From positions 15,246 to 79,245 of the IMG/VR virus record IMGVR_UViG_3300046008_000478: a stretch of DNA of 64,000 nucleotides; one strand, written 5' to 3'. This DNA is from a virus. Below the pieces are notes generated by a model. The model was not told where the DNA came from. It saw only the letters and a program-made list of their open reading frames with translations, and made no database searches. The translations under genes were made by a program, and so were the position numbers. Positions 1-64,000 of the stretch are shown here, in pieces (position 1 is the stretch's first letter; each line of letters opens with the position of its first letter).

Positions 1-400
1 CTGCCACCAAGTGGCGGATGACATGGGAGCGATGCTGCGCAAGTCAATGATGGGCCGCAATGGCGGGTATCTGCGAGGGTTTAAGCCTGGATGCATAGCG
101 TCCATCGAGGCGCGCGACCTGGCGCTGATGGTTTTGAAATGGTGGGCCTACCCAACGTGCCCGGCATGCCATGGGCGAGGTGGCCCGCTGATACCAGGCA
201 CCCCGGTGCTGGATGAGTCGATGGAGTGCGGCCCTTGCGGTGGCACTGGGCAGGTTCCGCTGGAGCGGCTGTTCAAGGCCACTGAGGTGGATGCTGCCAA
301 GTGGTTGGTTTCGGAGTTGGAAGGATTGAGCGCTGTGATCTTTGGGGATATGGCGCGGATCTTGGCTCCACGGATGGATTTGAATTTAACTAAGGAATGA
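1..400 (+). CDS. Antitermination protein Q-like (5'-truncated)
   Basis: Two CxxC-x-GxG zinc knuckles (CPACHGRG, CGPCGGTG) and position just upstream of the late region. Confidence 0.65.
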   Translation, partial: CHQVADDMGAMLRKSMMGRNGGYLRGFKPGCIASIEARDLALMVLKWWAYPTCPACHGRGGPLIPGTPVLDESMECGPCGGTGQVPLERLFKATEVDAAKWLVSELEGLSAVIFGDMARILAPRMDLNLTKE

Positions 401-401
401 C

Positions 402-701
402 ATGAGTAGATTTGGTTTATCACGCGAAGAACTTTTGAAAATGCTGGGCGCCTCAATTGCCACGGAGCAAGTAAAGCCGCAGGCAGCTGGCCAATCCAGT
501 CAGGAAGCACAACCCCAAGGTGAGTGCGAATGCGAGCAGTGCCAAGCCAATGTGTTGGACATTGCGCTGGCCGGGGCTTTGGATGAGGCGACTGAAGAGC
601 AACTGATTGGACTGATGTCCAAGGCCTTGATGTTCATGGCCAAGGACGCCGGATGGACTGAGACAAGCGTTGCAGCCCACGCAATCTGGCTGGAAAGTTA
701 A
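402..701 (+). CDS. Hypothetical protein
   Basis: RBS AAGGA upstream; CxCxxC motif. Confidence 0.6.
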   Translation: MSRFGLSREELLKMLGASIATEQVKPQAAGQSSQEAQPQGECECEQCQANVLDIALAGALDEATEEQLIGLMSKALMFMAKDAGWTETSVAAHAIWLES

Positions 702-895
702 CAGCCCTCATAACTGTCACTGCATGACAGCCACCCAGGGCTAAATGGGTGGGACCCTTTAACTGCCGCCGGCGCGGGTATGTAGAGCCGGCACCTCTCT
801 GAAAGCATTGCGTGCAGTGTTTCCAGAGTGGGGCTTTTTCACTTGCTTTTTGTGTGACTCAAACCCGGAGTATGGCGTTGAAAAATTCCACCGGA

Positions 896-1634
896 ACGCA
901 GAGCAAAGCAGGCGTGACTCAGAACACGGTCAAACAACTGAGCGTTTTAAGGCGGTACTGACGATACAGCTAGGTGTCCCCTGGACCTAAACAGGCGCGT
1001 TACCAAAGGCGATATGTAGGTGAGAGCTTCGGCTCCGACCGGGTGAAAGGCCCGGACCTTCAAGTATGGATCTGGTGTTGCACAAGTAAAACTGTTGCGG
1101 CTGAAGTTCCGGGTCCATTCTTGATGGTGTGCCGAAAGGCTGGGGCGAAGTTATATAGCTCGTATCGCGTTTACTGCCCGAGATACCCGTGTAACCCACG
1201 ACCGAGAGATACGCCGGGCGCAAGTGTGGGGACGCCATCAACCTATCCGCCAGTTCGCTGGCTACGCAGAAAGGGAACGCGCCTACTGCTTACGGTTTTG
1301 CTTGCGTGACGCCGACCAGAGGTCGGGCCATTACATAAGCGGCGGCGTTGAAGGAAACGCTACCGAGGAAACGAATCCTCTTCAGCGCTGAAGGCGAGGG
1401 GTAGGGATTGCAGGGGGCATTGTTTCAGACGCATGCCGCAATGCAAAGCCGGAATCAAGCCCGGCCCGCTTATGTGATGGTGGTTGCGAAAGCATGCGGA
1501 TTAGTCCAGCCCTGGCCAGGACCCATCTGACATTCGGGAAAGACCGGGGATATCAAGCGAGCCGCCTGGCTGCTTCGGACATTGGGATCTGATCCCTGGA
1601 CCGGCTCAGGCGACTAGACGGCTCACTTGATATT
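896..1634 (+). ncRNA. Cluster of structured non-coding RNA domains, some tRNA-like
   Basis: Long-range helices 896-909/1295-1307, 1328-1342/1466-1480 and 1549-1564/1619-1634; GNRA/UUCG hairpins; T-loop-like arms; no credible ORF. Confidence 0.6.
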
Positions 1635-1742
1635 TTGGAGTGGATATGAAACTTTATTGGCAGTCGCCGCTTTACTTCTGGCGCCCGGGGCTCTACCTGA
1701 AGATGGGCAATCGCCGCATTCGTTTATTCGCATGGCATTGAA

Positions 1743-1988
1743 ATGATCACCAAAGCACCACCACCAGCCACCGAGGTCCACGACCTGAAGCAGCGCATCC
1801 ACAGCCTGACCATGGCCGCGCGCCAGGCAGAGGCCTCGATTGCAGAGCTCAAGACGAATGCCCGCCGCTACATGCATGTGCGCCGCCTGAATGTGCGCCA
1901 GTTCTCGGATTTGTACGTCGCCAATCTGAATGGCAAGGGTCCGTTTGATGCGCTGGTGGATCGTGAAATTACAAAGGCTAGGTCATGA
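1743..1988 (+). CDS. Hypothetical phage protein
   Basis: Phage-like codon usage; ATGA overlap with the next ORF. Confidence 0.65.
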   Translation: MITKAPPPATEVHDLKQRIHSLTMAARQAEASIAELKTNARRYMHVRRLNVRQFSDLYVANLNGKGPFDALVDREITKARS

Positions 1989-2161
1989 GCCGCCTGGATG
2001 ACATCGTGCGCCAGGCCACAGAGGAGCTTGATGCCCTGGAGTACCGACTGGCAGTTGATGAGCTCAAGAGGCGCATGCTTGCCAAGCAAGGAAAACCCTG
2101 GTGGAGGCGCCTGCTGGCGCGCCTGCCATTCGCAATCACTTTTAACTGGAGAAAATCATGA
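1985..2161 (+). CDS. Small hypothetical protein (58 aa, MSRLDDIVRQ...PWWRRLL...)
   Basis: ATGA overlaps at both ends; below the ORF-track cutoff. Confidence 0.65.
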   Translation: MSRLDDIVRQATEELDALEYRLAVDELKRRMLAKQGKPWWRRLLARLPFAITFNWRKS

Positions 2162-2355
2162 ACGTAACGAAGATCGAGAAAACCCTGACCATCCGTGAGC
2201 AAGCCGAAGCCGAGGTCCGCAAGGAGCTGGCCGCCAAGGCGGTGGAGAAGATGAAGGCCAAGCTGCGCGAGCTGGCGGCGGCCCAGGCGGTGGTGAAGGG
2301 TATTGAGCTGCAAATCAACGACCTCGAACAGCAGATCGCTGATGGCACTCTGTAG
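2158..2355 (+). CDS. Small coiled-coil protein
   Basis: RBS GGAG; heptad pattern. Confidence 0.7.
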   Translation: MNVTKIEKTLTIREQAEAEVRKELAAKAVEKMKAKLRELAAAQAVVKGIELQINDLEQQIADGTL

Positions 2356-2911
2356 AGATGACAGTCGCCTGCTGAGTCGGCCCCACCGGGTCCACTTTGC
2401 GGGCTTCGAGAGCAGCACCTACCGGCTGCAGCAGGCCGGCTGGCAGTTGTCGGCAGAGCAGTCGCCCCGCGATGGCCGCCTGGGATTGGTCATGCGCCAC
2501 CAGGGTGCTGGGTGCTACATGATGGCCGATGAGGTGCGATTCAATTTCATGAGCTCGCTTCGCAGTGAGCAGGAATATGAGCTGGATTTTCAGGTGCGGC
2601 GGTGCTCTTCCGACATCACGGTGATCCAATCGAACATGGGTTTCGGTGGATTTGAACCGATTGACGCAACCCCACAGTTCGTCACCACTGAGCGCAAGTC
2701 AATCAAGGACTTCAACATCTTTGCCTCGCAGCTGGTGCGCACCGAGGAGATCATCATCGAGCCCCAGTCCGTGGCCGAGTGTCTGGACCTGATTCGCAAG
2801 ATGCAGGCGCCCGAGCTGGCCGCCGTGCGCAAGCGCAACCTGGACCGGGACCGCATGGATCCGATCAACCAGCAGAATTTTCACGCACAGATTGTGAGTT
2901 TGGCAGCATGA
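2342..2911 (+). CDS. Hypothetical phage protein (HFAGFESSTYRLQQAGWQLS motif)
   Basis: Overlap-coupled ORF; codon usage. Confidence 0.7.
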   Translation: MALCRDDSRLLSRPHRVHFAGFESSTYRLQQAGWQLSAEQSPRDGRLGLVMRHQGAGCYMMADEVRFNFMSSLRSEQEYELDFQVRRCSSDITVIQSNMGFGGFEPIDATPQFVTTERKSIKDFNIFASQLVRTEEIIIEPQSVAECLDLIRKMQAPELAAVRKRNLDRDRMDPINQQNFHAQIVSLAA

Positions 2912-3348
2912 CGGTAATCGCGTGGGATGGTCGCACCCTGGCGGCCGACAAAATGGCTGTCACCGGAATTACCAAAGGCTCGGTGAAGAAGATTTTTTAC
3001 CATGGTGGTGAATTGCTGGGGGTCACTGGGAACCTGTCCATCGGCATGGAAGTGATGCGGTGGTACACGGACGGGGCGGACCCGGGCAAGTTCCCCGCCT
3101 CCAACCGAAACCTCAATGAGGGATCCAGCCTGATTCGGATTGACAAGGATTGCAAGGTTTGGAAATACGAGAGCTCCCCGATCCCATTCAGGGTGGAGGG
3201 CGACCGATGCGCCTTTGGATCTGGAGATGAGGCAGCCCTGGTTGCCATGGAGATGGGTGCGGATGCGCGCCGGGCAGTGGAGCTGGCGTCCATGTTCAAC
3301 ACCACCTGCGGCGGCGGGTGCGACGCAATTGATTGGCCTTTGAAGTGA
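2908..3348 (+). CDS. Ntn-hydrolase / proteasome-beta (HslV-like) peptidase
   Basis: N-terminal MTVIAWDG-x-LAAD with Thr2 nucleophile; AFGSG motif. Confidence 0.75.
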   Translation: MTVIAWDGRTLAADKMAVTGITKGSVKKIFYHGGELLGVTGNLSIGMEVMRWYTDGADPGKFPASNRNLNEGSSLIRIDKDCKVWKYESSPIPFRVEGDRCAFGSGDEAALVAMEMGADARRAVELASMFNTTCGGGCDAIDWPLK

Positions 3349-3355
3349 GTACAGC

Positions 3356-3805
3356 ATGACCGAAGAAATGATGAATGCGGAGTTCGTCCGTATTTTGGCT
3401 GGTACGCAGGGCGACGTCGTAGGGGGAGCTTTGAAAGAGTGCCTGTTATCCGGGTTCGCAGCCGTCAGCTACACGATGACGGATGACGGGGTTAAGGTCT
3501 CACGCATCGACCCAGCCAGTATACAGGCTGAGACTCCACCTGCTACAAAAACGATAGCTGCAACCTCACATCCCACATGGGCTAGACACCCATTGGTGCG
3601 TAGCGACCGGTATGGCTGCTTCAATCGAAGCGCGTTCGCTCAGGATCACGCCATGACCAAGGATGGCCCACCGATCTACCTTCCAGCTTTTGGCCAGCCG
3701 ACGTGCCAGTTCACCAAGACCGACCTTGGCCAGGTGGATCCACGCTGCACCGAATGCAAGCACAAGACAAAACCCAACGGAGAAAAGCATGATGAAGTTC
3801 ATTGA
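3356..3805 (+). CDS. Hypothetical protein with C-terminal Cys cluster
   Basis: ORF in operon. Confidence 0.55.
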   Translation: MTEEMMNAEFVRILAGTQGDVVGGALKECLLSGFAAVSYTMTDDGVKVSRIDPASIQAETPPATKTIAATSHPTWARHPLVRSDRYGCFNRSAFAQDHAMTKDGPPIYLPAFGQPTCQFTKTDLGQVDPRCTECKHKTKPNGEKHDEVH

Positions 3806-4391
3806 TGGGGCGCTGGCCCTGGTGGGGTTGGGCCGGATGGCTGACATGGTGGCTTGGACAAAGCTGATGCGATCGCGGGTGGCAAGGCTGACCGAGCAGC
3901 GCGACGCCTTCGAGGAAAAGGCCTATGACCTCCATTTCCGCTGCGAGCACAGCAAGGAAGTCATGAAGGCGGAGTGCGAGATGGCCATGCAGGCTGCGCG
4001 CGACATGCATCTCCAGACCCTGGATAGCCTCCGGATCCATGCGACCTCAGAGATGCTGCGAATCCATAATGAGTACGCCAAGCGCGGGTTGGACAAGCGG
4101 TCCATGGATGTGCAGGCGGCCGTGCAGCTGGAGATGGATGGTCTCCGGGTGGACCTGGAGCGGGAGCTGGCGGAGCACAGGGCGTCAAATGATCGAGTGA
4201 AGATCAAGCTGCTGGAGACCGAGAAGAGCTACAGCCAGCTCCGGGAGTCCTATCAAACAGCGCGCAAGAAGGCTGACATGCTTGAGGCGCGAGAGGGGTC
4301 TTGGCAGAAACTGCACGGGGAAGCGGTGCGAGAGCGCAATACAGCAATGAGCGCCCTGGAAAATAGTTTGAAAAATACTGCAAATACTTGA
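3789..4391 (+). CDS. Coiled-coil protein
   Basis: RBS GGAG; long helical heptads. Confidence 0.65.
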   Translation: MMKFIDGALALVGLGRMADMVAWTKLMRSRVARLTEQRDAFEEKAYDLHFRCEHSKEVMKAECEMAMQAARDMHLQTLDSLRIHATSEMLRIHNEYAKRGLDKRSMDVQAAVQLEMDGLRVDLERELAEHRASNDRVKIKLLETEKSYSQLRESYQTARKKADMLEAREGSWQKLHGEAVRERNTAMSALENSLKNTANT

Positions 4392-4418
4392 CACAAATCT
4401 TTTGCGCACCGTTATATT
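4388..4418 (+). promoter_or_regulatory. Putative late promoter (TTGACA...TATATT)
   Basis: Consensus -35; 19-bp spacer is long; followed by the repeated leader motif. Confidence 0.4.
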
Positions 4419-4423
4419 CAATG

Positions 4424-4468
4424 CAGCAATAAAGCCGGAGAGACACCACCGGCACAACAAATAGCGGC
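4424..4468 (+). repeat. 45-nt structured leader motif, copy 1
   Basis: 38/45 identical to 28841-28885, with compensatory changes. Confidence 0.8.
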
Positions 4469-4537
4469 ACCTTTGATGGAAAGCCGCCTTTGAAATTTAT
4501 TGCTGTCCATCCGCATGGTATTCACAAGATGCCAGCC

Positions 4538-4609
4538 GAATGGGTAGCTCAACCGGTAGAGCAGCTGAGGAAACTTGGCCTGTTGCGGGATCGTACCCCG
4601 CTCCATTGG
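4538..4609 (+). ncRNA. tRNA-like RNA with a GAAA-capped arm in place of the anticodon loop
   Basis: Acceptor GAATGGG/TCCATTG; D-arm GCTC-AACCGGTA-GAGC; arm GCTGAG-GAAA-CTTGGC; T-arm GCGGG-ATCGTAC-CCCGC. Confidence 0.65.
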
Positions 4610-5060
4610 TCGGTCGTCAAGGGGAGTTGCAGGAAACTGTAATACGACACCCACCGGGTTGCTTAAAACGCATATCCGGCCACTCTGGGCCTAGACCGGG
4701 CGGTTAGATCCGACCAGCAGCACCCCTGAAAGCGGGGAGCACCAATTTCGACTCTGGAGATACCGCCTACAGCCGGTGAAAGTCCCGGCAATCAGAGTCA
4801 GTCAGTTTGGGTTAAGCGCAAAGGATGCCGCCGTAAAGGAGGTCACACTGGCGCAGGGTTGGGGTCACCCGGCCGCCCGAAGACATTTACCCAGTGCTGC
4901 AGCATGTGGGTGGACGAGCCGCCATCGTAAGGGCGGAGTAGGGGCCGACAGTCGAAACTTGAACTTAACAGATGCCAGCTTGGGGCATGGTCGGAAACAC
5001 AAGACGCGCAGGGGGTAGCCCTGACAAACATCTGGGTGTAAGCCCCGGAGCCAAATACCA
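4610..5060 (+). ncRNA. Structured RNA array with T-loop-like arms and ACCA ends
   Basis: CCCC-TGAAAGC-GGGG-AGC-ACCA (4723-4744); GCCGG-TGAAAGTC-CCGGC (4772-4789); TCTGGG-TGTAAGC-CCCGGA...ACCA (5031-5060). Confidence 0.5.
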
Positions 5061-5088
5061 AAAGCCACCCTAACCCGGTGGCTTTTTT
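5061..5088 (+). terminator. Intrinsic terminator
   Basis: AAAGCCACC-loop-GGTGGCTTTTTT. Confidence 0.8.
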
Positions 5089-5182
5089 GTTTCAGCCGTC
5101 CGTAGAGTAGTCCAACCACTTTGTGATCACACAAGGGACTTGATCTCGGGCGGCGATTTTTCTCCCTGGTCGCAAGACCTTT

Positions 5183-5207
5183 GCCTCGCTGCACGCGGGG
5201 CTTTTTT
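5183..5207 (+). terminator. Second intrinsic terminator
   Basis: GCCTCGC/GCGGGGC stem followed by a T-run. Confidence 0.55.
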
Positions 5208-5218
5208 ACATCTGAACC

Positions 5219-5425
5219 ATGAACATCACACAAACTTGGGAGGAGCTTGGCGTCAAGCGCCCAGAGCGAGGTGATCACCCACACATGGATCCGCGCCAGG
5301 CAGCCGAAGAGTCAATGAAGAACTGCAGAGCATTGATTGTGGATTTGATCCACGCCGGGCGACTTCCTGCTCCTCCAATGGGCAAGAGCTACATCCCAGG
5401 AGCAGACGGGGTGAGGCTGGCATGA
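5219..5425 (+). CDS. Hypothetical protein
   Basis: ATGA overlap with terS. Confidence 0.55.
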   Translation: MNITQTWEELGVKRPERGDHPHMDPRQAAEESMKNCRALIVDLIHAGRLPAPPMGKSYIPGADGVRLA

Positions 5426-6054
5426 GCGACGTAAAGAAGACTGCAGACTGGGAGCTGATCGAGCGGCATTACCGCGCCGGCATCCTTTCACTGCGCCAGA
5501 CAGCCACAGAGGGCGGAGTCACTGAGAGTGCTATTCGCAAGCGAGCCAAGCGTGATGGATGGTCTCGCAACCTCAAGGCGAAGATCCAGAATCGCGCCGA
5601 AGAGCTGGTGCGCAAATCAGAGGTGCGCAAAGTTAGTGCGCAAGCCCGCGCACTTCCGGAAAAAGAGATCATTGAGGTCAATGCCCAGGCAGTTGCCACG
5701 GTTCTGATCGTGCAGAAGGGCAGCATCAAGCGCATGCACTCATTGGCTGAGAAGCTGATGGATGAGCTGGAAGCCACGACTGACAACAAGGAGCTGTTCA
5801 TCCAACTGGGTGAGCTGCTTGATACGTCGGGTCCGGATGAGAATGGCAAGGACCGCAAGGACTTGATGAATGAGATCTACCGCAAGGTCATCTCGATGGG
5901 CGGACGCATTGACTCTGCCAAGAAGCTGGCCGAGATCCTGGAGAAGGTCGTCAAGCTGGAGCGCGAGGCGTTCGGCATTGAGAACACTGAGAAGCAGGCC
6001 AGCCCAATTGATGAGCTGCTGCTGAGAATTGCCCGTGAGCGAAGCGGCCCGTGA
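5422..6054 (+). CDS. terS: Terminase small subunit
   Basis: N-terminal HTH (DWELIERHYRAG...SAIRKRAKRDGW); upstream of terL. Confidence 0.85.
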   Translation: MSDVKKTADWELIERHYRAGILSLRQTATEGGVTESAIRKRAKRDGWSRNLKAKIQNRAEELVRKSEVRKVSAQARALPEKEIIEVNAQAVATVLIVQKGSIKRMHSLAEKLMDELEATTDNKELFIQLGELLDTSGPDENGKDRKDLMNEIYRKVISMGGRIDSAKKLAEILEKVVKLEREAFGIENTEKQASPIDELLLRIARERSGP

Positions 6055-7558
6055 GTTCGCCATCCAGGAGGTCATGGACTCCCTGGAGGTCCACGCTGCG
6101 TACTGCGCGAAGATCAAGGACAAAGGAGGGAAGCTAGTCCCCTTCCTGTTCAACAAGGCGCAGCACTACGTGCATGAGCGACTTGAGGCGCAGTGCAAGG
6201 AGACCGGCAAGGTTCGCGCGCTGATCCTGAAGGGCCGCCAGCAAGGTATCTCCACTTACATCAGTGAGCGGTTCTACCAACGTGTGAGCACCAGGATCGG
6301 CCAGAGCGCGTTCATCGTGGCGCACGAGGACAAGGCCACCAAGAATCTGTTTGAGATGGCCAAGCGGTACAACGACCACAACCCGTTGGCACCGAGCACC
6401 AAGGCATCGAACGCGCTGGAGCTGGTCTTTGGCGCACTGGATGCAGGCTATAAGACGGCGACCGCGGGATCCAAGGACGTTGGCCGGTCCAACACGGCGC
6501 AGCTGCTGCACGGCTCTGAGTTCGCCTTTTGGGCCAACGCACAGAGTCACCTGGCTGGATTGGGTAACACGATTGCGGACATGCCTGGCACGGAGATCGT
6601 GCTGGAGTCCACTGGTAACGGAGTAGGTAACGCCTTCCACTTGATGTGGCAGGAGGCCGAAGCGGGCCGCGGCGAGTTCATTGCGATCTTTGTGCCGTGG
6701 TACTGGCAAGAGGAGTACACCGCACCGATCAAGCCGGACTTGATGCTGACGGCGGAAGACCAGAAGTACCAGCTTGCATACAGCCTGACGCTTGGCCAGA
6801 TGCAGTGGCGAGCCAACAAGATTGCGACGTACGGCCAGGGATTCGAGTGGCTATTCGATCAGGAGTATCCAGCGACCGCCGCTTTGGCGTTCCAGAGCTC
6901 CACGGTGAATCCGTTGATCAGCCCGCACGATGTGATGGCCGCGGTCAACAGCAAGTACCTGGAGATGAATGCGCCGCTGGTGATCGGTTGCGACCCAGCA
7001 GGCGACGGTGTCAATGATGCCGACCGCACAGCAATTGCTTTCCGTCGTGGCCGCGTGTGCTTCCGCTTGGAGTACCACCAGGGCCTGAACACGATGCAGA
7101 TTGCCGGCAAGCTGGCTGAATACTGGCGCGACTTTGAGCCTGATGGGCTGTTCGTGGACAAGGGCGGCCTTGGTGCTGGCATCTACGACCGGTTGATCGA
7201 GCTGAACATCCCGGCGCTTGGCATCAACAGCGCGACTGTGGCCAATGACCCAGAGCGCTACGAGAACAAGCGCGCCGAGATGTGGTGGACGATGAAGGAG
7301 TGGTTTGAGGATTCACCTTGCCGCATCCCGAATGACGCCGCATTGATCAGTGATGTGACCGCTCCGCAGCCCAAGGTGAGCTCCAACGGTCGCAAGCTGC
7401 TGGAGAAAAAAGAAGACATGAAGAAGCGCCAGGTTCGCTCACCAGATGGTGGCGATGCACTGGCCTTGACGTTCGCCGTGCCTGTTGCTTACCGCGACAA
7501 CCACACCGGTGGGCCTGTGCAAACAAGCAAATCGGCTGCCACCAGCGCAGGATATTGA
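6035..7558 (+). CDS. terL: Terminase large subunit
   Basis: LKGRQQGIST Walker A; LLHGSEFAFW Walker B; EST coupling motif; GCDPA and SPDGGDA RNase H-like nuclease motifs. Confidence 0.95.
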   Translation: MSEAAREFAIQEVMDSLEVHAAYCAKIKDKGGKLVPFLFNKAQHYVHERLEAQCKETGKVRALILKGRQQGISTYISERFYQRVSTRIGQSAFIVAHEDKATKNLFEMAKRYNDHNPLAPSTKASNALELVFGALDAGYKTATAGSKDVGRSNTAQLLHGSEFAFWANAQSHLAGLGNTIADMPGTEIVLESTGNGVGNAFHLMWQEAEAGRGEFIAIFVPWYWQEEYTAPIKPDLMLTAEDQKYQLAYSLTLGQMQWRANKIATYGQGFEWLFDQEYPATAALAFQSSTVNPLISPHDVMAAVNSKYLEMNAPLVIGCDPAGDGVNDADRTAIAFRRGRVCFRLEYHQGLNTMQIAGKLAEYWRDFEPDGLFVDKGGLGAGIYDRLIELNIPALGINSATVANDPERYENKRAEMWWTMKEWFEDSPCRIPNDAALISDVTAPQPKVSSNGRKLLEKKEDMKKRQVRSPDGGDALALTFAVPVAYRDNHTGGPVQTSKSAATSAGY

Positions 7559-7559
7559 T

Positions 7560-7718
7560 ATGGACGGACCAGTTACCGCGGACATGATGAAAAGCCAAGC
7601 CGATGAATACGCAAACGCACACGCCAGCATGGATGCCCATGAAGGCGACAGCGCGCAACTGATGGCCCTTCAGCAACAGCTCCAGCAAGTCGAGTCACAA
7701 CTGGCAGGCATGCAATGA
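7560..7718 (+). CDS. Small hypothetical protein
   Basis: Fills the gap; ATGA overlap with the next gene. Confidence 0.5.
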   Translation: MDGPVTADMMKSQADEYANAHASMDAHEGDSAQLMALQQQLQQVESQLAGMQ

Positions 7719-8368
7719 GCGGGTTCCTGGATGAGTTGTTCTCTGCGAAGCACATTGGATCGGGCGGCCTCACGCTTATCAATGACCAGGCGCTGCGTGC
7801 ACTTGGGCAAGACGAGAACACAACGCTTGGCGCATTGAACGAAGGCATGAAGCACGGTCCGCTAGAGGAAAGCATTACAAAGGGTCGTCCGGTTACCACC
7901 AACGAAGCCCTCAACGAGCGGAACAAAAACCTGGACCGAGACAAGAGCGGGAACGCAAAGACCGTTGCAGGTATCGCTGGCATTGTTGGTGCAGCTTTCG
8001 GTGGCGCAGCACTTGCTGGAGGTTCTGCTGGAGGTGCAGGCGCTGCGGGCGGCAGTGAGGCTGGAGCTGGGTCCGTCGCTGCTGAGGGATCTGCCGATGC
8101 ATTCGCTGCTGAAGCAGCTGGCGGCGCGGATGTCAGTGGTGCAGCAAGCGGCGCTCCAGCTGAGGGATCTGCCGATGCATTCGCAGAGACCGCCAAAGGC
8201 GCCAAGTCTGGCAATTCTTTGGGTGACTGGGGTGACCTGATGTCGCAAGGCAGTCCGTCAAGCAACAAGCCCGACAACAGCGCGCAAAAGCAATCACTTC
8301 AAGCGCAGGCAGATTCCCTGCGTTCGCAAATAGCTGCATTACAGGCCCGCATGTCCGGGTCGAATTAA
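7715..8368 (+). CDS. Gly/Ala-rich protein with a hydrophobic helix (possible internal virion protein)
   Basis: Hydrophobic segment; internal AEGSADAFA repeat. Confidence 0.6.
   Translation: MSGFLDELFSAKHIGSGGLTLINDQALRALGQDENTTLGALNEGMKHGPLEESITKGRPVTTNEALNERNKNLDRDKSGNAKTVAGIAGIVGAAFGGAALAGGSAGGAGAAGGSEAGAGSVAAEGSADAFAAEAAGGADVSGAASGAPAEGSADAFAETAKGAKSGNSLGDWGDLMSQGSPSSNKPDNSAQKQSLQAQADSLRSQIAALQARMSGSN
8081..8184 (+). repeat. 26-bp direct repeat x2
   Basis: gctgagggatctgccgatgcattcgc at 8081-8106 and 8159-8184. Confidence 0.9.
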
Positions 8369-8377
8369 GGAAACAAC

Positions 8378-8956
8378 ATGGCTACCACGCAAGAACAATT
8401 GGACCAGGATAAGGCTGAGTTTGACGCTGAGTTCGCAAATGACGCACTGGAAGAGGCGAACAACCGCGAGCAAGACGACCAGGAAGATGCCGAGGATGAT
8501 GCGGAAGACGGCCGTGTCGCAGCCAAGGATTCCATGGGTGGAGGCGAGTCGATCGAAGGATCTGATGACGCCGCAGATAGTGATGAGGTCGCGCAGCCAG
8601 CAGTGAATGCTGTGATTGCTTCGGCCCGCATGGCAGGCGATGAGCAGTCCAAAGCTTTCACCGAGGCATTCAAGTCTGAGGCCCCAATGCTGCCTGAGCC
8701 CAAGGCGCCAACATTCAAAGAGGCCTTTGCTTCAGCACGCAAGGGCGGCGAGAAGGTTTTCGAGTGGCAAGGCAAGAAGTACACCACCGAGATGGCCAAG
8801 CCCAAAGCTGCGCCAGTAGTGGCCGCCAAGATGGATGGCCCGGCGCATGAGACTGCAGCCGTTGTTGCTAAGCCCGCTCAAGGCGACCTCAAAGGTGCAT
8901 CAAGCCTGGCTGAAGCCATGGCCGGCGCCAAGCACACGGGCATGGGCAGCAAATGA
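8378..8956 (+). CDS. Acidic protein with FKEAFASARK...FEWQGKKYTT motif
   Basis: RBS AAGGA; motif familiar from phage virion-associated proteins. Confidence 0.7.
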   Translation: MATTQEQLDQDKAEFDAEFANDALEEANNREQDDQEDAEDDAEDGRVAAKDSMGGGESIEGSDDAADSDEVAQPAVNAVIASARMAGDEQSKAFTEAFKSEAPMLPEPKAPTFKEAFASARKGGEKVFEWQGKKYTTEMAKPKAAPVVAAKMDGPAHETAAVVAKPAQGDLKGASSLAEAMAGAKHTGMGSK

Positions 8957-11280
8957 GCGAAGATCTGCAGTACGCGCTGGCAGCCAAGGAGGCGTTCGCC
9001 AATGATGGGGAGCAAGTCGTCCTGGGCGCCTTGGGAGCGCGGCTGCTGATGGAGTTCGCCAAGGCGGAGTCTGACCGCCGGTTGACCGAGGAGCGCTGGC
9101 TCAGCGACTTGCGTCAGTACCGCGGCCAATATGACCCCGAAGTGCTCGCCGCTATCGGCTTGAAGCGCTCGCGTGCGTTTGTTCGCAAGACCCGCGTCAA
9201 GGTCAAGACAGTCAACAGCCGGGTGGAGGACTTGTTGTTCCCATCGGGCAGCGAAAAGAACTGGGAAATCGGCAGCAGCCCCGTGCCAAGCGTGTCCAAA
9301 GAGGAGCGCAACGCAGTAGGGCGCAACTTGATGCAGATGGCCGAGCAGGCCGCGCAACAGGCTATTGCCCAGGCGCAAGCCCAGGGTCAGCAGTTGCCAC
9401 CACAACAGCCCGCCAAGATCACCAAAGACATGGTGGACAAGGCTGTGGCTGCGATCTGCAAAGAGTCCGCCAAGAAGATGGCCAAGGTCATCGATGACCA
9501 GCTGACTGAGGTGCGTTACAAGGCGACTTGCAAGCAGGCGATTCACTCCGCCCACCTGTACGGCACTGGGATCATCAAGGGCCCGCTGGTCGAGCGCCGG
9601 GTGCGCTCCAAGTACCAGAACGTGAATGGCAAGTGGGTTGAGAAGAGTGAGACCTACGTGGTCCCGTTCGTGGACTACGTGCCAATCTGGCGCTTCTACC
9701 CTGACATGTCAGCAGACACGCTGGACAAGTGCCGCTACGTTTACGAGCGCCACCAGATGACGCATGCCGATCTGGCTGAGTTGGCTGAGCGCAAGTCGTT
9801 CAACAAGACGCAGATCATTGAGTACCTGAAGTCCAATCCCAATGGTCAGGTGACGATCAAGTACATCGACAACCAGCTCAAGATCATTGGCGATCGCAAT
9901 GCCAACCAGGGCGCAGTGGATGGCCGCTACGAGGTGCTGGAGCGATGGGGTTGGCTGACTGGCAAGGATCTGCACGATGTTGGCGTGAAGGTCGATGAGG
10001 CTCGCCACCATGAGAGTTTCTTTGGTAACGTGTGGATCCTGCCCAATGGCTCCGTGATCAAGGCTGTCTTGCAGCCTATCAATGGCGTGACCTGGCCGTA
10101 CCACATGTACTACTTCGACAAGGATGAGACGAACATCTTTGGCGATGGCTTGGGTACTGTGCTGCGTGACGACCAGACCATGCTGAATGCAGCGACCCGG
10201 CTGATGCTGGACAACGCGGCGATCTCCTCCGGTCCCATGATCGAGGTGGCCACCGGGCTGCTGAGCCGCCTGGATTCCGGCACTGAGATTGAGCCATGGA
10301 AAGTGTTCTACCGCAACGCAACTGCACCCGGAACACCCGCGGTGCGCGCCATCGAGCTGCCCACGCGGCTGGGTGACTTGTCTGGCCTGGCTGACCGCTT
10401 CGAGAACAATGCCGATGAGGTGTCGGCTGTGCCGCGCTACATGTCAGGCGAGAACATGAACAATGGCGCCGCGGCGACCAAGGGCGGCCTGTCCATGCTG
10501 ATGGGTGCTGCCAACATCATGATCAAGGATTTGATCAGCTCCTGGGATGAGGGTGTGACCCGGCCGTTCATTGCGGCGCTGTACCGCTGGAACATGCAGT
10601 TCAACCCGGACAATTCGATCAAGGGTGACTACGACGTGAAGGCGCGTGGATCTGCAAGCCTGGTGGCGCGCGAGGTGCGTGCAGCCCAGCTGGATAACTT
10701 CTCCCAAATGACGGCCAATCCATTGGATGCGCCATTCATCAAGCGTGATGCATTGCTGCGCCAGCGGGCTGAAGCCAATGAGCTGAGCGACGTGGTGAAG
10801 ACCGAAGACGAGGTCATGGCCGAGCAAAATAACCAACTGGCAGCAGCTCAGTCGCAGCTCCAGCAGGCGCAGCAAAAACTGATGCTTGATGAGCTGACGC
10901 AAAAGGTAGCCTTGCTGACCGCCAACGCAGCCAAGGCCATGGCCGAGGTCGAACTGATTCGTGCCAAAGTGGTCGAGACCAAGGTGGCCGGCGTCTACGC
11001 TGCGCTGCAGGCAGGCGGTGTTGCCACTGGCAGCCCACACATTGCTCCAGCCGGTGATGAGATTCTGCGCAGCTCAGGCTGGGTGGATGCAACACCGGAC
11101 CCAACGATTGCCCAGCTGGCTGGTCCACAGGTGCAAGGTCAACAGATGCCGCAGGATGGAAACCCCATGCTGCCTGACCAGGCCAATGTACCAGCCATGG
11201 AGCAACCTCAAACGCCCAACCTGCAGCCGCAGACTGGTGGAGTTGGCTTGCATGCCGGCATTGAGACGCAGGAAGTCTGA
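8953..11280 (+). CDS. Portal protein
   Basis: 775 aa after terL; GTGIIKGP, FYPD and FGDGL motifs; Gln-rich C-terminal barrel. Confidence 0.9.
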   Translation: MSEDLQYALAAKEAFANDGEQVVLGALGARLLMEFAKAESDRRLTEERWLSDLRQYRGQYDPEVLAAIGLKRSRAFVRKTRVKVKTVNSRVEDLLFPSGSEKNWEIGSSPVPSVSKEERNAVGRNLMQMAEQAAQQAIAQAQAQGQQLPPQQPAKITKDMVDKAVAAICKESAKKMAKVIDDQLTEVRYKATCKQAIHSAHLYGTGIIKGPLVERRVRSKYQNVNGKWVEKSETYVVPFVDYVPIWRFYPDMSADTLDKCRYVYERHQMTHADLAELAERKSFNKTQIIEYLKSNPNGQVTIKYIDNQLKIIGDRNANQGAVDGRYEVLERWGWLTGKDLHDVGVKVDEARHHESFFGNVWILPNGSVIKAVLQPINGVTWPYHMYYFDKDETNIFGDGLGTVLRDDQTMLNAATRLMLDNAAISSGPMIEVATGLLSRLDSGTEIEPWKVFYRNATAPGTPAVRAIELPTRLGDLSGLADRFENNADEVSAVPRYMSGENMNNGAAATKGGLSMLMGAANIMIKDLISSWDEGVTRPFIAALYRWNMQFNPDNSIKGDYDVKARGSASLVAREVRAAQLDNFSQMTANPLDAPFIKRDALLRQRAEANELSDVVKTEDEVMAEQNNQLAAAQSQLQQAQQKLMLDELTQKVALLTANAAKAMAEVELIRAKVVETKVAGVYAALQAGGVATGSPHIAPAGDEILRSSGWVDATPDPTIAQLAGPQVQGQQMPQDGNPMLPDQANVPAMEQPQTPNLQPQTGGVGLHAGIETQEV

Positions 11281-11531
11281 TGTCCCACCTTGATATTTCC
11301 CAGCGTGCCCACGCCTCCTTGCTTGATTCCTGCAAGGCGGTTCGAGCCTATGCGGATTCTGAATTGTCCAAGCATGCCATTGACATGCTGGACGCCCTGG
11401 CCGCCGGCTACTGCGTGGACTTGATCCATGTGCAGCCCGAAGGACTAGTGAGATTGCAATCAGCGCTACAGCAGGTGTCTGCGCTGCGCGACGTATTTGC
11501 CAATGATGGCGCCGATATTCCAAAGATTTAA
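11280..11531 (+). CDS. Small portal-adjacent protein
   Basis: TGATG coupling; typical position. Confidence 0.7.
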   Translation: MSHLDISQRAHASLLDSCKAVRAYADSELSKHAIDMLDALAAGYCVDLIHVQPEGLVRLQSALQQVSALRDVFANDGADIPKI

Positions 11532-11540
11532 GGACTCACC

Positions 11541-11774
11541 ATGAGCGACGCAACACTGATTCCATCCAACTACGCCAACGTGACACCTAGCAATACAACA
11601 CCCGTGAGCGCGAGCCTGGGCTTATACATCGGGGTCTCTGGATCGGTTGTGGTGATGGGTGCTAATGGCGTCCAGGCGACCTTCCAGGCGCTTGCTGGGC
11701 AATACCTGAGTGGCAAGTTCTACAAGGTAATGGCGGCCACCACGGCGTCATCCATCGTGGCTCTTTACGCCTGA
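11541..11774 (+). CDS. Head spike base protein (RcGTA rcc01079-like)
   Basis: VTPS...LYIGVSGSVVV...KVMAATTASSIVAL pattern; 77 aa. Confidence 0.7.
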   Translation: MSDATLIPSNYANVTPSNTTPVSASLGLYIGVSGSVVVMGANGVQATFQALAGQYLSGKFYKVMAATTASSIVALYA

Positions 11775-11776
11775 TC

Positions 11777-13441
11777 ATGCGCGGACTCGGACTCTCTGTT
11801 GCTGGGTTGGCATCTCGGTCATTGACCCAGATCCAGCAAGCCATCTCCCTCCTACGCACCTACGGCACCAACGCCAATGCATTCGTACCGGGCGTTGGCT
11901 GGCTGAACGGCCTCCAAGCTGCTAACTACCTAGACAGCGCAGGCACAACGCCCGGCACAGTGGATCAGCCTGTTGGGTTGGTGCTGGATGCGGAGGGGGT
12001 GATGGGGGTGGAGTTGGTTACGAATGGTGACTTTAGTGCGGGGGCTACGGGGTGGACTGCTGGCGGTTCTGATAGCAGTTTTACTGGCGGTGTGGCTACC
12101 TTGCCCACAGGCAACACAAGCAAAGCGCAGACATCGGCGGGAATTACAGTAGCCGGGAAAACATACCGAGTTCGGTACGATGTCTTAACTACGAATGGTG
12201 GGTCACTGGCTCCTTATTTTGGAGGAGTAACACAAAACCCTTACTGGGATGCAACCAGCCCCGCAGGAACGCGAGAGTTCACAGCGTTGTGTACGGCAAC
12301 CGGGCAATTCTCTATGGTGTCGTTTGGTTTCGTAGGCACCATCGACAACGTCAGCGTCCGCGAGATCACCGGCATCCACGCAAGTCAGAGTACGACGCCA
12401 TCGAAACCCGTGCTGCGGCGCGGGGCTGTGAATCTGCTGCCGTATTCACAGGCTAATTCAAACTGGGTTTCTGACGCTGCATCTACTGTTGTTACGGACA
12501 ATAGCGCGGTGGGCGTACAAGGTGCGGCAACAGCATCTACTTTCACAATTACAGGCGCTGGATATAAGTACGGGGCAGCAGCAGCAAACACAAGCCTAGT
12601 TATGACGGGGTGCGCTTGGATTAAAGGCGCATCAGGGACAGTTGCTTTGCGACTCGCCTCAAACGGCTCTGCGGAAACCGCAAGCACAGTGGTGACGCTA
12701 ACTGGGGAATGGCAGTTTGTGGTGGTACAGCTAACATCAACAGGTGCCCCCGGCAGTTACAAACTTGGGATAGACAATCGCGCACTCGCCGGGGCAGACA
12801 CAATTACTAAAGCGGTAATGCTGGACGGCGCAGCCCTATTCCAAGGCACCTACACATCCTCCCAAATCCAAGCCCTCGGAGGCATCCCGCTGACCACCAC
12901 AGCACCAGCAAGCACGGCACTTGGCCCGTATTTCTGGCAGTTCGACGGTGTAGACGATTCGCTGGCAAACCTATCGACTGCTATTTGCCAGCTTTCTGAT
13001 GACCACTGCTTCGGCGTGGCGGGTCAGGCTGATTCATCGGCTACAGGGGTATTTCTCAGTCAGAACGGATCAGCCAACTCTCGATTGCAGCTTTATCAAT
13101 CCGGCACAAACCTCGTTATGGATTGGGCTGATGATGCGGCGGTGACGGTAAACAAGACAATTGCAAATGCTGTTGGCTCTAAATTCGTCGCATCCGTTCG
13201 GTCTATTGGCGGGAATAAGACGCTTTCCTTGGATTCTGTTGTTAGCGGGATAACGTCCACAGCGCAAGGCACCGGAACTTTCACCGACTTTAAGTTGGGT
13301 GCAAACGGTGTTGGCGTGTCGAGTGCAAACTTCCAGAAAGGAAGAACATTTGCAGCCTACGCAATAAAGGGTTCTGTCAGTGATGCTGACCGATTGGTCT
13401 TTGACCGACTCCTAGCGTCCCTGCAAGGTCGCACGATATGA
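11777..13441 (+). CDS. Head spike/fibre with carbohydrate-binding and LamG-like domains
   Basis: MRGLGLS N-terminal anchor; ELVTNGDF and NLLPYS CBM-like starts; FDGVDD LamG-like motif. Confidence 0.7.
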   Translation: MRGLGLSVAGLASRSLTQIQQAISLLRTYGTNANAFVPGVGWLNGLQAANYLDSAGTTPGTVDQPVGLVLDAEGVMGVELVTNGDFSAGATGWTAGGSDSSFTGGVATLPTGNTSKAQTSAGITVAGKTYRVRYDVLTTNGGSLAPYFGGVTQNPYWDATSPAGTREFTALCTATGQFSMVSFGFVGTIDNVSVREITGIHASQSTTPSKPVLRRGAVNLLPYSQANSNWVSDAASTVVTDNSAVGVQGAATASTFTITGAGYKYGAAAANTSLVMTGCAWIKGASGTVALRLASNGSAETASTVVTLTGEWQFVVVQLTSTGAPGSYKLGIDNRALAGADTITKAVMLDGAALFQGTYTSSQIQALGGIPLTTTAPASTALGPYFWQFDGVDDSLANLSTAICQLSDDHCFGVAGQADSSATGVFLSQNGSANSRLQLYQSGTNLVMDWADDAAVTVNKTIANAVGSKFVASVRSIGGNKTLSLDSVVSGITSTAQGTGTFTDFKLGANGVGVSSANFQKGRTFAAYAIKGSVSDADRLVFDRLLASLQGRTI

Positions 13442-13563
13442 CCTACCTAACCCACTTCCTAGCCTACACCGTGGGCCTCCTTTGCGGGGTCTGTGGGGTC
13501 TTGATGGCAATGGCAAACACCGGGCGCTGCGATAACTGCCCACAGCACAAGGATGCCCAATGA
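13438..13563 (+). CDS. 41-aa membrane peptide
   Basis: ATGA overlaps at both ends; hydrophobic N-terminus. Confidence 0.45.
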   Translation: MTYLTHFLAYTVGLLCGVCGVLMAMANTGRCDNCPQHKDAQ

Positions 13564-14198
13564 GCTACGACAACACCCTGACAATCAAGCTGCCTTTCGC
13601 ACTGGCTGACATTGCTTCGCGCATTGGACCGAAAGGCGGGAAGGTACACGTCAAAACCGGACATATTGGAACGAAAGGCCATTCTGGTCCCGTGATTAAT
13701 GGGCCTAGTGACATTACGGCAGAGCTTGCCAGTAAGGTGTTTTCATACAACCAAGATACCGGTGTCATCACCAGAGTAATAGCCATCGGCGGGAAGACGC
13801 CCGGAGAAATAACGCAAGTGGACCGCTCTGGCTACATAAAAACATCTTTCATGGGAGTCCAGTTGCGTGGGCACAGGCTCGCTTGGCTGCTGCACTATGG
13901 AGAGTTCCCTGCGGTTGGAATGGAGATTGACCATATCAATCATGACAAGACAGACAACAGAATCAAAAACCTGAGGTCTGTCACGAAATCCACAAACCAG
14001 CACAACCTATACAAATCAAGACCCCAGAGTAAAACAGGGTTGCTTGGGGTATCGAAAGCTAACCAGAAGTTTCAAGCGGAGATCGTTGCGCCGGGTAGCA
14101 AGAGGAAGTACCTAGGGGTGTTCGATACGCCAGAGCTTGCGCATGAAGCCTATATGCAAGCCAAAACAAAATACTACCCCGGAGTGATGACACCATGA
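13560..14198 (+). CDS. HNH homing endonuclease with AP2 domain, fused to a captured host-gene N-terminus
   Basis: HRLAW..., IDHINHDKTDNRIKNLR, LGVFDTPELAHEAY. Confidence 0.9.
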   Translation: MSYDNTLTIKLPFALADIASRIGPKGGKVHVKTGHIGTKGHSGPVINGPSDITAELASKVFSYNQDTGVITRVIAIGGKTPGEITQVDRSGYIKTSFMGVQLRGHRLAWLLHYGEFPAVGMEIDHINHDKTDNRIKNLRSVTKSTNQHNLYKSRPQSKTGLLGVSKANQKFQAEIVAPGSKRKYLGVFDTPELAHEAYMQAKTKYYPGVMTP

Positions 14199-14551
14199 GC
14201 GGCTACGACCAAAAATTATCAATAACTCTCCCTGCGGAATTAGCAGATATTGCATCCCGTATAGGTAGGGCAATGGATAGTGACGTTGGCGGCGATAAGA
14301 GCTTCACCCGCATCGTGACAGGCTATGCGGACGGCAAGCCCGTGTACGGCGACACGATCAGCATGACCACGCCGTGCACCAGCACATTCAAAGAGCAAGC
14401 CATTGCAATGCTGGCCGACCCTGTGCTGCTGCACTTGGCAGTTGAAGCTGACTACGCGGTGCGTTGGGTTGATCTTGTTGCGCCTACGCTTGCTGAGTGC
14501 CGAGCGTTTTGTGATGGGGTGATTCCTGAGCCCGTACCAATCAAGCTGTAA
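14195..14551 (+). CDS. Fibre-associated hypothetical protein
   Basis: N-terminus duplicates that of the upstream HNH. Confidence 0.75.
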   Translation: MSGYDQKLSITLPAELADIASRIGRAMDSDVGGDKSFTRIVTGYADGKPVYGDTISMTTPCTSTFKEQAIAMLADPVLLHLAVEADYAVRWVDLVAPTLAECRAFCDGVIPEPVPIKL

Positions 14552-14569
14552 CCAGCCACACAACAACAC

Positions 14570-14592
14570 AAGCAGCTTCGGCTGCTTTTTTT
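14570..14592 (+). terminator. Intrinsic terminator
   Basis: AAGCAGC-TTCG-GCTGCTTTTTTT. Confidence 0.85.
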
Positions 14593-14676
14593 ACGTCCAG
14601 ATTCTTAGCCCCTGGGAAACCAGGACAGTTCAGAGCCCAGTTCGCTGGCTCTTCAAAGCCCGTGAAGGAAAACACC

Positions 14677-15660
14677 ATGGCAACGTCCCCCGAAAAAGCA
14701 CAACAAGACCAGCAAGACTTCGCGTCTGCTTACAACGAGGAGCAGTCCGCTGCACCGCAACAGACCGAGGACGAAGCATTCGGCATTGAGCCTGAAGCGC
14801 ATGAGACCCTGGTCGAAGAGGAGGCAGAGCCAATGGACGCGTCTGCCGCAGAAGGCGGAGCTGAAGGCCAGGCCGGCAACGACGACCAGGGATCTGCGCC
14901 AGCATTGGTGGTGATCGAGCCAGGCGCCACCGATAGCAGTGATGTGCAGGAAGAAGATCCCAAAGACATCCAGCGCCAGAAGTCCTGGGAAGGCCGCTTG
15001 AAGGCCAAAGAGGCTGAGCTCAAGGCGCGCGAGGAGGCTTTGAACGCCCCAGCAGAATCCACGCAAGAGCCAATGGAGGCGGGCGAGACCGCATCAGAAG
15101 AGTCCGCCGAGCCAGCCGTCACCGAAAAGATCGAGGAGACCGTGGAGAAGGTTGCATCCGGAGAGATGACGGCCGACGAGGCTATGGCCTCACTGAGCCA
15201 GGACTTTGGCGAGGACTTCACCAAGATGCTAAGCCTGTTGATCGAATCCAAGGCCAGTGAGATCGCCGGCAAGACCGCCGACGAGCGCGTCTCCAAAGTG
15301 GGAGGCCAGCTGGACAGCATCGTTAGTGAGATCGTGGACGACAAGTCACGCATGCATTACGAGTCCATCGCAGAAGCCCACCCTGACTTCGAGGAAGTAG
15401 CCGGTAGCCCCGAGTTCAAAGAGTACATCGACGCTATGGATGAGACGGCCAAAGATGCCGCCATGCAAGTCATCGAGCAGGGCAGCTGGCGCCAGATCGT
15501 GAAGTTGCTCAACAGCTTCAAGGAAGCCGGCAAGCAACCAGAGCAACAAGACGAGTCCGGCATGGACGCGGCTGAAGGCGTGCGCTCCAAGGGCGCCCTA
15601 CAGATCCCTAACAAGCCATCGAACTCCAAGGATTACGAAGAATCCTGGAACGATTTCTGA
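14677..15660 (+). CDS. Capsid scaffolding protein
   Basis: Very acidic; KSWEGRLK and IAEAHPDF motifs; directly upstream of the MCP. Confidence 0.8.
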   Translation: MATSPEKAQQDQQDFASAYNEEQSAAPQQTEDEAFGIEPEAHETLVEEEAEPMDASAAEGGAEGQAGNDDQGSAPALVVIEPGATDSSDVQEEDPKDIQRQKSWEGRLKAKEAELKAREEALNAPAESTQEPMEAGETASEESAEPAVTEKIEETVEKVASGEMTADEAMASLSQDFGEDFTKMLSLLIESKASEIAGKTADERVSKVGGQLDSIVSEIVDDKSRMHYESIAEAHPDFEEVAGSPEFKEYIDAMDETAKDAAMQVIEQGSWRQIVKLLNSFKEAGKQPEQQDESGMDAAEGVRSKGALQIPNKPSNSKDYEESWNDF

Positions 15661-15907
15661 TCTGAAAAGAATCCGCGGCTCACAAGGCCGCAACCCCGTG
15701 TTGGTGGGTTACCTCACCGCCTTGCCTAGTGGGCGTAATCACTAGGCAATTTTCGGAGCACGACATCAGTCGCGCTGACAGCACGCTCGGGACAAGGCAT
15801 CACGCCTCCCCATAAAGAGCGTCGTTGGTCTGCATACGGCAAACGAGTCAAGTCGCTCCTTTTGATGGCCTCCGGGCCTTGTTTTTTTAGTCTCAAAAGG
15901 AAACCAC

Positions 15908-16891
15908 ATGTCCACAGTAAATTATGGCGATATCTCGCCACGTACCGCCGCTTATGCAGAAAAAGAATTGCTCAAGCGCGGCCTGCCCTACCTGGTGCTG
16001 GAGAAGTTCGGTCAAGCCAAGGCTTTGCCAAGCAACTCCACCAAGGTGGAAAAGTTCCGTCGCTACAACGCACTGAGCAACACGCCCGTCTCCCTGACTG
16101 AAGGCGTGACACCCGCATCGCAGACTCTGTCTGTGACCGACATCACTGCGACTCTGCAGCAGTACGGTGGCCTGGTCCAGATCACTGACGTGATTTTGGA
16201 TACCCATGAAGACAACACGCTGAATGAAGCGGTTATCTTGCTGGGCGAGCAAGCTGCCCAGATGATCGAGAAGATGCGCTACGGCGTGGTCAAGGCCGGC
16301 ACCAACGTGCAGTACGCCAATGGCGCATTGCGCACCGCAGTGAACACTGCTTTGACGACTGCTATGCAGCGTAAGGCTGTGCGCGCTTTGAAGCGTCAGA
16401 ACGCTCGCCCCATCACCACCATCGTTCGCTCCACGCCATCGTTTGGAACAGAGAACGTGGCCCCTGGATTCGTTGGTCTGATTCACCCCGACTTGGAAGG
16501 TGATGTCCGCACTATGACTGGCTTCACGCCAGCTGAGAAGTACGGATCGATCTCTCATTGGGAGAACGAAATCGGCAAGGTTGATGACGTGCGCTACGTG
16601 TCCAGCACGATCTTTGAGCCCTTCGTTGATGCAGGCGGTGCCAAAGGCTTGATGTTGTCCACCTCCGGCACCAGTGCTGACGTGTACCCCGTGATCTACC
16701 TGGGCCGCGATGCCTACGGTTTGATCGCGTTGAAGGGTCAGTACGCATTGACACCAATGGTTGTCAACCCCAAGCCAAGCGATTCCGATCCATTGGCGCA
16801 GCGCGGCTCCGTGAGCTGGAAGGCTTACCAGACTGCAGTCATCTTGCAAGATGCTTTCATGGTAAGGGTTGAGGTAGCAGTCACTGCATAA
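15908..16891 (+). CDS. Major capsid protein, N4-gp56 family
   Basis: YGDISPRTAAYA, LTEGVTP, DPLAQRGSVSWK. Confidence 0.95.
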   Translation: MSTVNYGDISPRTAAYAEKELLKRGLPYLVLEKFGQAKALPSNSTKVEKFRRYNALSNTPVSLTEGVTPASQTLSVTDITATLQQYGGLVQITDVILDTHEDNTLNEAVILLGEQAAQMIEKMRYGVVKAGTNVQYANGALRTAVNTALTTAMQRKAVRALKRQNARPITTIVRSTPSFGTENVAPGFVGLIHPDLEGDVRTMTGFTPAEKYGSISHWENEIGKVDDVRYVSSTIFEPFVDAGGAKGLMLSTSGTSADVYPVIYLGRDAYGLIALKGQYALTPMVVNPKPSDSDPLAQRGSVSWKAYQTAVILQDAFMVRVEVAVTA

Positions 16892-16953
16892 CGTGAAAAT
16901 GATTGACCTCTGATGCGTACTCCATGGCACAATGTGCCAAAGGAGTGCGCACC

Positions 16954-17763
16954 ATGCCAATCAAGAAATGCGAGACATGCGGGTCTGAGTTTCAGGCCCG
17001 TCTTTCCAAGATCAGAACCTGCAGCACGAAGTGCAGAAACCAACTGATCTCGTCGGAGCGAGAGCAACGACACAAGGCCACCAAGCAGTGCGTGGTCTGC
17101 GAAAAGGAATTTGAAGTTGGTGCCAGTGACTCGAAGAGGCTGACATGCTCAGATGAATGCGGATACAAACTGCGCGGTTCAAAGACCAGTAGAAGCGTCC
17201 GACTTCAGTGTGCTACGTGCAACAAGAGCTTCTTGACAAAACTCTCCCAGCTATCCCAACCAGGTGGCGGAAAGTATTGTTCTAAGGAATGCATGTACCA
17301 GCGCAACTCTAGCGAGACAAATCGAGAGTGCGTGTGCTGCGGGAAGATGTTTACATCACCGCCAAGCCAAATGCATGTTGTGACGTGCTCCACAGAGTGT
17401 GGGTATGAGTGGTTTTCTGGACCGAGACGTGTTAACTACATAGGCGCCACCAAGCGAATCATTCGTAAGGATGGGACCAATGGGGTGACATTTACCAGAT
17501 GGTACTCAGCCAAGAAGAATACGGAACGCCGCGTTAAGACACAAATGGCCACGCCGCCATGGGCAAATCTTGACGCGATTCGGACTGTGTATGACTTGGC
17601 CGCAAAGATGGAGTCCCTAACAGGTCAGCGCTACCACGTTGATCACATCGTTCCGCTTAACAGTAGGACGGTTTCGGGGCTGCATGTGCACCATAACCTT
17701 CAAGTTCTTCCAGCAGTAGACAACCTGCGAAAAGGCAACCGACACTGGCCTGATATGCCATAG
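16954..17763 (+). CDS. HNH endonuclease with tandem Zn-finger repeats
   Basis: Four CxxC...CSxxC repeats; TPPWA...HVDHIVPL...LHVHHNLQVL; RBS AAGGAG. Confidence 0.9.
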   Translation: MPIKKCETCGSEFQARLSKIRTCSTKCRNQLISSEREQRHKATKQCVVCEKEFEVGASDSKRLTCSDECGYKLRGSKTSRSVRLQCATCNKSFLTKLSQLSQPGGGKYCSKECMYQRNSSETNRECVCCGKMFTSPPSQMHVVTCSTECGYEWFSGPRRVNYIGATKRIIRKDGTNGVTFTRWYSAKKNTERRVKTQMATPPWANLDAIRTVYDLAAKMESLTGQRYHVDHIVPLNSRTVSGLHVHHNLQVLPAVDNLRKGNRHWPDMP

Positions 17764-17790
17764 AAATTTCCACCCCCGTGTGGAAAACCA

Positions 17791-17822
17791 AAAGCCTGCA
17801 TCTCCGCGCTGCAGGCTTTTTT
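17791..17822 (+). terminator. Intrinsic terminator
   Basis: AAAGCCTGCA/TGCAGGCTTTT. Confidence 0.75.
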
Positions 17823-17859
17823 CATTACTGCGCGGGATTCAATCCAAAAGGAAAACATC

Positions 17860-18384
17860 ATGTCCAAACTCTCCGATATCACCAACCAGGCCATCAAGGA
17901 TCTGCTGGGAAATATGTGCTTCAGCAAGATCGCTCTGGCGGCTACCGGCGGTGCAACTGCCACTGTTGCAAGCACCGGCGCAATCCTGTTCTCTAACGGC
18001 GGCCTGGCTTTGACCAAAGCTGCCTTGTCGGCCCAGTCAATCACAGCCACCCACTTCCTAAATGGAAAGCTGGCAGCCACCGCCAGCCAGGCGCTGCCTA
18101 CTGGCAAGACCGCTTACTTTGTCCTGGGCTTGAGTGCCGCGGGTGCAGTGTGCGTCTCCCAGGGTGACTACGCCGGCCAGAACCTGAGCCAATTCAACAT
18201 GGGCACCTCTGCCATGGGTGACGGCTCCGTGCCTGACGTTCCTGCGGGCTACACGCCCATCGGCGCCATCAAGATTGTCAACACCTCGGTGGGCGACTTC
18301 ATTGCTGGCACGACCCTGCTGAACGTGGCTGGCATCACCGCCACCTACACCGACTTGTCTTTGATGCCTGTCGCCCTGGCTTAA
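17860..18384 (+). CDS. Capsid decoration/cement-like protein
   Basis: Follows the MCP; strong RBS; PDVPAGYTPIGAIKI. Confidence 0.7.
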   Translation: MSKLSDITNQAIKDLLGNMCFSKIALAATGGATATVASTGAILFSNGGLALTKAALSAQSITATHFLNGKLAATASQALPTGKTAYFVLGLSAAGAVCVSQGDYAGQNLSQFNMGTSAMGDGSVPDVPAGYTPIGAIKIVNTSVGDFIAGTTLLNVAGITATYTDLSLMPVALA

Positions 18385-18402
18385 CCAGTAGCCAACCCGA
18401 AT

Positions 18403-18435
18403 GAGCCCCTGCGCAGAAATGCCAGGGGCTTTTTT
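18403..18435 (+). terminator. Intrinsic terminator
   Basis: AGCCCCTG/CAGGGGCT followed by a T-run. Confidence 0.75.
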
Positions 18436-18464
18436 CATGTCTGTTTCAAACCCGAGGTAACCAA

Positions 18465-18824
18465 ATGTCCGATCCAAAAACAAAATCCCAGTCCCAGATT
18501 ACAACCCTGGACAACGAGCCAAGCCAGGCGGAGATCCAAGCCAAGGTGGCCAACGTCGCCATGGCAACTCCTGGCGAAGGCATGTCTGGAAAGATGGAGA
18601 TCGTCACGATCCACTCTTCCAGCGAAGACGGCGGCTCTGATGCGGTGTTCTTGTCGCACAACGGCTATGCCTACCAGGTGCCGCGTGACCAGCCATTCAA
18701 GATGCCAACCGAGGTGGTGCAGATCCTGCGCGATGCCAAGGTGACGTCGTACAAGCCGGGCCCTGGCGGCGCAGTGACTGAAAAGCAAATGCCACGTTTC
18801 GCGTTCTCCGCGCAACCTGCGTAA
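18465..18824 (+). CDS. Conserved virion-module protein
   Basis: VFLSHNG..Y.VPR motif; position. Confidence 0.7.
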   Translation: MSDPKTKSQSQITTLDNEPSQAEIQAKVANVAMATPGEGMSGKMEIVTIHSSSEDGGSDAVFLSHNGYAYQVPRDQPFKMPTEVVQILRDAKVTSYKPGPGGAVTEKQMPRFAFSAQPA

Positions 18825-18842
18825 TAGAGTGGGCAGCCCATC

Positions 18843-19484
18843 ATGAAGCTGGAAGATTTTTTCCCTTACATACTGGTGGAAACACCGGGCTGCCCCGATC
18901 CATTGGCGCGCCAGGCCCTGGTGTCTGCCGCCATTGAGTTCTGCAAGGAAACCATGGCCTGGACCGAGTCGCAAGACCCAGTCACCCTGGTTGATGGCGT
19001 GTCGGACTACGAGCTGGAGGCGCCGCCACAAGCGATTGCTCTCACGGTTCGCGATGTCTGGGTGGGCGCACGACGCCTGAACCCCATCACGATGCGGGCA
19101 CTGCAGGATGTATTGCCCAACTGGGCCACCGCCGGCTCAAGCGACCCCGTTTACTACAACTCCGCCACAGAGCGGGGATCGATTCGGGTATTCCCAATCC
19201 CAACCAATACAAGCGGCCAGTCGCTGGTGATGCGCTCAGCGTTCATCCCGGTGGCTGGAGCCACCTCGTTGCCAGACTTCATGGGCCAACGCCACATGGA
19301 GTTGATCGCAGCCGGAGCCAAGTGCCGATTGATGCTAATGCCCGGCGGAGCTTGGTCAAACCCGCAGTTGGGCGCTTATTACAAGCAGGTATTTGCAGAG
19401 GGCTTGATCAGCGTGCGCATCGATGAAGACCATGACCGGGTTCCTGGATCCGTCACGGTGACGGCTCGCAGCTTTGGGTTCTGA
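18843..19484 (+). CDS. Head-tail adaptor protein
   Basis: PGCPDPL...AAIEFC...W; WSNPQL. Confidence 0.75.
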   Translation: MKLEDFFPYILVETPGCPDPLARQALVSAAIEFCKETMAWTESQDPVTLVDGVSDYELEAPPQAIALTVRDVWVGARRLNPITMRALQDVLPNWATAGSSDPVYYNSATERGSIRVFPIPTNTSGQSLVMRSAFIPVAGATSLPDFMGQRHMELIAAGAKCRLMLMPGGAWSNPQLGAYYKQVFAEGLISVRIDEDHDRVPGSVTVTARSFGF

Positions 19485-19500
19485 TTTCTAAAGGCAACAA

Positions 19501-20154
19501 ATGACCATTACCGCCCAATCCATTGTGAAAGAGGTGCAAGAACAGCTGCAGGATCTTGAAGGCATCCGATGGGGTGCTCCTGAGTTGGTGGCGCACCTGA
19601 ATGATGGTCAGCGCGAGATAGCGACTGTTCGGCCCGACCTCTACGCCACCATGATGGCATTGCCTCTTTCTGTAGGCGCCCGGCAGACCCTCCCGGCCCA
19701 ATGCATTGACCTGATCGAAATCATTCGCAATACAGATGGCCCAGCCGTGCAGGAGACCGATCGCAAGATATTGGATCTGCTCAATCCATCCTGGTACACC
19801 AAGTTGGGTGCTGCGCTGGCGGTCAATTACTGCTACGACATCCGGGATCCCTACGTGTTCTACGTCTACCCGCCAGTCCTGGCCGGCGCAAGCGTTGATG
19901 CCGTGTGCTCAGTAATGCCTGATGAGGTTGCACTGCCAGGTGGCCTGGCATACGGCGCAGTCACCGGAAATATCTCAGGCAAGGACACCTGTAAGAACCC
20001 ATTGATCCACTTTGTGCTGTTCCGCGCATTCTCCAAGGATGCAGAGTTTGGCGGAAATGTCAGCCTGAGCGCCGCGCATTACCAGATGTTCATGTCATTG
20101 CTGTCTACTGATTCGGGCGCCAAGCAAGCCGTCAAACCACAGGCGGGCGAATAG
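19501..20154 (+). CDS. Adaptor/tail tubular protein
   Basis: LQD..IRW...LNDGQREI...RPD; YVYPP; RAFSKDAE. Confidence 0.75.
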   Translation: MTITAQSIVKEVQEQLQDLEGIRWGAPELVAHLNDGQREIATVRPDLYATMMALPLSVGARQTLPAQCIDLIEIIRNTDGPAVQETDRKILDLLNPSWYTKLGAALAVNYCYDIRDPYVFYVYPPVLAGASVDAVCSVMPDEVALPGGLAYGAVTGNISGKDTCKNPLIHFVLFRAFSKDAEFGGNVSLSAAHYQMFMSLLSTDSGAKQAVKPQAGE

Positions 20155-20155
20155 C

Positions 20156-20563
20156 ATGCTGGATACCAAACTTTCTAATTTGAGCGTGAACACCCAGGCG
20201 GATGCTCTGGCTGCGCTGTGCAATGGCGGGTTCCTGCATGTCTTTGATGGCACCAGGCCTGCTAGTGCAGATGCTGCGATCTCTGGCAATACTCTGGGTG
20301 TTGTGCTGTCGTTGGCAAATCCAGCCTTTGGCTCCGCTGCGTCCGGCGTCCTGGTGGCAAACGCCATCTTGGCCGGGGTTGCGTCAGCGGGCATCACTGC
20401 TACGTTTGCGCGCCTTGTAAAAAGTGATGGCGTCACCGTGGTCATGGATATTTCTGCTGGACCGTCTGGAGCGAATCTAACCATCGGGTCATTCACAGCC
20501 GGAACACTGGTCGGCGCCACATCCTTCACGCATGACGTGCGCAATGAAACGGCAGGGTACTGA
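20156..20563 (+). CDS. Virion structural protein
   Basis: DGTRPASAD...ATFARL pattern. Confidence 0.65.
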   Translation: MLDTKLSNLSVNTQADALAALCNGGFLHVFDGTRPASADAAISGNTLGVVLSLANPAFGSAASGVLVANAILAGVASAGITATFARLVKSDGVTVVMDISAGPSGANLTIGSFTAGTLVGATSFTHDVRNETAGY

Positions 20564-20564
20564 C

Positions 20565-20888
20565 ATGCCGCTCAACGACTATGAGGCTGACGGTTGTTCG
20601 ATCAATGGGATTGATACGCCGGCCGTGTTGTCTACCTGCTCTGCGGGGCAGGCGCAAGGAATCTTGCCGACTGCGTTTTCGCGCTGGCTGTCCGGGGTAG
20701 TTCAGTCTGCCCAAGCCCAGTCCGTGGCGTCAGTCTTATTCAAGGGTCTTGCCCCCAGCAGCAACCCCTTGCAGTTGTATCTGCGCGCAGACAGTCTTTC
20801 TTGCGTTGTGCCCGCCGGCCGTAACCGCGTGTCTGTGCCTGCAACGCTGTTGCGCGTCGACATCACCCCTGAATTAATCACGGAGTAA
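20565..20888 (+). CDS. Hypothetical structural protein
   Basis: Tight operon spacing. Confidence 0.55.
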   Translation: MPLNDYEADGCSINGIDTPAVLSTCSAGQAQGILPTAFSRWLSGVVQSAQAQSVASVLFKGLAPSSNPLQLYLRADSLSCVVPAGRNRVSVPATLLRVDITPELITE

Positions 20889-20891
20889 CCC

Positions 20892-21182
20892 ATGTCGATC
20901 CTTGCCAAATACGAAAAACAACCAGTGGAGGCGCTGGACTACGAGGTGAACTATTCCGAGTGGCTGGCGTCCGTGGGCGACGCCGCAACTGGAAATGGAA
21001 ACCTGATCGTGGTTGCGGATGCCGGAATCACCATCGGCACGACGACCCTCCTGAATGGCTTGGCCAAAGCGCGCATCTCAGGCGGCGCGGATGGTGTTAC
21101 CTACAAAGTCACGTTCACCGTCACCACGGTGGGCGCCCTGGTCAAGCAAGCTGAAATCAAAATTAAGGTGAAGGAAATCTAA
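20892..21182 (+). CDS. Fibre-tail adaptor protein
   Basis: KQP.E.LDY.VNY..WL...ISGG.DG..YKV. Confidence 0.7.
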   Translation: MSILAKYEKQPVEALDYEVNYSEWLASVGDAATGNGNLIVVADAGITIGTTTLLNGLAKARISGGADGVTYKVTFTVTTVGALVKQAEIKIKVKEI

Positions 21183-21976
21183 TGGTCGCAAGAGCACTCC
21201 TGGCGAATAACGCCATCACGACACTCGCACTGGCAATCACTGGCGCGGGGGATGTCACGATGAATGTGACCTCGGCTGCAGCATTCCCAGCTTTGAGTGG
21301 CGGTAACTATTTCTATGCAACGATCCTCGATGGGTCAAATATCCCCGAAGTGGTGAAGGTGACCGGTGTTGCTGGGACCATATTTGCCATCGTAAGGGCT
21401 GCAGACAATACCATTGCACGCACTTTTGCGGTTGGGGCTAAGGTGTCTATGAATCTCAACGCGGCCGTTCTCAACGAGCTGCTGGGGAAAGATTTGGTTG
21501 GGTTGTCTGGAATAGTTGATGTTGCACACGGCGGCCACGGAGCAACAACCGCTGCAGGCGCAAGGACCGCTCTCGGCCTGGAGATTGGCGCTGACGTTGC
21601 TGCTCCGCTTGGCTTCACGCCAGCCAACGACACGCTCGCGCTGCACCTTGCTGGCACCGAGTCCGTGACGGGAATCAAGCGCACAAACGAAACCACCGAC
21701 AACGATGGCAGCTTCGACTTGAATGCCGCGATGGACTTCAAATGCACACCCTCTGCGGGTTTCACGCTGACGTTCACGAACATACCGGCAACGCCGCTGG
21801 TGCAAAAGGGCACGATCATGCTGGTCAACCCAAGCGCCTACTCAGTCGCGGCCCACGCCAATACAAAAGTTGGTGCGGCCACTCTCGCAGCACTTAGCGC
21901 CGCAGGCACCTACGAGTTGAGCTACCGCACCAGTAACGGCATTGCTTATGTCACGGCATCTGGAGCACTCGCATAA
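21182..21976 (+). CDS. Proximal tail fibre protein
   Basis: NNAITTL...EVVKVT...VRA.DNT.AR.F; GATTAAGARTALG. Confidence 0.7.
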   Translation: MVARALLANNAITTLALAITGAGDVTMNVTSAAAFPALSGGNYFYATILDGSNIPEVVKVTGVAGTIFAIVRAADNTIARTFAVGAKVSMNLNAAVLNELLGKDLVGLSGIVDVAHGGHGATTAAGARTALGLEIGADVAAPLGFTPANDTLALHLAGTESVTGIKRTNETTDNDGSFDLNAAMDFKCTPSAGFTLTFTNIPATPLVQKGTIMLVNPSAYSVAAHANTKVGAATLAALSAAGTYELSYRTSNGIAYVTASGALA

Positions 21977-24372
21977 TGACCGGCTTTCTTGATGCTTCGG
22001 TAATCGAAGAAGGTGGGGGCTACCAAATCCAGCGCAGCCTGCGGACGAGGGCTAGTGCTACGGCGTATTTGTCGAGGACGTTTGGAGTTCCAACGGATGC
22101 AAAGAAATACACGATAAGCGTGTGGTGCAAGCGTGGTGCACTCTCTAGTTTGCAGGGTTTGATTTCCGCATTTGACGGAGCGCTATCTCACCCCGGTGAA
22201 ATTACGTTTAACGCGAATGACACAGTAACCGCTAAGGCTGGTGGATCGGCGGTTAATGGCGTGACTACCACTGCGGTGTACCGTGACCCATCTGCACACA
22301 TGCACATCTGCTTTAGCATTGATGCAGCGAACACGACTTGCTCATTGTTTGTAAATAACGGCCCTGCACTCACGGCAACAATCGCAAACGTAGTTAGTCA
22401 GCTAAATGCGAACGGGCGCGTTGTTCGGATTGGGGCTTTCTACACGGCGGCAGCCCAGTTCTTAGACGGATACCTGTCAGAGTTCAACTTCATCGACGGC
22501 CAAGCCCTCACGCCCTCCAGCTTCGGCCAAACCGACCCGACCACAGGCCAGTGGTCAGCAAAGAAGTACGTCGGAACCTACGGCACAAACGGCTTCTACC
22601 TCGACTTCAGCGACCCAACCAGCGCCACAACGCTGTGCTACGACCGATCTGGCAACGGCAACAACTGGACGCCGAACAACATTTCAACGACTGCCGGTGC
22701 GACTTACGACAGCATGCTGGATGTGCCACTGGGTGGTGGAGGTGCTGAGCGGGGGAATTACTGCACGTTGAATCCGTTGGATAAGATAACAACGACTGTC
22801 ACAAACGGGAACCTAACTGCGAACCCGTCAGGGATGGGGCCTGTTCTGGGCACTATACAAATACCAGCAAGTGGCAAAATCTACGCTGAGTGCACAGCGG
22901 ATACGACTGGGGCCTCTGGAACATCATTGGCTATTTTCGGTGTCAAGAAAACTTCAGCACCGTTGGTTGGGGGCAACGCTGCGCCACCAAATGTTTGGGG
23001 TGTTAGCTGGGACGGAAGATTGATATTTTCCCTAAATGCAACGCAGACAATCGGAGCATCTGGCTTCGGTGTTATTGGGCGTGTGTTTCAGTTTGCAATT
23101 GACACGGCTACGGGTAGCATTTGGCTCGGTACTAATAACGTGTGGTATTCGGCTGTAGGTACTGTCACCAGTGCACCCGATGCAGGCGGCACTCCCGCAG
23201 CAACCGGGCTACCCGCAGACCTAATACCATTCTTTTCCGCAGACCTTGCGACTGCCTCCGTCAACTTCGGCCAACGTGGTTTCACCTACACCCCACCCGC
23301 AGGCTTCAAAGCATTGCACACCGGCAACCTGCCAATCCCTGTTGGTGCTGCGCTGGAGCCTAAGAAGCATTTTGATGTGGTGACGTACCTTGGAAATGGG
23401 GGCGCAAAAGCCATAACAGGGTTAGGATTCCAGCCCGACTTGGTGTGGCCGAAGGATCGCGGTGTGGCTTTGAATCACCGCTTGGTAGATTCAGTGCGCG
23501 GCACAACCAAGGTTCTGTCGTCAAACACCACTGATGCGGAACGCACGATTCCAGACGCTAACGATACCTTCACATCCTTTGACTCTGGTGGCTTCACGCT
23601 TGGTGCTGGTCAGGGCATGAACTCCAATGGGGATAGCTATGTCGCATGGCTCTGGAAAGCAGGCGGCGCAGCAGTCACGAACACCACAGGAACGATCACC
23701 TCTCAGGTGAGTGCGAACGTGGCGGCTGGTTTTAGTGTCTTGACGTACACGGGCACGGGCGCGAACGCTACGGTAGCGCATGGTTTGGGTGTTGCGCCGA
23801 AGATGATGATCGTCAAGCAGCGCAGCGCTACGGGTGATTGGTTTGTATACCACGCAAACTCAAACGCAACCCCACAAAACGCGGCGCTGTTTCTCAACCT
23901 GACCACAGCGTACACAAACAACGTGTACTGGAACAACACGGCACCAACCTCAAGCGTATTCACAACAGGGGTGGCTGGCGGCTTGAATGCCAGCGGCGTC
24001 ACGCAAGTTGCCTACTGCTTTGCAGAGGTCGCAGGCTACAGCAAGATCGGTTCTTACACCGGCAATGGCAGTGCAGACGGCCCGATGGTGTGGTGTGGGT
24101 TTAGGCCACGGTTTGTGATGTACAAACGTGCGGACTCCGTTAGCGACTGGCAGATGGTTGATACGGCCCGTGACCCGTACAACCCGCAACACCTCGAATT
24201 GAATGCTAATCTGAGTGGTGTTGAGTTCGACAACACAGGTGTCCGTCCATTTGACCTTGTTGCCAATGGATTCAAGATTCGAGGCACGAATGGTGGGGCA
24301 AACGCATCAGGCGGCACCTACATCTTCTACGCCATTTCCGAAGCCAATTTTAAATACGCACTAGGACGCTAA
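21976..24372 (+). CDS. Distal tail fibre/receptor-binding protein (LamG, SPRY-like and repeat domains)
   Basis: FIDGQALTPSSFG, NFGQRGF.YTPPAGF, GFQPDLVW, YTGNGS. Confidence 0.8.
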   Translation: MTGFLDASVIEEGGGYQIQRSLRTRASATAYLSRTFGVPTDAKKYTISVWCKRGALSSLQGLISAFDGALSHPGEITFNANDTVTAKAGGSAVNGVTTTAVYRDPSAHMHICFSIDAANTTCSLFVNNGPALTATIANVVSQLNANGRVVRIGAFYTAAAQFLDGYLSEFNFIDGQALTPSSFGQTDPTTGQWSAKKYVGTYGTNGFYLDFSDPTSATTLCYDRSGNGNNWTPNNISTTAGATYDSMLDVPLGGGGAERGNYCTLNPLDKITTTVTNGNLTANPSGMGPVLGTIQIPASGKIYAECTADTTGASGTSLAIFGVKKTSAPLVGGNAAPPNVWGVSWDGRLIFSLNATQTIGASGFGVIGRVFQFAIDTATGSIWLGTNNVWYSAVGTVTSAPDAGGTPAATGLPADLIPFFSADLATASVNFGQRGFTYTPPAGFKALHTGNLPIPVGAALEPKKHFDVVTYLGNGGAKAITGLGFQPDLVWPKDRGVALNHRLVDSVRGTTKVLSSNTTDAERTIPDANDTFTSFDSGGFTLGAGQGMNSNGDSYVAWLWKAGGAAVTNTTGTITSQVSANVAAGFSVLTYTGTGANATVAHGLGVAPKMMIVKQRSATGDWFVYHANSNATPQNAALFLNLTTAYTNNVYWNNTAPTSSVFTTGVAGGLNASGVTQVAYCFAEVAGYSKIGSYTGNGSADGPMVWCGFRPRFVMYKRADSVSDWQMVDTARDPYNPQHLELNANLSGVEFDNTGVRPFDLVANGFKIRGTNGGANASGGTYIFYAISEANFKYALGR

Positions 24373-24374
24373 TC

Positions 24375-24791
24375 ATGCAATACCACCCTGAATCAAACAT
24401 TTACGTCCGTGATGGCGAGGCATTCACCCATGAGGGTACTCAGTACCCATCGACATGGGACAAGGCCAGCCTTGGATTTATCGAAGTAACCACGGTAGGA
24501 ACCCGCGAGAACGATGCTTACTACTGGGTCAGCGAGGAAGTGCTGGACGGTGTTCGCACTATCACCAACACGCCCAAAGACCCCGAGCAAATCAAGACGA
24601 TGGAGTCGGCAAAGAAGCTGGCCGAGATTGACGCACTGGAGCGCAACGCATTGATGCCCCGTGCAACCCGAGAATTCATGCTGCTGAGTATGCAGTCGAT
24701 GGCAACACCCGAGCAGCTTGAAGCAAACTTTGGGTACAAAGCGGTCAAAGCATTTGACGAGCAGATCAACGCACTGAGGGCTGCGCTGTGA
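24375..24791 (+). CDS. Tail fibre assembly-like protein
   Basis: Follows the fibre; GTQYPSTW. Confidence 0.55.
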   Translation: MQYHPESNIYVRDGEAFTHEGTQYPSTWDKASLGFIEVTTVGTRENDAYYWVSEEVLDGVRTITNTPKDPEQIKTMESAKKLAEIDALERNALMPRATREFMLLSMQSMATPEQLEANFGYKAVKAFDEQINALRAAL

Positions 24792-25069
24792 CGCTACTCC
24801 TAATCCTCCTGTACCCAGTTGCTGTGCAGTATGAGCGCGGTGGCTGGTGGCGTTTGCTTGCCCCGGTCACGGTGTTTGCTTTGCTGATCGACGTCATTGC
24901 CAACTACACGGAGTTGGCAATGCTGACGTGGGACTTCCCACGCAAGGGAGAGTTGACATTCAGCACTAGGTTACTTCGTCTGCGCCATGACACCGGCCAC
25001 ATGCGGTACGCCTACAGCAATGTGATTGACTACCTAAACTTCTTTGCACCCAACGGGAAGCATGTATGA
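24788..25069 (+). CDS. Small membrane protein
   Basis: Hydrophobic segments; ETFS-like motif. Confidence 0.55.
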   Translation: MTLLLILLYPVAVQYERGGWWRLLAPVTVFALLIDVIANYTELAMLTWDFPRKGELTFSTRLLRLRHDTGHMRYAYSNVIDYLNFFAPNGKHV

Positions 25070-25518
25070 AAGACCGCTTCATCCGATCCCTATCCCGCGT
25101 TCTGTGGGACTCTGACCTGATTGCAACGCGGGTGTGGCTTGCGCTTGCGGAACTGTTCTGGGCGTTGATGCTGCTGATACCTGCGGATGGTCTGTTCTCT
25201 CGCCCGACATACAAGCACATGGCGACCGTCATGGGGCAGGATCAATGGGGTGTTGTGATGTTGCTGTCGGCAATCACTCAGATCAGCATCGTCTTGCAGA
25301 ACGATTTGTACGGCAGGTTTTCGCGGTACTTTGCTGGCTACAACGCGGTACTGTGGTGCTACATAGGGGTCTACTCTCCGCTGGTGTCAGTAAGCCCACC
25401 GCCCGCAGCAATGGGGGCTGAAATGGCCGCGGCCTGCGCTGCTGTTTTCATCTTTATCCAGCCTATCGTGCTGTGTGCAATCTACCGAAAGGGGTACGGC
25501 AATGGCAGGCTCCGATGA
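25066..25518 (+). CDS. Multi-TM membrane protein (lysis module)
   Basis: About four hydrophobic helices. Confidence 0.6.
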   Translation: MKDRFIRSLSRVLWDSDLIATRVWLALAELFWALMLLIPADGLFSRPTYKHMATVMGQDQWGVVMLLSAITQISIVLQNDLYGRFSRYFAGYNAVLWCYIGVYSPLVSVSPPPAAMGAEMAAACAAVFIFIQPIVLCAIYRKGYGNGRLR

Positions 25519-25843
25519 GAAATACCAGCGCAGGGCATCTGACTTGGTTGGCGGGGCGCCATCTGGTGAGCCACTTCTGGACTTGCTACGCGATGTGCTT
25601 AAACGCCTTGAGACTCTTGAGTTGTGCTGCGCGGAAATACAAACGGCCTTTGTGCAAAACGACTTGAAGAAACCAGACTTTGACGGCCACCGCAAGGCGC
25701 ACATCATCATGATTAAAGCGGCTGAAGTTGTGGATGGCTACAAGCAGGACGCCACAAAGACCGTGCTGCACTGGCTACTGGCGGGAGTGCTTGGCTTGCT
25801 GCTCACCGGCTTCGGTGCTTGGGTGTCGGGGCATATCAAATGA
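25502..25843 (+). CDS. Holin/antiholin-like protein
   Basis: RRASD motif; C-terminal TM helix. Confidence 0.55.
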   Translation: MAGSDEKYQRRASDLVGGAPSGEPLLDLLRDVLKRLETLELCCAEIQTAFVQNDLKKPDFDGHRKAHIIMIKAAEVVDGYKQDATKTVLHWLLAGVLGLLLTGFGAWVSGHIK

Positions 25844-25895
25844 TGGCGCTGACTGTTTGGTTTTACTGGTGGGAAAACGTCTGGAAGGATTTGAA

Positions 25896-26312
25896 ATGAT
25901 TAACTCCCGCGACATCAACGCCCTTAACCCGCGCACCTCCGCCAAGGCGCTGGACTTCCAAGTCCGATGCGCCAACGCCGGTATCGACATCATCTTCACC
26001 AGCACCTTCAGAGATGACGAGTCCCAGAACTCCTTATACGCTCAGGGTCGCACGACGCCGGGTAAACGAGTTACGAATGTGGCGGGCGGTGGATCATTCC
26101 ACAACTGGAGAGTGGCGTTTGATTTCGTGCCTATCGTCAATGGCAAAGCCATCTGGAATGACAACGATCTTTGGGAGCGCTGTGGCGTCATTGGCGAGCA
26201 GTGCGGGTTGGAATGGGGCGGACGCTGGAAAAAGTTTGTAGACCGTCCTCACATGCAGGACACGATGGGATTCTCCATTGCTCAATATCAACGAGATGAG
26301 GTTAACGTATGA
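25896..26312 (+). CDS. Endolysin, M15 family L-Ala-D-Glu peptidase
   Basis: LYAQGRT..G..VTN, SFHNW..AFD, WGGRW..D.PH. Confidence 0.9.
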   Translation: MINSRDINALNPRTSAKALDFQVRCANAGIDIIFTSTFRDDESQNSLYAQGRTTPGKRVTNVAGGGSFHNWRVAFDFVPIVNGKAIWNDNDLWERCGVIGEQCGLEWGGRWKKFVDRPHMQDTMGFSIAQYQRDEVNV

Positions 26313-26818
26313 ACGATTGGCTTAAAACACTTGCCCCTTTGTTGGGTACTGCACTGGGTGGTCCATTGGGCGGTGCGGCTGCAGCATTTCTTGCTGACAA
26401 ACTTGGTATTGAATCAAAAACAGTCGAGGCTGTAACCGAGGTTCTGAACTCCGGCAAGATGACACCCGACCAGATTGCCAATATCAAACTGGCCGAACTC
26501 GATTTCAAGAAGTTCACGGAAACCAACAAGATCGACGTGATGAAGGTTGAGGCTGCTGACCGCGCTGATGCTCGTGACACGTTCAAGGTGACTCGTTCCC
26601 GTGTACCGGCAGCCCTGACATTTCTAATCACCGTTGGATTCTTTGGCGTGTTGATCGCAATGTTTAAGTGGCCAGAGGTGAAAGAATCCGCACCGTTGAT
26701 GATCATGCTGGGCAGCCTCGGTACGGCTTGGACGGGGGCTTGCGCCTTTTGGTTCGGAACCACCAACTCCAGCGCCGACAAGAATCAGATGCTGGCCAAC
26801 AGCGCACCAGCGAAATAG
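26309..26818 (+). CDS. Holin-like membrane protein
   Basis: APLLGTALGGPLGG N-terminus; D.ADAR; two C-terminal TMs ending FWFG. Confidence 0.7.
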   Translation: MNDWLKTLAPLLGTALGGPLGGAAAAFLADKLGIESKTVEAVTEVLNSGKMTPDQIANIKLAELDFKKFTETNKIDVMKVEAADRADARDTFKVTRSRVPAALTFLITVGFFGVLIAMFKWPEVKESAPLMIMLGSLGTAWTGACAFWFGTTNSSADKNQMLANSAPAK

Positions 26819-26820
26819 AT

Positions 26821-28614
26821 ATGAAAATCTCGATAGATACCTTCACTGGCATGGCCCCAAAAGTGGGCCCGCACCTGCTTCCTGCTCAGGCGGCGCAGCG
26901 CGCTGTCAATGTGAAACTCGTTTCTGGCGCCATTCAGCCAGTGAACAAGCCGAAGCTGGTATTTACCGGGATTATTGGCAACGCAAAGTCTGTGTTCATG
27001 CTTGGGGTTGCCGGTTCGGCAGTCCCGATTTCCTGGGCGACTGATGTGGATGTGGCCAGTAGCCCTGTTCCAGATGATGAGTACCGCATCTACTACACCG
27101 GTGACGGGGCTCCAAAGAAAACAAGCGTGCTGCTTTGTGGCTCGCCTGTTGGCGGTCCCACTGCCTGGTACAACCTGGGGGTTCCTGCTCCTGCATCTGC
27201 TCCAAGCGCTGCAGCCACGACCGGTAGCGTTCCTGCCGGCACGTATGTCTACGTTTACACCTATGTAACCCAGTTCGGCGCCACGCTGCTGGAAGAGTCA
27301 GCCCCATCCAATCCCGTCACGATTACCCTGGGCGCCGCGGGAGGGGTGGCTTTGACTGGGCTGGCCAACCCAGTATCCAGCACCAACTACAATTTTGTCT
27401 ACAAGCGGATCTATCGCAGTACAGGGACAACCCTGCAGCTTGTTGCTCAGATCCCTGTGGCCACCACGACATACACCGACACGCTGAGTGCCACCAGTAT
27501 TCTTGGGGATGCGCTGGCCACTGCCGGGTGGCTACCACCTCCAGCAGACTTGAAGGGGATCACATCGCTGCCATCGTCCGTTCTGGTGGGGTTTCGCGGC
27601 AATGAGGTGTGGTTCAGTGAACCAGGCTTCCCGCACGCATGGCCACTCCAGTACATGCAGTCGCTGGATAGCCAGATCATTGGTCTGAAAGCGTTTGGCA
27701 ATAACATCGTGATTGCGACACAGATGTACCCCTATGCTGCAAGTGGCCTGCACCCTTCTGCGTTTACGCTCCAGAAGCTGCCGCTGCTTGAGCCATGCCT
27801 ATCCAAGCGGTCGCTGGTGAGTGACGAGTTTGGCGCCTTGTATGCGAGTGCAAATGGGCTAGTTTCCATCACCAGTGATGCAAGCGGCCTGGCATCCGCC
27901 CAGGTACTGAGTCGAGATACCTTTGCGCAGTTTTACCCAAGCACCATCACGGCCGCCGTGTTTGAACGCAGGTACTACGGGTTTTATGATTCGCCATCAG
28001 GCGGAGCGGGTGGGTTTATTTTCACCAGGGAGGATGCGGGGCCCATCACAGTCACGGATGTGCAGGCCACTGCCGTGCATGTGGACCAAGCGACGGCGCA
28101 GCTGCTCTTTGTCAATAAAGTGGATGGGGATTTGTACCAGTACGACCCCATAGATTCCGCTCCATTCCGATTTTTGTGGAAGTCCAAAGTGTTTATCTTG
28201 GAGTCTGCTGCGAATCTTGGGTGCTTTCGTATCAGTGGGCCCGAGCTCACTCACGCCGACAACCAGGCCAATGCCGCCATTGACGCCATCAACGCCGGGG
28301 TTATTGCCGCCAACAATGTGCTGTATGCGTCCGGAGACTTGGGCATCGGCACCAATGCACTGGTGACAAACTCCGATGTCAACGGCGTGAATGGCTCCAG
28401 CATGGAGGCCACCACTCCTTACCCGCTTTCCACTTTTGATGTGGTGGTGAGCGCCGGCGGCGTGGATGTGAGCTACCAGACATGCGTGGTCAACAAGTTG
28501 TATCGCCTGCCGTCTGGATTCCGAAATACTGGCTGGGAGATAGCTATCAGCGGCCAGCGTGAGGTCCGCGGGATTGACATGGCGATCTCGCCACAGGAGT
28601 TGCGCAATGGCTAG
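26821..28614 (+). CDS. Tail nozzle/stabilisation protein (beta-propeller)
   Basis: F.G.AP...LLP...AQ.A.N; FSEP..PHAWP; WKSKVF; RLPSG. Confidence 0.8.
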   Translation: MKISIDTFTGMAPKVGPHLLPAQAAQRAVNVKLVSGAIQPVNKPKLVFTGIIGNAKSVFMLGVAGSAVPISWATDVDVASSPVPDDEYRIYYTGDGAPKKTSVLLCGSPVGGPTAWYNLGVPAPASAPSAAATTGSVPAGTYVYVYTYVTQFGATLLEESAPSNPVTITLGAAGGVALTGLANPVSSTNYNFVYKRIYRSTGTTLQLVAQIPVATTTYTDTLSATSILGDALATAGWLPPPADLKGITSLPSSVLVGFRGNEVWFSEPGFPHAWPLQYMQSLDSQIIGLKAFGNNIVIATQMYPYAASGLHPSAFTLQKLPLLEPCLSKRSLVSDEFGALYASANGLVSITSDASGLASAQVLSRDTFAQFYPSTITAAVFERRYYGFYDSPSGGAGGFIFTREDAGPITVTDVQATAVHVDQATAQLLFVNKVDGDLYQYDPIDSAPFRFLWKSKVFILESAANLGCFRISGPELTHADNQANAAIDAINAGVIAANNVLYASGDLGIGTNALVTNSDVNGVNGSSMEATTPYPLSTFDVVVSAGGVDVSYQTCVVNKLYRLPSGFRNTGWEIAISGQREVRGIDMAISPQELRNG

Positions 28615-28804
28615 GAGATTTCAGAATATCCCGCCAATCACAGCCGGGAATTCACTTCCGGCACTTCGAGCCCTGGCGGACTCTGTTGGCTACATCACGG
28701 CACAGTCCCAGCCCGTGATTGCTCCTTTGCCGCCTGGCGCAACACTTGACCAGGTGGCAGCGAAGGTGAATGAGATTCTTTCCAGGCTGCAGGGCGTGGA
28801 TTAG
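28607..28804 (+). CDS. Small tail-associated protein
   Basis: Overlaps the nozzle stop; AKVNEIL..L. Confidence 0.6.
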   Translation: MARRFQNIPPITAGNSLPALRALADSVGYITAQSQPVIAPLPPGATLDQVAAKVNEILSRLQGVD

Positions 28805-28840
28805 TGTGACGGAATTCACTCGTCACTGATAGAATGGTTC

Positions 28841-28885
28841 CAGCAACAAAGCGGGACAGACAGCCCCCGCAAAACAAATAGCGGC
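28841..28885 (+). repeat. 45-nt structured leader motif, copy 2
   Basis: See 4424-4468; preceded by TAGAAT, a -10-like hexamer. Confidence 0.8.
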
Positions 28886-28925
28886 CACTTCTGGGCCGAC
28901 CTGTCTTCAAAATACCCAACAACCC

Positions 28926-28956
28926 AAGCCGCCTGGTTCTCAGTGCGGCTTTTTTT
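28926..28956 (+). terminator. Intrinsic terminator after the leader
   Basis: AAGCCGC...GCGGCTT followed by a T-run. Confidence 0.7.
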
Positions 28957-28990
28957 GCATTTGCAATTAGCAAAGCGCCATGCAAATCAC

Positions 28991-29413
28991 ATGCTGAACT
29001 ATCAATTCGACCCGGTATTTTCGTTTGTTCAATCGCGCATTCCAGGACTGGTGAGATCGCCAGGCATGTCCGCTATTGGCCTTGAGCGCAATGGATCGAT
29101 TGTTGCTGGCGCAGTCTACGAGGGCTTCAACGGGAAGAACATGTGGGTTCACCTTGCAGGCTTGCCTGGTCGGTCCTGGTTGAATCGCGAGTTTCTGCAT
29201 GCTGGGTTCTGCTACCCATTTATTCAATGCGGAGTCCAGCGACTGAGTGGCTATGTGAACGCCAGTAACACTGAGGCTAGGCGCTTTGATGAGCACGTCG
29301 GCTTCCGCGAGGAGGCGCGTTTGCGTGGCGCAGCCCCCGATGGTGGCGATGTGATTATTTATGTGATGCAAAAAGAGGATTGCCAGTTTCTCGGCAAGGT
29401 AAAAATATGTTAA
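28991..29413 (+). CDS. GNAT-fold virion assembly protein
   Basis: F.YPF.Q.G..RL...V.ASN......E..GF..E. Confidence 0.8.
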   Translation: MLNYQFDPVFSFVQSRIPGLVRSPGMSAIGLERNGSIVAGAVYEGFNGKNMWVHLAGLPGRSWLNREFLHAGFCYPFIQCGVQRLSGYVNASNTEARRFDEHVGFREEARLRGAAPDGGDVIIYVMQKEDCQFLGKVKIC

Positions 29414-30588
29414 TTCCAAGTAAGCACTGCGGCTACCAGGCTAGCATTCGTCTGTACCCCGGAAGCGGGAAGGGTGGCGGCGGAGGCTCCGCTCCAGCTC
29501 CAGACCCAGCCTTGATTGCGGCGCAAATTCGCTCCATGGGGATCCAGGACGAGGCGATCAAGACAGTGGTGGCCAACTCAAATGAGATGCTTCCTTTGCA
29601 AAAGGAGCAGACGAAGTTTGGCCTTGAATCTGCAAAGACCGCCTACCAGCAATCACAGGATGACCGCGGTTGGGCGCTTGCTCGCCGCGGAGAGATGACT
29701 GGCGTCCAAGATGGAATGATCAAGGATGCCGCCGACTTCAATGCGGATGGCCGCCAGGAGCAGTTGGCTCAGAAGGCCGGAGAAGATGTCGCTGGGGCAA
29801 TAAGTACATCCCAAGGGCAGTTGACACGGACACTGGCATCCCGCGGAATCAATGCCAATTCAGGTGCCGCGCTAACCGCCATGAATGGGTCTGCATTAAC
29901 CGGAGCAATGGCTGGCGCCAGTGCTGTAAACAACACCCGAGAGGCTGCGCGCAAAGAGGGTTACGGCCTATCCGACCGGGCGAACAGTGCCCTGGCTGGG
30001 TATTCCACCCAGGCATCCGCATCGTCCGGTGCAGGCGCTGGGTTCGGAGCTTCCGGCGTAGCTACGGCAAATGCAGGGGCGACCGGAATGAATGCTGGAT
30101 TTGGAACGGCCGGAGGAATGGCTGGGCAAATGGGATCCAATGCCGCTGGTATGTACGGAACCCAGGCCAACTACTCCATCGCACAGAATCAAGCGAACAA
30201 CCAGCCAGACCCCATGATGCAACTCATGGGTGGCGCGGCCATGAAGTACGCCATGTCCTCCGACGTCAACCAAAAGGAATCTATCTGCGCTACTGAGCCT
30301 GGATCAGCCCTGGAGGCGGTCAAAGCCCTGCCTGTGAGCGAGTGGCAGTACAAGGAAGATAGCCCAGCTAATGACGGAGGCAAGCGCCACACCGGACCCA
30401 TGGCCCAGGACGTGCAGCGCGTCGTTGGAGAGAAGGCAGCCCCGGGCGGCAAGATGATTGACTTGATCAGCCTGAATGGGCTGAACATGGCAGCCACCAA
30501 AGATCTGAACCAAAAAGTTGAGCAACTCACCCATCAGGTCAAGCGCCTGTCTGTAGGTGGCGTGCACCGAAAGGAATCCAATGTCTAG
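29407..30588 (+). CDS. Ejection/pilot protein with C-terminal Peptidase S74 (autocleaving chaperone) domain
   Basis: GKGGGG.AP.PDP N-terminus; SD...K..I, W.YK, GPMAQD. Confidence 0.8.
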   Translation: MLIPSKHCGYQASIRLYPGSGKGGGGGSAPAPDPALIAAQIRSMGIQDEAIKTVVANSNEMLPLQKEQTKFGLESAKTAYQQSQDDRGWALARRGEMTGVQDGMIKDAADFNADGRQEQLAQKAGEDVAGAISTSQGQLTRTLASRGINANSGAALTAMNGSALTGAMAGASAVNNTREAARKEGYGLSDRANSALAGYSTQASASSGAGAGFGASGVATANAGATGMNAGFGTAGGMAGQMGSNAAGMYGTQANYSIAQNQANNQPDPMMQLMGGAAMKYAMSSDVNQKESICATEPGSALEAVKALPVSEWQYKEDSPANDGGKRHTGPMAQDVQRVVGEKAAPGGKMIDLISLNGLNMAATKDLNQKVEQLTHQVKRLSVGGVHRKESNV

Positions 30589-31033
30589 GGCACTGTTGAA
30601 TATTGCCGGGATTACTGCAGCCATGATGGCTGGTCGCGGAGACCGAGAGCGACAAGCCAGCGACCGGGCCGCCTGGCGCGCGCGCATGGGTATGAAGCCC
30701 GAAGAAGAGCAAAAGGCACCCATCGACCGATTGACTGATTGGGTTGGGTCCAAGGCGAGCAGCATGCTCAAGCCAGCCGAGGCGGCCGCAAGCACGCCGC
30801 CATCACCTGCTGCTGTACAGGATGCGCCAACAGTCGAAAGCACCCGGCAGACCATTGATCAGCCTGCGGTAGATGACTTGGCTGAGTCGACTCGGCAGCA
30901 GTCCGAAGCCGCAAGCAACTCCCAATTCGAGAGTGATAAAGATATCCCGGCCGGCGGTGCATTTACGACTGACCAGTGGGACAAAGCCCCTGATATGTAC
31001 CCAAGTAGCCAAATGCTCGATGAGCAGCAATAG
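30581..31033 (+). CDS. Internal virion protein
   Basis: RBS AAGGA; Cys-free; position. Confidence 0.6.
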   Translation: MSRALLNIAGITAAMMAGRGDRERQASDRAAWRARMGMKPEEEQKAPIDRLTDWVGSKASSMLKPAEAAASTPPSPAAVQDAPTVESTRQTIDQPAVDDLAESTRQQSEAASNSQFESDKDIPAGGAFTTDQWDKAPDMYPSSQMLDEQQ

Positions 31034-31041
31034 GAAACACC

Positions 31042-32655
31042 ATGGCTGATGCACTGACAAGTTTTATGGGCGGCCTGGCCGGCGGCTACATCAATGAATC
31101 CAATCGCCGCGAGGACCGTGAGCGCACCGATCGGCTGGACGCCATGCGCGAGCAGGAGTTTATGCTGCGCAAGCAAGGCCTTGAGGGAGACCTCAAAGAC
31201 AAGGAGCAGGCCAGGTCTGATGCAGCCGATCTCCGCAAGGAGGGGCAGGATGTTGCTACAACCGATGTTTGGTCCAGCGATATGTCCGGCATGCCTCCAG
31301 AGGAAAGGCAGGCCATGGCTGAAAAGATGTCGAGCGGAGAGATGGGTCCGGCCAATGGAGTAGAGGTTGGGTCGGGCTCGGAGCGCAAGTCCTTCCTGAA
31401 AAACGAGGGAGGCATTGCAGATGCGAAGTCATACGCCTCCTCGCTCAATGACCCTGGCGCCAAGTCAGACCGCGTCACCAGGATGTTGCGTTTGCAAGGA
31501 AAGTACAAAGAAGCCGACGCCAACGAGCTTGGGATCCAGGACCATAAAAAAGCCATGTACAACGCTGGACGCGATGCTATTTGGCGCGGCATTTCTCCGT
31601 TCATCTTGAATGGCGATGATGCCAAACTGATTGATGCCTACGGCCATTACAAGGATGGCAACACAATCCAAATCAAGCGCAATGAAGCGGGTGGCGGCGA
31701 GTTGTTTCAACTCGGATCCAAAGGCGAGCCCATTGGATCTTACAAATTTGCAGACAACGCGGATCTTGCGGGCAAGGTGCGCGATGCTCTGTACCCAGAA
31801 GAGGCTCTTTCGCGCGTCAATGCGGGCAAGGTTGCTGGCGCCAAGCATGCCGCGGCTCTTGAGTTGCAAGGCGTCAAGAACCAAGGAACTCAGACTGCAG
31901 CTGCAATCAGGGCCAATGGGCAGATAGCGCTTGGTAGCCTGCGCGCAAGCAGCGGAGGATCATCTGGCGGGCGAGGCAAGGCTGCGGCAGGGCCGGAGAC
32001 TCCAGAGTCCATCATGTCAGGGATCATCACGACATCCAACAAAGATGCGGATGGGGCGTCCAAAATGTCGCCTGAGCAATCCGGATCTGCGATTGAGTTT
32101 GGGTCGCGGTTTTTAGCCAATAACCCAGGACTTCATCCATCACTGGCGGCTAGTGCAGCCATTGCGCAAGCCAGAAATCCGCAGCCACTGCTGCGTGCTT
32201 TTGATGCGGATACATGGACAATCAAACCCGCCATTCAGGAGCTCGTCAATGGCAAAAAGCTGTTTGCTGGTGGATCACTTGCTCCGCAAGAAGCTGACAA
32301 ATCCGTCTACGCAAATGGCATTCAGTCATCGCTGGATGCAATGAAGCCGGAAGACAGGGGGATGTACCTGCGAGCAGCCAATGGCGACAAGCCGACAGCC
32401 ACGCTCATGCACAACAGCTTGGTCAACAAAAAGGTTGCAGCCATCCAGGCGGACCCGAGGTTTACCAATACGCCGGCAGCAACCATTCGGGACTTGGCAA
32501 TCAGAGAGGTGGACAACCACCTGGAAGGCCGATATGCACTCATCCGCAGGTATCAGTCCGGGATGCTGCTGAAGCCGGCTGGCTACCAGGCCCCGGCCGC
32601 ACCTCCGATTAAGCACCAATTTACACCTGACGACATCCACCTTCCAAATGAGTGA
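31042..32655 (+). CDS. Ejection protein (Cys-free)
   Basis: SFMGGLAGGY N-terminus; helical; 537 aa with no Cys. Confidence 0.7.
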   Translation: MADALTSFMGGLAGGYINESNRREDRERTDRLDAMREQEFMLRKQGLEGDLKDKEQARSDAADLRKEGQDVATTDVWSSDMSGMPPEERQAMAEKMSSGEMGPANGVEVGSGSERKSFLKNEGGIADAKSYASSLNDPGAKSDRVTRMLRLQGKYKEADANELGIQDHKKAMYNAGRDAIWRGISPFILNGDDAKLIDAYGHYKDGNTIQIKRNEAGGGELFQLGSKGEPIGSYKFADNADLAGKVRDALYPEEALSRVNAGKVAGAKHAAALELQGVKNQGTQTAAAIRANGQIALGSLRASSGGSSGGRGKAAAGPETPESIMSGIITTSNKDADGASKMSPEQSGSAIEFGSRFLANNPGLHPSLAASAAIAQARNPQPLLRAFDADTWTIKPAIQELVNGKKLFAGGSLAPQEADKSVYANGIQSSLDAMKPEDRGMYLRAANGDKPTATLMHNSLVNKKVAAIQADPRFTNTPAATIRDLAIREVDNHLEGRYALIRRYQSGMLLKPAGYQAPAAPPIKHQFTPDDIHLPNE

Positions 32656-32738
32656 TGGCCGCAGGGCTGCCAGCCCTGTCTGCGGATTATTGTGGTTAAA
32701 GCCTGAATCCATTCAGCAATAAATATCAGAACCAAAAC

Positions 32739-35700
32739 ATGAGCATCCTCGACAACACTGCCATTGAACAACAGCTACTGGCCATGGGCGAGAAAAAGTC
32801 CGCCGGAGATGCGCCAGCCGCGCCCAGGTCCGACAGCGCAGCCAGCGGGCCACAAGCTTTTGTTCAGCGGTATGCAGACCTTGCCGCAACCACCGGGGCA
32901 AAGCTCGGTGTGGCGCCAGAAGTTCTGCTTGGTCAATGGGGGCTGGAGACAGGCTGGGGCAAGAGCATCATCCCGGGAACCAACAACCTGGGCAACATCA
33001 AGGGTAAGAATGGCCCCATGGCCACCGACAACCAAACTGGCTCGCGTGACTCCTACCGGGCGTATAAGGACGACGCTGATTTTGGCAATGGCTTCACTGC
33101 ATTTATCGGAAACTCAGAGCGCTACCAGGGCGCCCTGAATTCAGGCGCAGATGCTGGCGCGTACTTCTCTGCCCTCAAGAAAGGTGGCTACGCAGAAGAC
33201 CCCGCCTACGTGCAAAAGGGTGTAAGCGCAACTCGTCTTGCGTCACAATTCCTGGGTGGGCGTGCTCTACCTGCAGGGCAGGTGAGTGCAACGGAGGCGC
33301 CAACCGAGGCTCCGCAGTACCACTGGGGTGCACAAGATGGTCCAACGCGCACCGTTGCCACTAAGCCAGCCAGCTTCGCTGAAAAGGCGGCAGACACCGC
33401 TATTTCCCTGGGATCTGGGTTGCTTGGTGGCGCCAAGAGTTTGACGGATGTATTTGGCGCAGACAACTCCGCATCACAATTTCTTGGCGAGCAATCCAAG
33501 AATGTTGACGGTTACACATCGGATGAGCGCAAAGCGGAGCGCGCAGCCAGTCAGGAAAAGATCAAGCAAGCTGAGCTGTACGGTTCTGCATGGGATGAGA
33601 TCAAGGCCAACATCAGTGCATTTGCAGATGCCCCCATTGACATCGTAGTGGGCGCGGTTGGATCCAGTGCCCCAACCCTGTTGAGCATGTTCATTCCGGG
33701 GCTTGGTCAAACTGCTGCTGCACGCCTGGTGATGGGCGGGATTATGGGTGCCGCACAGGGGACTGGCGCTGGCAAAGGCAGCATCTACGAGGCTGTGGAA
33801 AATAAGCTGCTGGAGTCCGGCATCGACCAGGACACAGCAAAGAAAACAGCGGCGGCAGCGCAAGCATACGACGGCCAGAATGGCGGAATGATCGCAGCCA
33901 ACGGAATCATGGGCACCATCGCTGGACTGACTGGTGTCGAGGGCTCGCTCGCCAAAATACTGGGAAAGAAGGTCGCAGAAGGCGCCGCAGAAAAAGCAGC
34001 CCCTGGACTGATTAAAACTTTTGCTAAGGGTATTGCGCAGGAGTCCCCAATAGAAGGTGCCCAAGGCGGCCTTGAGCGAGTCTCTGGGAATGTTGCTCTG
34101 CAAAACCAAGGGTACGACACTCCAACATTCCAAGGGGCTGCCGGACAGGCGGCTATGGAAAGCTTGGCATCCGCACCAATGGGTGGCGGCTTTGCTTTGC
34201 TGAGTCGCAACGGCCAGCCAGCCGGCCCAATCACACCACCCAATCCACTGGAGGAGGCAGCCAAGGCGCCTGGCGCTGTACTGTCGCGCGCAGCCATTGC
34301 GCCGGATGACATCGCCCAGCGCGCCCATGAGATTGAAGGCGAACTCAAAGACAGCGGCGGCATGCAGGCCCTGCGCTCCATTGGTGCACAACACGTTGCC
34401 CCATTCCTAGAGGCCCTGTCGATTGCCAAGGACAAGCGCCTGCCGGCAGCCGCGCGCCAGGAAGCACTGGACACCATCAACCTGGGCATGCAGTGGATGG
34501 CTGACGGCAAGACCGCGGACCAGCCAGGCAATGGATCTCCATTCAGCACCAGCTTGGTGACGCAGTCAGCACCCACTCAGCCGGGCACGGACCTAGCCAC
34601 CACAGCGGGCGGAGCCCTGACCAATCCTGGCATGCCGCAGGCTTTCGATCCCAACACGATCGATGGCGAGGTCACGCGCGTGGACAACATGCTGGATGGC
34701 CCCAAGGCATTGCCGGCGCCACCAGGCCCAGCACTCACCAATCAAACAACTCAGACGCCTGCACCCGCAGGCGTTTCTACTTCTGCACCACAGGAAATCA
34801 CCAATGTCACTCAAGCCCCTCAGTCCAAGCAAGCAGCGCAAGAAGGACAAGAAGCACCCGCAGCTGCCACCCCAGCAGTAGACACTGCGCGCACGCAGGT
34901 TTCGGCGCCCAAGGTATCTATACCCACTGGCAAGGGAACAGCTCAGTCACGAAAGCGCCGGGCCCAGCTCGATGCCATGGTTGTCAGCGGATTCGACACG
35001 GTGGAGCGCCGCGACGATGGCTTCTACCTGATCAACCACAAGTCCAACGAAGAGATGCGCCTGGATGGCATGGGTGACGCGCAGACTGCCCGGGTAGCCA
35101 TTAAATTCAAGATGGATGCGGACTCGCACGTAGCGCCATCATCCCCTCTGAATGACAAGAAGGCGCCTTCCGAGGCTCAGATTGAGGCCGGCAACTACCA
35201 CAAGCCAGTCACATCAATCAACGGCTTCAAGGTCCGTATTGAGAACCCCAATGGGTCAACCCGAAGCGGCACCTCGCCCGATGGCAAGAAGTGGTCCAGC
35301 ACCATGGCCGCCCACTATGGCGAGCTCGAAGGCACGCTGGGCGCAGATGGCGACAAGGTCGATGTGTTCATTGGCAGCCGCCCGGACAGCGACAAGATCT
35401 ATGTGATCGACCAGAAGAACAAGGACGGCAGCTTCGACGAGCACAAGGTGATGATGGGCTACCAAAGCCTGGAAGCCGCCAAGGCCGGCTACCTGGCCAA
35501 TTACGAAAAGGGCTGGACCGGGATGGGCGCCGTCACCGAGATGGGTGTGGCGGAGTTCAAGGCCTGGGTGAAGTCGCAAGAGGCGCTGAAGCCAGTGGCG
35601 TACACTGACCCCAAAACAACAGGGGTAGAGAATGACGAACGAGGATCTGACGCAGCAGGCGCTGGACTGGATACGCAATCGGAAGGAATCACTGGAGTCA

Positions 35701-38700
35701 GCAGCAGCACTGGAGAAGGAGTGCGGAATCCAGCTTCGACAAAGGGGGCTGGATCCACTGGATCTTCCGGAGCCACTCAGCTCGATGGTAATGAAGCTAC
35801 TGTCGCAAGAAACGCAGAGCTCCTAGCTCGGGTACGAAGCGCTATTGAGGGGCTGCGCGCTCGGTATCAGGCGCAGCTCTCCGTCGCAAGTACCGATGCG
35901 GAGCGTAAAAAACTCCTGCACGAAATATCTCGACTCCCCGATGTAAACGACCCTAGTGGAGAGTTGCTTCAGGGGTACTCAAATGTTGCCTCTGCATGGG
36001 AGCGCGCTTTTGGTCAATCCGTTGGTGCTTATGTAGACGGAAGGTCGTCGGCAGACGATGGCTTCCAGATGGGAAGCGATGCACTCGTAAACCTGCTTAA
36101 CCAACAGATGCCATTGCAGTGGACGATGGCCCATGAATTCAAGCACTTGAGCGAGTTTGTGCCGAGCCTGAAGAAGCTGTACGACAGAATTTTCAGCCTC
36201 ATCCCACAGGGTGCGCGGTCAGAATACCTTAGCTATCTGCACCGTACAGGCCAGGCGTCCACCAAATCTCTCGATGCGGCCACTGCCGCGGATATCGCCA
36301 AGCTGCGCCAAGAGATGGTTGCAGACTTCCTTGGGCAGCGCTTTACCGACAAGGCTTGGCTTGAGCAGCTTGCAAAGCAAAAGCCAAATCTTTTTGGTGA
36401 GTTTGTCCGCGACTGGTTGAGCATACTCAACAACGCCATACACGAGCTTATTTCCGCACTGTCAAAGGGGAATAACCCAAAAGACATTGACCGACTGATG
36501 CTGGGTCATCTGAAGCAGCTCCAGGAGATGAAACTACTGGCGGTTGATGTGGCTACAGAGTGGGCAGAGCGCAACCCAAGGATGTCAAAGAGCACAGGCG
36601 CAAGCGAAATACTGCATAGCTCCCGCATCGACTCCATCAACGAGCTCGGCAACCTCAACCTGGACGCCATGTCTATCGATGAAGACCTGGACATGGTCGA
36701 GTTCCTGAAGGCGCAGGCGGAGTTTGATGCACAGCGGCCAGCAGCCAAGGTCGATCCCAAGCGCGGCGGGCCGGTGCAGCCGCGCGCGGATATTGCCGAT
36801 GCCGAGATCCAGGCGCATGGCCTGGCGGCCGAGGATGCTTATGGCGACGCGACCTGGGTGCATACCCACAAGTCAGCCGTCATGCTGAACACCACGGCCC
36901 GCAACCTGTACAAGCAGGGCGACGAGTCCCGCATCGATCTGCTGCAAGAGCAAGACGGCAAGTGGGGCACCGAGGGTGGCATCCGCGGCACCTGGGTCGG
37001 CAATGACGGCATGTCTACCGGCGGAACTACCAGCCTGAAGATGGCTCAGAAATTCGTCAGCCGATTCATTGCGTCCAAGGATTTATTCGCACGCAAATTT
37101 GACATTGCGCAGACTTACTCCAGCGCATCCAGGGCCAACCTGCTGAATGCCTGGAATGCCTTGAACAAGATGGATGGCGTGCGCAAGTATGCCAAGGCCG
37201 ACAAGACAGCCATGTCCATGAAGGACATCGCGACCCAGTTGGGTGTGACGAAGTTCTATGACGTGTCCACCTTCACTGAGCGCCAAAGCCCAACCGAATC
37301 ATTCCTGATGGTTGAATTCACCAACAAGGAGACGAGCGAAACCCAAGAAGCCAACCTGACCATCGAGAAGGATGGCGACCAGCGCTTTGCCACCGCCCAC
37401 ACCGGAGCATTGAACCGCAACGGACTGGGCGGCGCCTTCTACCAGATGGCTGTGGAGTACGCTGCACGCAACCGGCTGGTGATTCGGCCTGATGATTCGC
37501 TGTCTGGCGTGAACACCTACCGGCGCACCGAGCAGATGCTGGCGTCCGCTATGCGCTCGGGAAAGTCCAACATCATGGTTCCGCATTCGGTGCAGCGGGT
37601 CTACGGATTCCAGAACGATGCCAAGACGCAAGATGAGCACGATGACAACGTAGTGCGCTTGCTGCTGGCCGGGCTGCGCAACGCACGCGAGCTGGCGCCT
37701 GAGATGGGGCTGCTGAACTACCACCCTGAAACCGACACCTTCACCCTGAAGAATGGGAAAGATGCGACCGGAATTGTGGATCGCATGCTGGCCAACGAGG
37801 ATGCTCGTGCATTTGGCCTGGGCCGCAGTACCCTGGCGCGCGCCGTGCTGACAGAGATGGCATTGCTTGGGCAGTTGGACGTCAAGTCCATCCAGTCCAT
37901 CGGAACCCCGCTCTTGTACAGCGCCCGCGAGGATGCTGAGCTGGAATACAAGCTGGTCGAGGACCAGTACAAGGGCACGCCTCAGTGGATGAAGGCGCCA
38001 GATGGCAGCCAGACACAGCTCACCCAGCGCCAATGGGTGCAGGTGCGCACGCCTCAATTCAAGGAATGGTTTGGCGACTGGGAAAAAGCCCATGCTACCG
38101 GCGGCGTCTGGGCAACAAAAGAAGATGTGTCCAAGGTCGTGGGCTCAGATGGTGAGCCTCTGGTGGTTTACCACGGGACCGACAAGGGCGGATTCATGGC
38201 GTTCAACCAGCCCGGCGGCACCAAGCGCGGCGACCTGGGAGTCTTCACGACCAGCAATGAAGGCATGGCTCGCAGCTATGTCCGCAAGGGTCGGCCGCAG
38301 GATATGACGCCACCAGTTGGGCTAGGCGACCTGGAGGAAATTGGCTACGCTTTTGAGCAAGGATTCCGGATCGATGGTGACTTCTACGATAGCGAAGAGG
38401 AGGCTCGCGATGCGGCGCAAGAGGGGGATGTGATTGCTCCAGCTGTGCGCGCCATGGATATTGATGGCTATTTTATAGATGGGCCACGGGAGACTGGTCA
38501 TTTCTTTGCAACCATGGACGATGCGGTGGAAGAGGCGCTTGGCTTGTACGACGGAGCAACCGGAATCTCCACAATTTACGCCGCCTTCGCCAACATCCGC
38601 CACCCAAATGAGACCAATTTTGAAGGCGCACTCTGGGGTGGCGAGCGACCAGAGCAGTACGTTGTATCGATTGATGGGGATCTGCAGTCGCGCGCGGATG

Positions 38701-41700
38701 GTAAGCAATACTTCACCCGAGAAGAGGCCGAGGCGTTCGCCAAAGAGCATCCCAACCCACTCTACCAGGATGACGATGGCAGTGACTACATCGAGCCAGC
38801 TCAAGACCACTACCAAACCACCGACGACGCAGTGCGCGAAGGCCTGAAGCATGGCCACGACGGCACGATCATTCGCGAGGTTATTGATGACGGCGGCGGA
38901 ATTGGCTACGACGACATGCCTTCCGATGTGTTTGTGGCCAACAAGCCAGAGCAGTTGAAGTCGGCAGACTGGAACACGGGTGAGTTTGGATCGTCGGATG
39001 ACCTGCGGTACAGCGAGAGACTCATCGAAGCATCGTCAGCGCAGCACCAAATGGAGATCGAAAGGGAGGAGAGGGAGATTGCCGCCACCACTCGATTGTC
39101 TGCCGCAGAGCAGAGCTCCATCGCCATCGAGGCTGAACTCATTGGCATACCAAAAAGCAAGCTTGAGCTTGAGGTGCGTCGTATTAAGGCGCAGTTCCCA
39201 GCATCTGCGGGCTGGGCGCCCATGGAATTCGACAAGATCAATAAAGCCGAGTACGCCAAGAGGGGCGTCCTGATAATGCGCACTGTCGAGTTCAAGAAAC
39301 AGCCTTACGATTTCCATCTTGGGCGCGATGGAAAGGACGACACGTCTACACACAACAAGCGGGTGACGTCAGTTGCCAAAGGCATAAGTGACGAGATTAT
39401 TGGACTGTCCAACAAGGCTAAACAAGGTGACAAGAACGCGCAAATCACCATGGACCAGATTGGCTGGTACAGCAAGGTAGCCGCCATGTTGCACCATCAG
39501 TTTGGCGGCTTCGCAGACTTCCTTGCTCAGCTCATGGGGCCAACCAGCGCCAATACGCCAGTGGAGGGCAATGTCAAGTACGCTATGTCCGCACTCAAGT
39601 CGGCAATGTCTGGCAAGTGGGATGGCCTCATCGCGGACACAATACGCTGGAATGAAGGCGTCATGCAAGCGGCTGCCGGATTGGATGCGGTGATCGATGC
39701 TAATCGCGCAAAACCCAAGGCAGAGCGCCTGACCGGGAAAGCTTTAGCTCAGACCGTGGAGTTCAAGGATGCCATGGCAGTAGTTGCAGCGGCCGCACCC
39801 TATCAAGGAGAGGTGCCACAGCAAGATAGCGGAGCTAAATTCGGCATGGCCACCCAGGGTGTTGTAGAAATACTGGCTGGCATTTGGAGTGACTTCCAGC
39901 GCGGTGATGCACCCAAGACCAAGAACTACTACCAAAACCTGATTGGCCGCCAGTTCACCGGCGCCACCATCGACGTCTGGGCGGCGCGCACGCTGCGCAG
40001 AATGGCTGGATTGCTGCGCCTGCCAACGTCGGCAGAGAAGGGCGTCGCTGGCAACATTGGGGCCAAGCTAACCCCGGGCGCGGAGTTTGGCTTCGGGCAG
40101 GAGGCGTTTGTTAAGGCTGCTGAAAACCTGCGCAACTCAGGCATTGAGGAATTTGCCAACACCACGCCGGCTGATGTGCAGGCGATGATTTGGTTTAGCG
40201 AGAAAGAGAGTTGGGCTCGCAGCAACTGGACCACCAAAATTGGCGAAGGCGGCTCTGCTGAAGCAGAATTCAATCTCCAGGGCAATGCCGATCGAGATGG
40301 ACTGGAGGATGCGCGTAGGATGGCTCGCAAGGGACTGCCTCACACCGGAAGCACCAAGCCAAACAAGACGGAGGAGGGCGCCCAACAAGCATCCATCAAT
40401 GCTGGCGTGGGGCAATTCCCATCCGCCCGCGAAACCCCTCAGTACAAAGAACGCCTGGCGAAAATCATCGCCAAGGCGGTGCGCGCCCGCAATGAAGCCC
40501 GCGTGCAGTTTGAGTCCATGCGCGGCGCAGCCGACCGCTGGATTGCTGGGGTGACCCCGGCCACGGACTTCACGCCAACGGACGCCACCATGGCCGAGGT
40601 TGGCGCAGAGCTGGAGTCAAAGGTTGCCATGGGCGAAGATGCCCACAAGGTCTTGGCATTCAAAGCGCTGCCGACCATGGGTCGTTACGGCTATGACGAG
40701 CGCTCCATTGACTTCGAGGGCGTCACCCGCCAAGGCTACAACGGCGTCGATATGCTGAAGCCGCTGCTTGAATTAGCCAAGGACAAGGCGCAGGATGGCC
40801 TGCTGTTTGGACGCGTCTTGCGCGCGGATGAGGATATCGACTACCTGCGGCACCGCCCTGGCCTTGAACTCTATCTGGCTAAAGGCACAACGATGGAGAA
40901 GGCGCAGCCACTGCTGGACAAGCTCACGGAACTTGGCTTCCAGCAGTTCACATTCGTGGTGGATCCAGTGCGGACCCCGGGCGCCTTATCCGGCAAGATG
41001 GGGGATGTTGTTGGCCTGCGCTACATCTTCACTCCGGAATTTGCGTTGCGCGAACCCAACCCTGAGTACGGCGGCGACCAGACTTGGGCGCCTGGAGCCT
41101 TGACCGATGACCAGATCCGGGGCAGAATGTTAGCGAAGGCTGATGAGCTGCATGGCCTCTCTGATGACCTACAAATGATTGCAGGCGTTTCCTCTGTTGA
41201 GAGGCGCCATTACGAGGCTAATGTTTATTTTTGGGGTGATTATGACAACGCAATTGCAAGACTTGGAGCGAGGGCTGGAAATAGTGACTCGGAAAAATCA
41301 TGGAGCGGACAGCCCTTACGCTCAGGGCTTGAGGGCGCAGATCGCCGCCGCGAAATGGACTCAGGCTCAGAAGACGCAAAGTCCTTCGCAGCTCGAAGAG
41401 ACGTACTTCGGGGGGACTCGGAGCCAGCCTTCAGCCGCCGGGACGAGGGATATAGCGGACGGGATGGAGCGGATGGCTCGGTCTCGATTAAAGGAGCTGT
41501 CCACTACGGACGGCAAGCAGGCCTAAGCGTACTGTCCGGGTCCTCTAGTGGGACCGGAATCAAAGGCGCAGAGCAAGACCGCTTGAGTGCACCAGGAGTA
41601 GACCCCCGCATCAAGCGCCGGGTCTATTTTTACATCCCAACATCAGTCGGAATTCCCCAGTCAGAGATTGGACTTGGGGCGCACGTCTACATGGCAGACC

Positions 41701-42974
41701 TGGACGGCCTGTACAACCCGCACACCACCACCAAACCTATTGCCAAGTCCGGCAATGCGCTCGAAACGGCTGTGCTGGATGCTGGATACAAGGGATATGT
41801 AAACCCAGAGCAGGGATCCATTGTGGTGCTGGACCAGGATGTTCCAGTGAGGTACGCTGGCATTAGCTCGCAGCACGCCATTACTCCGCGCGTGGTGCAG
41901 CGGGTGCAGCAGCGCATCATGACTCGCCTGGAGCGCTCCGAGCTGGTGCGCAAGCCGGTCGGCAACGAGATGCTGCAAATCATCGGGGCACGCGCGGCCA
42001 TCGATGCCGCGGCCCCATCGTTCAAGCTGCAGTATGGGGATGCCCGGGTAAATCAGGATGAATCTGCTGCGGCAGATGGCGCCCTGGCCTCCGCCGGGTC
42101 GACCTTTCAGTTTGGCGAGGCGCGCTACAGTGCCCGCGACCTGGGCTTCTACTCTGAGCTGTCAGCCCAAATGGACAAGGCCACCATGAAGCAGGCCCCG
42201 GCCGGAGCATGGAAGTCGTTCATCGGCGCCCTGGCCCAGAAGGGTGTAAAGAAGGATGAGGTCGAGTGGACCGGCATCAATGACTTCCTGGATCTCCAGG
42301 AGGGCAAAGTGTCCAAGGAGCAGATCCAGGAATACCTGCGCGGCAATGGCGTACAGGTGGAGGAGGTTGTGCTCGGAGATGAGCCGGCAATCAAGACAGT
42401 TGAGGCTGCCAAGAAGTATCTGCTTGAAAGATTCAAGGAAGATCCGGAAGAGCGCTATGGGTACAGTGATGATGCGGACTACATCTCAATCGCCAATGAG
42501 TGGCAGCTTGGAGACACTGGCCCCAACAGCGTATCAAAGTACCACCAGTACACCCTGCCTGGTGGCGAGAACTACCGCGAGGTGTTGCTGACGCTGCCTC
42601 GTGAAGATGATAAGACCAAGTCCGCGAAGGCTGCATTTGAAGAAGCCAAAAAGAAATTTGATACAGATGGGTCGCAGCCCAACTACTTCAATCTGAAGAT
42701 GGCAGAGATGGATCTATCAAGCGCCCAGCGTAACGTTGGGGGAGCGTACAAATCAAGCCATTGGGACCAGAAGAACGTCCTTGCCCACATCCGCCTGAAT
42801 GACCGCACCGATTCGACAGGAGCTCGCGTACTTTTTGTAGAAGAAGCGCAGAGCGATTTTCAGCAGGACTACCGCAAGTCAAAAGAAGCAGTTTCCAAGG
42901 CTGTTGAAAGTGACTTCAATGGGATAATTGAGCGCATGAAAAAGGCTGGTGTTTTGGAGGTGAATTGTGATTAA
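32739..42974 (+). CDS. Giant polyvalent ejection protein, part 1 (glucosaminidase, membrane region, InPase, zincin, ART-like and other domains)
   Basis: LETGWG...NNLGNIK...GYAEDP; EAGNY.K...DGDKVDVF...FDEHK; AHEFKH; FKEWFGDW...VVYHGT; TIDVWAAR. Confidence 0.85.
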   Translation: MSILDNTAIEQQLLAMGEKKSAGDAPAAPRSDSAASGPQAFVQRYADLAATTGAKLGVAPEVLLGQWGLETGWGKSIIPGTNNLGNIKGKNGPMATDNQTGSRDSYRAYKDDADFGNGFTAFIGNSERYQGALNSGADAGAYFSALKKGGYAEDPAYVQKGVSATRLASQFLGGRALPAGQVSATEAPTEAPQYHWGAQDGPTRTVATKPASFAEKAADTAISLGSGLLGGAKSLTDVFGADNSASQFLGEQSKNVDGYTSDERKAERAASQEKIKQAELYGSAWDEIKANISAFADAPIDIVVGAVGSSAPTLLSMFIPGLGQTAAARLVMGGIMGAAQGTGAGKGSIYEAVENKLLESGIDQDTAKKTAAAAQAYDGQNGGMIAANGIMGTIAGLTGVEGSLAKILGKKVAEGAAEKAAPGLIKTFAKGIAQESPIEGAQGGLERVSGNVALQNQGYDTPTFQGAAGQAAMESLASAPMGGGFALLSRNGQPAGPITPPNPLEEAAKAPGAVLSRAAIAPDDIAQRAHEIEGELKDSGGMQALRSIGAQHVAPFLEALSIAKDKRLPAAARQEALDTINLGMQWMADGKTADQPGNGSPFSTSLVTQSAPTQPGTDLATTAGGALTNPGMPQAFDPNTIDGEVTRVDNMLDGPKALPAPPGPALTNQTTQTPAPAGVSTSAPQEITNVTQAPQSKQAAQEGQEAPAAATPAVDTARTQVSAPKVSIPTGKGTAQSRKRRAQLDAMVVSGFDTVERRDDGFYLINHKSNEEMRLDGMGDAQTARVAIKFKMDADSHVAPSSPLNDKKAPSEAQIEAGNYHKPVTSINGFKVRIENPNGSTRSGTSPDGKKWSSTMAAHYGELEGTLGADGDKVDVFIGSRPDSDKIYVIDQKNKDGSFDEHKVMMGYQSLEAAKAGYLANYEKGWTGMGAVTEMGVAEFKAWVKSQEALKPVAYTDPKTTGVENDERGSDAAGAGLDTQSEGITGVSSSTGEGVRNPASTKGAGSTGSSGATQLDGNEATVARNAELLARVRSAIEGLRARYQAQLSVASTDAERKKLLHEISRLPDVNDPSGELLQGYSNVASAWERAFGQSVGAYVDGRSSADDGFQMGSDALVNLLNQQMPLQWTMAHEFKHLSEFVPSLKKLYDRIFSLIPQGARSEYLSYLHRTGQASTKSLDAATAADIAKLRQEMVADFLGQRFTDKAWLEQLAKQKPNLFGEFVRDWLSILNNAIHELISALSKGNNPKDIDRLMLGHLKQLQEMKLLAVDVATEWAERNPRMSKSTGASEILHSSRIDSINELGNLNLDAMSIDEDLDMVEFLKAQAEFDAQRPAAKVDPKRGGPVQPRADIADAEIQAHGLAAEDAYGDATWVHTHKSAVMLNTTARNLYKQGDESRIDLLQEQDGKWGTEGGIRGTWVGNDGMSTGGTTSLKMAQKFVSRFIASKDLFARKFDIAQTYSSASRANLLNAWNALNKMDGVRKYAKADKTAMSMKDIATQLGVTKFYDVSTFTERQSPTESFLMVEFTNKETSETQEANLTIEKDGDQRFATAHTGALNRNGLGGAFYQMAVEYAARNRLVIRPDDSLSGVNTYRRTEQMLASAMRSGKSNIMVPHSVQRVYGFQNDAKTQDEHDDNVVRLLLAGLRNARELAPEMGLLNYHPETDTFTLKNGKDATGIVDRMLANEDARAFGLGRSTLARAVLTEMALLGQLDVKSIQSIGTPLLYSAREDAELEYKLVEDQYKGTPQWMKAPDGSQTQLTQRQWVQVRTPQFKEWFGDWEKAHATGGVWATKEDVSKVVGSDGEPLVVYHGTDKGGFMAFNQPGGTKRGDLGVFTTSNEGMARSYVRKGRPQDMTPPVGLGDLEEIGYAFEQGFRIDGDFYDSEEEARDAAQEGDVIAPAVRAMDIDGYFIDGPRETGHFFATMDDAVEEALGLYDGATGISTIYAAFANIRHPNETNFEGALWGGERPEQYVVSIDGDLQSRADGKQYFTREEAEAFAKEHPNPLYQDDDGSDYIEPAQDHYQTTDDAVREGLKHGHDGTIIREVIDDGGGIGYDDMPSDVFVANKPEQLKSADWNTGEFGSSDDLRYSERLIEASSAQHQMEIEREEREIAATTRLSAAEQSSIAIEAELIGIPKSKLELEVRRIKAQFPASAGWAPMEFDKINKAEYAKRGVLIMRTVEFKKQPYDFHLGRDGKDDTSTHNKRVTSVAKGISDEIIGLSNKAKQGDKNAQITMDQIGWYSKVAAMLHHQFGGFADFLAQLMGPTSANTPVEGNVKYAMSALKSAMSGKWDGLIADTIRWNEGVMQAAAGLDAVIDANRAKPKAERLTGKALAQTVEFKDAMAVVAAAAPYQGEVPQQDSGAKFGMATQGVVEILAGIWSDFQRGDAPKTKNYYQNLIGRQFTGATIDVWAARTLRRMAGLLRLPTSAEKGVAGNIGAKLTPGAEFGFGQEAFVKAAENLRNSGIEEFANTTPADVQAMIWFSEKESWARSNWTTKIGEGGSAEAEFNLQGNADRDGLEDARRMARKGLPHTGSTKPNKTEEGAQQASINAGVGQFPSARETPQYKERLAKIIAKAVRARNEARVQFESMRGAADRWIAGVTPATDFTPTDATMAEVGAELESKVAMGEDAHKVLAFKALPTMGRYGYDERSIDFEGVTRQGYNGVDMLKPLLELAKDKAQDGLLFGRVLRADEDIDYLRHRPGLELYLAKGTTMEKAQPLLDKLTELGFQQFTFVVDPVRTPGALSGKMGDVVGLRYIFTPEFALREPNPEYGGDQTWAPGALTDDQIRGRMLAKADELHGLSDDLQMIAGVSSVERRHYEANVYFWGDYDNAIARLGARAGNSDSEKSWSGQPLRSGLEGADRRREMDSGSEDAKSFAARRDVLRGDSEPAFSRRDEGYSGRDGADGSVSIKGAVHYGRQAGLSVLSGSSSGTGIKGAEQDRLSAPGVDPRIKRRVYFYIPTSVGIPQSEIGLGAHVYMADLDGLYNPHTTTKPIAKSGNALETAVLDAGYKGYVNPEQGSIVVLDQDVPVRYAGISSQHAITPRVVQRVQQRIMTRLERSELVRKPVGNEMLQIIGARAAIDAAAPSFKLQYGDARVNQDESAAADGALASAGSTFQFGEARYSARDLGFYSELSAQMDKATMKQAPAGAWKSFIGALAQKGVKKDEVEWTGINDFLDLQEGKVSKEQIQEYLRGNGVQVEEVVLGDEPAIKTVEAAKKYLLERFKEDPEERYGYSDDADYISIANEWQLGDTGPNSVSKYHQYTLPGGENYREVLLTLPREDDKTKSAKAAFEEAKKKFDTDGSQPNYFNLKMAEMDLSSAQRNVGGAYKSSHWDQKNVLAHIRLNDRTDSTGARVLFVEEAQSDFQQDYRKSKEAVSKAVESDFNGIIERMKKAGVLEVNCD

Positions 42975-43647
42975 AAAGTTCTTTGTCTACCAGCACAAAA
43001 CAGCAGACACCTTGACGGTTTTCTATATTGGGAAAGGGTCGCTAAAAAAAGGTGGCTTTGATAGGGCGTATGTTTCAAAGAAGCGCAGTAAATTCTGGCA
43101 GGCCATTGTTGCAAAGCATGGTCTTGTTGTTGAAATTCTTGATTCATTCGACACAGAGCAAGAGGCTTTTGAATCAGAGCGCCAGTTAATCTCCTTGCAC
43201 AAGCGCCGATCTGACGGAGGGACATTGTGCAATATGACTCTCGGCGGAGATGGTCACTTGGGATTAACAGCATCGCCAGAAGCAAGGGCCAAACTTAGCG
43301 CCGCATTGTCTGGCGAGAAGCATCCGAACTGGGGCAAGAAACTATCAGCAGAAACGTGCCGCAGAAAGTCCGAGTCGCTAAAGGCCAGTCCCCACAATCT
43401 CAAGGGAAAGAAGTTGCCTGATTGGTGGAAGTCTCGTATTGCTGCAACGAAGGTTGGCGAACTCAATCCTATGTATGGCAAGACCGGGTCTGCGAATCCA
43501 AACAGTCGCAAGGTGCGCGATGCTGGAACTGGCCGCATTTATGACAGTGTTCTTATTGCAGCTGATGCCAATGGCTACAAAATGAAAACACTTTACAACT
43601 GGCTATCAGGTCACCGACCAAACCCAACCTCACTGGAGTTCGCATAA
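42967..43647 (+). CDS. GIY-YIG-type homing endonuclease with NUMOD3 repeats
   Basis: FVYQH...FYIGKG..R; NMTLGGDG; HPNWGKK and NPMYGK; AT-richer than flanks. Confidence 0.85.
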   Translation: MIKKFFVYQHKTADTLTVFYIGKGSLKKGGFDRAYVSKKRSKFWQAIVAKHGLVVEILDSFDTEQEAFESERQLISLHKRRSDGGTLCNMTLGGDGHLGLTASPEARAKLSAALSGEKHPNWGKKLSAETCRRKSESLKASPHNLKGKKLPDWWKSRIAATKVGELNPMYGKTGSANPNSRKVRDAGTGRIYDSVLIAADANGYKMKTLYNWLSGHRPNPTSLEFA

Positions 43648-44702
43648 TGGCCTGCCAATACACCTACAAAGGAAGCACCTATGAAGCGTGGGAGTTTGAG
43701 GACGTCTTAAAGGCAATGTCACCATCTGAGGCCTCCGCCTTCATTCCTGGAGTGAAGTCAGTTCCAGATGCTCCATTCACCCAGAACACGCAAGGCTGGC
43801 TGAACCTGGCACTCAAGCGCGTCATGAAGCTGGCGGTGGATGGAGGCTACGACAAGGTGGCATTCGTGAATGGCGAGCAGTCTGCGGATCGGTACAGCCT
43901 ATCTAAGTCCGTCGCAAAAGTTGATTGGTACAAAGCGCAAAGCGAGTACGGCACAAGGATTGTCGAGATCGAAACCACGGCGGATGATACGGCCATGCTG
44001 TATGTTGATGATGCCGGATTGATTGTTAGGGTTGGCTCGCGTACCGCCGCCTTGAAGCAGCTTCAGGGTCGCCAGCTAGACGAGGCGCTCGGAAAGGACT
44101 TTGCTAACAAGGTCTTGTCAGAAGACGATGGCAGCTCCAGCGGGGATGGACTGAACATCGGCGGCGAAGGCATGAAGACCTTCTACAACTCCATCGTGCC
44201 CAATGCCGCCAAGGCCTTACTGAAGAAGCTGGGTGGCGGGCAGATGGAGTTCGTCAAAGGCATGACGGCCGACAAGCAAGGCTGGCACATCACCGACCCA
44301 TCCAACACCACCACCGGTAAGTGGATGCTCAAGAGCAGCGACTACAACTCAAAAGGTTTGCACTTTGACACTGAAGCCGCGGCCAAGGAGGCGCTTGCAG
44401 AAAAGCAAGTGAAGCTCAGTCAGCCAGGATTCACCATCACCGACGCCATGCGCGAGAAGGTGGGCAACGGAATGCCACTGTTCAGCATGCGTGACACCCA
44501 GGCGCTGGATGCGGAGCAAGCCCACCAGGACGACGCTCCGGCTACTCCAAAGGCCAGGAAGTACGCCGGCGCCAAGGTGGACATCCAGGTGAAAATTGAG
44601 GACACGGGCGAGGTGGCAACCCTTAGAATGGATGTACACCAAACGATTGACGACTTTGATAGCCGTCAAGCAAACATGCAGACGCTGCTGGATTGCCTGT
44701 AA
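43647..44702 (+). CDS. Giant ejection protein, part 2
   Basis: VPDAPF...W..LALKR...GYD.VA...GEQ.ADRY continues the domain ending part 1. Confidence 0.85.
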   Translation: MACQYTYKGSTYEAWEFEDVLKAMSPSEASAFIPGVKSVPDAPFTQNTQGWLNLALKRVMKLAVDGGYDKVAFVNGEQSADRYSLSKSVAKVDWYKAQSEYGTRIVEIETTADDTAMLYVDDAGLIVRVGSRTAALKQLQGRQLDEALGKDFANKVLSEDDGSSSGDGLNIGGEGMKTFYNSIVPNAAKALLKKLGGGQMEFVKGMTADKQGWHITDPSNTTTGKWMLKSSDYNSKGLHFDTEAAAKEALAEKQVKLSQPGFTITDAMREKVGNGMPLFSMRDTQALDAEQAHQDDAPATPKARKYAGAKVDIQVKIEDTGEVATLRMDVHQTIDDFDSRQANMQTLLDCL

Positions 44703-45151
44703 TGAAAATTGTCAAGTCGACCGAAGACCTCAAGCGCATGGCCCTCGCCCGGGGTGCTAGCGCCAGCTTCGGCGGTGCAAAGTTCAACAGCACCGAGGAC
44801 CGGGTGAGCTCCAGGCCCATCAAGCCTGAGCCCAAACCAGAGCCTGCCCCAGAGCCACCCAAGGAAAAGCCGCCAGAGCCACGCATTGAGCAACCCAAGG
44901 CAGTTGACCTGGCGCCCATCGTTCAGGCTGCTGTGGATGCTATGGCGGCCAGCGTGAGCGACATTGCCAAGGACAACGCCCGGGTGATGCAGGAAGTCAT
45001 GAAGGCGGTGGAGCGAATAACTGCAGCGCCTCCCGCAGCCACGACCATCACCTCTACCGTGCCAGAGATGACGGCCAAAGCCTGGCAGCTCAAAGTGAAT
45101 CGCGATACCCGCGGGTTCATGGACACAGTCGATATCAAACAAATCGGATAA
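44702..45151 (+). CDS. Pro-rich protein ending W.LKVNRD..G (first gene of the inserted cassette)
   Basis: TAATG coupling; PEP repeats. Confidence 0.7.
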   Translation: MKIVKSTEDLKRMALARGASASFGGAKFNSTEDRVSSRPIKPEPKPEPAPEPPKEKPPEPRIEQPKAVDLAPIVQAAVDAMAASVSDIAKDNARVMQEVMKAVERITAAPPAATTITSTVPEMTAKAWQLKVNRDTRGFMDTVDIKQIG

Positions 45152-45160
45152 GGAGCAACC

Positions 45161-45370
45161 ATGCAAACAGTTTCCGGGTCACTGACCCTACTCAACGCCC
45201 ACACGGACGCACCACAGGTTTACTGGAATGGAGCCAAGGTCGAAGGCATCACCGCCATCGCCATTGCAAACGGCGGGGGAATGCATCGTGTTGTACTGAC
45301 CCTGCCCGAAGACCCAATCCTTGCTGAGATGCAAGCGGCTGGTATCACCATCAAACGGAGTGCAGTATGA
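45161..45370 (+). CDS. Hypothetical protein
   Basis: RBS AAGGAG. Confidence 0.7.
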   Translation: MQTVSGSLTLLNAHTDAPQVYWNGAKVEGITAIAIANGGGMHRVVLTLPEDPILAEMQAAGITIKRSAV

Positions 45371-45597
45371 GCGGCGAATTCCTTTTCATCCTGCCTACGG
45401 GCTGGGAGCAGATTGTTCCTGCGGACGTTGACATGATTGAAGGCGGCTTGTCTACCTGTCGCGCTCACATCAGCGGCGGTCAGATGGGTGACTTGACCGC
45501 CTTGTTCATTGCCAGTGGACGCTTCACGGCCCCTACCTACATTGACGAGGCCAAGCTGCTGAATGACGATATTCTGGTTGTGCATACGGTGACGTAA
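45367..45597 (+). CDS. Hypothetical protein
   Basis: ATGA overlap. Confidence 0.65.
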   Translation: MSGEFLFILPTGWEQIVPADVDMIEGGLSTCRAHISGGQMGDLTALFIASGRFTAPTYIDEAKLLNDDILVVHTVT

Positions 45598-45600
45598 TCA

Positions 45601-48186
45601 GTGACTGCCTACACGATCAGCAACGGGGGGCTCAATTACTTTGATGCCCAAACTGCCCCAAGCCTTAACGCGACATTAGACACCTACACAATTTCTGCGG
45701 GTAGTACCCTTGTTTGTCGCACCGATACCTACGCCTGCGCCAATCACTCGATAGCGGGTGGTTCGCTGGACACGGTGACATTCACCGGGCAGGGTGGCGA
45801 ACTTCGCTTTGACCCCACCTATGTGCGCGAGATTGACTACACAGGCGGTAGCGGTAACTCGCCCGCCTACGGTGCGGCAGTCAGCCAAGGCGGTGTAAGC
45901 GGTGTGTTCTTGGGGTGCTGGGCCAACTGGCAGAGCGACCCCGCTGTGGCTGGTGTAGCCATTCCAGCTACCGGAAAAATGAAGATTGGCGGAGTGACTG
46001 GCGGGGCTTTTGCTGCCGGTGCGCTGACGGGCATCGCCGCAACTTGCTCCGGTGCAGACAAGCAATCGTGGATCGAAATCAAAGGCCCCGACACAGCCAC
46101 CATCACAGTGCCGCGTATCGGCAAGGTCACCAGTGTTGAGGCGTGGTACGAGCTTGGCACCACCACTGGTGTGCGCGGTCAGATCATCCCTTGCCCCACC
46201 ACCGTCACGGTTGCAGGCGTTTGGCCGGGTGTGTGGATTGAGACTGCGGCAGGCTCTGGGGTCTATGACCGCTATGCCGGTGTGGGTTCGCAGGCTGCTT
46301 TGGCGACTACCCGCACCACGGCTGAAATGAAGATCATTTGGCAGACCACCGCAGGCATTCGTATTGGCAACGATGGCACTAACGGTGTCGGCTACCTGCC
46401 TGTCACGGGCTGCAAGGTGCGCATTCCAGCCACTATCCTGACCAACTGCACCCGCGTGGTGGGTGGATCAGGGCCAAGGGTGCTACCCAATGCCACGATT
46501 GCCACACGGCAGGAGCTGGTGACTACCGGAGCGGGTTACTTTGATCTGCGCAATCTGGTGTGCCAGTGGTACATGAACTTCAGCCAACCGTTCTATGTCA
46601 AGTATTTGAACTGCGCGGTATCGGATTCGATGATCTTGTCGGAGGTGGCATCACCGCTGGATGTGGACAACTGCATCGTGGGTGTGACTCAGGCACAGAG
46701 CAACTTCGCCCTGAATGTGGCTTCATGCTTCGCTGGCGGGGCTATCAAGAACAGCCTGTTTGGTCGGTTTGCAATGGCGGCATCGGGCAACTACGTGGCT
46801 TCGTTGGCCTACATCACTGGTGTGGCTTTCAGCAGCAACACACTGTTGTCTGCTACCTTGCGCGGCAATGCCAGCACGGGTGTAATTAACTCAACCCAGT
46901 TGGTGAACTGCACGTTTACCAACGAGACTTGGATTGGTGGACGCGGTTACTTCGTTGGCCCGCAGCGTTGTACCTTCAACAACACGACATACTACGACCA
47001 CACGATAACCACCACGACAACGGCGACCAACCCAATGTACGCGCTGGACTTCGCCATCGGAGGCTCTGGTAATGTGGTGAACGGTTTTGCAATGCCGCAA
47101 CCCAACTTCGGCCCATACAGCGGCTTGGTGTCAGTCAATGCTTGCTACACCACGCTGATCAAGAACATCGGCACGGACTACGACACGCCGCTGGTGATGA
47201 ATGCTGCGGTGACAGGCGTAGGTGTAAACGGTGTTGGTAACAATGACGGCATCACGATCAAACGGATGTACCTGAGCAACACCCGGTCAGGGCCGTATGC
47301 GTTCGTCAACTCGGACACCAATGTGCTGATTGAGAACATTTCAGGCGATGCGGCTGACACTTCAGTGGTGGCTGGATTGAACGTGCTGGTGAAGAATGCA
47401 CAGCTCACCGGAGCAACAACGGGTCAAGTGTCGGTCTATGGGTCACACTGGCTGACACGCTACACCAGCGCCACGGCTGGTTTCACGGAGATTCTGTGCA
47501 ATGAGCCAACCAGCTCCAGTGCAGCGCAGTGCTTTGCATCCGGTGGATTGCCACAGTTCAACTCCAGCGGATCGGTGCTGCTGACCAAGGTGGGCGACTC
47601 GGTGACTTGGGAAATGCCGTTCTTCGCAGTGGGCTACACCGCGTTCACCAACGGCGCACCCACTATTACCGGCACGAACGTGACCTTTGGCACACGATGG
47701 GGAAATCACGACATTGAATTCCAAGTGGACACCGGCACAGGCTACGGTGGCACATGGCTGAACCTGACTGCTGCCAACCTGATTACCAAGACGTTCACCA
47801 GTACGGCAGGTTTCAAGCTCAAGGTGCGAGCCACTTGTGCGATTGCTGCGGCCACCAACGTCATTACGAATATGCGCGTAGCCATGACCACCACGGCCAG
47901 TGCCCGCAAGGGGACGCTGTACCCGCTGTCGGTCAACACCATCACGTTCACAGGCTTACCCACTGGCACGGATGCAGTGGTGCTGACTGCTGGGACTTCT
48001 ACGGTGCTGGCAAGTGTGGATGCAGGAGTAGGCACCACGTTCAGCTACCAGTACGAGGGAACACCAACCGTGGATGTTGGCTTTATTCAACCCGGCTATG
48101 TACCTCTGTACATCCGGGGACTTGCACTCACCAGTGTGGATTCGTCCATCCCTGTATCGCTTTCAATTGACAGAAATTACGTCTAG
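45601..48186 (+). CDS. Large beta-helix/fibre-like structural protein
   Basis: T/G/N-rich beta repeats; C-terminal DRNY. Confidence 0.7.
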   Translation: MTAYTISNGGLNYFDAQTAPSLNATLDTYTISAGSTLVCRTDTYACANHSIAGGSLDTVTFTGQGGELRFDPTYVREIDYTGGSGNSPAYGAAVSQGGVSGVFLGCWANWQSDPAVAGVAIPATGKMKIGGVTGGAFAAGALTGIAATCSGADKQSWIEIKGPDTATITVPRIGKVTSVEAWYELGTTTGVRGQIIPCPTTVTVAGVWPGVWIETAAGSGVYDRYAGVGSQAALATTRTTAEMKIIWQTTAGIRIGNDGTNGVGYLPVTGCKVRIPATILTNCTRVVGGSGPRVLPNATIATRQELVTTGAGYFDLRNLVCQWYMNFSQPFYVKYLNCAVSDSMILSEVASPLDVDNCIVGVTQAQSNFALNVASCFAGGAIKNSLFGRFAMAASGNYVASLAYITGVAFSSNTLLSATLRGNASTGVINSTQLVNCTFTNETWIGGRGYFVGPQRCTFNNTTYYDHTITTTTTATNPMYALDFAIGGSGNVVNGFAMPQPNFGPYSGLVSVNACYTTLIKNIGTDYDTPLVMNAAVTGVGVNGVGNNDGITIKRMYLSNTRSGPYAFVNSDTNVLIENISGDAADTSVVAGLNVLVKNAQLTGATTGQVSVYGSHWLTRYTSATAGFTEILCNEPTSSSAAQCFASGGLPQFNSSGSVLLTKVGDSVTWEMPFFAVGYTAFTNGAPTITGTNVTFGTRWGNHDIEFQVDTGTGYGGTWLNLTAANLITKTFTSTAGFKLKVRATCAIAAATNVITNMRVAMTTTASARKGTLYPLSVNTITFTGLPTGTDAVVLTAGTSTVLASVDAGVGTTFSYQYEGTPTVDVGFIQPGYVPLYIRGLALTSVDSSIPVSLSIDRNYV

Positions 48187-48194
48187 GAATCATC

Positions 48195-48950
48195 ATGGGC
48201 CACTTACTGCTTCCATCGTCTGAAACGCCTATGTGCGTATACACGGTAACCAATACTTTAAGCGGCAAGACGTATGTTGGTCAGACGACAAAGCTGGCTG
48301 GTGACCGCTGGTACAAGCACGTATGGAATAAAGAAGGGTCTGCAATAAGTGCAGCAATCAACAAATACGGGGTCGATAATTTTGAATTTGCAGTTATCGA
48401 CAACGCTGAAAATATTGACCAGTTAAATCACAAAGAGGACTTCTGGGTAAAGAGGCTGAACACGCTATCACCGTTTGGGTACAACTTGTTGCACGGCGGG
48501 AAAAACAGAATACCGTCTGAAGAAACACGGAAGAAGCAATCTGCATCAAAGCGTGGTAAGCCGTCAGTCCCTGAGCATGTTGAGAAGCGCACCATCGCAC
48601 TCCGCGCATATCACGCGGCGTTGCCAAAGACGCCAAAGCCTCCAAAGGTGTACGTTGACAGGAAGTCGCCTGAGTATCGCGCAAAGATGTCTGCCGCCAA
48701 GATGGGCACCCGCATAACTCATAGGTCAATCAATGCCACAAACCGGACAGGTAAGTCAGGCGTTTTCTTTAGAGAGAACCATGGGCCTTCTGGTGCATTC
48801 TCCGCCCACGCAATGGTGGACGGGGAACTGAAGTCTAAAACATTTGGTTGCATGAAGCGCGGAAAAGACGAGGCGTTTCGACTCGCCTGCCAGTGGCGAG
48901 TAGCAATGGAACAGATCAACGGATTAACTGTAATCGGAGAAGCTAAATGA
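48195..48950 (+). CDS. GIY-YIG homing endonuclease with NUMOD3 and AP2-like domains
   Basis: VYTVTN..SGKTYVGQT; AINKYG..NF; GYNL..GG; N.TG.SGV. Confidence 0.85.
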   Translation: MGHLLLPSSETPMCVYTVTNTLSGKTYVGQTTKLAGDRWYKHVWNKEGSAISAAINKYGVDNFEFAVIDNAENIDQLNHKEDFWVKRLNTLSPFGYNLLHGGKNRIPSEETRKKQSASKRGKPSVPEHVEKRTIALRAYHAALPKTPKPPKVYVDRKSPEYRAKMSAAKMGTRITHRSINATNRTGKSGVFFRENHGPSGAFSAHAMVDGELKSKTFGCMKRGKDEAFRLACQWRVAMEQINGLTVIGEAK

Positions 48951-50338
48951 AAATCACCTCACAAGCTGGCTTGATAGTCGGCACCAATCTGACTATTGAT
49001 GAGCCGGGGCGCATCATCACGTTGAACGCCGGAGGCTCGTTGGTAGCCAAGGATGGCGTGTCATGGCAGGCGCTGTACTCCAAGCTGGTGAGCTTGTGGG
49101 CCACCTCCACTTACCAAGACAGTCCATTCCCCGCTTATGCGATTGATGCGTTGTCGGGCCAGTTCCAAATTGGTACAGACGGAAGTTCGTACAGTGGCTG
49201 GAAGTTTTCCGATGTGGACTCGGACGCAACCCGAAATATGCTGCGTGACGGTGGCTGGTCTGAATACTCTGCTGCGGGTGTTTTGCTTCAGCAGTACGCT
49301 GGCTTCATCGGCTTGGGTGGCATCACCCCAGCAACGACTGTGCAGCCGTACTACCACTTGGGTGCAACCGACGCGCCCATCAACTTCCCATTCACTGACC
49401 AGTTCAATGTGGGTGTGCGGGTGTTTGGCGATGCGTCACATGGCAGCTTGGATAAGCGCACCTACGCCAAAGCCTTTGCCCGTGAGTACGGCAAGAAGTT
49501 CAAATCCTCCATCTTGGCTGATACGGGTGCGACAGCTACCGGCGCGAACAAGGTCAACTTCTTGGTGTCCAATGAGGATGACTTGAAGATCACCGGCTTG
49601 CTGGGTGCTGTGCAGGCGACAGCGGATACCGCCATGTCTGGCGCTCCTTACTCTGGCATCACAGTGGCCTACTACACGCTGAACCAGACGCGCAGCATTG
49701 CAGGCACGAACCGCGACTTCAAGATCATCATCAACGGCAATAGCGGGACGCTGGAGCAGATTTATGCCAAGGTGCAGTACATGCTGCGCCAAGGGACTGA
49801 CATCAATACAGGCGGTACGGCTGGCACAAAGACGGGCAAGATTCAGGATGAGCTGCTCAAGTTCGTGGGCGACACCTTGGTCACTTCGCAATCCGTATTT
49901 ATTGACAACGTACTCTCCGCGGACAGCAACCGGGTTGAATTCTACGACGACACAAACACCCTACGGGTCAACAACTACACCGCATCCGGTGAGATGACGT
50001 TCAATGGGGTGCTGGTGGGTGCTGGATCGAGCTACCGCCTGATGTTCACCTCGCCAACGGGCGCAGGCAACGACTACGGTGAGGCTGGTGCTGTCACGGT
50101 CAACAACGCCGCAGGAACACCCATTACGGGAACCATCAGCGCAGCGTCCATCGCGTTCGACTTCGATTGGAATGGCAACGTGCAGGCTGGCTACTCTGGC
50201 GCTACCACGCGACCCGTCACCTTGATAGGGATTCGACCAGGCTACGGCAAGTTTGCAGTTGGCACAGGGACTATCACGCAGTCCAAGGGCATTAGCTTGT
50301 CATTGGTGGCTGAGCAAGACCGTGTTTACGCCGCATAA
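48947..50338 (+). CDS. Structural protein (cassette)
   Basis: QALYS.L..LW N-terminal domain; C-terminal DRVY. Confidence 0.7.
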   Translation: MKITSQAGLIVGTNLTIDEPGRIITLNAGGSLVAKDGVSWQALYSKLVSLWATSTYQDSPFPAYAIDALSGQFQIGTDGSSYSGWKFSDVDSDATRNMLRDGGWSEYSAAGVLLQQYAGFIGLGGITPATTVQPYYHLGATDAPINFPFTDQFNVGVRVFGDASHGSLDKRTYAKAFAREYGKKFKSSILADTGATATGANKVNFLVSNEDDLKITGLLGAVQATADTAMSGAPYSGITVAYYTLNQTRSIAGTNRDFKIIINGNSGTLEQIYAKVQYMLRQGTDINTGGTAGTKTGKIQDELLKFVGDTLVTSQSVFIDNVLSADSNRVEFYDDTNTLRVNNYTASGEMTFNGVLVGAGSSYRLMFTSPTGAGNDYGEAGAVTVNNAAGTPITGTISAASIAFDFDWNGNVQAGYSGATTRPVTLIGIRPGYGKFAVGTGTITQSKGISLSLVAEQDRVYAA

Positions 50339-50341
50339 CCC

Positions 50342-50848
50342 ATGCCCATCGCGTTCGACCCCGCTACGCAGCGCGTCATTCTTGACAGCGCCAGCGTAAC
50401 CGCGACCCAGATTTACAGCCGGTGGGCTGATTGGATTGCCACCGGAGACAACGCCAAGTACCTGCCAGCCTTCCGCACTGCCGGGGGTGATGACTTGGGT
50501 TCTGGCTTGTCCATCCCGCCTTACTACTTTTTGGCAAACGGCTGGAAGGTTCGCCCAATGGAGTCCAGCCACAACCTCACGATCACGGGAAACCTGTTTG
50601 TGGACGGCGGCGGGGTTCCAGTGGTATCCACCCTTGGGGTGTATCAGGTCAATGTGAACTACACCGTGCCTGTGCAGGCGCAGGGCATCAGCACCAGCGG
50701 ATCGAGTGGCCCAACAGCGACCGAGATCGCAGCGGCGGTTATCGCGGGCCTCATGGCTACCACCATCCCAGTGAATATGGCCAAGGTCAACGGGCAGGCG
50801 CTGGCGGGCGCGGGAACAGAAGCCAGCCCATGGGGGCCGGGGGCTTAA
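50342..50848 (+). CDS. Structural protein, paralogous N-domain to the upstream gene
   Basis: QIYSRW.DW; C-terminal VN..KVNG....G.GTE.SPW.P. Confidence 0.7.
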   Translation: MPIAFDPATQRVILDSASVTATQIYSRWADWIATGDNAKYLPAFRTAGGDDLGSGLSIPPYYFLANGWKVRPMESSHNLTITGNLFVDGGGVPVVSTLGVYQVNVNYTVPVQAQGISTSGSSGPTATEIAAAVIAGLMATTIPVNMAKVNGQALAGAGTEASPWGPGA

Positions 50849-51088
50849 ATGGCAAGCGCATGGGGTAAGAGCTGGGGCGCGGCGTTTGGCGTTGCATTCG
50901 GCCTGGCAGTCGCAACTCCACCAACTCCGGCCCCTGCAGCCCCGGTCGCGCAGATTGGTGGCGGCGGAACCTCGCTGGCAGACTGGGAGCGCGAGCTTGA
51001 CCTGCAGCGCCATAAACAGATTCAGGCAGAAGACGAAATTATTGTCACCGCGATTGCACAGATGATCGCCAACGGAGCATTCGGATGA
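50849..51088 (+). CDS. Small protein (WG.SWG..FG N-terminus, EDEII C-terminus)
   Basis: ATGA overlap with the next gene. Confidence 0.65.
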   Translation: MASAWGKSWGAAFGVAFGLAVATPPTPAPAAPVAQIGGGGTSLADWERELDLQRHKQIQAEDEIIVTAIAQMIANGAFG

Positions 51089-54000
51089 CCACAAAATGTA
51101 TGGAAATCGTCAACAAGATGGCGGACGAGGACCAGGATTCCTTGCTGGCTAAGCTTGAGCAGTACCAAAAGATTGGCGTGCCCGCGAGCAAAGCTCAGAA
51201 GATGGCTGCCAAGGACATGCTGGAGGAGCTCAAGGGTGAGCGCGCTGATTTCATGAAGGCCGTGGAGGAGCAGCACCCGGAGCCAGATCCAGTTGCATCC
51301 AGCGGCCAGTTCGATGCCTCGAACCCAGACATCCGCCACAGTACCCGCGAGGAGATCGCCGCCGGGGCCGACGCCATCAAGGCAATGTCCGATTCGGTGC
51401 GTGACAACCTGGAGCCGGCCAAGGCCCCGGGCGGGTGGCACGCCTATGTACTGTACGAGGCGCGCAAGATCCTGCCTAAGCCATCGGACAAGCTGAAGAA
51501 GCTGACCGAGCGAAACTCATTCATTGCGCACCAGGACAATGAGTACCTGGCCAACGTCGATGGCTCCTACTACGGCGTCAACAAGTGGGAAGATCCGGAT
51601 GCAACCGGGCACGAGGAGGATGGTAAGGAGCCATTCGTGTTTGCGTTCCACTCGCTTGAGGACGGTGGGTATAACACCACAAACTCAATGGAGAGTGACG
51701 TCGGTGAGTTGATGGCCGCTATTCGCAAGAGCAAGCAGGGGCTGAAGCTTAGCGCGCGAGATGACGGACTAAACTCGAACAAGTCCAAGTCTTTTGATGT
51801 AGTTGTAGACCGTGGCGACCCCGACACCAAGGCTGATGCTAATGTCCATGGCGCTGGCGCCGCTCGCGAACATCTCAGGGAGTCCTTGCATTCTTTCGGC
51901 AACCTTCTTGTGAGCGAGTGGGAGGAGGCTTCGGTACTTGAGGGCGGTGTAGATGGACTGGTGAGTGACGCCAAGCTGCTTTCCGATATACACAATGCTC
52001 CGACCTTCATTAAGCATGGCTACAGCGGACTCAATGCTCCACTTCAGAGGATGGTGCTCCATGCGGTGGGTCGAGCTCTCCATAATGGCGAGGTTCTCGA
52101 TGCTGTTGTTCAGTCTATCCCCGTCGATGTGGTGGACATCCTCTCCAGGGAGAAGCTTACGACCAATGGATTGCTCCATGACATATCGATGCTCAAGTGG
52201 GTTCAATCCGTCGACGGCAATTTGGCGGTATCCACCCTTATTGATGTGGCCGCCAGTGCGGTATCCGGCGTTCCTGCACTCGAACGAGCAAAAAGTTCTG
52301 GCGCCAGGCTTGATGAGGGATCGGTATTTTTGAAAAATAATTCCGCAGGTGATGCAAGTGCAGGTGACTTTGGTGGACATGTTTTTGATTCCAGTGATGT
52401 TGAGTATTCCATGCGGAGCGGGACTTCTACATGGGATATGTATGAAAACACAGTTTTCGACAATGTTATCTACAAATTACAGAATCGTCAAATCGATGTG
52501 AAGCGCGTCATCGAGTCCATTGCCAAATTCACAGGCAAAGTCGCGGATGACCTGAATGTCTACCTGCAAGAGGAGTTGTTCCATGGCCGGGCCGCCAAGC
52601 GCGTAACGGACTTTGCCCGCATGGAACTGCAGCCGATGATCGAAGCCATCCGCAAGGCCGGCTACGAGCTCTCCGATGTGGAGGAATACCTGCACGCGCG
52701 CCACGCCAAAGAGGCCAATGCGGTTATCGCAACCCGCAACCCTGGAGATCCAGGCATGGCGGACGGTGGATCCGGCATGACCAACCAGGCGGCCGACGAT
52801 TACATGGCCAACCTGACTCCAGAGAATGCCCGCAAGCTGGGCGCCATTGCAGCCCAGGTTGACGCAATCACCAACACGACCCGCCAGATGTATGTGGACT
52901 ATGGCCTGGAGTCGCAAGACACGGTAGATAGCTGGAAGAGTTTGTTCCAGCACTACATCCCGCTGCAGCGCGAAGACAAGGATGGCAAGGGCGGAATGGG
53001 CATCGGCCAGGGCTTTAGCGTCAAGGGCAAAGAAACCCGCGGGCGCACCGGATCCAAGCGCAAGGTGGTGGATATCCTGGCCAACATTGCCATGCAGCGC
53101 GAGCGGCTGGTGGTGCGTGGCGAGAAGAACCGTGTCTCCAATGCATTGGTGGGCCTGGCCATTGCCAACCCCAACCCAGAGTTTTGGAGCGTTGGCTCGC
53201 CCCCGACTGAGCGGGTGTACGACCCCAAGACTGATACCGTGGTGGATCGGGTGGACCCTATGTTCAAGAGCCGCGAGAACGTCATGGTGGCCAAGGTGCT
53301 ACAGCCAGACGGGTCCGTCAAAGAGGTGGCTGTGATCTTCAACGAAGATGATGCGCGCGCGGTGCGCATGGCTGCAGCCCTGAAGAACCTGGATGCCGGC
53401 GACCTGGAGGGGCTCTGGGGTGTGAGCGCCAAAATCACGCGCTACTTCTCCGCCATCAACACCCAGTACAACCCAGTGTTCGGTGTTGTCAACTTGATCC
53501 GCGACGTGCAGGCGGCACTGATTAACCTGGACACCACCGTCTTGGCCAACAAGAAGGGGCGCATCGCCAAGGATACTGCGTCAGCACTGGCCGGCATCTA
53601 CCAGGATATGCGCGCCGAGCGTAAGGGTCAGCACCCAACTTCCAGGTGGTCCGTTCTATGGGAGGAGTTCCAGCACGAAGGTGGGCAGACCGGCTTCCGC
53701 CAGATGTTCGCAACTAGCGCCGACCGGGCGGACGAGCTCAAAGGAATTCTCAACCCTGACGCCTGGATGGATAGCAAGCTGGGCAAGATCTTCACCGCCA
53801 ACGGCGCACTGCGCGTACCGCTATCTAAAGCCAAAGAGGGCGCGGCCGTGATCTTTGATTGGCTGAGCGACTACAACGAATCGATGGAGAATGCGGTGCG
53901 CTTGGCATCTTACAAGGCAGCCACCGACCAGGGCATGAGCAAGCAAGAGGCCGCCAGCCTGGCCAAGAACCTGACCGTAAACTTCAACCGCAAAGGGCAG

Positions 54001-55122
54001 ATCGGCCAGCAGGCAGGCGCCGTTTACGCCTTCTTCAACGCAGCCATGCAGGGCACAGCCAGGATTGGCCAGACGTTGTTCACCATGGAAGGCGGAAATT
54101 ACAAGACCATGCGCCTGAGCTCCACCGGCAAGAAGGTGGTCTACGGCGGCATGCTGCTTGGCACCATGCAGGCCTTGGCGCTGGCGGCTGCGGGGTTTGG
54201 GGATGACGACCCGCCCGAGTTCCTGCGCGCGCGTAGCTTGATTATCCCAACGGGTGGCAAGACGTACATCAGCATCCCAATGCCGCTTGGCCTAAACGTC
54301 CTGCCAGGCATTGGGCGAAGCTTGACGGAGTTTGCACTGGGCGGGTTCCAGGCGCCGACCAAGCGCGCTATCGGGCTGTTCAGCCTGTTCGCTGACAACT
54401 TCAACCCGATCGGCAATGCAGGCGTCTCGATGCAGACCCTTACCCCAACCGTGTTCGATCCTCTGGTGGCCATCACTGAGAACCGGGACTTCACCGGCAA
54501 GCCGATTGCCCGGGTATCCAGCAACAAGGCGGTCCCCGGGTACACCCAGTACAAGGACAGCGCCACCGTGGTTGGAAAGCTGATTGCTGAAGCCATCAAT
54601 GGCGCCACCGGTGGAAACGCCTATGTGGCCGGAGCCCTTAGCCCCACACCTGACCAGATCGATTACCTGCTGGGCCAGGTGACTGGCGGCGTTGGGCGCG
54701 AGCTATCAAAGGTTGAGCAGACCACATTGAACCTTGCGCGCGGCGAGGACTTGCCGCTGTACAAGATCCCTCTGGTTGGTAGGTTCGTTGGCAACTCAGC
54801 CAGCCAGGCCAGCCAGGGTGGCCAGTTCTACGCCAACGCCCAAAGGCTCAACGAGCTGGAGACTGAGGTCAAAGGCATGATCAAGGACGGCAAGCGCGAG
54901 GAGGCTGGCGCCGTAATGAAAGAGCATCCAGAGGCCTACCTGATTGCCCAAGCCAATTCGGCTGAGCGCCAGGTGCAGCGCCTGAAGCGTGAGAAGCGGA
55001 TGATTGTAGAGAGTGGCGCAAGCCGTGAAGCGGTGGCCGCCAAGGAGGCTCAGATTACCCAGGTGATGACCCGGTTGAATCAATCCATGGAGCGGCTACG
55101 CGAAAAGAGCGCGGCCAATTGA
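51085..55122 (+). CDS. Giant ejection protein, part 3, with C-terminal LPD38-like domain
   Basis: HYIPL; N.IRD; TVNFNRKG...YAFFNA..QG; N.DF.GKPI; P.QIDYL. Confidence 0.85.
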   Translation: MTTKCMEIVNKMADEDQDSLLAKLEQYQKIGVPASKAQKMAAKDMLEELKGERADFMKAVEEQHPEPDPVASSGQFDASNPDIRHSTREEIAAGADAIKAMSDSVRDNLEPAKAPGGWHAYVLYEARKILPKPSDKLKKLTERNSFIAHQDNEYLANVDGSYYGVNKWEDPDATGHEEDGKEPFVFAFHSLEDGGYNTTNSMESDVGELMAAIRKSKQGLKLSARDDGLNSNKSKSFDVVVDRGDPDTKADANVHGAGAAREHLRESLHSFGNLLVSEWEEASVLEGGVDGLVSDAKLLSDIHNAPTFIKHGYSGLNAPLQRMVLHAVGRALHNGEVLDAVVQSIPVDVVDILSREKLTTNGLLHDISMLKWVQSVDGNLAVSTLIDVAASAVSGVPALERAKSSGARLDEGSVFLKNNSAGDASAGDFGGHVFDSSDVEYSMRSGTSTWDMYENTVFDNVIYKLQNRQIDVKRVIESIAKFTGKVADDLNVYLQEELFHGRAAKRVTDFARMELQPMIEAIRKAGYELSDVEEYLHARHAKEANAVIATRNPGDPGMADGGSGMTNQAADDYMANLTPENARKLGAIAAQVDAITNTTRQMYVDYGLESQDTVDSWKSLFQHYIPLQREDKDGKGGMGIGQGFSVKGKETRGRTGSKRKVVDILANIAMQRERLVVRGEKNRVSNALVGLAIANPNPEFWSVGSPPTERVYDPKTDTVVDRVDPMFKSRENVMVAKVLQPDGSVKEVAVIFNEDDARAVRMAAALKNLDAGDLEGLWGVSAKITRYFSAINTQYNPVFGVVNLIRDVQAALINLDTTVLANKKGRIAKDTASALAGIYQDMRAERKGQHPTSRWSVLWEEFQHEGGQTGFRQMFATSADRADELKGILNPDAWMDSKLGKIFTANGALRVPLSKAKEGAAVIFDWLSDYNESMENAVRLASYKAATDQGMSKQEAASLAKNLTVNFNRKGQIGQQAGAVYAFFNAAMQGTARIGQTLFTMEGGNYKTMRLSSTGKKVVYGGMLLGTMQALALAAAGFGDDDPPEFLRARSLIIPTGGKTYISIPMPLGLNVLPGIGRSLTEFALGGFQAPTKRAIGLFSLFADNFNPIGNAGVSMQTLTPTVFDPLVAITENRDFTGKPIARVSSNKAVPGYTQYKDSATVVGKLIAEAINGATGGNAYVAGALSPTPDQIDYLLGQVTGGVGRELSKVEQTTLNLARGEDLPLYKIPLVGRFVGNSASQASQGGQFYANAQRLNELETEVKGMIKDGKREEAGAVMKEHPEAYLIAQANSAERQVQRLKREKRMIVESGASREAVAAKEAQITQVMTRLNQSMERLREKSAAN
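51769..52380 (-). CDS. HNH homing endonuclease (Zn finger, HNH, HTH) nested antisense in part 3
   Basis: EHRYVMEQ.IGR.L..GE.VHHIDGDRLNN.IENL; CxxC..CS..C; tandem HTHs. Confidence 0.9.
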   Translation of the reverse strand: MSTKVTCTCITCGIIFQKYRSLIKPGARTFCSFECRNAGYRTGGHINKGGYRQIAVDGLNPLEHRYVMEQSIGRKLLPGEDVHHIDGDRLNNSIENLAIMESSTHRMEHHPLKWSIESAVAMLNEGRSIVYIGKQLGVTHQSIYTALKYRSLLPLAHKKVAERMQGLPEMFASGASAMDISISLGVGVATVYNYIKRLGLVRV

Positions 55123-55254
55123 CCAGAGCACAACTCCAATGACCCAGACCCCCATAAGGATCCAGACCATCATGATGACAAGCTTGGTCAGCTCCCGAGG
55201 GGCGTAGCCCACAAAGCAGATGAACCCAAGAAAAGCCAGAGCCATGATTTCCAT
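55096..55254 (-). CDS. 52-aa two-TM membrane protein (possible superinfection exclusion)
   Basis: MEIMALAFLGFICFVG...; convergent with the ejection gene. Confidence 0.5.
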   Translation of the reverse strand: MEIMALAFLGFICFVGYAPRELTKLVIMMVWILMGVWVIGVVLWSIGRALFA

Positions 55255-55317
55255 GGCGCCATGGTATTTCCTTGGGAGCTCAAAGGCAACTGACAGCTTG
55301 TCACATTGATAAAATAT

Positions 55318-55506
55318 TTACGACCCATCGTCCCGGACGGAGAGGATCATCTCCGCCTCATCTGAAATCCTGCTGCATAGGGTTGAGATGCTTGGCGCTG
55401 ACGACGCCATGCACAGGCCGCAGGAGGCGCTAAGAACAAATGATTGGATGGTGGCGCAGTGCGTTGTTATTTGTGCTGCATGCGCCATGATGAGATCGAT
55501 CGCCAT
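55318..55506 (-). CDS. Small hypothetical protein
   Basis: RBS AGGGA upstream of ATG. Confidence 0.35.
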   Translation of the reverse strand: MAIDLIMAHAAQITTHCATIQSFVLSASCGLCMASSAPSISTLCSRISDEAEMILSVRDDGS

Positions 55507-55583
55507 ATTTTTCCCTGATTGTTTTACAGCCCCCCCCGTAGAAATTTCAGAGAGCTGGGCTGCAGCGATCTTGTAACAACTTG

Positions 55584-56648
55584 TTACATTTGATCGGCGG
55601 ATAAGCGGGCACTTTCCGCATCTGCGAATTCCGTCAGCCTTGTGACGACATCTTTGGCGGTGAGGTGCGTGTACCTCTTGAGCGTGGACCACGACTGATG
55701 GCCGCTGATCATGGCCACGCGAGGTATGTCCAACCCCTCCTCAAAGAGCCTACTGATGCCCTCATGACGAAGGTCATGGAGGTGGAGATCTTCAATGCCG
55801 ACCATTTGGCAGGCTCGGTAGATGGCCGTGCCCACGCTGGCGGGATTGTGCGGCATGATGTAGCCCGACTTTGTTGGCGGAAGCTGTTCAATGATCAGCC
55901 TAGCCTTTGGCGGGATTGGCACCACTTCGTTGCGTATCTTCGTTGGGTCTTTGGTGTCCCAAAGCTTGATGGACTCGCCAGTGTAGTCAACCCAGCGCAT
56001 GCCACTGAAAAGTTCGCTCCTGCGGCGTGGCAGGGTAATGGCCAGGTTCATGGCGGCCCGCATTGGGATTGTGGTTCCATCCAGTTTTTCGTGGTACTTG
56101 CAGATTAGGTCGACCTCGGCGTCAGATACGCGCCGCTCGCGCTCAATACTTTTGCCAGCAAGACCCAGCCTTGACAAATGCTTCACCGCATCAGCCACCT
56201 CCTGAATGTCCGCTTTGATATTCATCTCTGATCTCGCGGTGGAGTAGCAGGTGCGCAGCGTCATCAAGGCATGCAACACGGTGGCCGGGCTTCGCGTGGC
56301 GCTGTACTCCTTGGCCCACTCAACAATGTCGCCGGATGTGGCGCGCAGGATTGGAATCCTACCCATGCGGGATGCAATCAGATGGTTGAATGAGTTACTC
56401 AGCCCGCGCACATCCTTGTCAGCATCAACCAGCGCCTGGCGGTGCGTCTCAACGACGGTTGCTATCGTGGTCAAGGATGGCGAGTCAGCAAGAGTTCCTT
56501 TGGCGAAGGCCTCCTCCACCCCATACCCCCAGGCCTTAGCCTGTGGCTTGGTTTCAAACGTGGCGGTCTTTTCGTAGACAATGACGCCTTGCTGCTTGAT
56601 TCTGACCTGCGCTTGAAAGCGGCCATTGCGCTCGCGTATGGTTGGCAT
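55584..56648 (-). CDS. int: Tyrosine integrase (resembles the Rci-like/dusA-associated group)
   Basis: RRRSEL; HDLRHEG.SRLFE; SGH..W..LKRYTHL. Confidence 0.95.
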   Translation of the reverse strand: MPTIRERNGRFQAQVRIKQQGVIVYEKTATFETKPQAKAWGYGVEEAFAKGTLADSPSLTTIATVVETHRQALVDADKDVRGLSNSFNHLIASRMGRIPILRATSGDIVEWAKEYSATRSPATVLHALMTLRTCYSTARSEMNIKADIQEVADAVKHLSRLGLAGKSIERERRVSDAEVDLICKYHEKLDGTTIPMRAAMNLAITLPRRRSELFSGMRWVDYTGESIKLWDTKDPTKIRNEVVPIPPKARLIIEQLPPTKSGYIMPHNPASVGTAIYRACQMVGIEDLHLHDLRHEGISRLFEEGLDIPRVAMISGHQSWSTLKRYTHLTAKDVVTRLTEFADAESARLSADQM

Positions 56649-56660
56649 AGTGATTCTCCG

Positions 56661-56883
56661 GTGTGACAGAGCATTTTGTCACACCATTTGTCACACTTTT
56701 GAAGTTATTTATAGTGCCGAGTAGTGTGACAAAGTGCTGTATAAAACATCACCATGTTGCGCAAAGACCCAGTATTCATGAGTATTGTGGCGAATAGTGC
56801 TCAATCGTTAAAGATGGTAAATAGAATTATAGATTTGCAAGACGCCCTCTGACAGAAGGCTTTTGTCACACTTTTTGTCACAC
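56661..56883. promoter_or_regulatory. attP-like region with six TGTCACAC arm-type sites
   Basis: TGTCACAC at 56677, 56689, 56864, 56876; reverse complement at 56661, 56724. Confidence 0.7.
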
Positions 56884-57111
56884 CAATCCGGCCTGACGCA
56901 TCTTTGAGTTTAGCTTCCTGGCTTTCTCGAATTGCGACTGAATGAATGCATCCAGGTCCAGCTGGCGAATATAAAGCGGCCCCTTCCTTGTCCCGGAAAC
57001 CCTGAATGCCGGGACGGGCAGCATCCCCAAGGACGCCTTGCGCTGCGCAATTCTTTCTGTGATGCAGAAGTATTCCTCGCAGATGTCACTCAATAGAAGT
57101 AGTCCATTCAT
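56878..57111 (-). CDS. Excisionase-like / PrtN-family DNA-binding protein
   Basis: L.DIC..YF......RKA..G.LP.PAFR...S.K.P...DL..FI. Confidence 0.75.
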   Translation of the reverse strand: MNGLLLLSDICEEYFCITERIAQRKASLGMLPVPAFRVSGTRKGPLYIRQLDLDAFIQSQFEKARKLNSKMRQAGLV

Positions 57112-57139
57112 TTTTTCTCTCCTTGTTTCTTTAATCGCA

Positions 57140-57946
57140 TCAGACAGCGACCGGCGCCTTGATTGCCGGGTGGTGCTGGTAGTTGAGGAATTCCACATCG
57201 TTTAACCAGTAGTCAAAGATCGACTCAGCGTGGTTTAGCTTCAGCGTGCACAAGGGCTTTGGCTGCCGGCTCAACTGCAAGTTGACCTGGTCGAAGTGGT
57301 TCTTGTAGATGTGGCAATCCCCACCGGCCCAGATGAACTCACCGACACCGAGCCCGCACTGCTGGGCCACCATGTGGGTGAGCAGGGAGTAGCTGGCAAT
57401 ATTGAAGGGAGCGCCCAGGAACATGTCCGCGCTGCGTTGGTACAGCTGGCAGGACAGCTGGCCGTCGGCCACGTAGAACTGGAATAGAGCGTGGCACGGC
57501 GCCAGGGCCATCTCGTCAAGCTGCCCTACGTTCCAGGCGCTGACGATGTGGCGGCGGCTCTCGGGGTTGGCCTTAATGCTGCGAACCACATTTGTGATTT
57601 GGTCAATGGTGTTCCCATAAGGATCCGCCCATGATCGCCATTGCGCGCCGTAGATGGGGCCGAGCTCCCCGGTCACTGGGTCCGCCCATTCCGACCATAT
57701 CTTCACATTCTTGTCGCGCAGCACATTGTTGTTCGTGCTGCCGCTCAAGATCCACAGCAGCTCCTCAATCATGGGCCGGGTGTAAACCTGCTTCGTGGTG
57801 ATCAGTGGGAAGCCTTCATTCAGATTCCAGCGCATCTGCAGCCCGAACAAGCCGCGAGTCCCAGTGCCGGTGCGGTCGCCTCGGTCCACGCCCTGCTGCA
57901 TGATCTTGGTCAGGGTGCCTTCGTAGGTGTAGTCAATTTGGGTCAT
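57140..57946 (-). CDS. thyA: Thymidylate synthase
   Basis: [45 protein letters not shown]. Confidence 0.97.
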
Positions 57947-58203
57947 GCTCGAATCCTCCATACCGTTGCTCGGTCTATCTTGTAAATTTTCGCGATTTGC
58001 ACATCAGTCATGCCGGCGGCATGGTAGGTCTTGATACGGCTGTCTCGCTGCCTCCTGGCGATCCCGCTTGCGCCCAGCTTCTTCAGTCTTGATCGAAGCC
58101 AGTCCGCCCCGCCCAACATATTGAATGCCTCAAAATCCGCATCTGACATGCGCACACCCCTCACGGAAAGCGGCTCGTCTGGCTTAGGTCTTGGCATTTG
58201 CAT
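57943..58203 (-). CDS. Small HTH DNA-binding protein
   Basis: MPRPK...GGADWLR; [16 protein letters not shown]. Confidence 0.65.
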
Positions 58204-58405
58204 TCCTATGCTCATCAATTGCAAGCATGTAGCCCGCGTAGTCATCAACAATTTGCATTGCGAACTTACCCGCTGATGATGGGTTCACGCAGTTATCTGA
58301 CCCAGCCACAGCCACGGCAACATCCCGCCACAATTGCAGCAGGTCATCTAGCCGGGTGCGTGGCTCCACCTGTGTTGCTCGGCGTTCAAAGTTCTTGCAC
58401 TTCAT
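58184..58405 (-). CDS. Hypothetical protein
   Basis: RBS AGGAG. Confidence 0.55.
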   Translation of the reverse strand: MKCKNFERRATQVEPRTRLDDLLQLWRDVAVAVAGSDNCVNPSSAGKFAMQIVDDYAGYMLAIDEHRNANAKT

Positions 58406-58406
58406 T

Positions 58407-58613
58407 TCAAACTCCTGATTTCTTGGGCGCATCCACAATCCCGCCTCTATATATCGACAATATTCGCACCGTGCCGCTATTGGGATTTAGATATGTTGTA
58501 CGCCTAACCCCGTCATGCGTCGGCTTCATTGGGATCGTCCTTGTGAAGCCATTGTCATGCAGTGATTTTTCCGCTGCTGCAATGCGATCTCGCTCAGTCG
58601 TTGCAAACATCAT
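58407..58613 (-). CDS. Hypothetical protein
   Basis: ATGA-coupled chain. Confidence 0.55.
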   Translation of the reverse strand: MMFATTERDRIAAAEKSLHDNGFTRTIPMKPTHDGVRRTTYLNPNSGTVRILSIYRGGIVDAPKKSGV

Positions 58614-58867
58614 TTCACACCCCTAATAACACCTGCGCAGGACTTAGCCCCACCGTACATGCCTTCCTGAATCGTCTGACCCACCGCTGTCATAAGTGCC
58701 AATCGCTTCGGTGCTACGGCATCCTCTGCTTGCGCGTCACACACCAGCGCGGCTTCCTCAAGCGCAGCCTCCCGGCACTGCTGGCCGTACTCTGTTGCCC
58801 ACGCGATCAGCGCATCTTCAAGCTGCACAAACGGCAGGGCTGGCAGGGGTGGTAGTTTGTTGGTCAT
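58610..58867 (-). CDS. Hypothetical protein (ALEEAA..C motif)
   Basis: ATGA-coupled chain. Confidence 0.6.
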   Translation of the reverse strand: MTNKLPPLPALPFVQLEDALIAWATEYGQQCREAALEEAALVCDAQAEDAVAPKRLALMTAVGQTIQEGMYGGAKSCAGVIRGVK

Positions 58868-59088
58868 TGCTCACCTCCGCCCTGCGCCCACTGCGCTGCT
58901 TTGCTTGCAAGGAAGAATGCCTCTGCACAGTTCATTTTTGATGACCGGATGTAGAGCGCGCCGCCCTCGGTGTAGCCGCAGATCAGTACATCCTTTAGGT
59001 GGTCGCTCTCGGTATCGACTAGCGCCGAATCAAGCGCCATCTGTGCTGTCATGCTGGTGCTTGCGGGTAGTCTGATTATGTTGGTCAT
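58864..59088 (-). CDS. Hypothetical protein
   Basis: ATGA-coupled chain; RBS GGAG. Confidence 0.6.
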   Translation of the reverse strand: MTNIIRLPASTSMTAQMALDSALVDTESDHLKDVLICGYTEGGALYIRSSKMNCAEAFFLASKAAQWAQGGGEQ

Positions 59089-59690
59089 TGCTGCTCTCCT
59101 TGTGTAATCCCATGCGCTGCTTCGATGGCTCGGGCAAAAGCTAGAGCCATTCTTTCGTCTTGTGGGCGTAGCGTTTGGTTAGCAGCTTCAAAGTATGCGG
59201 TGTGTATTTCCCCCTCCGTCAGTGGCTGCGCTTGTGGTGCTGCACCGGCTGCGTAGAGTGGTACAACCCGTGCTTCCATCTCGCCGCCGTCAGTTCGTTG
59301 CCTTGTGTCTTCTGCAATTACCACTGAGTCATAGACGTTGTATCGCTGCCAAGGGCCATTAGTGCGGCGAACCTCGACCAGTGCAGCCACCGGCCCCTGC
59401 CCCTCAAGGGCTGCGAGCTTTGCTCGGAGTGCGTCGTAGTCCTGCTTAATCTGATTGAAGTGGTCAACGCAATCTAGGTTTGCTCTCTGCAAAGCATCAC
59501 GCTCCACCTTGTGCGCCATCGCAGCGTCATCAGCAGCTTTGCGGTACTCGTCGCGCTCTACTTTCAGTGCTGCGATCTCGTCCATGAATAGCTCACGATC
59601 CGAGGGCACCCAGCCTTCGCACCCATCTTGCTCAGTCGCTTTGCAGTGGGTGCAAGTCCCGGCTTTAAATTCGCAGGGTTTGATTGTCAT
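59085..59690 (-). CDS. Mosaic early-region (Eaa/Ea22-like) protein
   Basis: PVA...PLYA and FARAIEAAHGI modules. Confidence 0.6.
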   Translation of the reverse strand: MTIKPCEFKAGTCTHCKATEQDGCEGWVPSDRELFMDEIAALKVERDEYRKAADDAAMAHKVERDALQRANLDCVDHFNQIKQDYDALRAKLAALEGQGPVAALVEVRRTNGPWQRYNVYDSVVIAEDTRQRTDGGEMEARVVPLYAAGAAPQAQPLTEGEIHTAYFEAANQTLRPQDERMALAFARAIEAAHGITQGEQQ

Positions 59691-60013
59691 GGTGTTTCCC
59701 CTTTCATTGCTGCATAAAGTTCAACATCAATTTCATCTCGGAGTTTCTTGATGTGCGTGTAAATCACGCCACCACTCATGCCGTAAACCTCTACGACTGC
59801 AAGTGCCATGTTCAGTCCGTCATACATGCCATGTCTTGCCTGCACTGCGCCATCTTTCTCAAGCTGTTCGATACGCTGGGCCAGTGCTGCTCGGGCTTCG
59901 ATTCGCGTGTTGATCTTGGGCACGTACTTTGCAGTTGGCTCAAAGTCGATGGAGTGCCTTTCCTCTGCCATCGCTCTCGCATACGCATCAGCCAGTTCCA
60001 TTGTTGTTTTCAT
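59687..60013 (-). CDS. Hypothetical protein
   Basis: ATGA-coupled chain. Confidence 0.55.
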   Translation of the reverse strand: MKTTMELADAYARAMAEERHSIDFEPTAKYVPKINTRIEARAALAQRIEQLEKDGAVQARHGMYDGLNMALAVVEVYGMSGGVIYTHIKKLRDEIDVELYAAMKGETP

Positions 60014-60228
60014 GAGAGTTCCTTTTTTATCTGCACCCGGACTCTTGATCCGTCCACATCGAACCAGAGGGAAGTGAGACACTCACGCAACAGCGCATCC
60101 TTGCGCTCGATAGCAGCGCGGAGGTCTGTGATTTCGGCGTCCATATGTTCGGAATCAAACGCCTCTGAATGCGGGAACTCTGCTAGGCACTCCGCTTTTC
60201 TGGTCTGCCAAGTTTTGATGGTGGTCAT
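60010..60228 (-). CDS. Hypothetical protein
   Basis: ATGA-coupled chain; RBS GGAG. Confidence 0.55.
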   Translation of the reverse strand: MTTIKTWQTRKAECLAEFPHSEAFDSEHMDAEITDLRAAIERKDALLRECLTSLWFDVDGSRVRVQIKKELS

Positions 60229-60527
60229 TTCACTTCTCCTTTGGCCTGCGCCCTCAATTCCATGATGGTCTGCACAAGCTGCGCATTTGCCAGTGCAGCC
60301 TGGGCTATTTGCTCAGCTTGTTTATCGAGTGTGCAAAGTAGAGATTTCCCGCGCTTGACTTCACATGCAAGTTGCTCTGTCAGCGCCTCAACCTTGTCGT
60401 CACACCGCTTGGGGTCGTATCGCTTAGAGACAAACTTCCCCTCCAGCATTGCCGCTGCCGCCATGCGAATCTTTGGGCGGATGCCACCGTTCTCTCGCAG
60501 CTCGGATGCCAATTCTTGGGCGGTCAT
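60225..60527 (-). CDS. Hypothetical coiled-coil protein
   Basis: ATGA-coupled chain. Confidence 0.55.
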   Translation of the reverse strand: MTAQELASELRENGGIRPKIRMAAAAMLEGKFVSKRYDPKRCDDKVEALTEQLACEVKRGKSLLCTLDKQAEQIAQAALANAQLVQTIMELRAQAKGEVK

Positions 60528-60979
60528 GCTATGTAGTACCGGTATGACCCAGCCACTCCGACATAAGTCAGCTGCCGGTTTGTCAGCATGCTGGATAGAG
60601 TCCGGCCTGGTGCATTTATGCGAAGCTCAGCAGACACCTCTCGGGCAGTGAGCCCGGGCTTTCTTGTCAGCAGGTCTTTGATTCGTGGGATCTGCCCAGA
60701 GCGAGATAAGGATGCATCACCCGCGTATGTGTAGCCGTACTTGCCGCCATGCCCACTCTTTAGCGATTGAAGTAAGAGCTTCTGCTTGTGCAGGCGAGCA
60801 ATGAACCGCGTAACCATGGCGGATGAAATGCCGAAATGCTTTGTCGCCTCATAGGTGGTGGAGACTCGGCCAATGTTTTTAAAGAAAAGGCAGACATCAT
60901 CTATCGATACCTCTGGCCTGACCACTGGCGCGACGAATGGGTTTATCCCATTGGCAAAAGTTGTTTTTGGCTCTGTCAT
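60524..60979 (-). CDS. Tandem winged-helix DNA-binding protein
   Basis: ATKHFGISSAMV and PGLTAREVSAEL wHTH patterns. Confidence 0.6.
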   Translation of the reverse strand: MTEPKTTFANGINPFVAPVVRPEVSIDDVCLFFKNIGRVSTTYEATKHFGISSAMVTRFIARLHKQKLLLQSLKSGHGGKYGYTYAGDASLSRSGQIPRIKDLLTRKPGLTAREVSAELRINAPGRTLSSMLTNRQLTYVGVAGSYRYYIA

Positions 60980-61002
60980 TGTTTCCCTCTTTGAATGACT
61001 GC

Positions 61003-61031
61003 AGTATGCCATACAGCATACAAAAAGTCAA
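61003..61031 (-). promoter_or_regulatory. Sigma70-type promoter TTGACT-17-CATACT
   Basis: Exact 17-bp spacer; upstream of the 60979 start. Confidence 0.7.
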
Positions 61032-61070
61032 GCGTTAAGAGTGACCCCGATTACGCTCGGGGTCTTGGCG

Positions 61071-61277
61071 TCACTTGTACCAGTCTGCAGCCTCTCCATA
61101 GACGCCAATCACCTGGGTCATGGTAGAGCGTGGCGCCTGGATAATCTTGGATGCCCTTGCGTACCACTTCTTGAAGCTGCGCGCAGTCTCGATGCCGCCG
61201 GTGTTTACCTTTGCAGGTACGCGCTTCAGCATAACGGAGACCTTGTCCACAAGTAGCTGTCGCTCATCGGTTGCCAT
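61071..61277 (-). CDS. Hypothetical protein
   Basis: Operon position. Confidence 0.55.
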   Translation of the reverse strand: MATDERQLLVDKVSVMLKRVPAKVNTGGIETARSFKKWYARASKIIQAPRSTMTQVIGVYGEAADWYK

Positions 61278-61281
61278 GGCG

Positions 61282-61521
61282 CTACTCGATGCAAGACTGC
61301 GCTACTGCTGAGCGCGTCTCATCACTGACATCCTGGTCGCCGGCGACCTCGATCTCCACGCCAGCCTTAGCCATGGCGAAGACCTCATGCTGCGCCGGGA
61401 TGTCGGCAGTGAACTCATTGCGCGCCACATAGGCTATGGCGCCGCGTGGTGTGGATGCCTCAATGAGGCGCTGCTTTCCGGAGTTATCCTTGACGCGGTA
61501 CAGACGTGTTTTTGAAGCCAT
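61282..61521 (-). CDS. Hypothetical phage protein
   Basis: RBS AAGGA; RLY.V...RLIEA...A..YVA. Confidence 0.65.
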   Translation of the reverse strand: MASKTRLYRVKDNSGKQRLIEASTPRGAIAYVARNEFTADIPAQHEVFAMAKAGVEIEVAGDQDVSDETRSAVAQSCIE

Positions 61522-61548
61522 GATTTTTCCTTTGAAAAGTTGTTGTTT

Positions 61549-62055
61549 CTATAAAGTGTTGAATGAATGGAGTGATCTTTTCTTGTCTAGGTATGCTTGG
61601 TGTGCATCCATTGGATTGGAAAAATCGCCAATTCTTATGCGTTTTTTATTTGCCTGAATTCCAGATACCCAAACCCCGCGCCTCTTGTCCCATGAGACAC
61701 CAAGCAGCCCGCAAGATTTGTTATTTACTTGGGCCTTTACCTTGTTTTCACCGTTTTGCCGACTGTTTGCCTCTCTTAAATTTGCGATGCTGTTATCTGT
61801 TTTAATGTGATTGATGTGGTCTATCTGGTCTAGTGGCCACTTTCCATGAGCCATTGCCCATGCAATGCGGTGTGCGTAATATGTCTTTGCGCCAATCGAG
61901 ATGAGCCAATATTTGCGACCCATCCATCCGGCCACATCACCAGCAACACCTCGCGGCGGACGACTTTGCTTCCATTTAAAAACTCCAGTCTCTTGGTCAT
62001 AAGACAGAATCTCATAAAGTCGCATCGGGTCGAGTGTTTCAATTCTTGGTCTCAT
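61549..62055 (-). CDS. HNH homing endonuclease with AP2 domain
   Basis: YD.ETG.F.W; AHRIAW; IDHINH.K.DN.I.NLR; GVSW. Confidence 0.9.
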   Translation of the reverse strand: MRPRIETLDPMRLYEILSYDQETGVFKWKQSRPPRGVAGDVAGWMGRKYWLISIGAKTYYAHRIAWAMAHGKWPLDQIDHINHIKTDNSIANLREANSRQNGENKVKAQVNNKSCGLLGVSWDKRRGVWVSGIQANKKRIRIGDFSNPMDAHQAYLDKKRSLHSFNTL

Positions 62056-62058
62056 GAT

Positions 62059-62331
62059 TTACCTCACAAGTCGACTGTCATTTACAAGCAACCGATACCG
62101 GTATAGGCCGTCACCCAGGTGGACCTTCTCCACCGTGTGGGCGCCGAACCTGGCCTTGCGGAGGTGGCGGAGTTGGGCGCTGACGCTTGCCTCCGGATCT
62201 CCGGTGGAACTGGCGATCTGGCCCAGCGTGCGCCACAACCCGTCATTGACGACGCGCCAGATGCGCAGGAGCTGACCCGTCAGGCGGATGTCATCTCGCA
62301 TTGCAACGTAATCTGATCCTGCGAACCGCAT
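62059..62331 (-). CDS. Small winged-helix protein
   Basis: WRTL.QI...TG.PEASVSAQLR.LRK..FG. Confidence 0.7.
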   Translation of the reverse strand: MRFAGSDYVAMRDDIRLTGQLLRIWRVVNDGLWRTLGQIASSTGDPEASVSAQLRHLRKARFGAHTVEKVHLGDGLYRYRLLVNDSRLVR

Positions 62332-62340
62332 GTCAACCCC

Positions 62341-62754
62341 TTAGAATTTTTTGCCACCGACCGCCTTGCGGTTCTCGGGCTTGTGGTCCGCGCGCTGGCC
62401 GTTGTACTGAAGCTTCTCAACGATCGCTCCAGCTACGTCCAGGTTCAGTCCTCCAGCCATATCGAAGATCCGGATAACAGCATCCGCGAGCTCCACCTCC
62501 AGCATGGTGCGACTTGGCAGCTTGTCGTCCATCAGCAGCTTGCGGTGACCCTCCATGGCCTCACTGATTTCGGAGTGCACCAGACACAGCAGCTCGCCCA
62601 CGTTCTTGACCGGCTGCAGTTTTGGGTAGCCTGTGCTGGTGGTGGTCAGGCCGGTCACAAGATCTGTCCACCATCCGTTCTCACGGGCCTGGCCATGGCA
62701 GAAGAAAGTGAGGTCGGCGCCAGCGCGCTTGATTGCCTTGGGGTCGAGTTTCAT
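62341..62754 (-). CDS. MazG-like nucleotide pyrophosphohydrolase
   Basis: LVHSEISEAMEG.RK...EVELAD.VIRIFD...EK..YN..R. Confidence 0.8.
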   Translation of the reverse strand: MKLDPKAIKRAGADLTFFCHGQARENGWWTDLVTGLTTTSTGYPKLQPVKNVGELLCLVHSEISEAMEGHRKLLMDDKLPSRTMLEVELADAVIRIFDMAGGLNLDVAGAIVEKLQYNGQRADHKPENRKAVGGKKF

Positions 62755-63140
62755 GCTGTAGCCGCTCCGCCAAAGGCCTTGCGAAGACTTGAAGATCCCG
62801 AGGCGAGGCCATCCAGCACATGCTTTGGCAAGGCGTTTGCATCACGCATGGATTTTGCATAGCCGCTTGTCAGGTCGCGAATGCTGGTTCCAGTGATTGC
62901 AATGTGGTGCTTGATGAAGCGCATTGGGTTCTGCACAATCACCGGGCAAGTGCGCGCCAGTCGGTAGCCTTGCGGTCCATTCACGCCAGATGCCTTACGC
63001 ACCCGGGTGACTAGGGGTTTGGGGCCTTTGCCAATCTTGGAGCTCTCCAGCGCCATGCGGCGGCTCAGGATGCCGACGTCGCGGATGTTGAGGGTCTCAG
63101 CTTTCAGGTGGCGCAGAGCGCGGGCGACTTTTCCGTTCAT
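62751..63140 (-). CDS. Hypothetical protein
   Basis: ATGA-coupled; MNGK.ARALR. Confidence 0.55.
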   Translation of the reverse strand: MNGKVARALRHLKAETLNIRDVGILSRRMALESSKIGKGPKPLVTRVRKASGVNGPQGYRLARTCPVIVQNPMRFIKHHIAITGTSIRDLTSGYAKSMRDANALPKHVLDGLASGSSSLRKAFGGAATA

Positions 63141-64000
63141 TTGGATTCTCCAGTGGTTGACAAATTGATCTCTCCGCCAAGGGCTGCGAGCAGGTCGGGG
63201 ATGAATTGCTCCATCTCACCGGTGAAGATTGCGACGTTTGCATCAAAGGCGTCAGCGCTGTCTTTTGGGCCGTCTTCAATGACAACATCCAGCAGCTCAA
63301 TCTTCTTGATGGCCATGGACTCGGTCAGCACAAACGACACGCGGTCGCTCCAGGTCATGGCGACGCGGGTTGGCACCTTGCCCATGGCGATGTGCTGGCG
63401 AATCTCGTCGGTGTCCAGGGCGTGGCGGGTATAACGCACCACCGCCTTGGATTCATCAGCAGCCTTGAGCTCGCACTCGCGGTCGACGCTGAAAAACTGA
63501 GGCGCCTCTTGGGAGGACAGCCAATGGGACATAGCGGCTGCCGGCGAAGCTTGGGTGTTGATCAGCTGGATGGCCAGGCCATCGATGGATCGCACCAGCG
63601 CCGTGACCACATCATCAATGCGCGCCTGGCTGGCAGAGTCAATGACCAGCAGCTTGTTTTTAGGATCGATCCACACCTGGGTAGTTGAGATCTTTGAGAA
63701 TGCATGAGGGAGGAGGGCGAGCTTTGCGTCTTCCGATATCTCACGCTTCTCTTTCTTGCCTGGCTTGCGTCCGGTGGTGGCTTCAATGTGGGCGCACTGC
63801 TCGTCCACCTTGCGCTTGATGACGTCGGCCGGCACTTGCTTGGACTCGATCATCAGCTTCAGGATGATCTGGCCGGCAACTTGCTCAACCAGTGGGCCAA
63901 ACATTTGGTCGCGTGGCGATGTCCAGCCCATGGATTTTTCTTGACTTGCGCCGCAGGGCACGAAGGCATGCGCCTGCAGTGCATCCTCAATGACAAGGCC
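63137..64000 (-). CDS. rdgC: Recombination-associated protein RdgC (5' end beyond the window)
   Basis: PCG..Q.KSMGW; GRKPGKKE; LLP.AFS; RECELK; AMTW.DRVSFVL; FDA...IFTGE; frame open to the window edge. Confidence 0.92.
   Translation of the reverse strand, partial: GLVIEDALQAHAFVPCGASQEKSMGWTSPRDQMFGPLVEQVAGQIILKLMIESKQVPADVIKRKVDEQCAHIEATTGRKPGKKEKREISEDAKLALLPHAFSKISTTQVWIDPKNKLLVIDSASQARIDDVVTALVRSIDGLAIQLINTQASPAAAMSHWLSSQEAPQFFSVDRECELKAADESKAVVRYTRHALDTDEIRQHIAMGKVPTRVAMTWSDRVSFVLTESMAIKKIELLDVVIEDGPKDSADAFDANVAIFTGEMEQFIPDLLAALGGEINLSTTGESK

Follow-up and report, generated by a model that had tools for sequence, protein, structure and literature searches.

The nrdA gene of Aeromonas phage Aeh1 is fragmented by a free-standing endonuclease gene, giving the order nrdA-a / mobE / nrdA-b (Friedrich et al., 2007; Crona et al., 2011, PMC3045599). 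The first-pass annotation of the locus described here had named this precedent correctly, and the published work goes further, in that the tails carried by the two halves were found to be essential (Crona et al., 2011, PMC3045599). SegF, SegG and other free-standing GIY-YIG endonucleases of T4-like phages spread by intronless homing (reviewed in PMC2988022), and nuclease genes are found at recombination boundaries (Barth et al., 2023, PMC10448857). In ‘fractured genes’, a free-standing endonuclease gene lies between the halves of a split intein (Dassa et al., 2009, PMC2677866). Polyvalent proteins, some with GNAT-fold acyltransferase domains, have been surveyed by Iyer et al. (2017, PMC5512222), in whose paper the words ‘homing’, ‘intein’ and ‘split’ do not occur.

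Aeh1 is the closest precedent for the present locus, which lies in a stretch of viral DNA of 64,000 nucleotides (the window). As in Aeh1, a free-standing homing endonuclease gene (HEG) breaks a gene within a fold and overlaps the downstream half, and RNA and protein splicing are absent. The nuclease is of the HNH type (MobE) in Aeh1 and of the GIY-YIG/NUMOD3 type in the window. Aeh1 also stands alone as an example, and its tails, which are of opposite charge and have no known structure, are of a kind that its authors expected similarity searches to miss, whereas the window tails belong to a conserved sequence family (at least 101 protein clusters for tail 2 and at least 82 for tail 1) with invariant cysteines, and tails of this type are reused at several junction positions, also where the HEG is absent or replaced by other cargo. 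The elements of the locus are as follows.

32739 to 42974, plus strand: p1, a giant polyvalent virion protein of 3411 amino acids, from the open reading frame list.
42141 to 42872, plus strand: first (N-terminal) half of the GNAT-like domain, with motif 1 (SSHWDQKNVLAHIR..VLFVEEAQSDFQQDY) at its end, aligning with the continuous open reading frames of relatives L001-L006.
42873 to 42971, plus strand: tail 1, a 33-amino-acid C-terminal tail, RKSKEAVSKAVESDFNGIIERMKKAGVLEVNCD, from alignment A6 and its terminal position.
42956 to 42962, plus strand: Shine-Dalgarno sequence GGAGGTG of the HEG, inside the tail-1 codons for L-E-V, by direct sequence reading.
42967 to 43647, plus strand: free-standing GIY-YIG/NUMOD3 homing endonuclease gene, 226 amino acids, GTG start.
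43635 to 43638, plus strand: p2 ribosome-binding site GGAG, within the last HEG codons, by direct sequence reading.
43647 to 44702, plus strand: p2, the second polypeptide, 351 amino acids, from the open reading frame list.
43647 to 43757, plus strand: tail 2, a 37-amino-acid N-terminal tail, MACQYTYKGSTYEAWEFEDVLKAMSPSEASAFIPGVK, from alignment A7 and its terminal position.
43758 to 44489, plus strand: C-terminal half of the GNAT-like domain, from motif 2 (VPDAPF..WLNLALKR..GYDKVAF) to ..GMPLFS.

The Pfam domains of p1 run in the order Glucosaminidase, InPase, LPD37 and ART-PolyVal, followed by the N-terminal half of the split domain and then by tail 1, and the protein ends in VLFVEEAQSDFQQDYRKSKEAVSKAVESDFNGIIERMKKAGVLEVNCD with its stop codon at 42972-42974. 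p2 opens with MACQYTYKGSTYEAWEFEDVLKAMSPSEASAFIPGVKS and continues into VPDAPF..LALKR..GYD. The p1 architecture is that of the polyvalent proteins of Iyer et al., and the split domain is likewise GNAT-like by structure; unlike the GNAT domains described there (PMC5512222), however, it has no Pfam or PHROG family match and carries large insertions.

The two conserved blocks that flank the HEG occur within one uninterrupted open reading frame in six phage or viral relatives (L001-L006) and at 76 further viral loci. p1 is 76-77% identical over its full length to the unsplit protein P0122 (3988 amino acids), and residues 38-351 of p2 are 69% identical to the P0122 C-terminus, with identity of 82-100% past residue 165. 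An AlphaFold model of the unsplit L027 protein folds both blocks as a single unit (pLDDT 87.7), in which motif 1 provides strands 220-231 and 236-244 and helix 246-254, and the C-terminal half provides helix 303-320, strand 325-328 and the subsequent elements. As judged by comparison of this model with known structures, the fold is GNAT-like, since GNAT folds account for 50 of the 50 VIA-align matches listed (Z 10.2-7.3), including 8g8k (Z 10.2 over 142 amino acids), 6edw (10.1), TacT (9.3) and AtaT (9.2). The annotation's recognition of two halves of one domain is borne out by the continuous reading frames and by the predicted single-unit fold. Its description of the gene as essential is not established, and the relative L106 has lost the core of this domain on either side of the split. 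The cut falls in the loop that leads from the fourth strand to the next helix, at the position of a hypervariable linker of 45-330 amino acids in unsplit relatives.

Because the HEG reading frame starts at GTG 42967, it overlaps p1 by 8 nucleotides (GTGATTAA), and at its other end the HEG stop and the p2 start are fused as TAATG (43645-43649). All sequence features described from the first reading, both overlaps included, are present, and the free-standing GIY-YIG gene interrupts a single fold while leaving no space for splicing. L008 carries the identical GGAGGTG Shine-Dalgarno sequence, and 11 of 27 HEG-bearing junctions share the HEG/p2 joint GCATAATG letter for letter. Restoration of the reading frame at the level of nucleic acid, whether through an intron, bypass by the ribosome or a frameshift across the HEG, has general precedent in T4 gene 60 bypass and in intron-encoded GIY-YIG enzymes. 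Against it stand the overlaps at both HEG ends, the lack of any Rfam family at E<=1 in 42300-44300, RNA structure at either joint that is no better than in shuffled controls, and the relative frame of p1 and p2, which is the same in the window and different in L031 and L137. Such restoration seems scarcely conceivable. A search of 42300-44900 yielded no promoter, no terminator and nothing resembling an intron RNA.

The tails are specific to the split state. Alignments of split p1 with unsplit proteins end 30-34 amino acids short of the p1 C-terminus, and, among the best 150 matches to p2, unsplit relatives align only from residue 36-38, while 38 p2-type proteins match from residue 1 with the tail. 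Among proteins of up to 2000 amino acids, all 82 protein clusters with tail 1 (consensus ...DFxGIVxRMKKAGVLEVxCD, followed by the stop codon) have it at the C-terminus, and all 101 with tail 2 (MACRYTYKGKTYEAxEFDDVLRAM...) have it at the N-terminus. Scans of 107 unsplit protein clusters and of unsplit viral loci, together with DNA-pattern scans of viral and genome contigs, revealed no internal copy. Residues F15, M22, G26, C32 and D33 of tail 1 and M1, A2, C3, Y7 and G9 of tail 2 are invariant. Over its first 22 residues, tail 2 shows 86% identity, with the codon shared at 48% of identical residues; for tail 1 the values are 66% and 40%, resembling the flanking motifs. Judged from these codon comparisons, conservation of the tails is at the protein rather than the DNA level. 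The tails also covary, VLEVxCD occurring with CRYTY and IIKKxCD with CRFEY, but this follows one lineage split and therefore counts as a single event. The proposal that the tails are additions holds for all unsplit relatives examined, and the tails lie at protein ends without exception and are strongly selected as protein.

These patterns bear on the possibility that the tails have no joining function, and are neutral leftovers of a lineage-specific linker that was invaded by the HEG, with the halves associating through the domain core alone or acting independently. The insertion site coincides with the hypervariable linker and therefore tolerates change, and the Aeh1 NrdA halves still heterodimerize without their tails (PMC3045599). 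However, neutral remnants are difficult to reconcile with very strong amino acid conservation over diverged synonymous sites, with invariant Cys, Phe, Met and Gly positions, with strictly terminal placement, and with the lack of a tail-like linker in the unsplit proteins searched. Moreover, the pair is retained in L106, where the domain core is gone, and is reused at other junctions. We consider this explanation highly improbable.

The invariant cysteines at the tips of both tails raise a different possibility, namely that the tails ligate the pieces into a single chain, either as a split intein in degenerate or minimal form or by some other cysteine-based route. The layout of fractured genes (PMC2677866) is the same, with a host half and a short extra peptide, an endonuclease reading frame, and a second short extra peptide and host half, and both systems come from phage-like metagenomic DNA. 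Precomputed Pfam annotation also places intein-type LAGLIDADG domains in other parts of these giant proteins. Whereas in fractured genes the extra peptides are the two halves of an intein and ligate the host protein, the window tails together comprise 70 amino acids, about half of a minimal intein fold, and have no Pfam or PHROG match. Tail 1 lacks a Cys or Ser start after the host sequence, its Cys being at the very end; tail 2 lacks a C-terminal His-Asn followed by Cys, Ser or Thr, and the residues that precede VPDAPF vary. The predicted structure is a plain helix-strand plus hairpin-helix. Covalent rejoining is accordingly very unlikely, and because the tails are too short and without any tested intein hallmark, we expect a non-covalent join, or a disulfide at the most.

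The cysteine-tipped tail pair probably rejoins the protein pieces without splicing, a role for which support comes from modelling. When the lone TAA of L106 is read through to give one continuous chain, AlphaFold yields a model (overall pTM 0.59) in which tail 1 forms a helix and a DSSP strand (LEVEC) at pLDDT about 93, despite the lack of alignment rows for tail 1, and the tail-2 hairpin reaches pLDDT 91-95, while the junk spacer stays at or below about 59. The best structural match, the RecA C-terminal domain (Z 4.9), covers both tails. This model is consistent with both tails forming one small sheet, and hence with the tail pairing proposed at first reading. Docking domains of polyketide and non-ribosomal peptide synthases are matched short peptides at C- and N-termini that order successive giant polypeptides, and in beta-hairpin types the strand of one partner completes the hairpin sheet of the other. 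The tails would work in the same manner, but there is no sequence or demonstrated structural kinship, and the setting here is a phage virion/effector protein.

The HEG matches NUMOD3 (4.5e-14) and phrog_314 ‘homing endonuclease’ (8.6e-26), and its GIY-YIG match is weak; its profile matches the solved GIY-YIG domain protein 9u75 (E 0.0086), and Y8, Y20, G22, R33, E71 and N89 are invariant among 26 homologs. In total, 203 homologs were found (46-89% identity). HEG family members occupy 27 of the 35 junctions with readable upstream sequence, at the canonical site wherever the flanks are readable; four of the others are empty and four carry other cargo, which includes a ferritin-like gene and open reading frames of unknown function. 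On the p2-domain tree, the split state requires 26 changes, at least nine of them forced by well-supported branches, in a FastTree phylogeny of representatives clustered at 50% identity and with long branches. The split protein P0131 and the unsplit P0256 are identical at 89 of 90 positions from VPDAPF on and unrelated upstream, and a mosaic patch surrounds the nuclease gene when the window is compared with P0122. This scattered distribution and sharp breakpoint support exchange of the junction, as one unit, with the native linker.

In two respects the locus resembles the Seg systems, as evident by a free-standing GIY-YIG gene wedged between co-transcribed genes within a mosaic patch, and by the expected mode of spread, in which an HEG-free allele would be cut and its flanks co-converted; here both the HEG-driven spread and the allele that is cut are inferred. 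Seg genes separate complete genes, however, whereas the ‘intergenic’ site of the window lies in the middle of a fold and would exist only through the docking tails.

The first-pass annotation went further and proposed that the HEG, the stop/start signals and both cysteine adaptors constitute one mobile cassette, born with the HEG, that homes into unsplit alleles together with adaptors of its own for rejoining the protein; HEG-free junctions could then be secondary losses. The exchangeability of the junction upholds one part of this proposal, and its P0131/P0256 breakpoint lies exactly at the tail edge. In addition to the frequency of the HEG at the canonical site and the scattered split state, all four split forms of known context whose nearest tree neighbour is unsplit (the window, L026, L110 and L115) carry the HEG. 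The HEG tree largely tracks tail type (four label changes against a minimum of three), which fits co-inheritance, the HEG start and ribosome-binding site lie within tail 1, and that of p2 lies within the HEG. Crona et al. (PMC3045599) proposed the same origin for the Aeh1 tails. Nevertheless, L031 is split at the same point and has the same tails around an 11-nucleotide gap with its own ribosome-binding site (AGGAGA), an observation that the annotation itself had named beforehand as one that would refute its proposal, so that the claim of the tails being HEG luggage fails on the annotation's own terms. Unrelated genes occupy the gap in L111 and L142; the tail pair is found at other or degenerate sites, with no HEG, in L106, L137, L138, L140 and L141, the last two having a ferritin-like gene in its place; and 15 more distant HEG relatives at other sites lack such tails. 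Two tail types each contain two deep HEG clades, and at type-A loci the tails (68-71% identity) exceed both the catalytic motifs (49-52%) and the HEG (41%) in conservation. The tails were described as AT-richer, and their GC fractions (0.42 for tail 1 and 0.51 for tail 2, with 0.49 for the HEG) are indeed below those of the flanks (0.53 and 0.56), but the effect is small, and tail and HEG GC follows host GC (r about 0.93, 17 loci), so that AT-richness is not evidence of recent import. Together with conservation far above that of the HEG and synonymous divergence at the level of the flanking motifs, this indicates that the tails are old residents and not fresh imports. An origin of the tails with the HEG thus seems rather unlikely, and on these sequence comparisons the HEG is best described as the usual tenant of the junction, not demonstrably the source of the tails.

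The explanation that we favour, and consider reasonably probable, is that of a gene cut within a GNAT-like domain and rejoined by docking tails, with the HEG as the usual tenant of the gap. The polyvalent protein, which would be packaged in the capsid and injected, is encoded by two genes, and the cut would go unrepaired at the RNA or peptide-bond level, with one side of a conserved docking module at the split end of each piece. Tail 1 is predicted to be a helix and one beta-strand ending in Cys, and tail 2 to begin with Met-Ala-Cys and form a beta-hairpin and a helix. After separate but translationally coupled synthesis, the tails would build one small three-stranded sheet that joins p1 to p2 in a ‘virtual’ single chain. 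This would place the two invariant cysteines opposite each other at the cut turn, where they may provide a disulfide or metal clasp in the virion, although a disulfide between the tails in the cytoplasm is unlikely. The HEG borrows its ribosome-binding site and start from the last tail-1 codons and provides the ribosome-binding site of p2. Tails and tenant would be swapped for the native linker through recombination at the conserved motifs on either side, an exchange that the HEG probably promotes, although the tails can exist without it, nor is it shown to be their origin. The space between the tails serves in effect as an intergenic gap that tolerates inserts, and that is usually held by the GIY-YIG/NUMOD3 HEG family.

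The window lies within a viral record of 79 kb, where a giant protein is encoded by two ORFs, with an endonuclease gene between them and no spacers separating the three:

32739-42974, + strand: p1, the upstream piece of the split giant protein, ORF of 3411 aa
42967-43647, + strand: GIY-YIG endonuclease ORF (HEG), 226 aa, GTG start
43647-44702, + strand: p2, the downstream piece of the split giant protein, ORF of 351 aa

The HEG overlaps p1 by 8 nt (GTGATTAA), and the sequence TAATG serves both its stop and the start of p2. The ribosome-binding site of the HEG (GGAGGTG) is located within the p1 codons for Leu-Glu-Val, and a GGAG for p2 resides inside the final HEG codons. No promoter and no coding-strand terminator were found within this region, where the sole terminator-like site is on the minus strand (43361-43346) and is outnumbered by those in shuffled sequences. 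Likewise, no Rfam match was found at E<=1 in 42300-44300. Because this stretch lacks a promoter, a coding-strand terminator and an Rfam family, p1, HEG and p2 are most likely carried on one transcript and translated in a coupled manner. RNA hairpins over the HEG or p2 ribosome-binding sites fold no better than shuffled sequence.

The first-pass annotation held that there is no space for intron RNA, and this is borne out by the overlaps of the HEG with both neighbors, which leave no non-coding room, and by the negative Rfam search. An endonuclease encoded by a group I or group II intron was therefore rejected, given the lack of an Rfam match, the overlapping ORFs and folding energies equal to those of shuffled controls. 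At the other end of p2, the sequence ...LLDCL* places a Cys at position -2 (44693-44702), and a further ORF (44693..45151) overlaps this end by 10 nt and starts without the MAC tail described below.

The Pfam domains of p1 (Glucosaminidase, InPase, LPD37 and ART-PolyVal) give it the polyvalent architecture as defined by Iyer et al. 2017. The domain interrupted by the HEG comprises approximately the last 270 residues of p1 and the first 280 residues of p2. This same domain is present in one continuous ORF in phage Dfl-JY45, in five other phage or viral records, and in 76 further viral loci. It is also continuous in P0122, an unsplit relative of 3988 aa that is 76-77% identical to p1 overall and that matches the window at 90-100% identity in several stretches on both sides of the junction. 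Neither p2 nor the C-terminal 399-599 aa of p1 could be assigned to a Pfam or PHROG family, and a nucleotide search of the phage collection with window positions 41000-45200 returned no match. Elsewhere in the gene, P0122 carries ~230 extra residues (1813-2043) in its ART-PolyVal region directly after FKEWFGD, facing window positions 38085-38110 (p1 residues ~1782-1791), which is another presence/absence polymorphism.

An AlphaFold model of the unsplit domain from a relative (L027), built on an alignment of 57 rows, reaches high confidence (pLDDT 87.7, pTM 0.79). A Foldseek search of the PDB with this model gave nothing at E<=0.001, and the split domain has no match to a GNAT family by sequence. 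In a wide search with VIA-align, all 50 of the listed matches are GNAT folds, with Z scores from 10.2 down to 7.3. The best are Rv1916 (8g8k; Z 10.2, rmsd 3.7, 142 aa) and ICL2 (10.1), and the tRNA-acetylating toxins TacT and AtaT match at 9.2-9.3. Judged from this model, the split domain has a GNAT core topology. The conserved block upstream of the split (motif 1, HWD..NVLAHIR..VLFVEExQSDW) is modeled as a beta-hairpin and helix, and the block downstream (motif 2, VPxAPF..W..LALKR..GYD.VAF) as the following core helix and strand. Thus, the proposal that the gene is split in the middle of a fold stands, as evident by the continuous ORFs in relatives and by the packing of both motifs into one modeled core. 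In unsplit relatives the linker between the two motifs ranges from 45 to 330 aa and cannot be aligned, and so the split sits at the most permissive site of the fold. At the position of the acyl-CoA pyrophosphate-binding motif (Q/R-x-x-G-x-G/A), unsplit proteins read QSDWGQxGKKKGF and split proteins read QSDFxQxYRKxK, with the glycines missing.

The HEG is a free-standing endonuclease gene of the GIY-YIG type, with its own start and stop and located outside any intron or intein. Its Pfam GIY-YIG match is weak (E 0.082, below the cutoff), and a PDB search with the single sequence gave only noise. Its profile matches the solved GIY-YIG domain protein 9u75 (E 0.0086), and the gene matches PHROGs family phrog_314, 'homing endonuclease' (8.6e-26). 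Two stretches of NUMOD3 repeats (Pfam 4.5e-14) form a C-terminal DNA-binding module. Within the catalytic set VYQH..FYIGKG..R33..E71..N89, residues Y8, Y20-x-G22, R33, E71 and N89 are invariant in an alignment of 26 homologs. Public data hold 203 homologs with identities of 46-89%.

Each protein half ends at the junction in an added tail. Tail 1, at the C-terminus of p1, has 33 residues with the consensus RKxKDAIxKAVDxDFxGIVERMKKAGVLEVxCD, and tail 2, at the N-terminus of p2, has 37 residues with the consensus MACRYTYKGKTYEAxEFDDVLRAMxPxEAxKYMPGV. When 1.8 billion representative proteins were searched with p2 and the best 150 matches evaluated, a clean dichotomy was observed: 38 matches start at residue 1 with tail 2, and 107 unsplit proteins align only from residue 36-38 onward. 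Similarly, alignments of p1 to unsplit proteins end 30-34 residues before its C-terminus. Profile searches of protein clusters, which covered proteins of up to 2000 aa and for tail 1 used 50-aa rows, located tail 2 in 101 clusters, always at residues 1-3, and tail 1 in 82 clusters, always at the extreme C-terminus and with a Cys-Asp ending in 75. No internal copy of either tail motif was found in the unsplit proteins or loci scanned, and scanning the viral and genome collections for DNA patterns recovered split forms only. The domains of tail-bearing relatives include ART-PolyVal, LPD domains, InPase, MuF_C and RadC. According to precomputed Pfam annotation, three giant proteins with tail 1 (P0364, P0369 and P0405) contain PF14528 (LAGLIDADG_3, an intein-type endonuclease), and therefore true inteins may also reside in these genes.

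Among 14 loci, identity within the first 22 residues of tail 2 is 86%, yet the same codon is used for only 48% of the identical residues. The corresponding values for tail 1 are 66% identity and 40% shared codons. Shared codons in the flanking catalytic motifs are similar (43-53%). High protein identity combined with diverged codons indicates that tail conservation reflects neither recent co-conversion nor DNA target-site constraint, and these comparisons show purifying selection on the tails at the protein level. At loci of tail type A, identity is 68-71% for the tails, 49-52% for the motifs and 41% for the HEG.

Three other accounts of the tails were rejected. A foreign origin argued from GC content fails because the GC of tails and HEG follows that of the host (r about 0.93, 17 loci with GC between 0.31 and 0.62), which marks both as long-term residents. 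The tails are also not repeats of each other: MAFFT aligns DFxGIVxRM with EFDDVLRAM, and hhalign assigns this pair a probability of only 0.9% (E 0.063). A split intein does not fit because 33 + 37 aa fall far below the approximately 130 aa or more of a HINT fold, tail 1 carries its Cys as part of the terminal Cys-Asp rather than a Cys or Ser directly after host sequence, tail 2 has no conserved Asn before VPDAPF where an intein would end in His-Asn followed by Cys/Ser/Thr, and no Pfam match was found. Within the window, GC is 0.41-0.57 in 42300-44140 versus 0.58-0.67 around it, an interval that roughly coincides with a drop in identity to P0122.

The first-pass annotation further proposed that the HEG carries the tails as its own adaptors, so that endonuclease, stop/start and tail pair form one mobile unit. 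Viral, metagenome and genome contigs were scanned with patterns and profiles, which yielded 36 distinct junctions with tail 2, and upstream sequence was readable in 35. The HEG family is present at 27 of these, including locus L008, with 31-78% identity to the HEG of the window. Wherever flanks are readable, these genes sit between motif 1 and motif 2, the canonical site, and 11 of the 27 share an identical 3′ joint (GCATAATG). The HEG is thus the usual occupant.

The same tails are also found at eight junctions without the HEG. Four of the 35 junctions are empty. At L031 the canonical site reads ...ECD*, followed by an 11-nt gap (AGGAGAATTAG) with an AGGAGA ribosome-binding site and then the p2 ATG. 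L106 has a spacer of 81 nt. The remaining two are at non-canonical sites: L137, where the p1 stop overlaps the p2 start, and L138, with a 45-nt spacer. Another four junctions hold other cargo. In L140 and L141 this is a ferritin-like gene (164 aa, 2507-3001; PF00210 2.8e-22, Rubrerythrin 4.8e-8) flanked by the same tail pair (...LKVKC* / MACVYTYKGKEYSEKEF...) elsewhere in the giant protein, with an unsplit motif 1 about 830 aa upstream in L141. The canonical junction of L111 (2577-2930, - strand) carries an opposite-strand ORF of 117 aa, the product of which is a coiled-coil protein with a hydrophobic segment at its C-terminus. In L142 (1442-2419, from a Propionivibrio MAG) the canonical junction carries an insert of 976 nt, in which two opposite-strand ORFs (191 and 91 aa) have no Pfam match. 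In some proteins (P0333, P0340, P0341 and P0343) tail 2 is followed by other sequence, which in P0333 is motif 1 itself.

L031 is therefore an HEG-free relative split at the same point with the same tails, the very observation that the first-pass annotation had named as refuting its proposal. Ownership of the tails by the HEG is also opposed by 15 more distant HEG relatives at other sites, all of which lack tails. The HEG-free junctions may reflect secondary loss of the HEG after insertion. Taken together, these data give only partial support to the claim that the HEG brings its own adaptors, and the GIY-YIG endonuclease is a regular but dispensable tenant of the slot. The HEG tree mostly parallels tail type, yet two deep HEG clades are present in each of two tail types. 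Junction HEGs form two length groups, a short clade of 179-203 aa and a long one of 219-240 aa, divided by a branch with good support. Both clades include loci of tail type A as well as of tail type C, and the contrast in length sets L110, L119, L126, L125, L131 and L011 against the other HEG-bearing loci.

To follow exchange of the junction, a tree was built from the body of the p2 domain, leaving out the tail columns. Split state changes 26 times on this tree, compared with a shuffle mean of 33.5. Branches with support >=95 require at least 9 changes, and six strongly supported sister pairs each join a split with an unsplit protein. The split protein P0131 and the unsplit P0256 are identical at 89 of 90 residues beginning exactly at VPDAPF. 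Upstream of this point, P0131 has the tail and P0256 has about 67 aa of native linker unrelated to it. This edge, together with the points where p1-side alignments stop, indicates that a block made up of tail 1, stop, optional tenant, start and tail 2 takes the place of the native linker. The HEG may drive such replacements, depending on the allele that it cuts. Alignment with HEG-free relatives, suggested earlier as a way to map the cassette, places its edges at the conserved motifs and the block of the window at 42873-43757. Identity between the window and P0122 is 45-62% from p1 residue ~3200 to p2 residue ~165, and is close to zero within the tails. The presence/absence polymorphism of the HEG at one site, the mosaic patch around it and its occupancy of 27 of 35 junctions are indirect indications that it may cut the HEG-free allele and be over-inherited in crosses. 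The tails and HEG of the window are closer to those of L112, and for the flanks, split and unsplit relatives are at equal distance, with no clear donor among the split relatives sampled.

The HEG-free junction of L106, where p2 lies in frame 27 codons past the p1 stop, allowed the two tails to be modeled as a natural single chain with TAA read as a residue. Alignment rows were supplied for tail 2 only, because MAFFT misaligned tail 1 onto tail 2. Tail 1 is modeled as a helix followed by a strand (Leu-Glu-Val-Glu-Cys; pLDDT about 93), tail 2 as a hairpin (Cys-Arg-Tyr-Thr-Tyr / Lys-Thr-Tyr-Glu) plus helices (pLDDT 91-95), and the junk spacer scores no higher than about 59. DSSP assigns a strand only where a partner exists. 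The tail-2 hairpin is the sole candidate partner for the tail-1 strand, and we infer that the tails pair. In this arrangement, both tails would form a three-stranded sheet with the chain break in place of a turn, and the two invariant cysteines would flank this break, with a register that could bring them into contact. The closest structural match, which covers both tails, is weak (RecA C-terminal domain, Z 4.9), and no convincing structural relative of the tail model was found. Together with the purifying selection on the tails, this model gives indirect support to the idea that the tails may be required for assembly or activity. In L106 (8587-9000) the GNAT-like core is deleted on both sides and both tails are intact, which suggests that the tails hold successive polypeptides together and do not only re-form a fold. 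At the DNA level, the 81-nt spacer contains a hairpin (AATGCTCC...GGAGCATT) and then a T run right before the p2 start.

To our knowledge, NrdA of phage Aeh1, the nearest precedent, is the sole earlier case of an HEG-broken gene rescued by added peptide tails. As in that case, the gene in the window is continuous in relatives and split within a fold by a free-standing HEG. Modular synthases use docking domains, which the tails may resemble in function. The authors of the Aeh1 study considered that tail-rescued splits are perhaps general but hard to detect, and predicted that further cases would escape sequence searches altogether (PMC3045599). In contrast to Aeh1, the tails described here form a recognizable and widespread sequence family with invariant residues, and therefore the idea of tail rescue becomes testable at scale. 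Fractured genes, in which split inteins accompany a free-standing endonuclease gene (PMC2677866), have a similar layout, but the intein hallmarks are missing here. The words homing, intein and split do not occur in the polyvalent-protein survey (PMC5512222), and full-text literature searches returned no description of a tail-flanked HEG split arrangement.

The presence of an HEG between tail-bearing protein halves is a correct observation and a real finding. Given the structural model, the tails appear to represent a new, family-level form of the Aeh1 principle, namely a conserved, cysteine-tipped and portable docking pair that would open a safe slot within the giant effector genes of phages. 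A more speculative view, to which we give limited credence, is that the tail pair is a self-contained, possibly self-locking module that permits any gene to be inserted mid-frame without splicing, and that with its GIY-YIG tenant it forms a cassette actively converting unsplit giant phage effector alleles to split ones. If true, this would constitute a third general route by which a selfish gene can insert harmlessly, beside introns and inteins. Such tests could ask which residues mediate docking, whether the pieces are locked by the cysteines, whether spread of the whole unit is due to the nuclease, and whether docking restores the fold or instead lets consecutive pieces of an injected polyprotein be packaged together. 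The putative natural heterodimerizing pair of 33 + 37 residues could also serve as a split-protein assembly tag. For the phages themselves, a coding frame can gain a 'landing pad' where selfish or cargo genes insert safely, be it an endonuclease, a ferritin-like gene or unknown ORFs, which is relevant to the construction and reshuffling of giant effector proteins in phages.

Follow-up and report, generated by a model that had tools for sequence, protein, structure and literature searches.

How can a complete nuclease gene lie inside another gene without interrupting it? The question is raised by a 64,000-nucleotide stretch of viral DNA (the window; positions 15,246 to 79,245 of IMG/VR record IMGVR_UViG_3300046008_000478), in which a gene for an HNH homing endonuclease lies on the minus strand within the ORF of a polyvalent-type protein (Table 1). 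The explanation that we favour, with a probability of roughly 0.8, is that a mobile HNH gene sits antisense and in codon register in the polyvalent gene, and that the host gene is read through it with neither an intron nor an intein. In this explanation read-through, HNH expression and homing are inferred.

Table 1. Features of the nested locus, in coordinates of the window.
Feature	Coordinates	Strand	Basis or remark
Host gene, polyvalent-type protein, 1345 aa	51085..55122	+	Single ORF, open across the HNH gene
N-terminal leader, residues 1-78	51085..51318	+	Sequence match to P0003, P0004 and P0005
Module A, residues 86-226, ends in KLSAR	51340..51762	+	Matches in P0004, P0005 and P0006
HNH homing-endonuclease gene, 203 aa, ATG start and TAG stop	51769..52380	-	Pfam, PHROG, tblastn
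Host-frame read-through segment, residues 229-432	51769..52380	+	Reverse-complement codons of the HNH gene; no stop, no Cys
Conserved C-terminal polyvalent module, about 900 aa, starts at EYSMR	52396..55119	+	Conserved in relatives
Recoded AT-rich host codons	52396..52500	+	GC3 0.46, rare TTA and CAA; just 5' of the HNH start
Promoter-like site TTGACG-17-TAACAT	52463..52491	-	Consensus match only; 82 nt upstream of the HNH ATG

The nested pair and its host gene

The register of the two ORFs is exact (51769-51085 = 684 = 228 x 3; (52380-51085+1) mod 3 = 0). In this register the ATG of the HNH gene reads as His in the host frame and an HNH stop codon as Leu or Ser, so that the host ORF is never broken as long as the HNH gene lacks TTA, CTA and TCA. 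The gene contains none of these codons and neither ACA nor GCA (all five counts are 0), which leaves the plus frame across it free of stops and of Cys. The HNH ORF lies wholly within a host ORF that remains open, which is one criterion for a hidden HNH gene of the ShiLan type described below. A preliminary description of this DNA had claimed a complete 203-aa minus-strand HNH gene in codon register, avoiding these five codons beneath an open, Cys-free plus frame and bracketed by the linker motifs KLSAR (51745-51759) and EYSMR (52402-52416). This geometry was confirmed directly, although the insert measures about 204-208 codons and not the 215 or so given there. Metagenome contigs from two lake-water runs, possibly the source samples, cover 51280-53069 and 51280-52521 without any difference.

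The host ORF is, as judged from homology, one real gene: the related proteins P0004 (1675 aa) and P0005 (2048 aa) each carry its leader (residues 3-94), its module A and its C-terminal module in one protein, and hold other modules at the place of the HNH gene. The leader matches the start of P0003 at 96% identity and the N-termini of P0004 and P0005 at 43-48%; it bears a conserved Cys5, the sole Cys of the host protein. Module A shows 72-76% identity to P0004 (216-354) and P0005 (279-430) and 40% to P0006, while the C-terminal module is 72-75% identical in P0004 and P0005 and, in 22 of 22 IMG/VR relatives, stands at the end of an uninterrupted ORF longer than 2000 codons. The single unit observed in the relatives bears on a condition that would have refuted the preliminary description, namely that the host gene starts only downstream of 52400; this condition fails, as the N-terminal 228 aa recur in P0004 and P0005. 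The ATG at 51085 has a GGAG Shine-Dalgarno sequence and an ATGA overlap with the upstream ORF; the ATG at 52411 (Met443) has only GAG, and P0005 has Ile at that residue. An additional internal start at 52411 cannot be excluded, but in the absence of a plus-frame stop, ribosomes initiating at 51085 must read through. The host gene had also been called essential, a claim for which conservation of the C-terminal module in the 22 relatives is the sole evidence and which was not shown.

The protein matches PHROG 14770 at 4e-188, and an LPD38 domain covers its residues 1041-1231 (54205-54777; Pfam 1.3e-41). Its relatives carry ART-PolyVal, LPD37, LPD23 and InPase modules on linkers. With LPD38, ART-PolyVal added in relatives and recurring linker motifs, it qualifies as a polyvalent protein. 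The only blastn match of the region was a distant Bacillus phage. As a separate observation, polyvalent proteins are nearly free of Cys (0.03%; 84 of 129 have none at all), and this scarcity is a strong rule that hints at their delivery mode.

The HNH gene and its codons

The product of the HNH gene matches Pfam HNH_3 (3.6e-10), HTH_7 (1.1e-7) and PHROG 15471 (1.8e-18), and a tblastn search with it (P0002) against phage HNH genes gave E-values down to 6e-15. The HNH_3 motif spans residues 64-105 (about 52066-52191). It is accompanied by the accessory DNA-binding modules looked for in such enzymes, a zinc ribbon (C9, C12, C31 and C35) and two HTH modules (residues 115-144 and 170-197). The zinc ligands do not vary among the aligned nested relatives, nor do H83, H84, N92, N96, H105 and H109, which satisfies the requirement for catalytic residues. 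By these signatures the HNH gene is real and intact, and it is probably selfish. That its product cuts DNA and that it homes is inferred solely from its family and its patchy distribution.

The expression signals of the gene are less clear. Its Shine-Dalgarno sequence is weak (GGA), and the promoter-like site matches the consensus at 9 of 12 positions, a frequency not above the shuffled-sequence background. A sigma-70 search upstream of ten nested HNH genes gave matches in only four, and thus no shared promoter. The host codons at 52440-52500 had been described as AT-rich, and they are: their GC content is 0.30-0.33 against about 0.6 around them. The GC3 of the longer recoded stretch (Table 1) compares with 0.71-0.83 in the remainder of the gene. 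This stretch is presumed to be the promoter and 5' region of the HNH gene, or else a co-converted flank.

The five absent codons, hereafter forbidden codons, comprise three that make a stop in the host frame (TTA, CTA and TCA) and two that make a Cys (ACA and GCA). Under a null model in which the HNH amino acids were fixed and the synonymous usage of the phage was applied, 8.4 forbidden codons were expected and none was observed; the probability of having no stop-maker was 0.024, that of having no Cys-maker 0.004, and the joint probability about 1e-4. The remaining NNA codons numbered 28 against 18.4 expected. The avoidance is thus specific and not due to a general scarcity of wobble A. Among 204-codon windows in the genes of the phage, 5.7% lack TTA, CTA and TCA, and 0 of 8408 lack ACA and GCA. 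The free-standing HNH gene at 13560-14198 uses CTA twice, TCA twice, ACA seven times and GCA twice, in agreement with what the preliminary description had read there.

Distribution and codon avoidance across relatives

The plus-frame peptide of the segment matches 208 protein clusters, nearly all of them giant proteins. Giant hosts make up 125 of the best 150 of these 208, and in all 125 the segment has zero Cys; the overall Cys content of the giant hosts is 0.03%. The substitutions seen in the peptide are V/M opposite His, I/V opposite Asp or Asn, and S/P/T/A opposite Gly of the HNH, a pattern that mirrors synonymous change in an HNH gene. At the DNA level, an intact in-register HNH gene was found in 10 of 10 nested loci. 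In these, the host frame has no TGY codon, against 2-7 and 10-18 in the two remaining frames. Wobble A is likewise absent from CTN, TCN, GCN and ACN, while it makes up 31% of GGN and 21% of CGN, and the invariant Leu97 is encoded by CTA in 20 of 55 free homologs versus none of the ten nested genes. Tyr, Trp and His are avoided as well in the host frame across the HNH gene, in which one Pro is retained. Consequently the word "neutral", applied earlier to the insert, is too weak, and neutrality was not shown.

Two further samples, from IMG/VR and from GTDB genome contigs, were based on the HNH itself and are not biased by the openness of the host ORF. In IMG/VR the five best matches were nested, with six nested loci in all; in GTDB the eight best matches were nested, with nine in all having a host ORF of at least 606 codons. 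The 15 nested genes of the two samples contain zero forbidden codons. In the 70 IMG/VR homologs without the in-register nested layout, stop-makers occur at 2.8 and Cys-makers at 2.3 per 100 codons, and forbidden codons make up 20% of the NNA codons; only 8 of the 70 lack stop-makers and 2 lack Cys-makers (Fisher p = 1.3e-7 for the contrast in the IMG/VR sample). Equal avoidance in free-standing homologs, which would have refuted the preliminary description, is therefore not the case. These results demonstrated a frame-specific avoidance of stops and Cys throughout the nested lineage, largely extending to Tyr, Trp and His, and its lineage-wide zero of forbidden codons supports the earlier proposal of a stealth homing gene under dual-coding selection. 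The antisense, in-register layout is, on this comparative evidence, a family trait of a large lineage and not a one-off. The loci that show it include two in bacterial MAGs, L142 (Herminiimonas, 490-kb contig) and L143 (Sphingomonas). The clade of nested genes was only weakly supported in a quick tree that resolves little (SH-aLRT 83). P0007 is inferred, from its protein alone, to have a nested HNH gene as well.

The distribution of the HNH gene is patchy. It is absent from L001-L022, P0004 and P0005, there are variant alleles in the same lakes, and its location varies, with different sites in different hosts. Co-occurring variant contigs from the same lakes differ across the whole block 51316-52491 and rejoin the sequence only at 52492 and 52555, and no exact HNH-less allele of the host gene was found among the metagenome contigs aligned to the region. 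Other searches added little: the plus-frame peptide had no tblastn match in isolated phages, a pattern search for the plus frame in genome contigs found nothing, a search of metagenome contigs gave only an unrelated HNH fragment (L024), and the contigs encoding P0004 and P0007 were not found in IMG/VR. Eight other antisense ORFs within polyvalent genes were tested; none matched a Pfam family, and they were rejected as real genes, being plain shadow ORFs.

Readings of the locus and known systems

The host is most likely translated straight through the HNH region, since the HNH codons avoid everything that would give a host stop or Cys; no transcript, ribosome or peptide data are available. Rfam gave no intron match at E <= 1 in 50500-53500, and Pfam found no Hint or intein domain. 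Ribosomes from 51085 would translate 204 extra codons, and the host product would be a polyvalent protein with an extra module-sized, Cys-free spacer between the linkers KLSAR and EYSMR, at the position that ART-PolyVal and other modules occupy in relatives. An antisense transcript initiated within the AT-rich recoded codons could then give rise to the HNH protein, which would cut HNH-less polyvalent genes of co-infecting relatives and be copied into them during repair.

A wider proposal is that the HNH lineage has specialised in lying backwards and in register in giant polyvalent genes, that the host-frame product may be a selected module and that the nucleases may drive module shuffling. As a whole this is speculative and rather doubtful, but two of its parts are not excluded: a selected host-frame module, given the conserved Pro, Gly and Phe and a possible helical fold, and mosaic shuffling of polyvalent modules driven by cuts near the conserved linker or the start of ART-PolyVal. 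The strict form of the former, in which the host-frame segment is a folded module selected for its own function from the DNA that it shares with the HNH, is improbable, although less so than the other two rivals discussed below. In 97% of 154 sequences the host frame retains the Pro that lies opposite the Gly of HHx[DN]G, and the codon of that Gly is GGG in 10 of 10 nested genes versus 7 of 60 non-nested IMG/VR homologs. Moreover, host Gly84 (91%) and Phe80 (70%) are conserved while the HNH residue opposite varies. However, in most columns of the host frame the residues vary freely, among S/P/T/A or V/M, which is what wobble positions of the HNH gene would produce, the HNH residues are the better conserved ones, and covariation in the alignment could stem from the HNH frame. 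In its best model AlphaFold2 gave a helical bundle for residues 61-178 of the segment (pLDDT 64-87), but the mean of that model is 61.8 and the other four of five are at or below 50; the segment has no Pfam or PHROG family.

That the open plus frame is merely a chance shadow is very improbable. The HNH gene would then be an ordinary free-standing gene between two host genes, with the C-terminal module starting at ATG 52411 and the plus frame open only because in-register antisense frames often are at 57% GC. Long in-register shadow ORFs are indeed common here (264-355 aa opposite real genes, without Pfam matches), the absence of stop-makers is not exceptional (5.7% of windows), and homology to PHROG and L001 starts only at about 52396. 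Nevertheless, P0004 and P0005 contain homologs of the upstream 228 aa in one polypeptide with this C-terminal module, the plus frame has no stop at which an upstream gene could terminate, and Met443 lacks conservation and is preceded by only a weak Shine-Dalgarno sequence. The lack of ACA and GCA (P = 0.004, no such window among 8408) and the zero-stop, zero-Cys state of every nested relative, which few of the 70 non-nested homologs approach, also count against it.

A dead or domesticated passenger, silent or kept for a phage function and no longer homing, with only the host-frame constraint current, is just as hard to sustain. Neither a promoter nor a strong RBS could be demonstrated, and the element is barely longer than its ORF, so that all its signals must lie in host codons. 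But the ORF is unbroken and retains every zinc-binding and catalytic residue, as it does in 19 nested relatives at 31-49% identity, which implies purifying selection on the HNH frame; the patchy presence described above, at different sites in different hosts, is a further objection. An intein (no Hint match, no Cys in the segment, junctions DDG|LNS and GGH|VFD) and a gene overprinted de novo on the antisense strand (the HNH has many homologs not nested in register) were rejected.

If the favoured reading is correct, introns and inteins are joined by a third route along which selfish nuclease genes can occupy a coding gene and leave it functional: the reverse complement is simply translated as part of the host protein, and the synonymous codons of the passenger are under selection that keeps this translation harmless. 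The clean and measurable signal, zero stops and zero Cys in each nested copy, would make it a natural system for the study of two-strand dual coding. Gene callers never report these nested HNH genes, and homing endonucleases are therefore under-counted in phage metagenomes, while annotations of giant proteins contain phantom modules.

No description of an antisense form of a hidden HNH gene was found in the literature. The closest published case is ShiLan, a hidden, same-strand, out-of-frame HNH insertion element in DNA methylase genes of mycobacteriophages (Arsenault, Gosselin and Gogarten, Genes 2025, PMC11855218). Both are complete zinc-finger HNH genes inside a host ORF that meets no stop on read-through, without intron or intein features and with a patchy, homing-like distribution. 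They are also homologous, as P0002 shows 35-37% identity to the ShiLan, Bipolar and Mantra elements (E down to 6e-15), and the match in Bipolar shares the strand of the methylase CDS but not its frame. ShiLan, however, occupies the third frame of the same strand of a methylase gene, whereas the HNH gene described here lies on the opposite strand, in exact register, in a gene for a polyvalent protein. The ShiLan paper does not mention an antisense or reverse orientation and does not report avoidance of Cys in the host frame (PMC11855218).

Free-standing phage homing endonucleases that split host genes are likewise selfish nucleases of variable presence in conserved phage genes. Two GIY-YIG genes (42967-43647 and 48195-48950) lie in or adjoin the same polyvalent locus; they run in the sense direction, terminate the host ORF and make a restart necessary, leaving the host protein in pieces, while the antisense HNH gene leaves the ORF whole. 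Endonucleases of inteins and introns also reside in essential-type genes whose product is retained, and in a cyanobacterial dnaX intein the endonuclease is out of frame, in an overlapping frame (bioRxiv 10.64898/2026.09.14.751524). Their insert is removed by RNA or protein splicing, whereas here there is neither Hint domain nor intron RNA, and the avoided codons point to an insert that is retained in the host protein. Finally, the host gene resembles the polyvalent proteins of phages and conjugative elements (Pfam LPD, ART-PolyVal) in having LPD38, but the segment antisense to the HNH gene falls outside their catalogued modules and represents the shadow of the opposite-strand gene.

An antisense HNH gene within a polyvalent-protein ORF

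The preliminary description had placed a complete HNH endonuclease gene antisense inside a large polyvalent-protein ORF (the host ORF), and this was confirmed. The minus-strand ORF matches Pfam HNH_3 (3.6e-10), HTH_7 (1.1e-7) and PHROG 15471 (1.8e-18), and its product matched many phage HNH genes by tblastn. It lies, as claimed, in exact register with the 1345-codon host ORF, whose frame contains no stop across it, so that ribosomes starting at 51085 must traverse the HNH antisense codons. The segment from 51280 to 53069 was reproduced without any difference by contigs from two runs, possibly the source samples.

Features of the polyvalent protein locus (32.7 kb to 55.1 kb of the window)
Feature	Position	Strand	Remarks
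3411-aa ORF			glucosaminidase, InPase, LPD37 and ART-PolyVal domains
GIY-YIG/NUMOD3 gene	42967-43647	sense	
351-aa ORF			after the first GIY-YIG gene; continues the polyvalent protein
Other genes			about 6.4 kb; second GIY-YIG gene included
Second GIY-YIG gene	48195-48950	sense	
Host ORF	51085-55122	+	contains the nested HNH gene
Nested HNH gene	51769-52380	-	203 aa

The phage is uncultured and was found in lake-water metagenomes; the window corresponds to bases 15246-79245 of one 79,245-bp contig. In its closest IMG/VR relative, L001 (76% identity over the C-terminal part), a single continuous ORF aligns successively to 37368-42878, 43749-44510 and 52396-55110. Since this ORF runs continuously over the flanking parts, 44703-52395 is extra relative to L001. 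This stretch of about 7.7 kb lies between the second and last polyvalent-protein parts, and includes ORFs of 861, 463, 168 and 79 aa that had no Pfam or PHROG match. Overlapping the 3411-aa ORF at its stop, the first GIY-YIG gene breaks up a protein that L001 has in one piece. Sense GIY-YIG genes and an antisense HNH gene thus represent splitting and non-splitting invasion of one gene family in the same phage. Two other in-register overlaps were seen: a minus-strand ORF (15893-16960, 355 aa) opposite a plus-strand ORF (15908-16891), the coding strand being unsettled, and a very long shadow ORF (50300-51094, minus strand, 264 aa) opposite a plus-strand ORF, without Pfam match.

Judging from its homologs, the host ORF is one gene. 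Homologs exist for its first 228 residues. Residues 6-78 share 96% identity with the N-terminus of protein P0003, where an ART-PolyVal domain comes next, and the leader and the following module A (72-76% identity for module A) are common to P0004 (1675 aa) and P0005 (2048 aa). In these two proteins module A ends in L-x-x-S-E-R and is followed by 412 and 710 residues of other modules, starting with ART-PolyVal, and then, in the same polypeptide, by a C-terminal LPD38 module 72-75% identical to that of the host. In all 22 HNH-less IMG/VR relatives, a single ORF exceeding 2000 codons terminates in this C-terminal module. The ATG at 51085 has an ATGA overlap with the preceding stop and a GGAG Shine-Dalgarno sequence; the first in-frame ATG past the HNH gene (52411) has GAG only, and its Met is replaced by Ile in P0005. 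A separate last part starting downstream of 52400, which would have refuted the preliminary description, is not supported, the leader, module A and LPD38 being joined in P0004 and P0005.

Host homology ends at 51762 and restarts at about 52387-52396, so the inserted element consists of the HNH ORF and a few codons on each side; it occupies the place where relatives have other modules. The bracketing motifs described earlier (KLSAR at 51745, EYSMR at 52402) were found on both sides. Such linkers, of the type G-N-x-G-x-F-D-x-x-N-P-D-I-R-[YH]-S-x-R, recur between modules of many polyvalent proteins. They occur in the window at 51331, 51745 and 52402 and also in P0003-P0005, P0007, P0013, P0019, P0024 and P0031, and in several hosts besides this one they likewise bracket the HNH segment.

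Codon avoidance in the window and in the family

As had been noted, the HNH gene contains no TTA, CTA or TCA (stop-makers in the host frame) and no ACA or GCA (Cys-makers). This is unlikely to be due to chance. Across 25 genes of the phage itself, the two codon groups account for 1.6% and 4.2% of the total, respectively; 5.7% of 204-codon windows in phage genes lack the stop-makers and 0 of 8408 lack the Cys-makers. Conditioned on the HNH amino acids and the phage synonymous codon usage, the probability of having no stop-maker is 0.024 and that of no Cys-maker 0.004 (joint, about 1e-4; 7e-10 when codon usage is taken from the three other homing genes of the phage). A-ending codons in general are not avoided, other NNA codons numbering 28 against 18.4 expected. 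The polyvalent parts are themselves nearly devoid of Cys: the 3411-aa part has one, the 351-aa part two and the 1345-aa part one, at conserved position 5 of the leader.

The antisense in-register layout with codon avoidance is a family trait. The plus-frame translation of 51769-52380, searched against 1.84 billion cluster representatives, gave 208 matches at E <= 1e-3 (46 at E <= 1e-10), nearly all internal to proteins of 1000-5000 aa; the hosts tested carry LPD38, ART-PolyVal or LPD23 domains. In the aligned host-frame columns, His codons of the HNH gene face V/M, Asp and Asn codons face I/V, and Gly codons face S/P/T/A mixtures. This pattern mirrors synonymous change in the HNH gene, and the main constraint is therefore the HNH frame. 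Among the best 150 matches, the segment of about 200 residues contains no Cys in 125 of 125 giant hosts, a result free of ORF-calling bias because Cys does not interrupt ORFs. Giant hosts overall have 0.03% Cys (98 in 313,454 residues, HNH segments excluded), and Cys is missing altogether from 84 of 129 giant proteins. This near-absence was seen in the giants among P0009-P0157 and at 32739-42974 of the window; in 15 giant proteins the only Cys falls among the first 12 residues, like host Cys5, which is kept in P0004 and P0005.

At the DNA level, eight IMG/VR loci with the plus-frame pattern were retrieved, and all except L031, whose plus frame has just 223 codons, carry an intact minus-strand, in-register HNH ORF. 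These ORFs are 31-44% identical to the window HNH protein, and the plus-strand ORFs that enclose them range from 667 to more than 4096 codons. A second sample was drawn with the HNH protein itself and is thus blind to the host frame. It comprised 76 distinct IMG/VR loci, of which six (the top five by similarity to the query, and another) are nested, with host ORFs measuring 1459-2155+ codons and with zero stop-makers and Cys-makers. The 70 others have 2.8 stop-makers and 2.3 Cys-makers per 100 codons, these making up 20% of NNA codons, and Cys-makers are missing in just two (Fisher p = 1.3e-7); free homologs do not avoid the same codons equally. In GTDB genome contigs, a second, independent collection, the outcome was the same: the eight best HNH matches and one more are nested, the enclosing ORFs having between 606 and at least 2855 codons, and none of the nine uses a forbidden codon. 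Their MAGs belong to seven different bacterial groups.

Across ten nested loci, TGY is absent from the host frame, the counts for the two remaining frames being 2-7 and 10-18. Wobble A is never used in CTN, TCN, GCN or ACN and is normal in GGN (31%) and CGN (21%); CCA, GTA, ATA and GTG (host Trp, Tyr, Tyr and His) are likewise depleted. The invariant Leu97 is encoded by CTA in 20 of 55 free homologs versus 0 of 10 nested genes.

Further geometries were seen in the same samples, where other HNH homologs are entirely contained in larger ORFs (523-1969 codons), either on the same strand out of frame (L041, L045, L049 and L052 sense +1; L078 and L079 sense +2) or antisense out of register (frame 2: L066, L083, L106 and L107, with L066, L106 and L107 falling within one clade of five in a quick tree). 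Further cases are L146, L149, L192, L205 and L209. Hidden nesting therefore seems multi-form.

Host-frame segment, expression and movement

The host-frame segment is possibly a selected module, which remains unproven. GGG encodes the Gly of HHx[DN]G in all 10 nested genes versus 7 of 60 (12%) non-nested IMG/VR homologs, giving a host-frame Pro (52126-52128 in the window, host CCC; likewise in L026-L038 and L111), 97% conserved in 154 sequences. This Pro might, as a conjecture, interrupt an aggregation-prone V-D-V-V-D-I-L stretch of the host frame. Host Gly84 (91%) and Phe80 (70%) are conserved although the opposing HNH residue varies. AlphaFold2 gave a helical model of segment residues 61-178, moderately confident in one of five models.

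The expression route and mode of movement of the HNH gene are inferred, not shown. The AT-richness claimed for 52440-52500 was borne out: the 35 host codons directly 5' of the HNH start (52396-52500) have a GC3 of 0.46 versus 0.71-0.83 elsewhere in the gene, with rare TTA and CAA in place of the CTG and CAG of L001. In eight of ten nested loci, the 120 nt preceding the HNH start have a lower GC than the host gene beyond, by 0.05 or less in two of these. A TTGACG-17-TAACAT site lies within the recoded stretch; such matches occur at background frequency, and a promoter-like site was found in only four of ten nested loci.

Variant contigs from the same lakes share the leader as far as 51315, where they depart into an ART-PolyVal start (...FKSWFGD), and rejoin the sequence at 52492 or 52555. 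This is compatible with exchange of whole modules, one boundary being where the AT-rich stretch ends, and it means that several module arrangements of the host gene coexist in one habitat. Among these contigs there was no clean HNH-empty allele. Insertion sites vary between hosts; a minority are found just past an ART-PolyVal start (6 of 125, 1.3 expected) or just ahead of a linker motif (8 of 125, 1.2 expected).

Comparison with known systems

An intron or intein was rejected, with no Rfam match at E <= 1 in 50500-53500, no Pfam Hint domain and no nucleophile at the segment junctions. Overall the observation stands, and its interpretation as a stealth homing gene under dual-coding selection is supported, without data on nuclease activity, expression of both frames or host-frame function. 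In a full-text literature search, neither the antisense in-register form nor its Cys avoidance turned up; the antisense arrangement is mentioned neither in the ShiLan paper (PMC11855218) nor in a 2026 preprint describing a dnaX intein with an out-of-frame endonuclease (bioRxiv 10.64898/2026.09.14.751524). Of the published cases, the ShiLan domain comes nearest: a zinc-finger HNH hidden in mycobacteriophage methylase genes that stay open (PMC11855218). The HNH is homologous, the tblastn matches include ShiLan elements, and the host gene remains open in both; in phage Bipolar the matching stretch and the annotated methylase CDS are in different frames. However, ShiLan uses the third frame on the same strand, whereas the window HNH is antisense and in register. 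Hidden HNH insertion elements themselves were described only recently, and what is new here is the antisense, in-register layout in polyvalent proteins.
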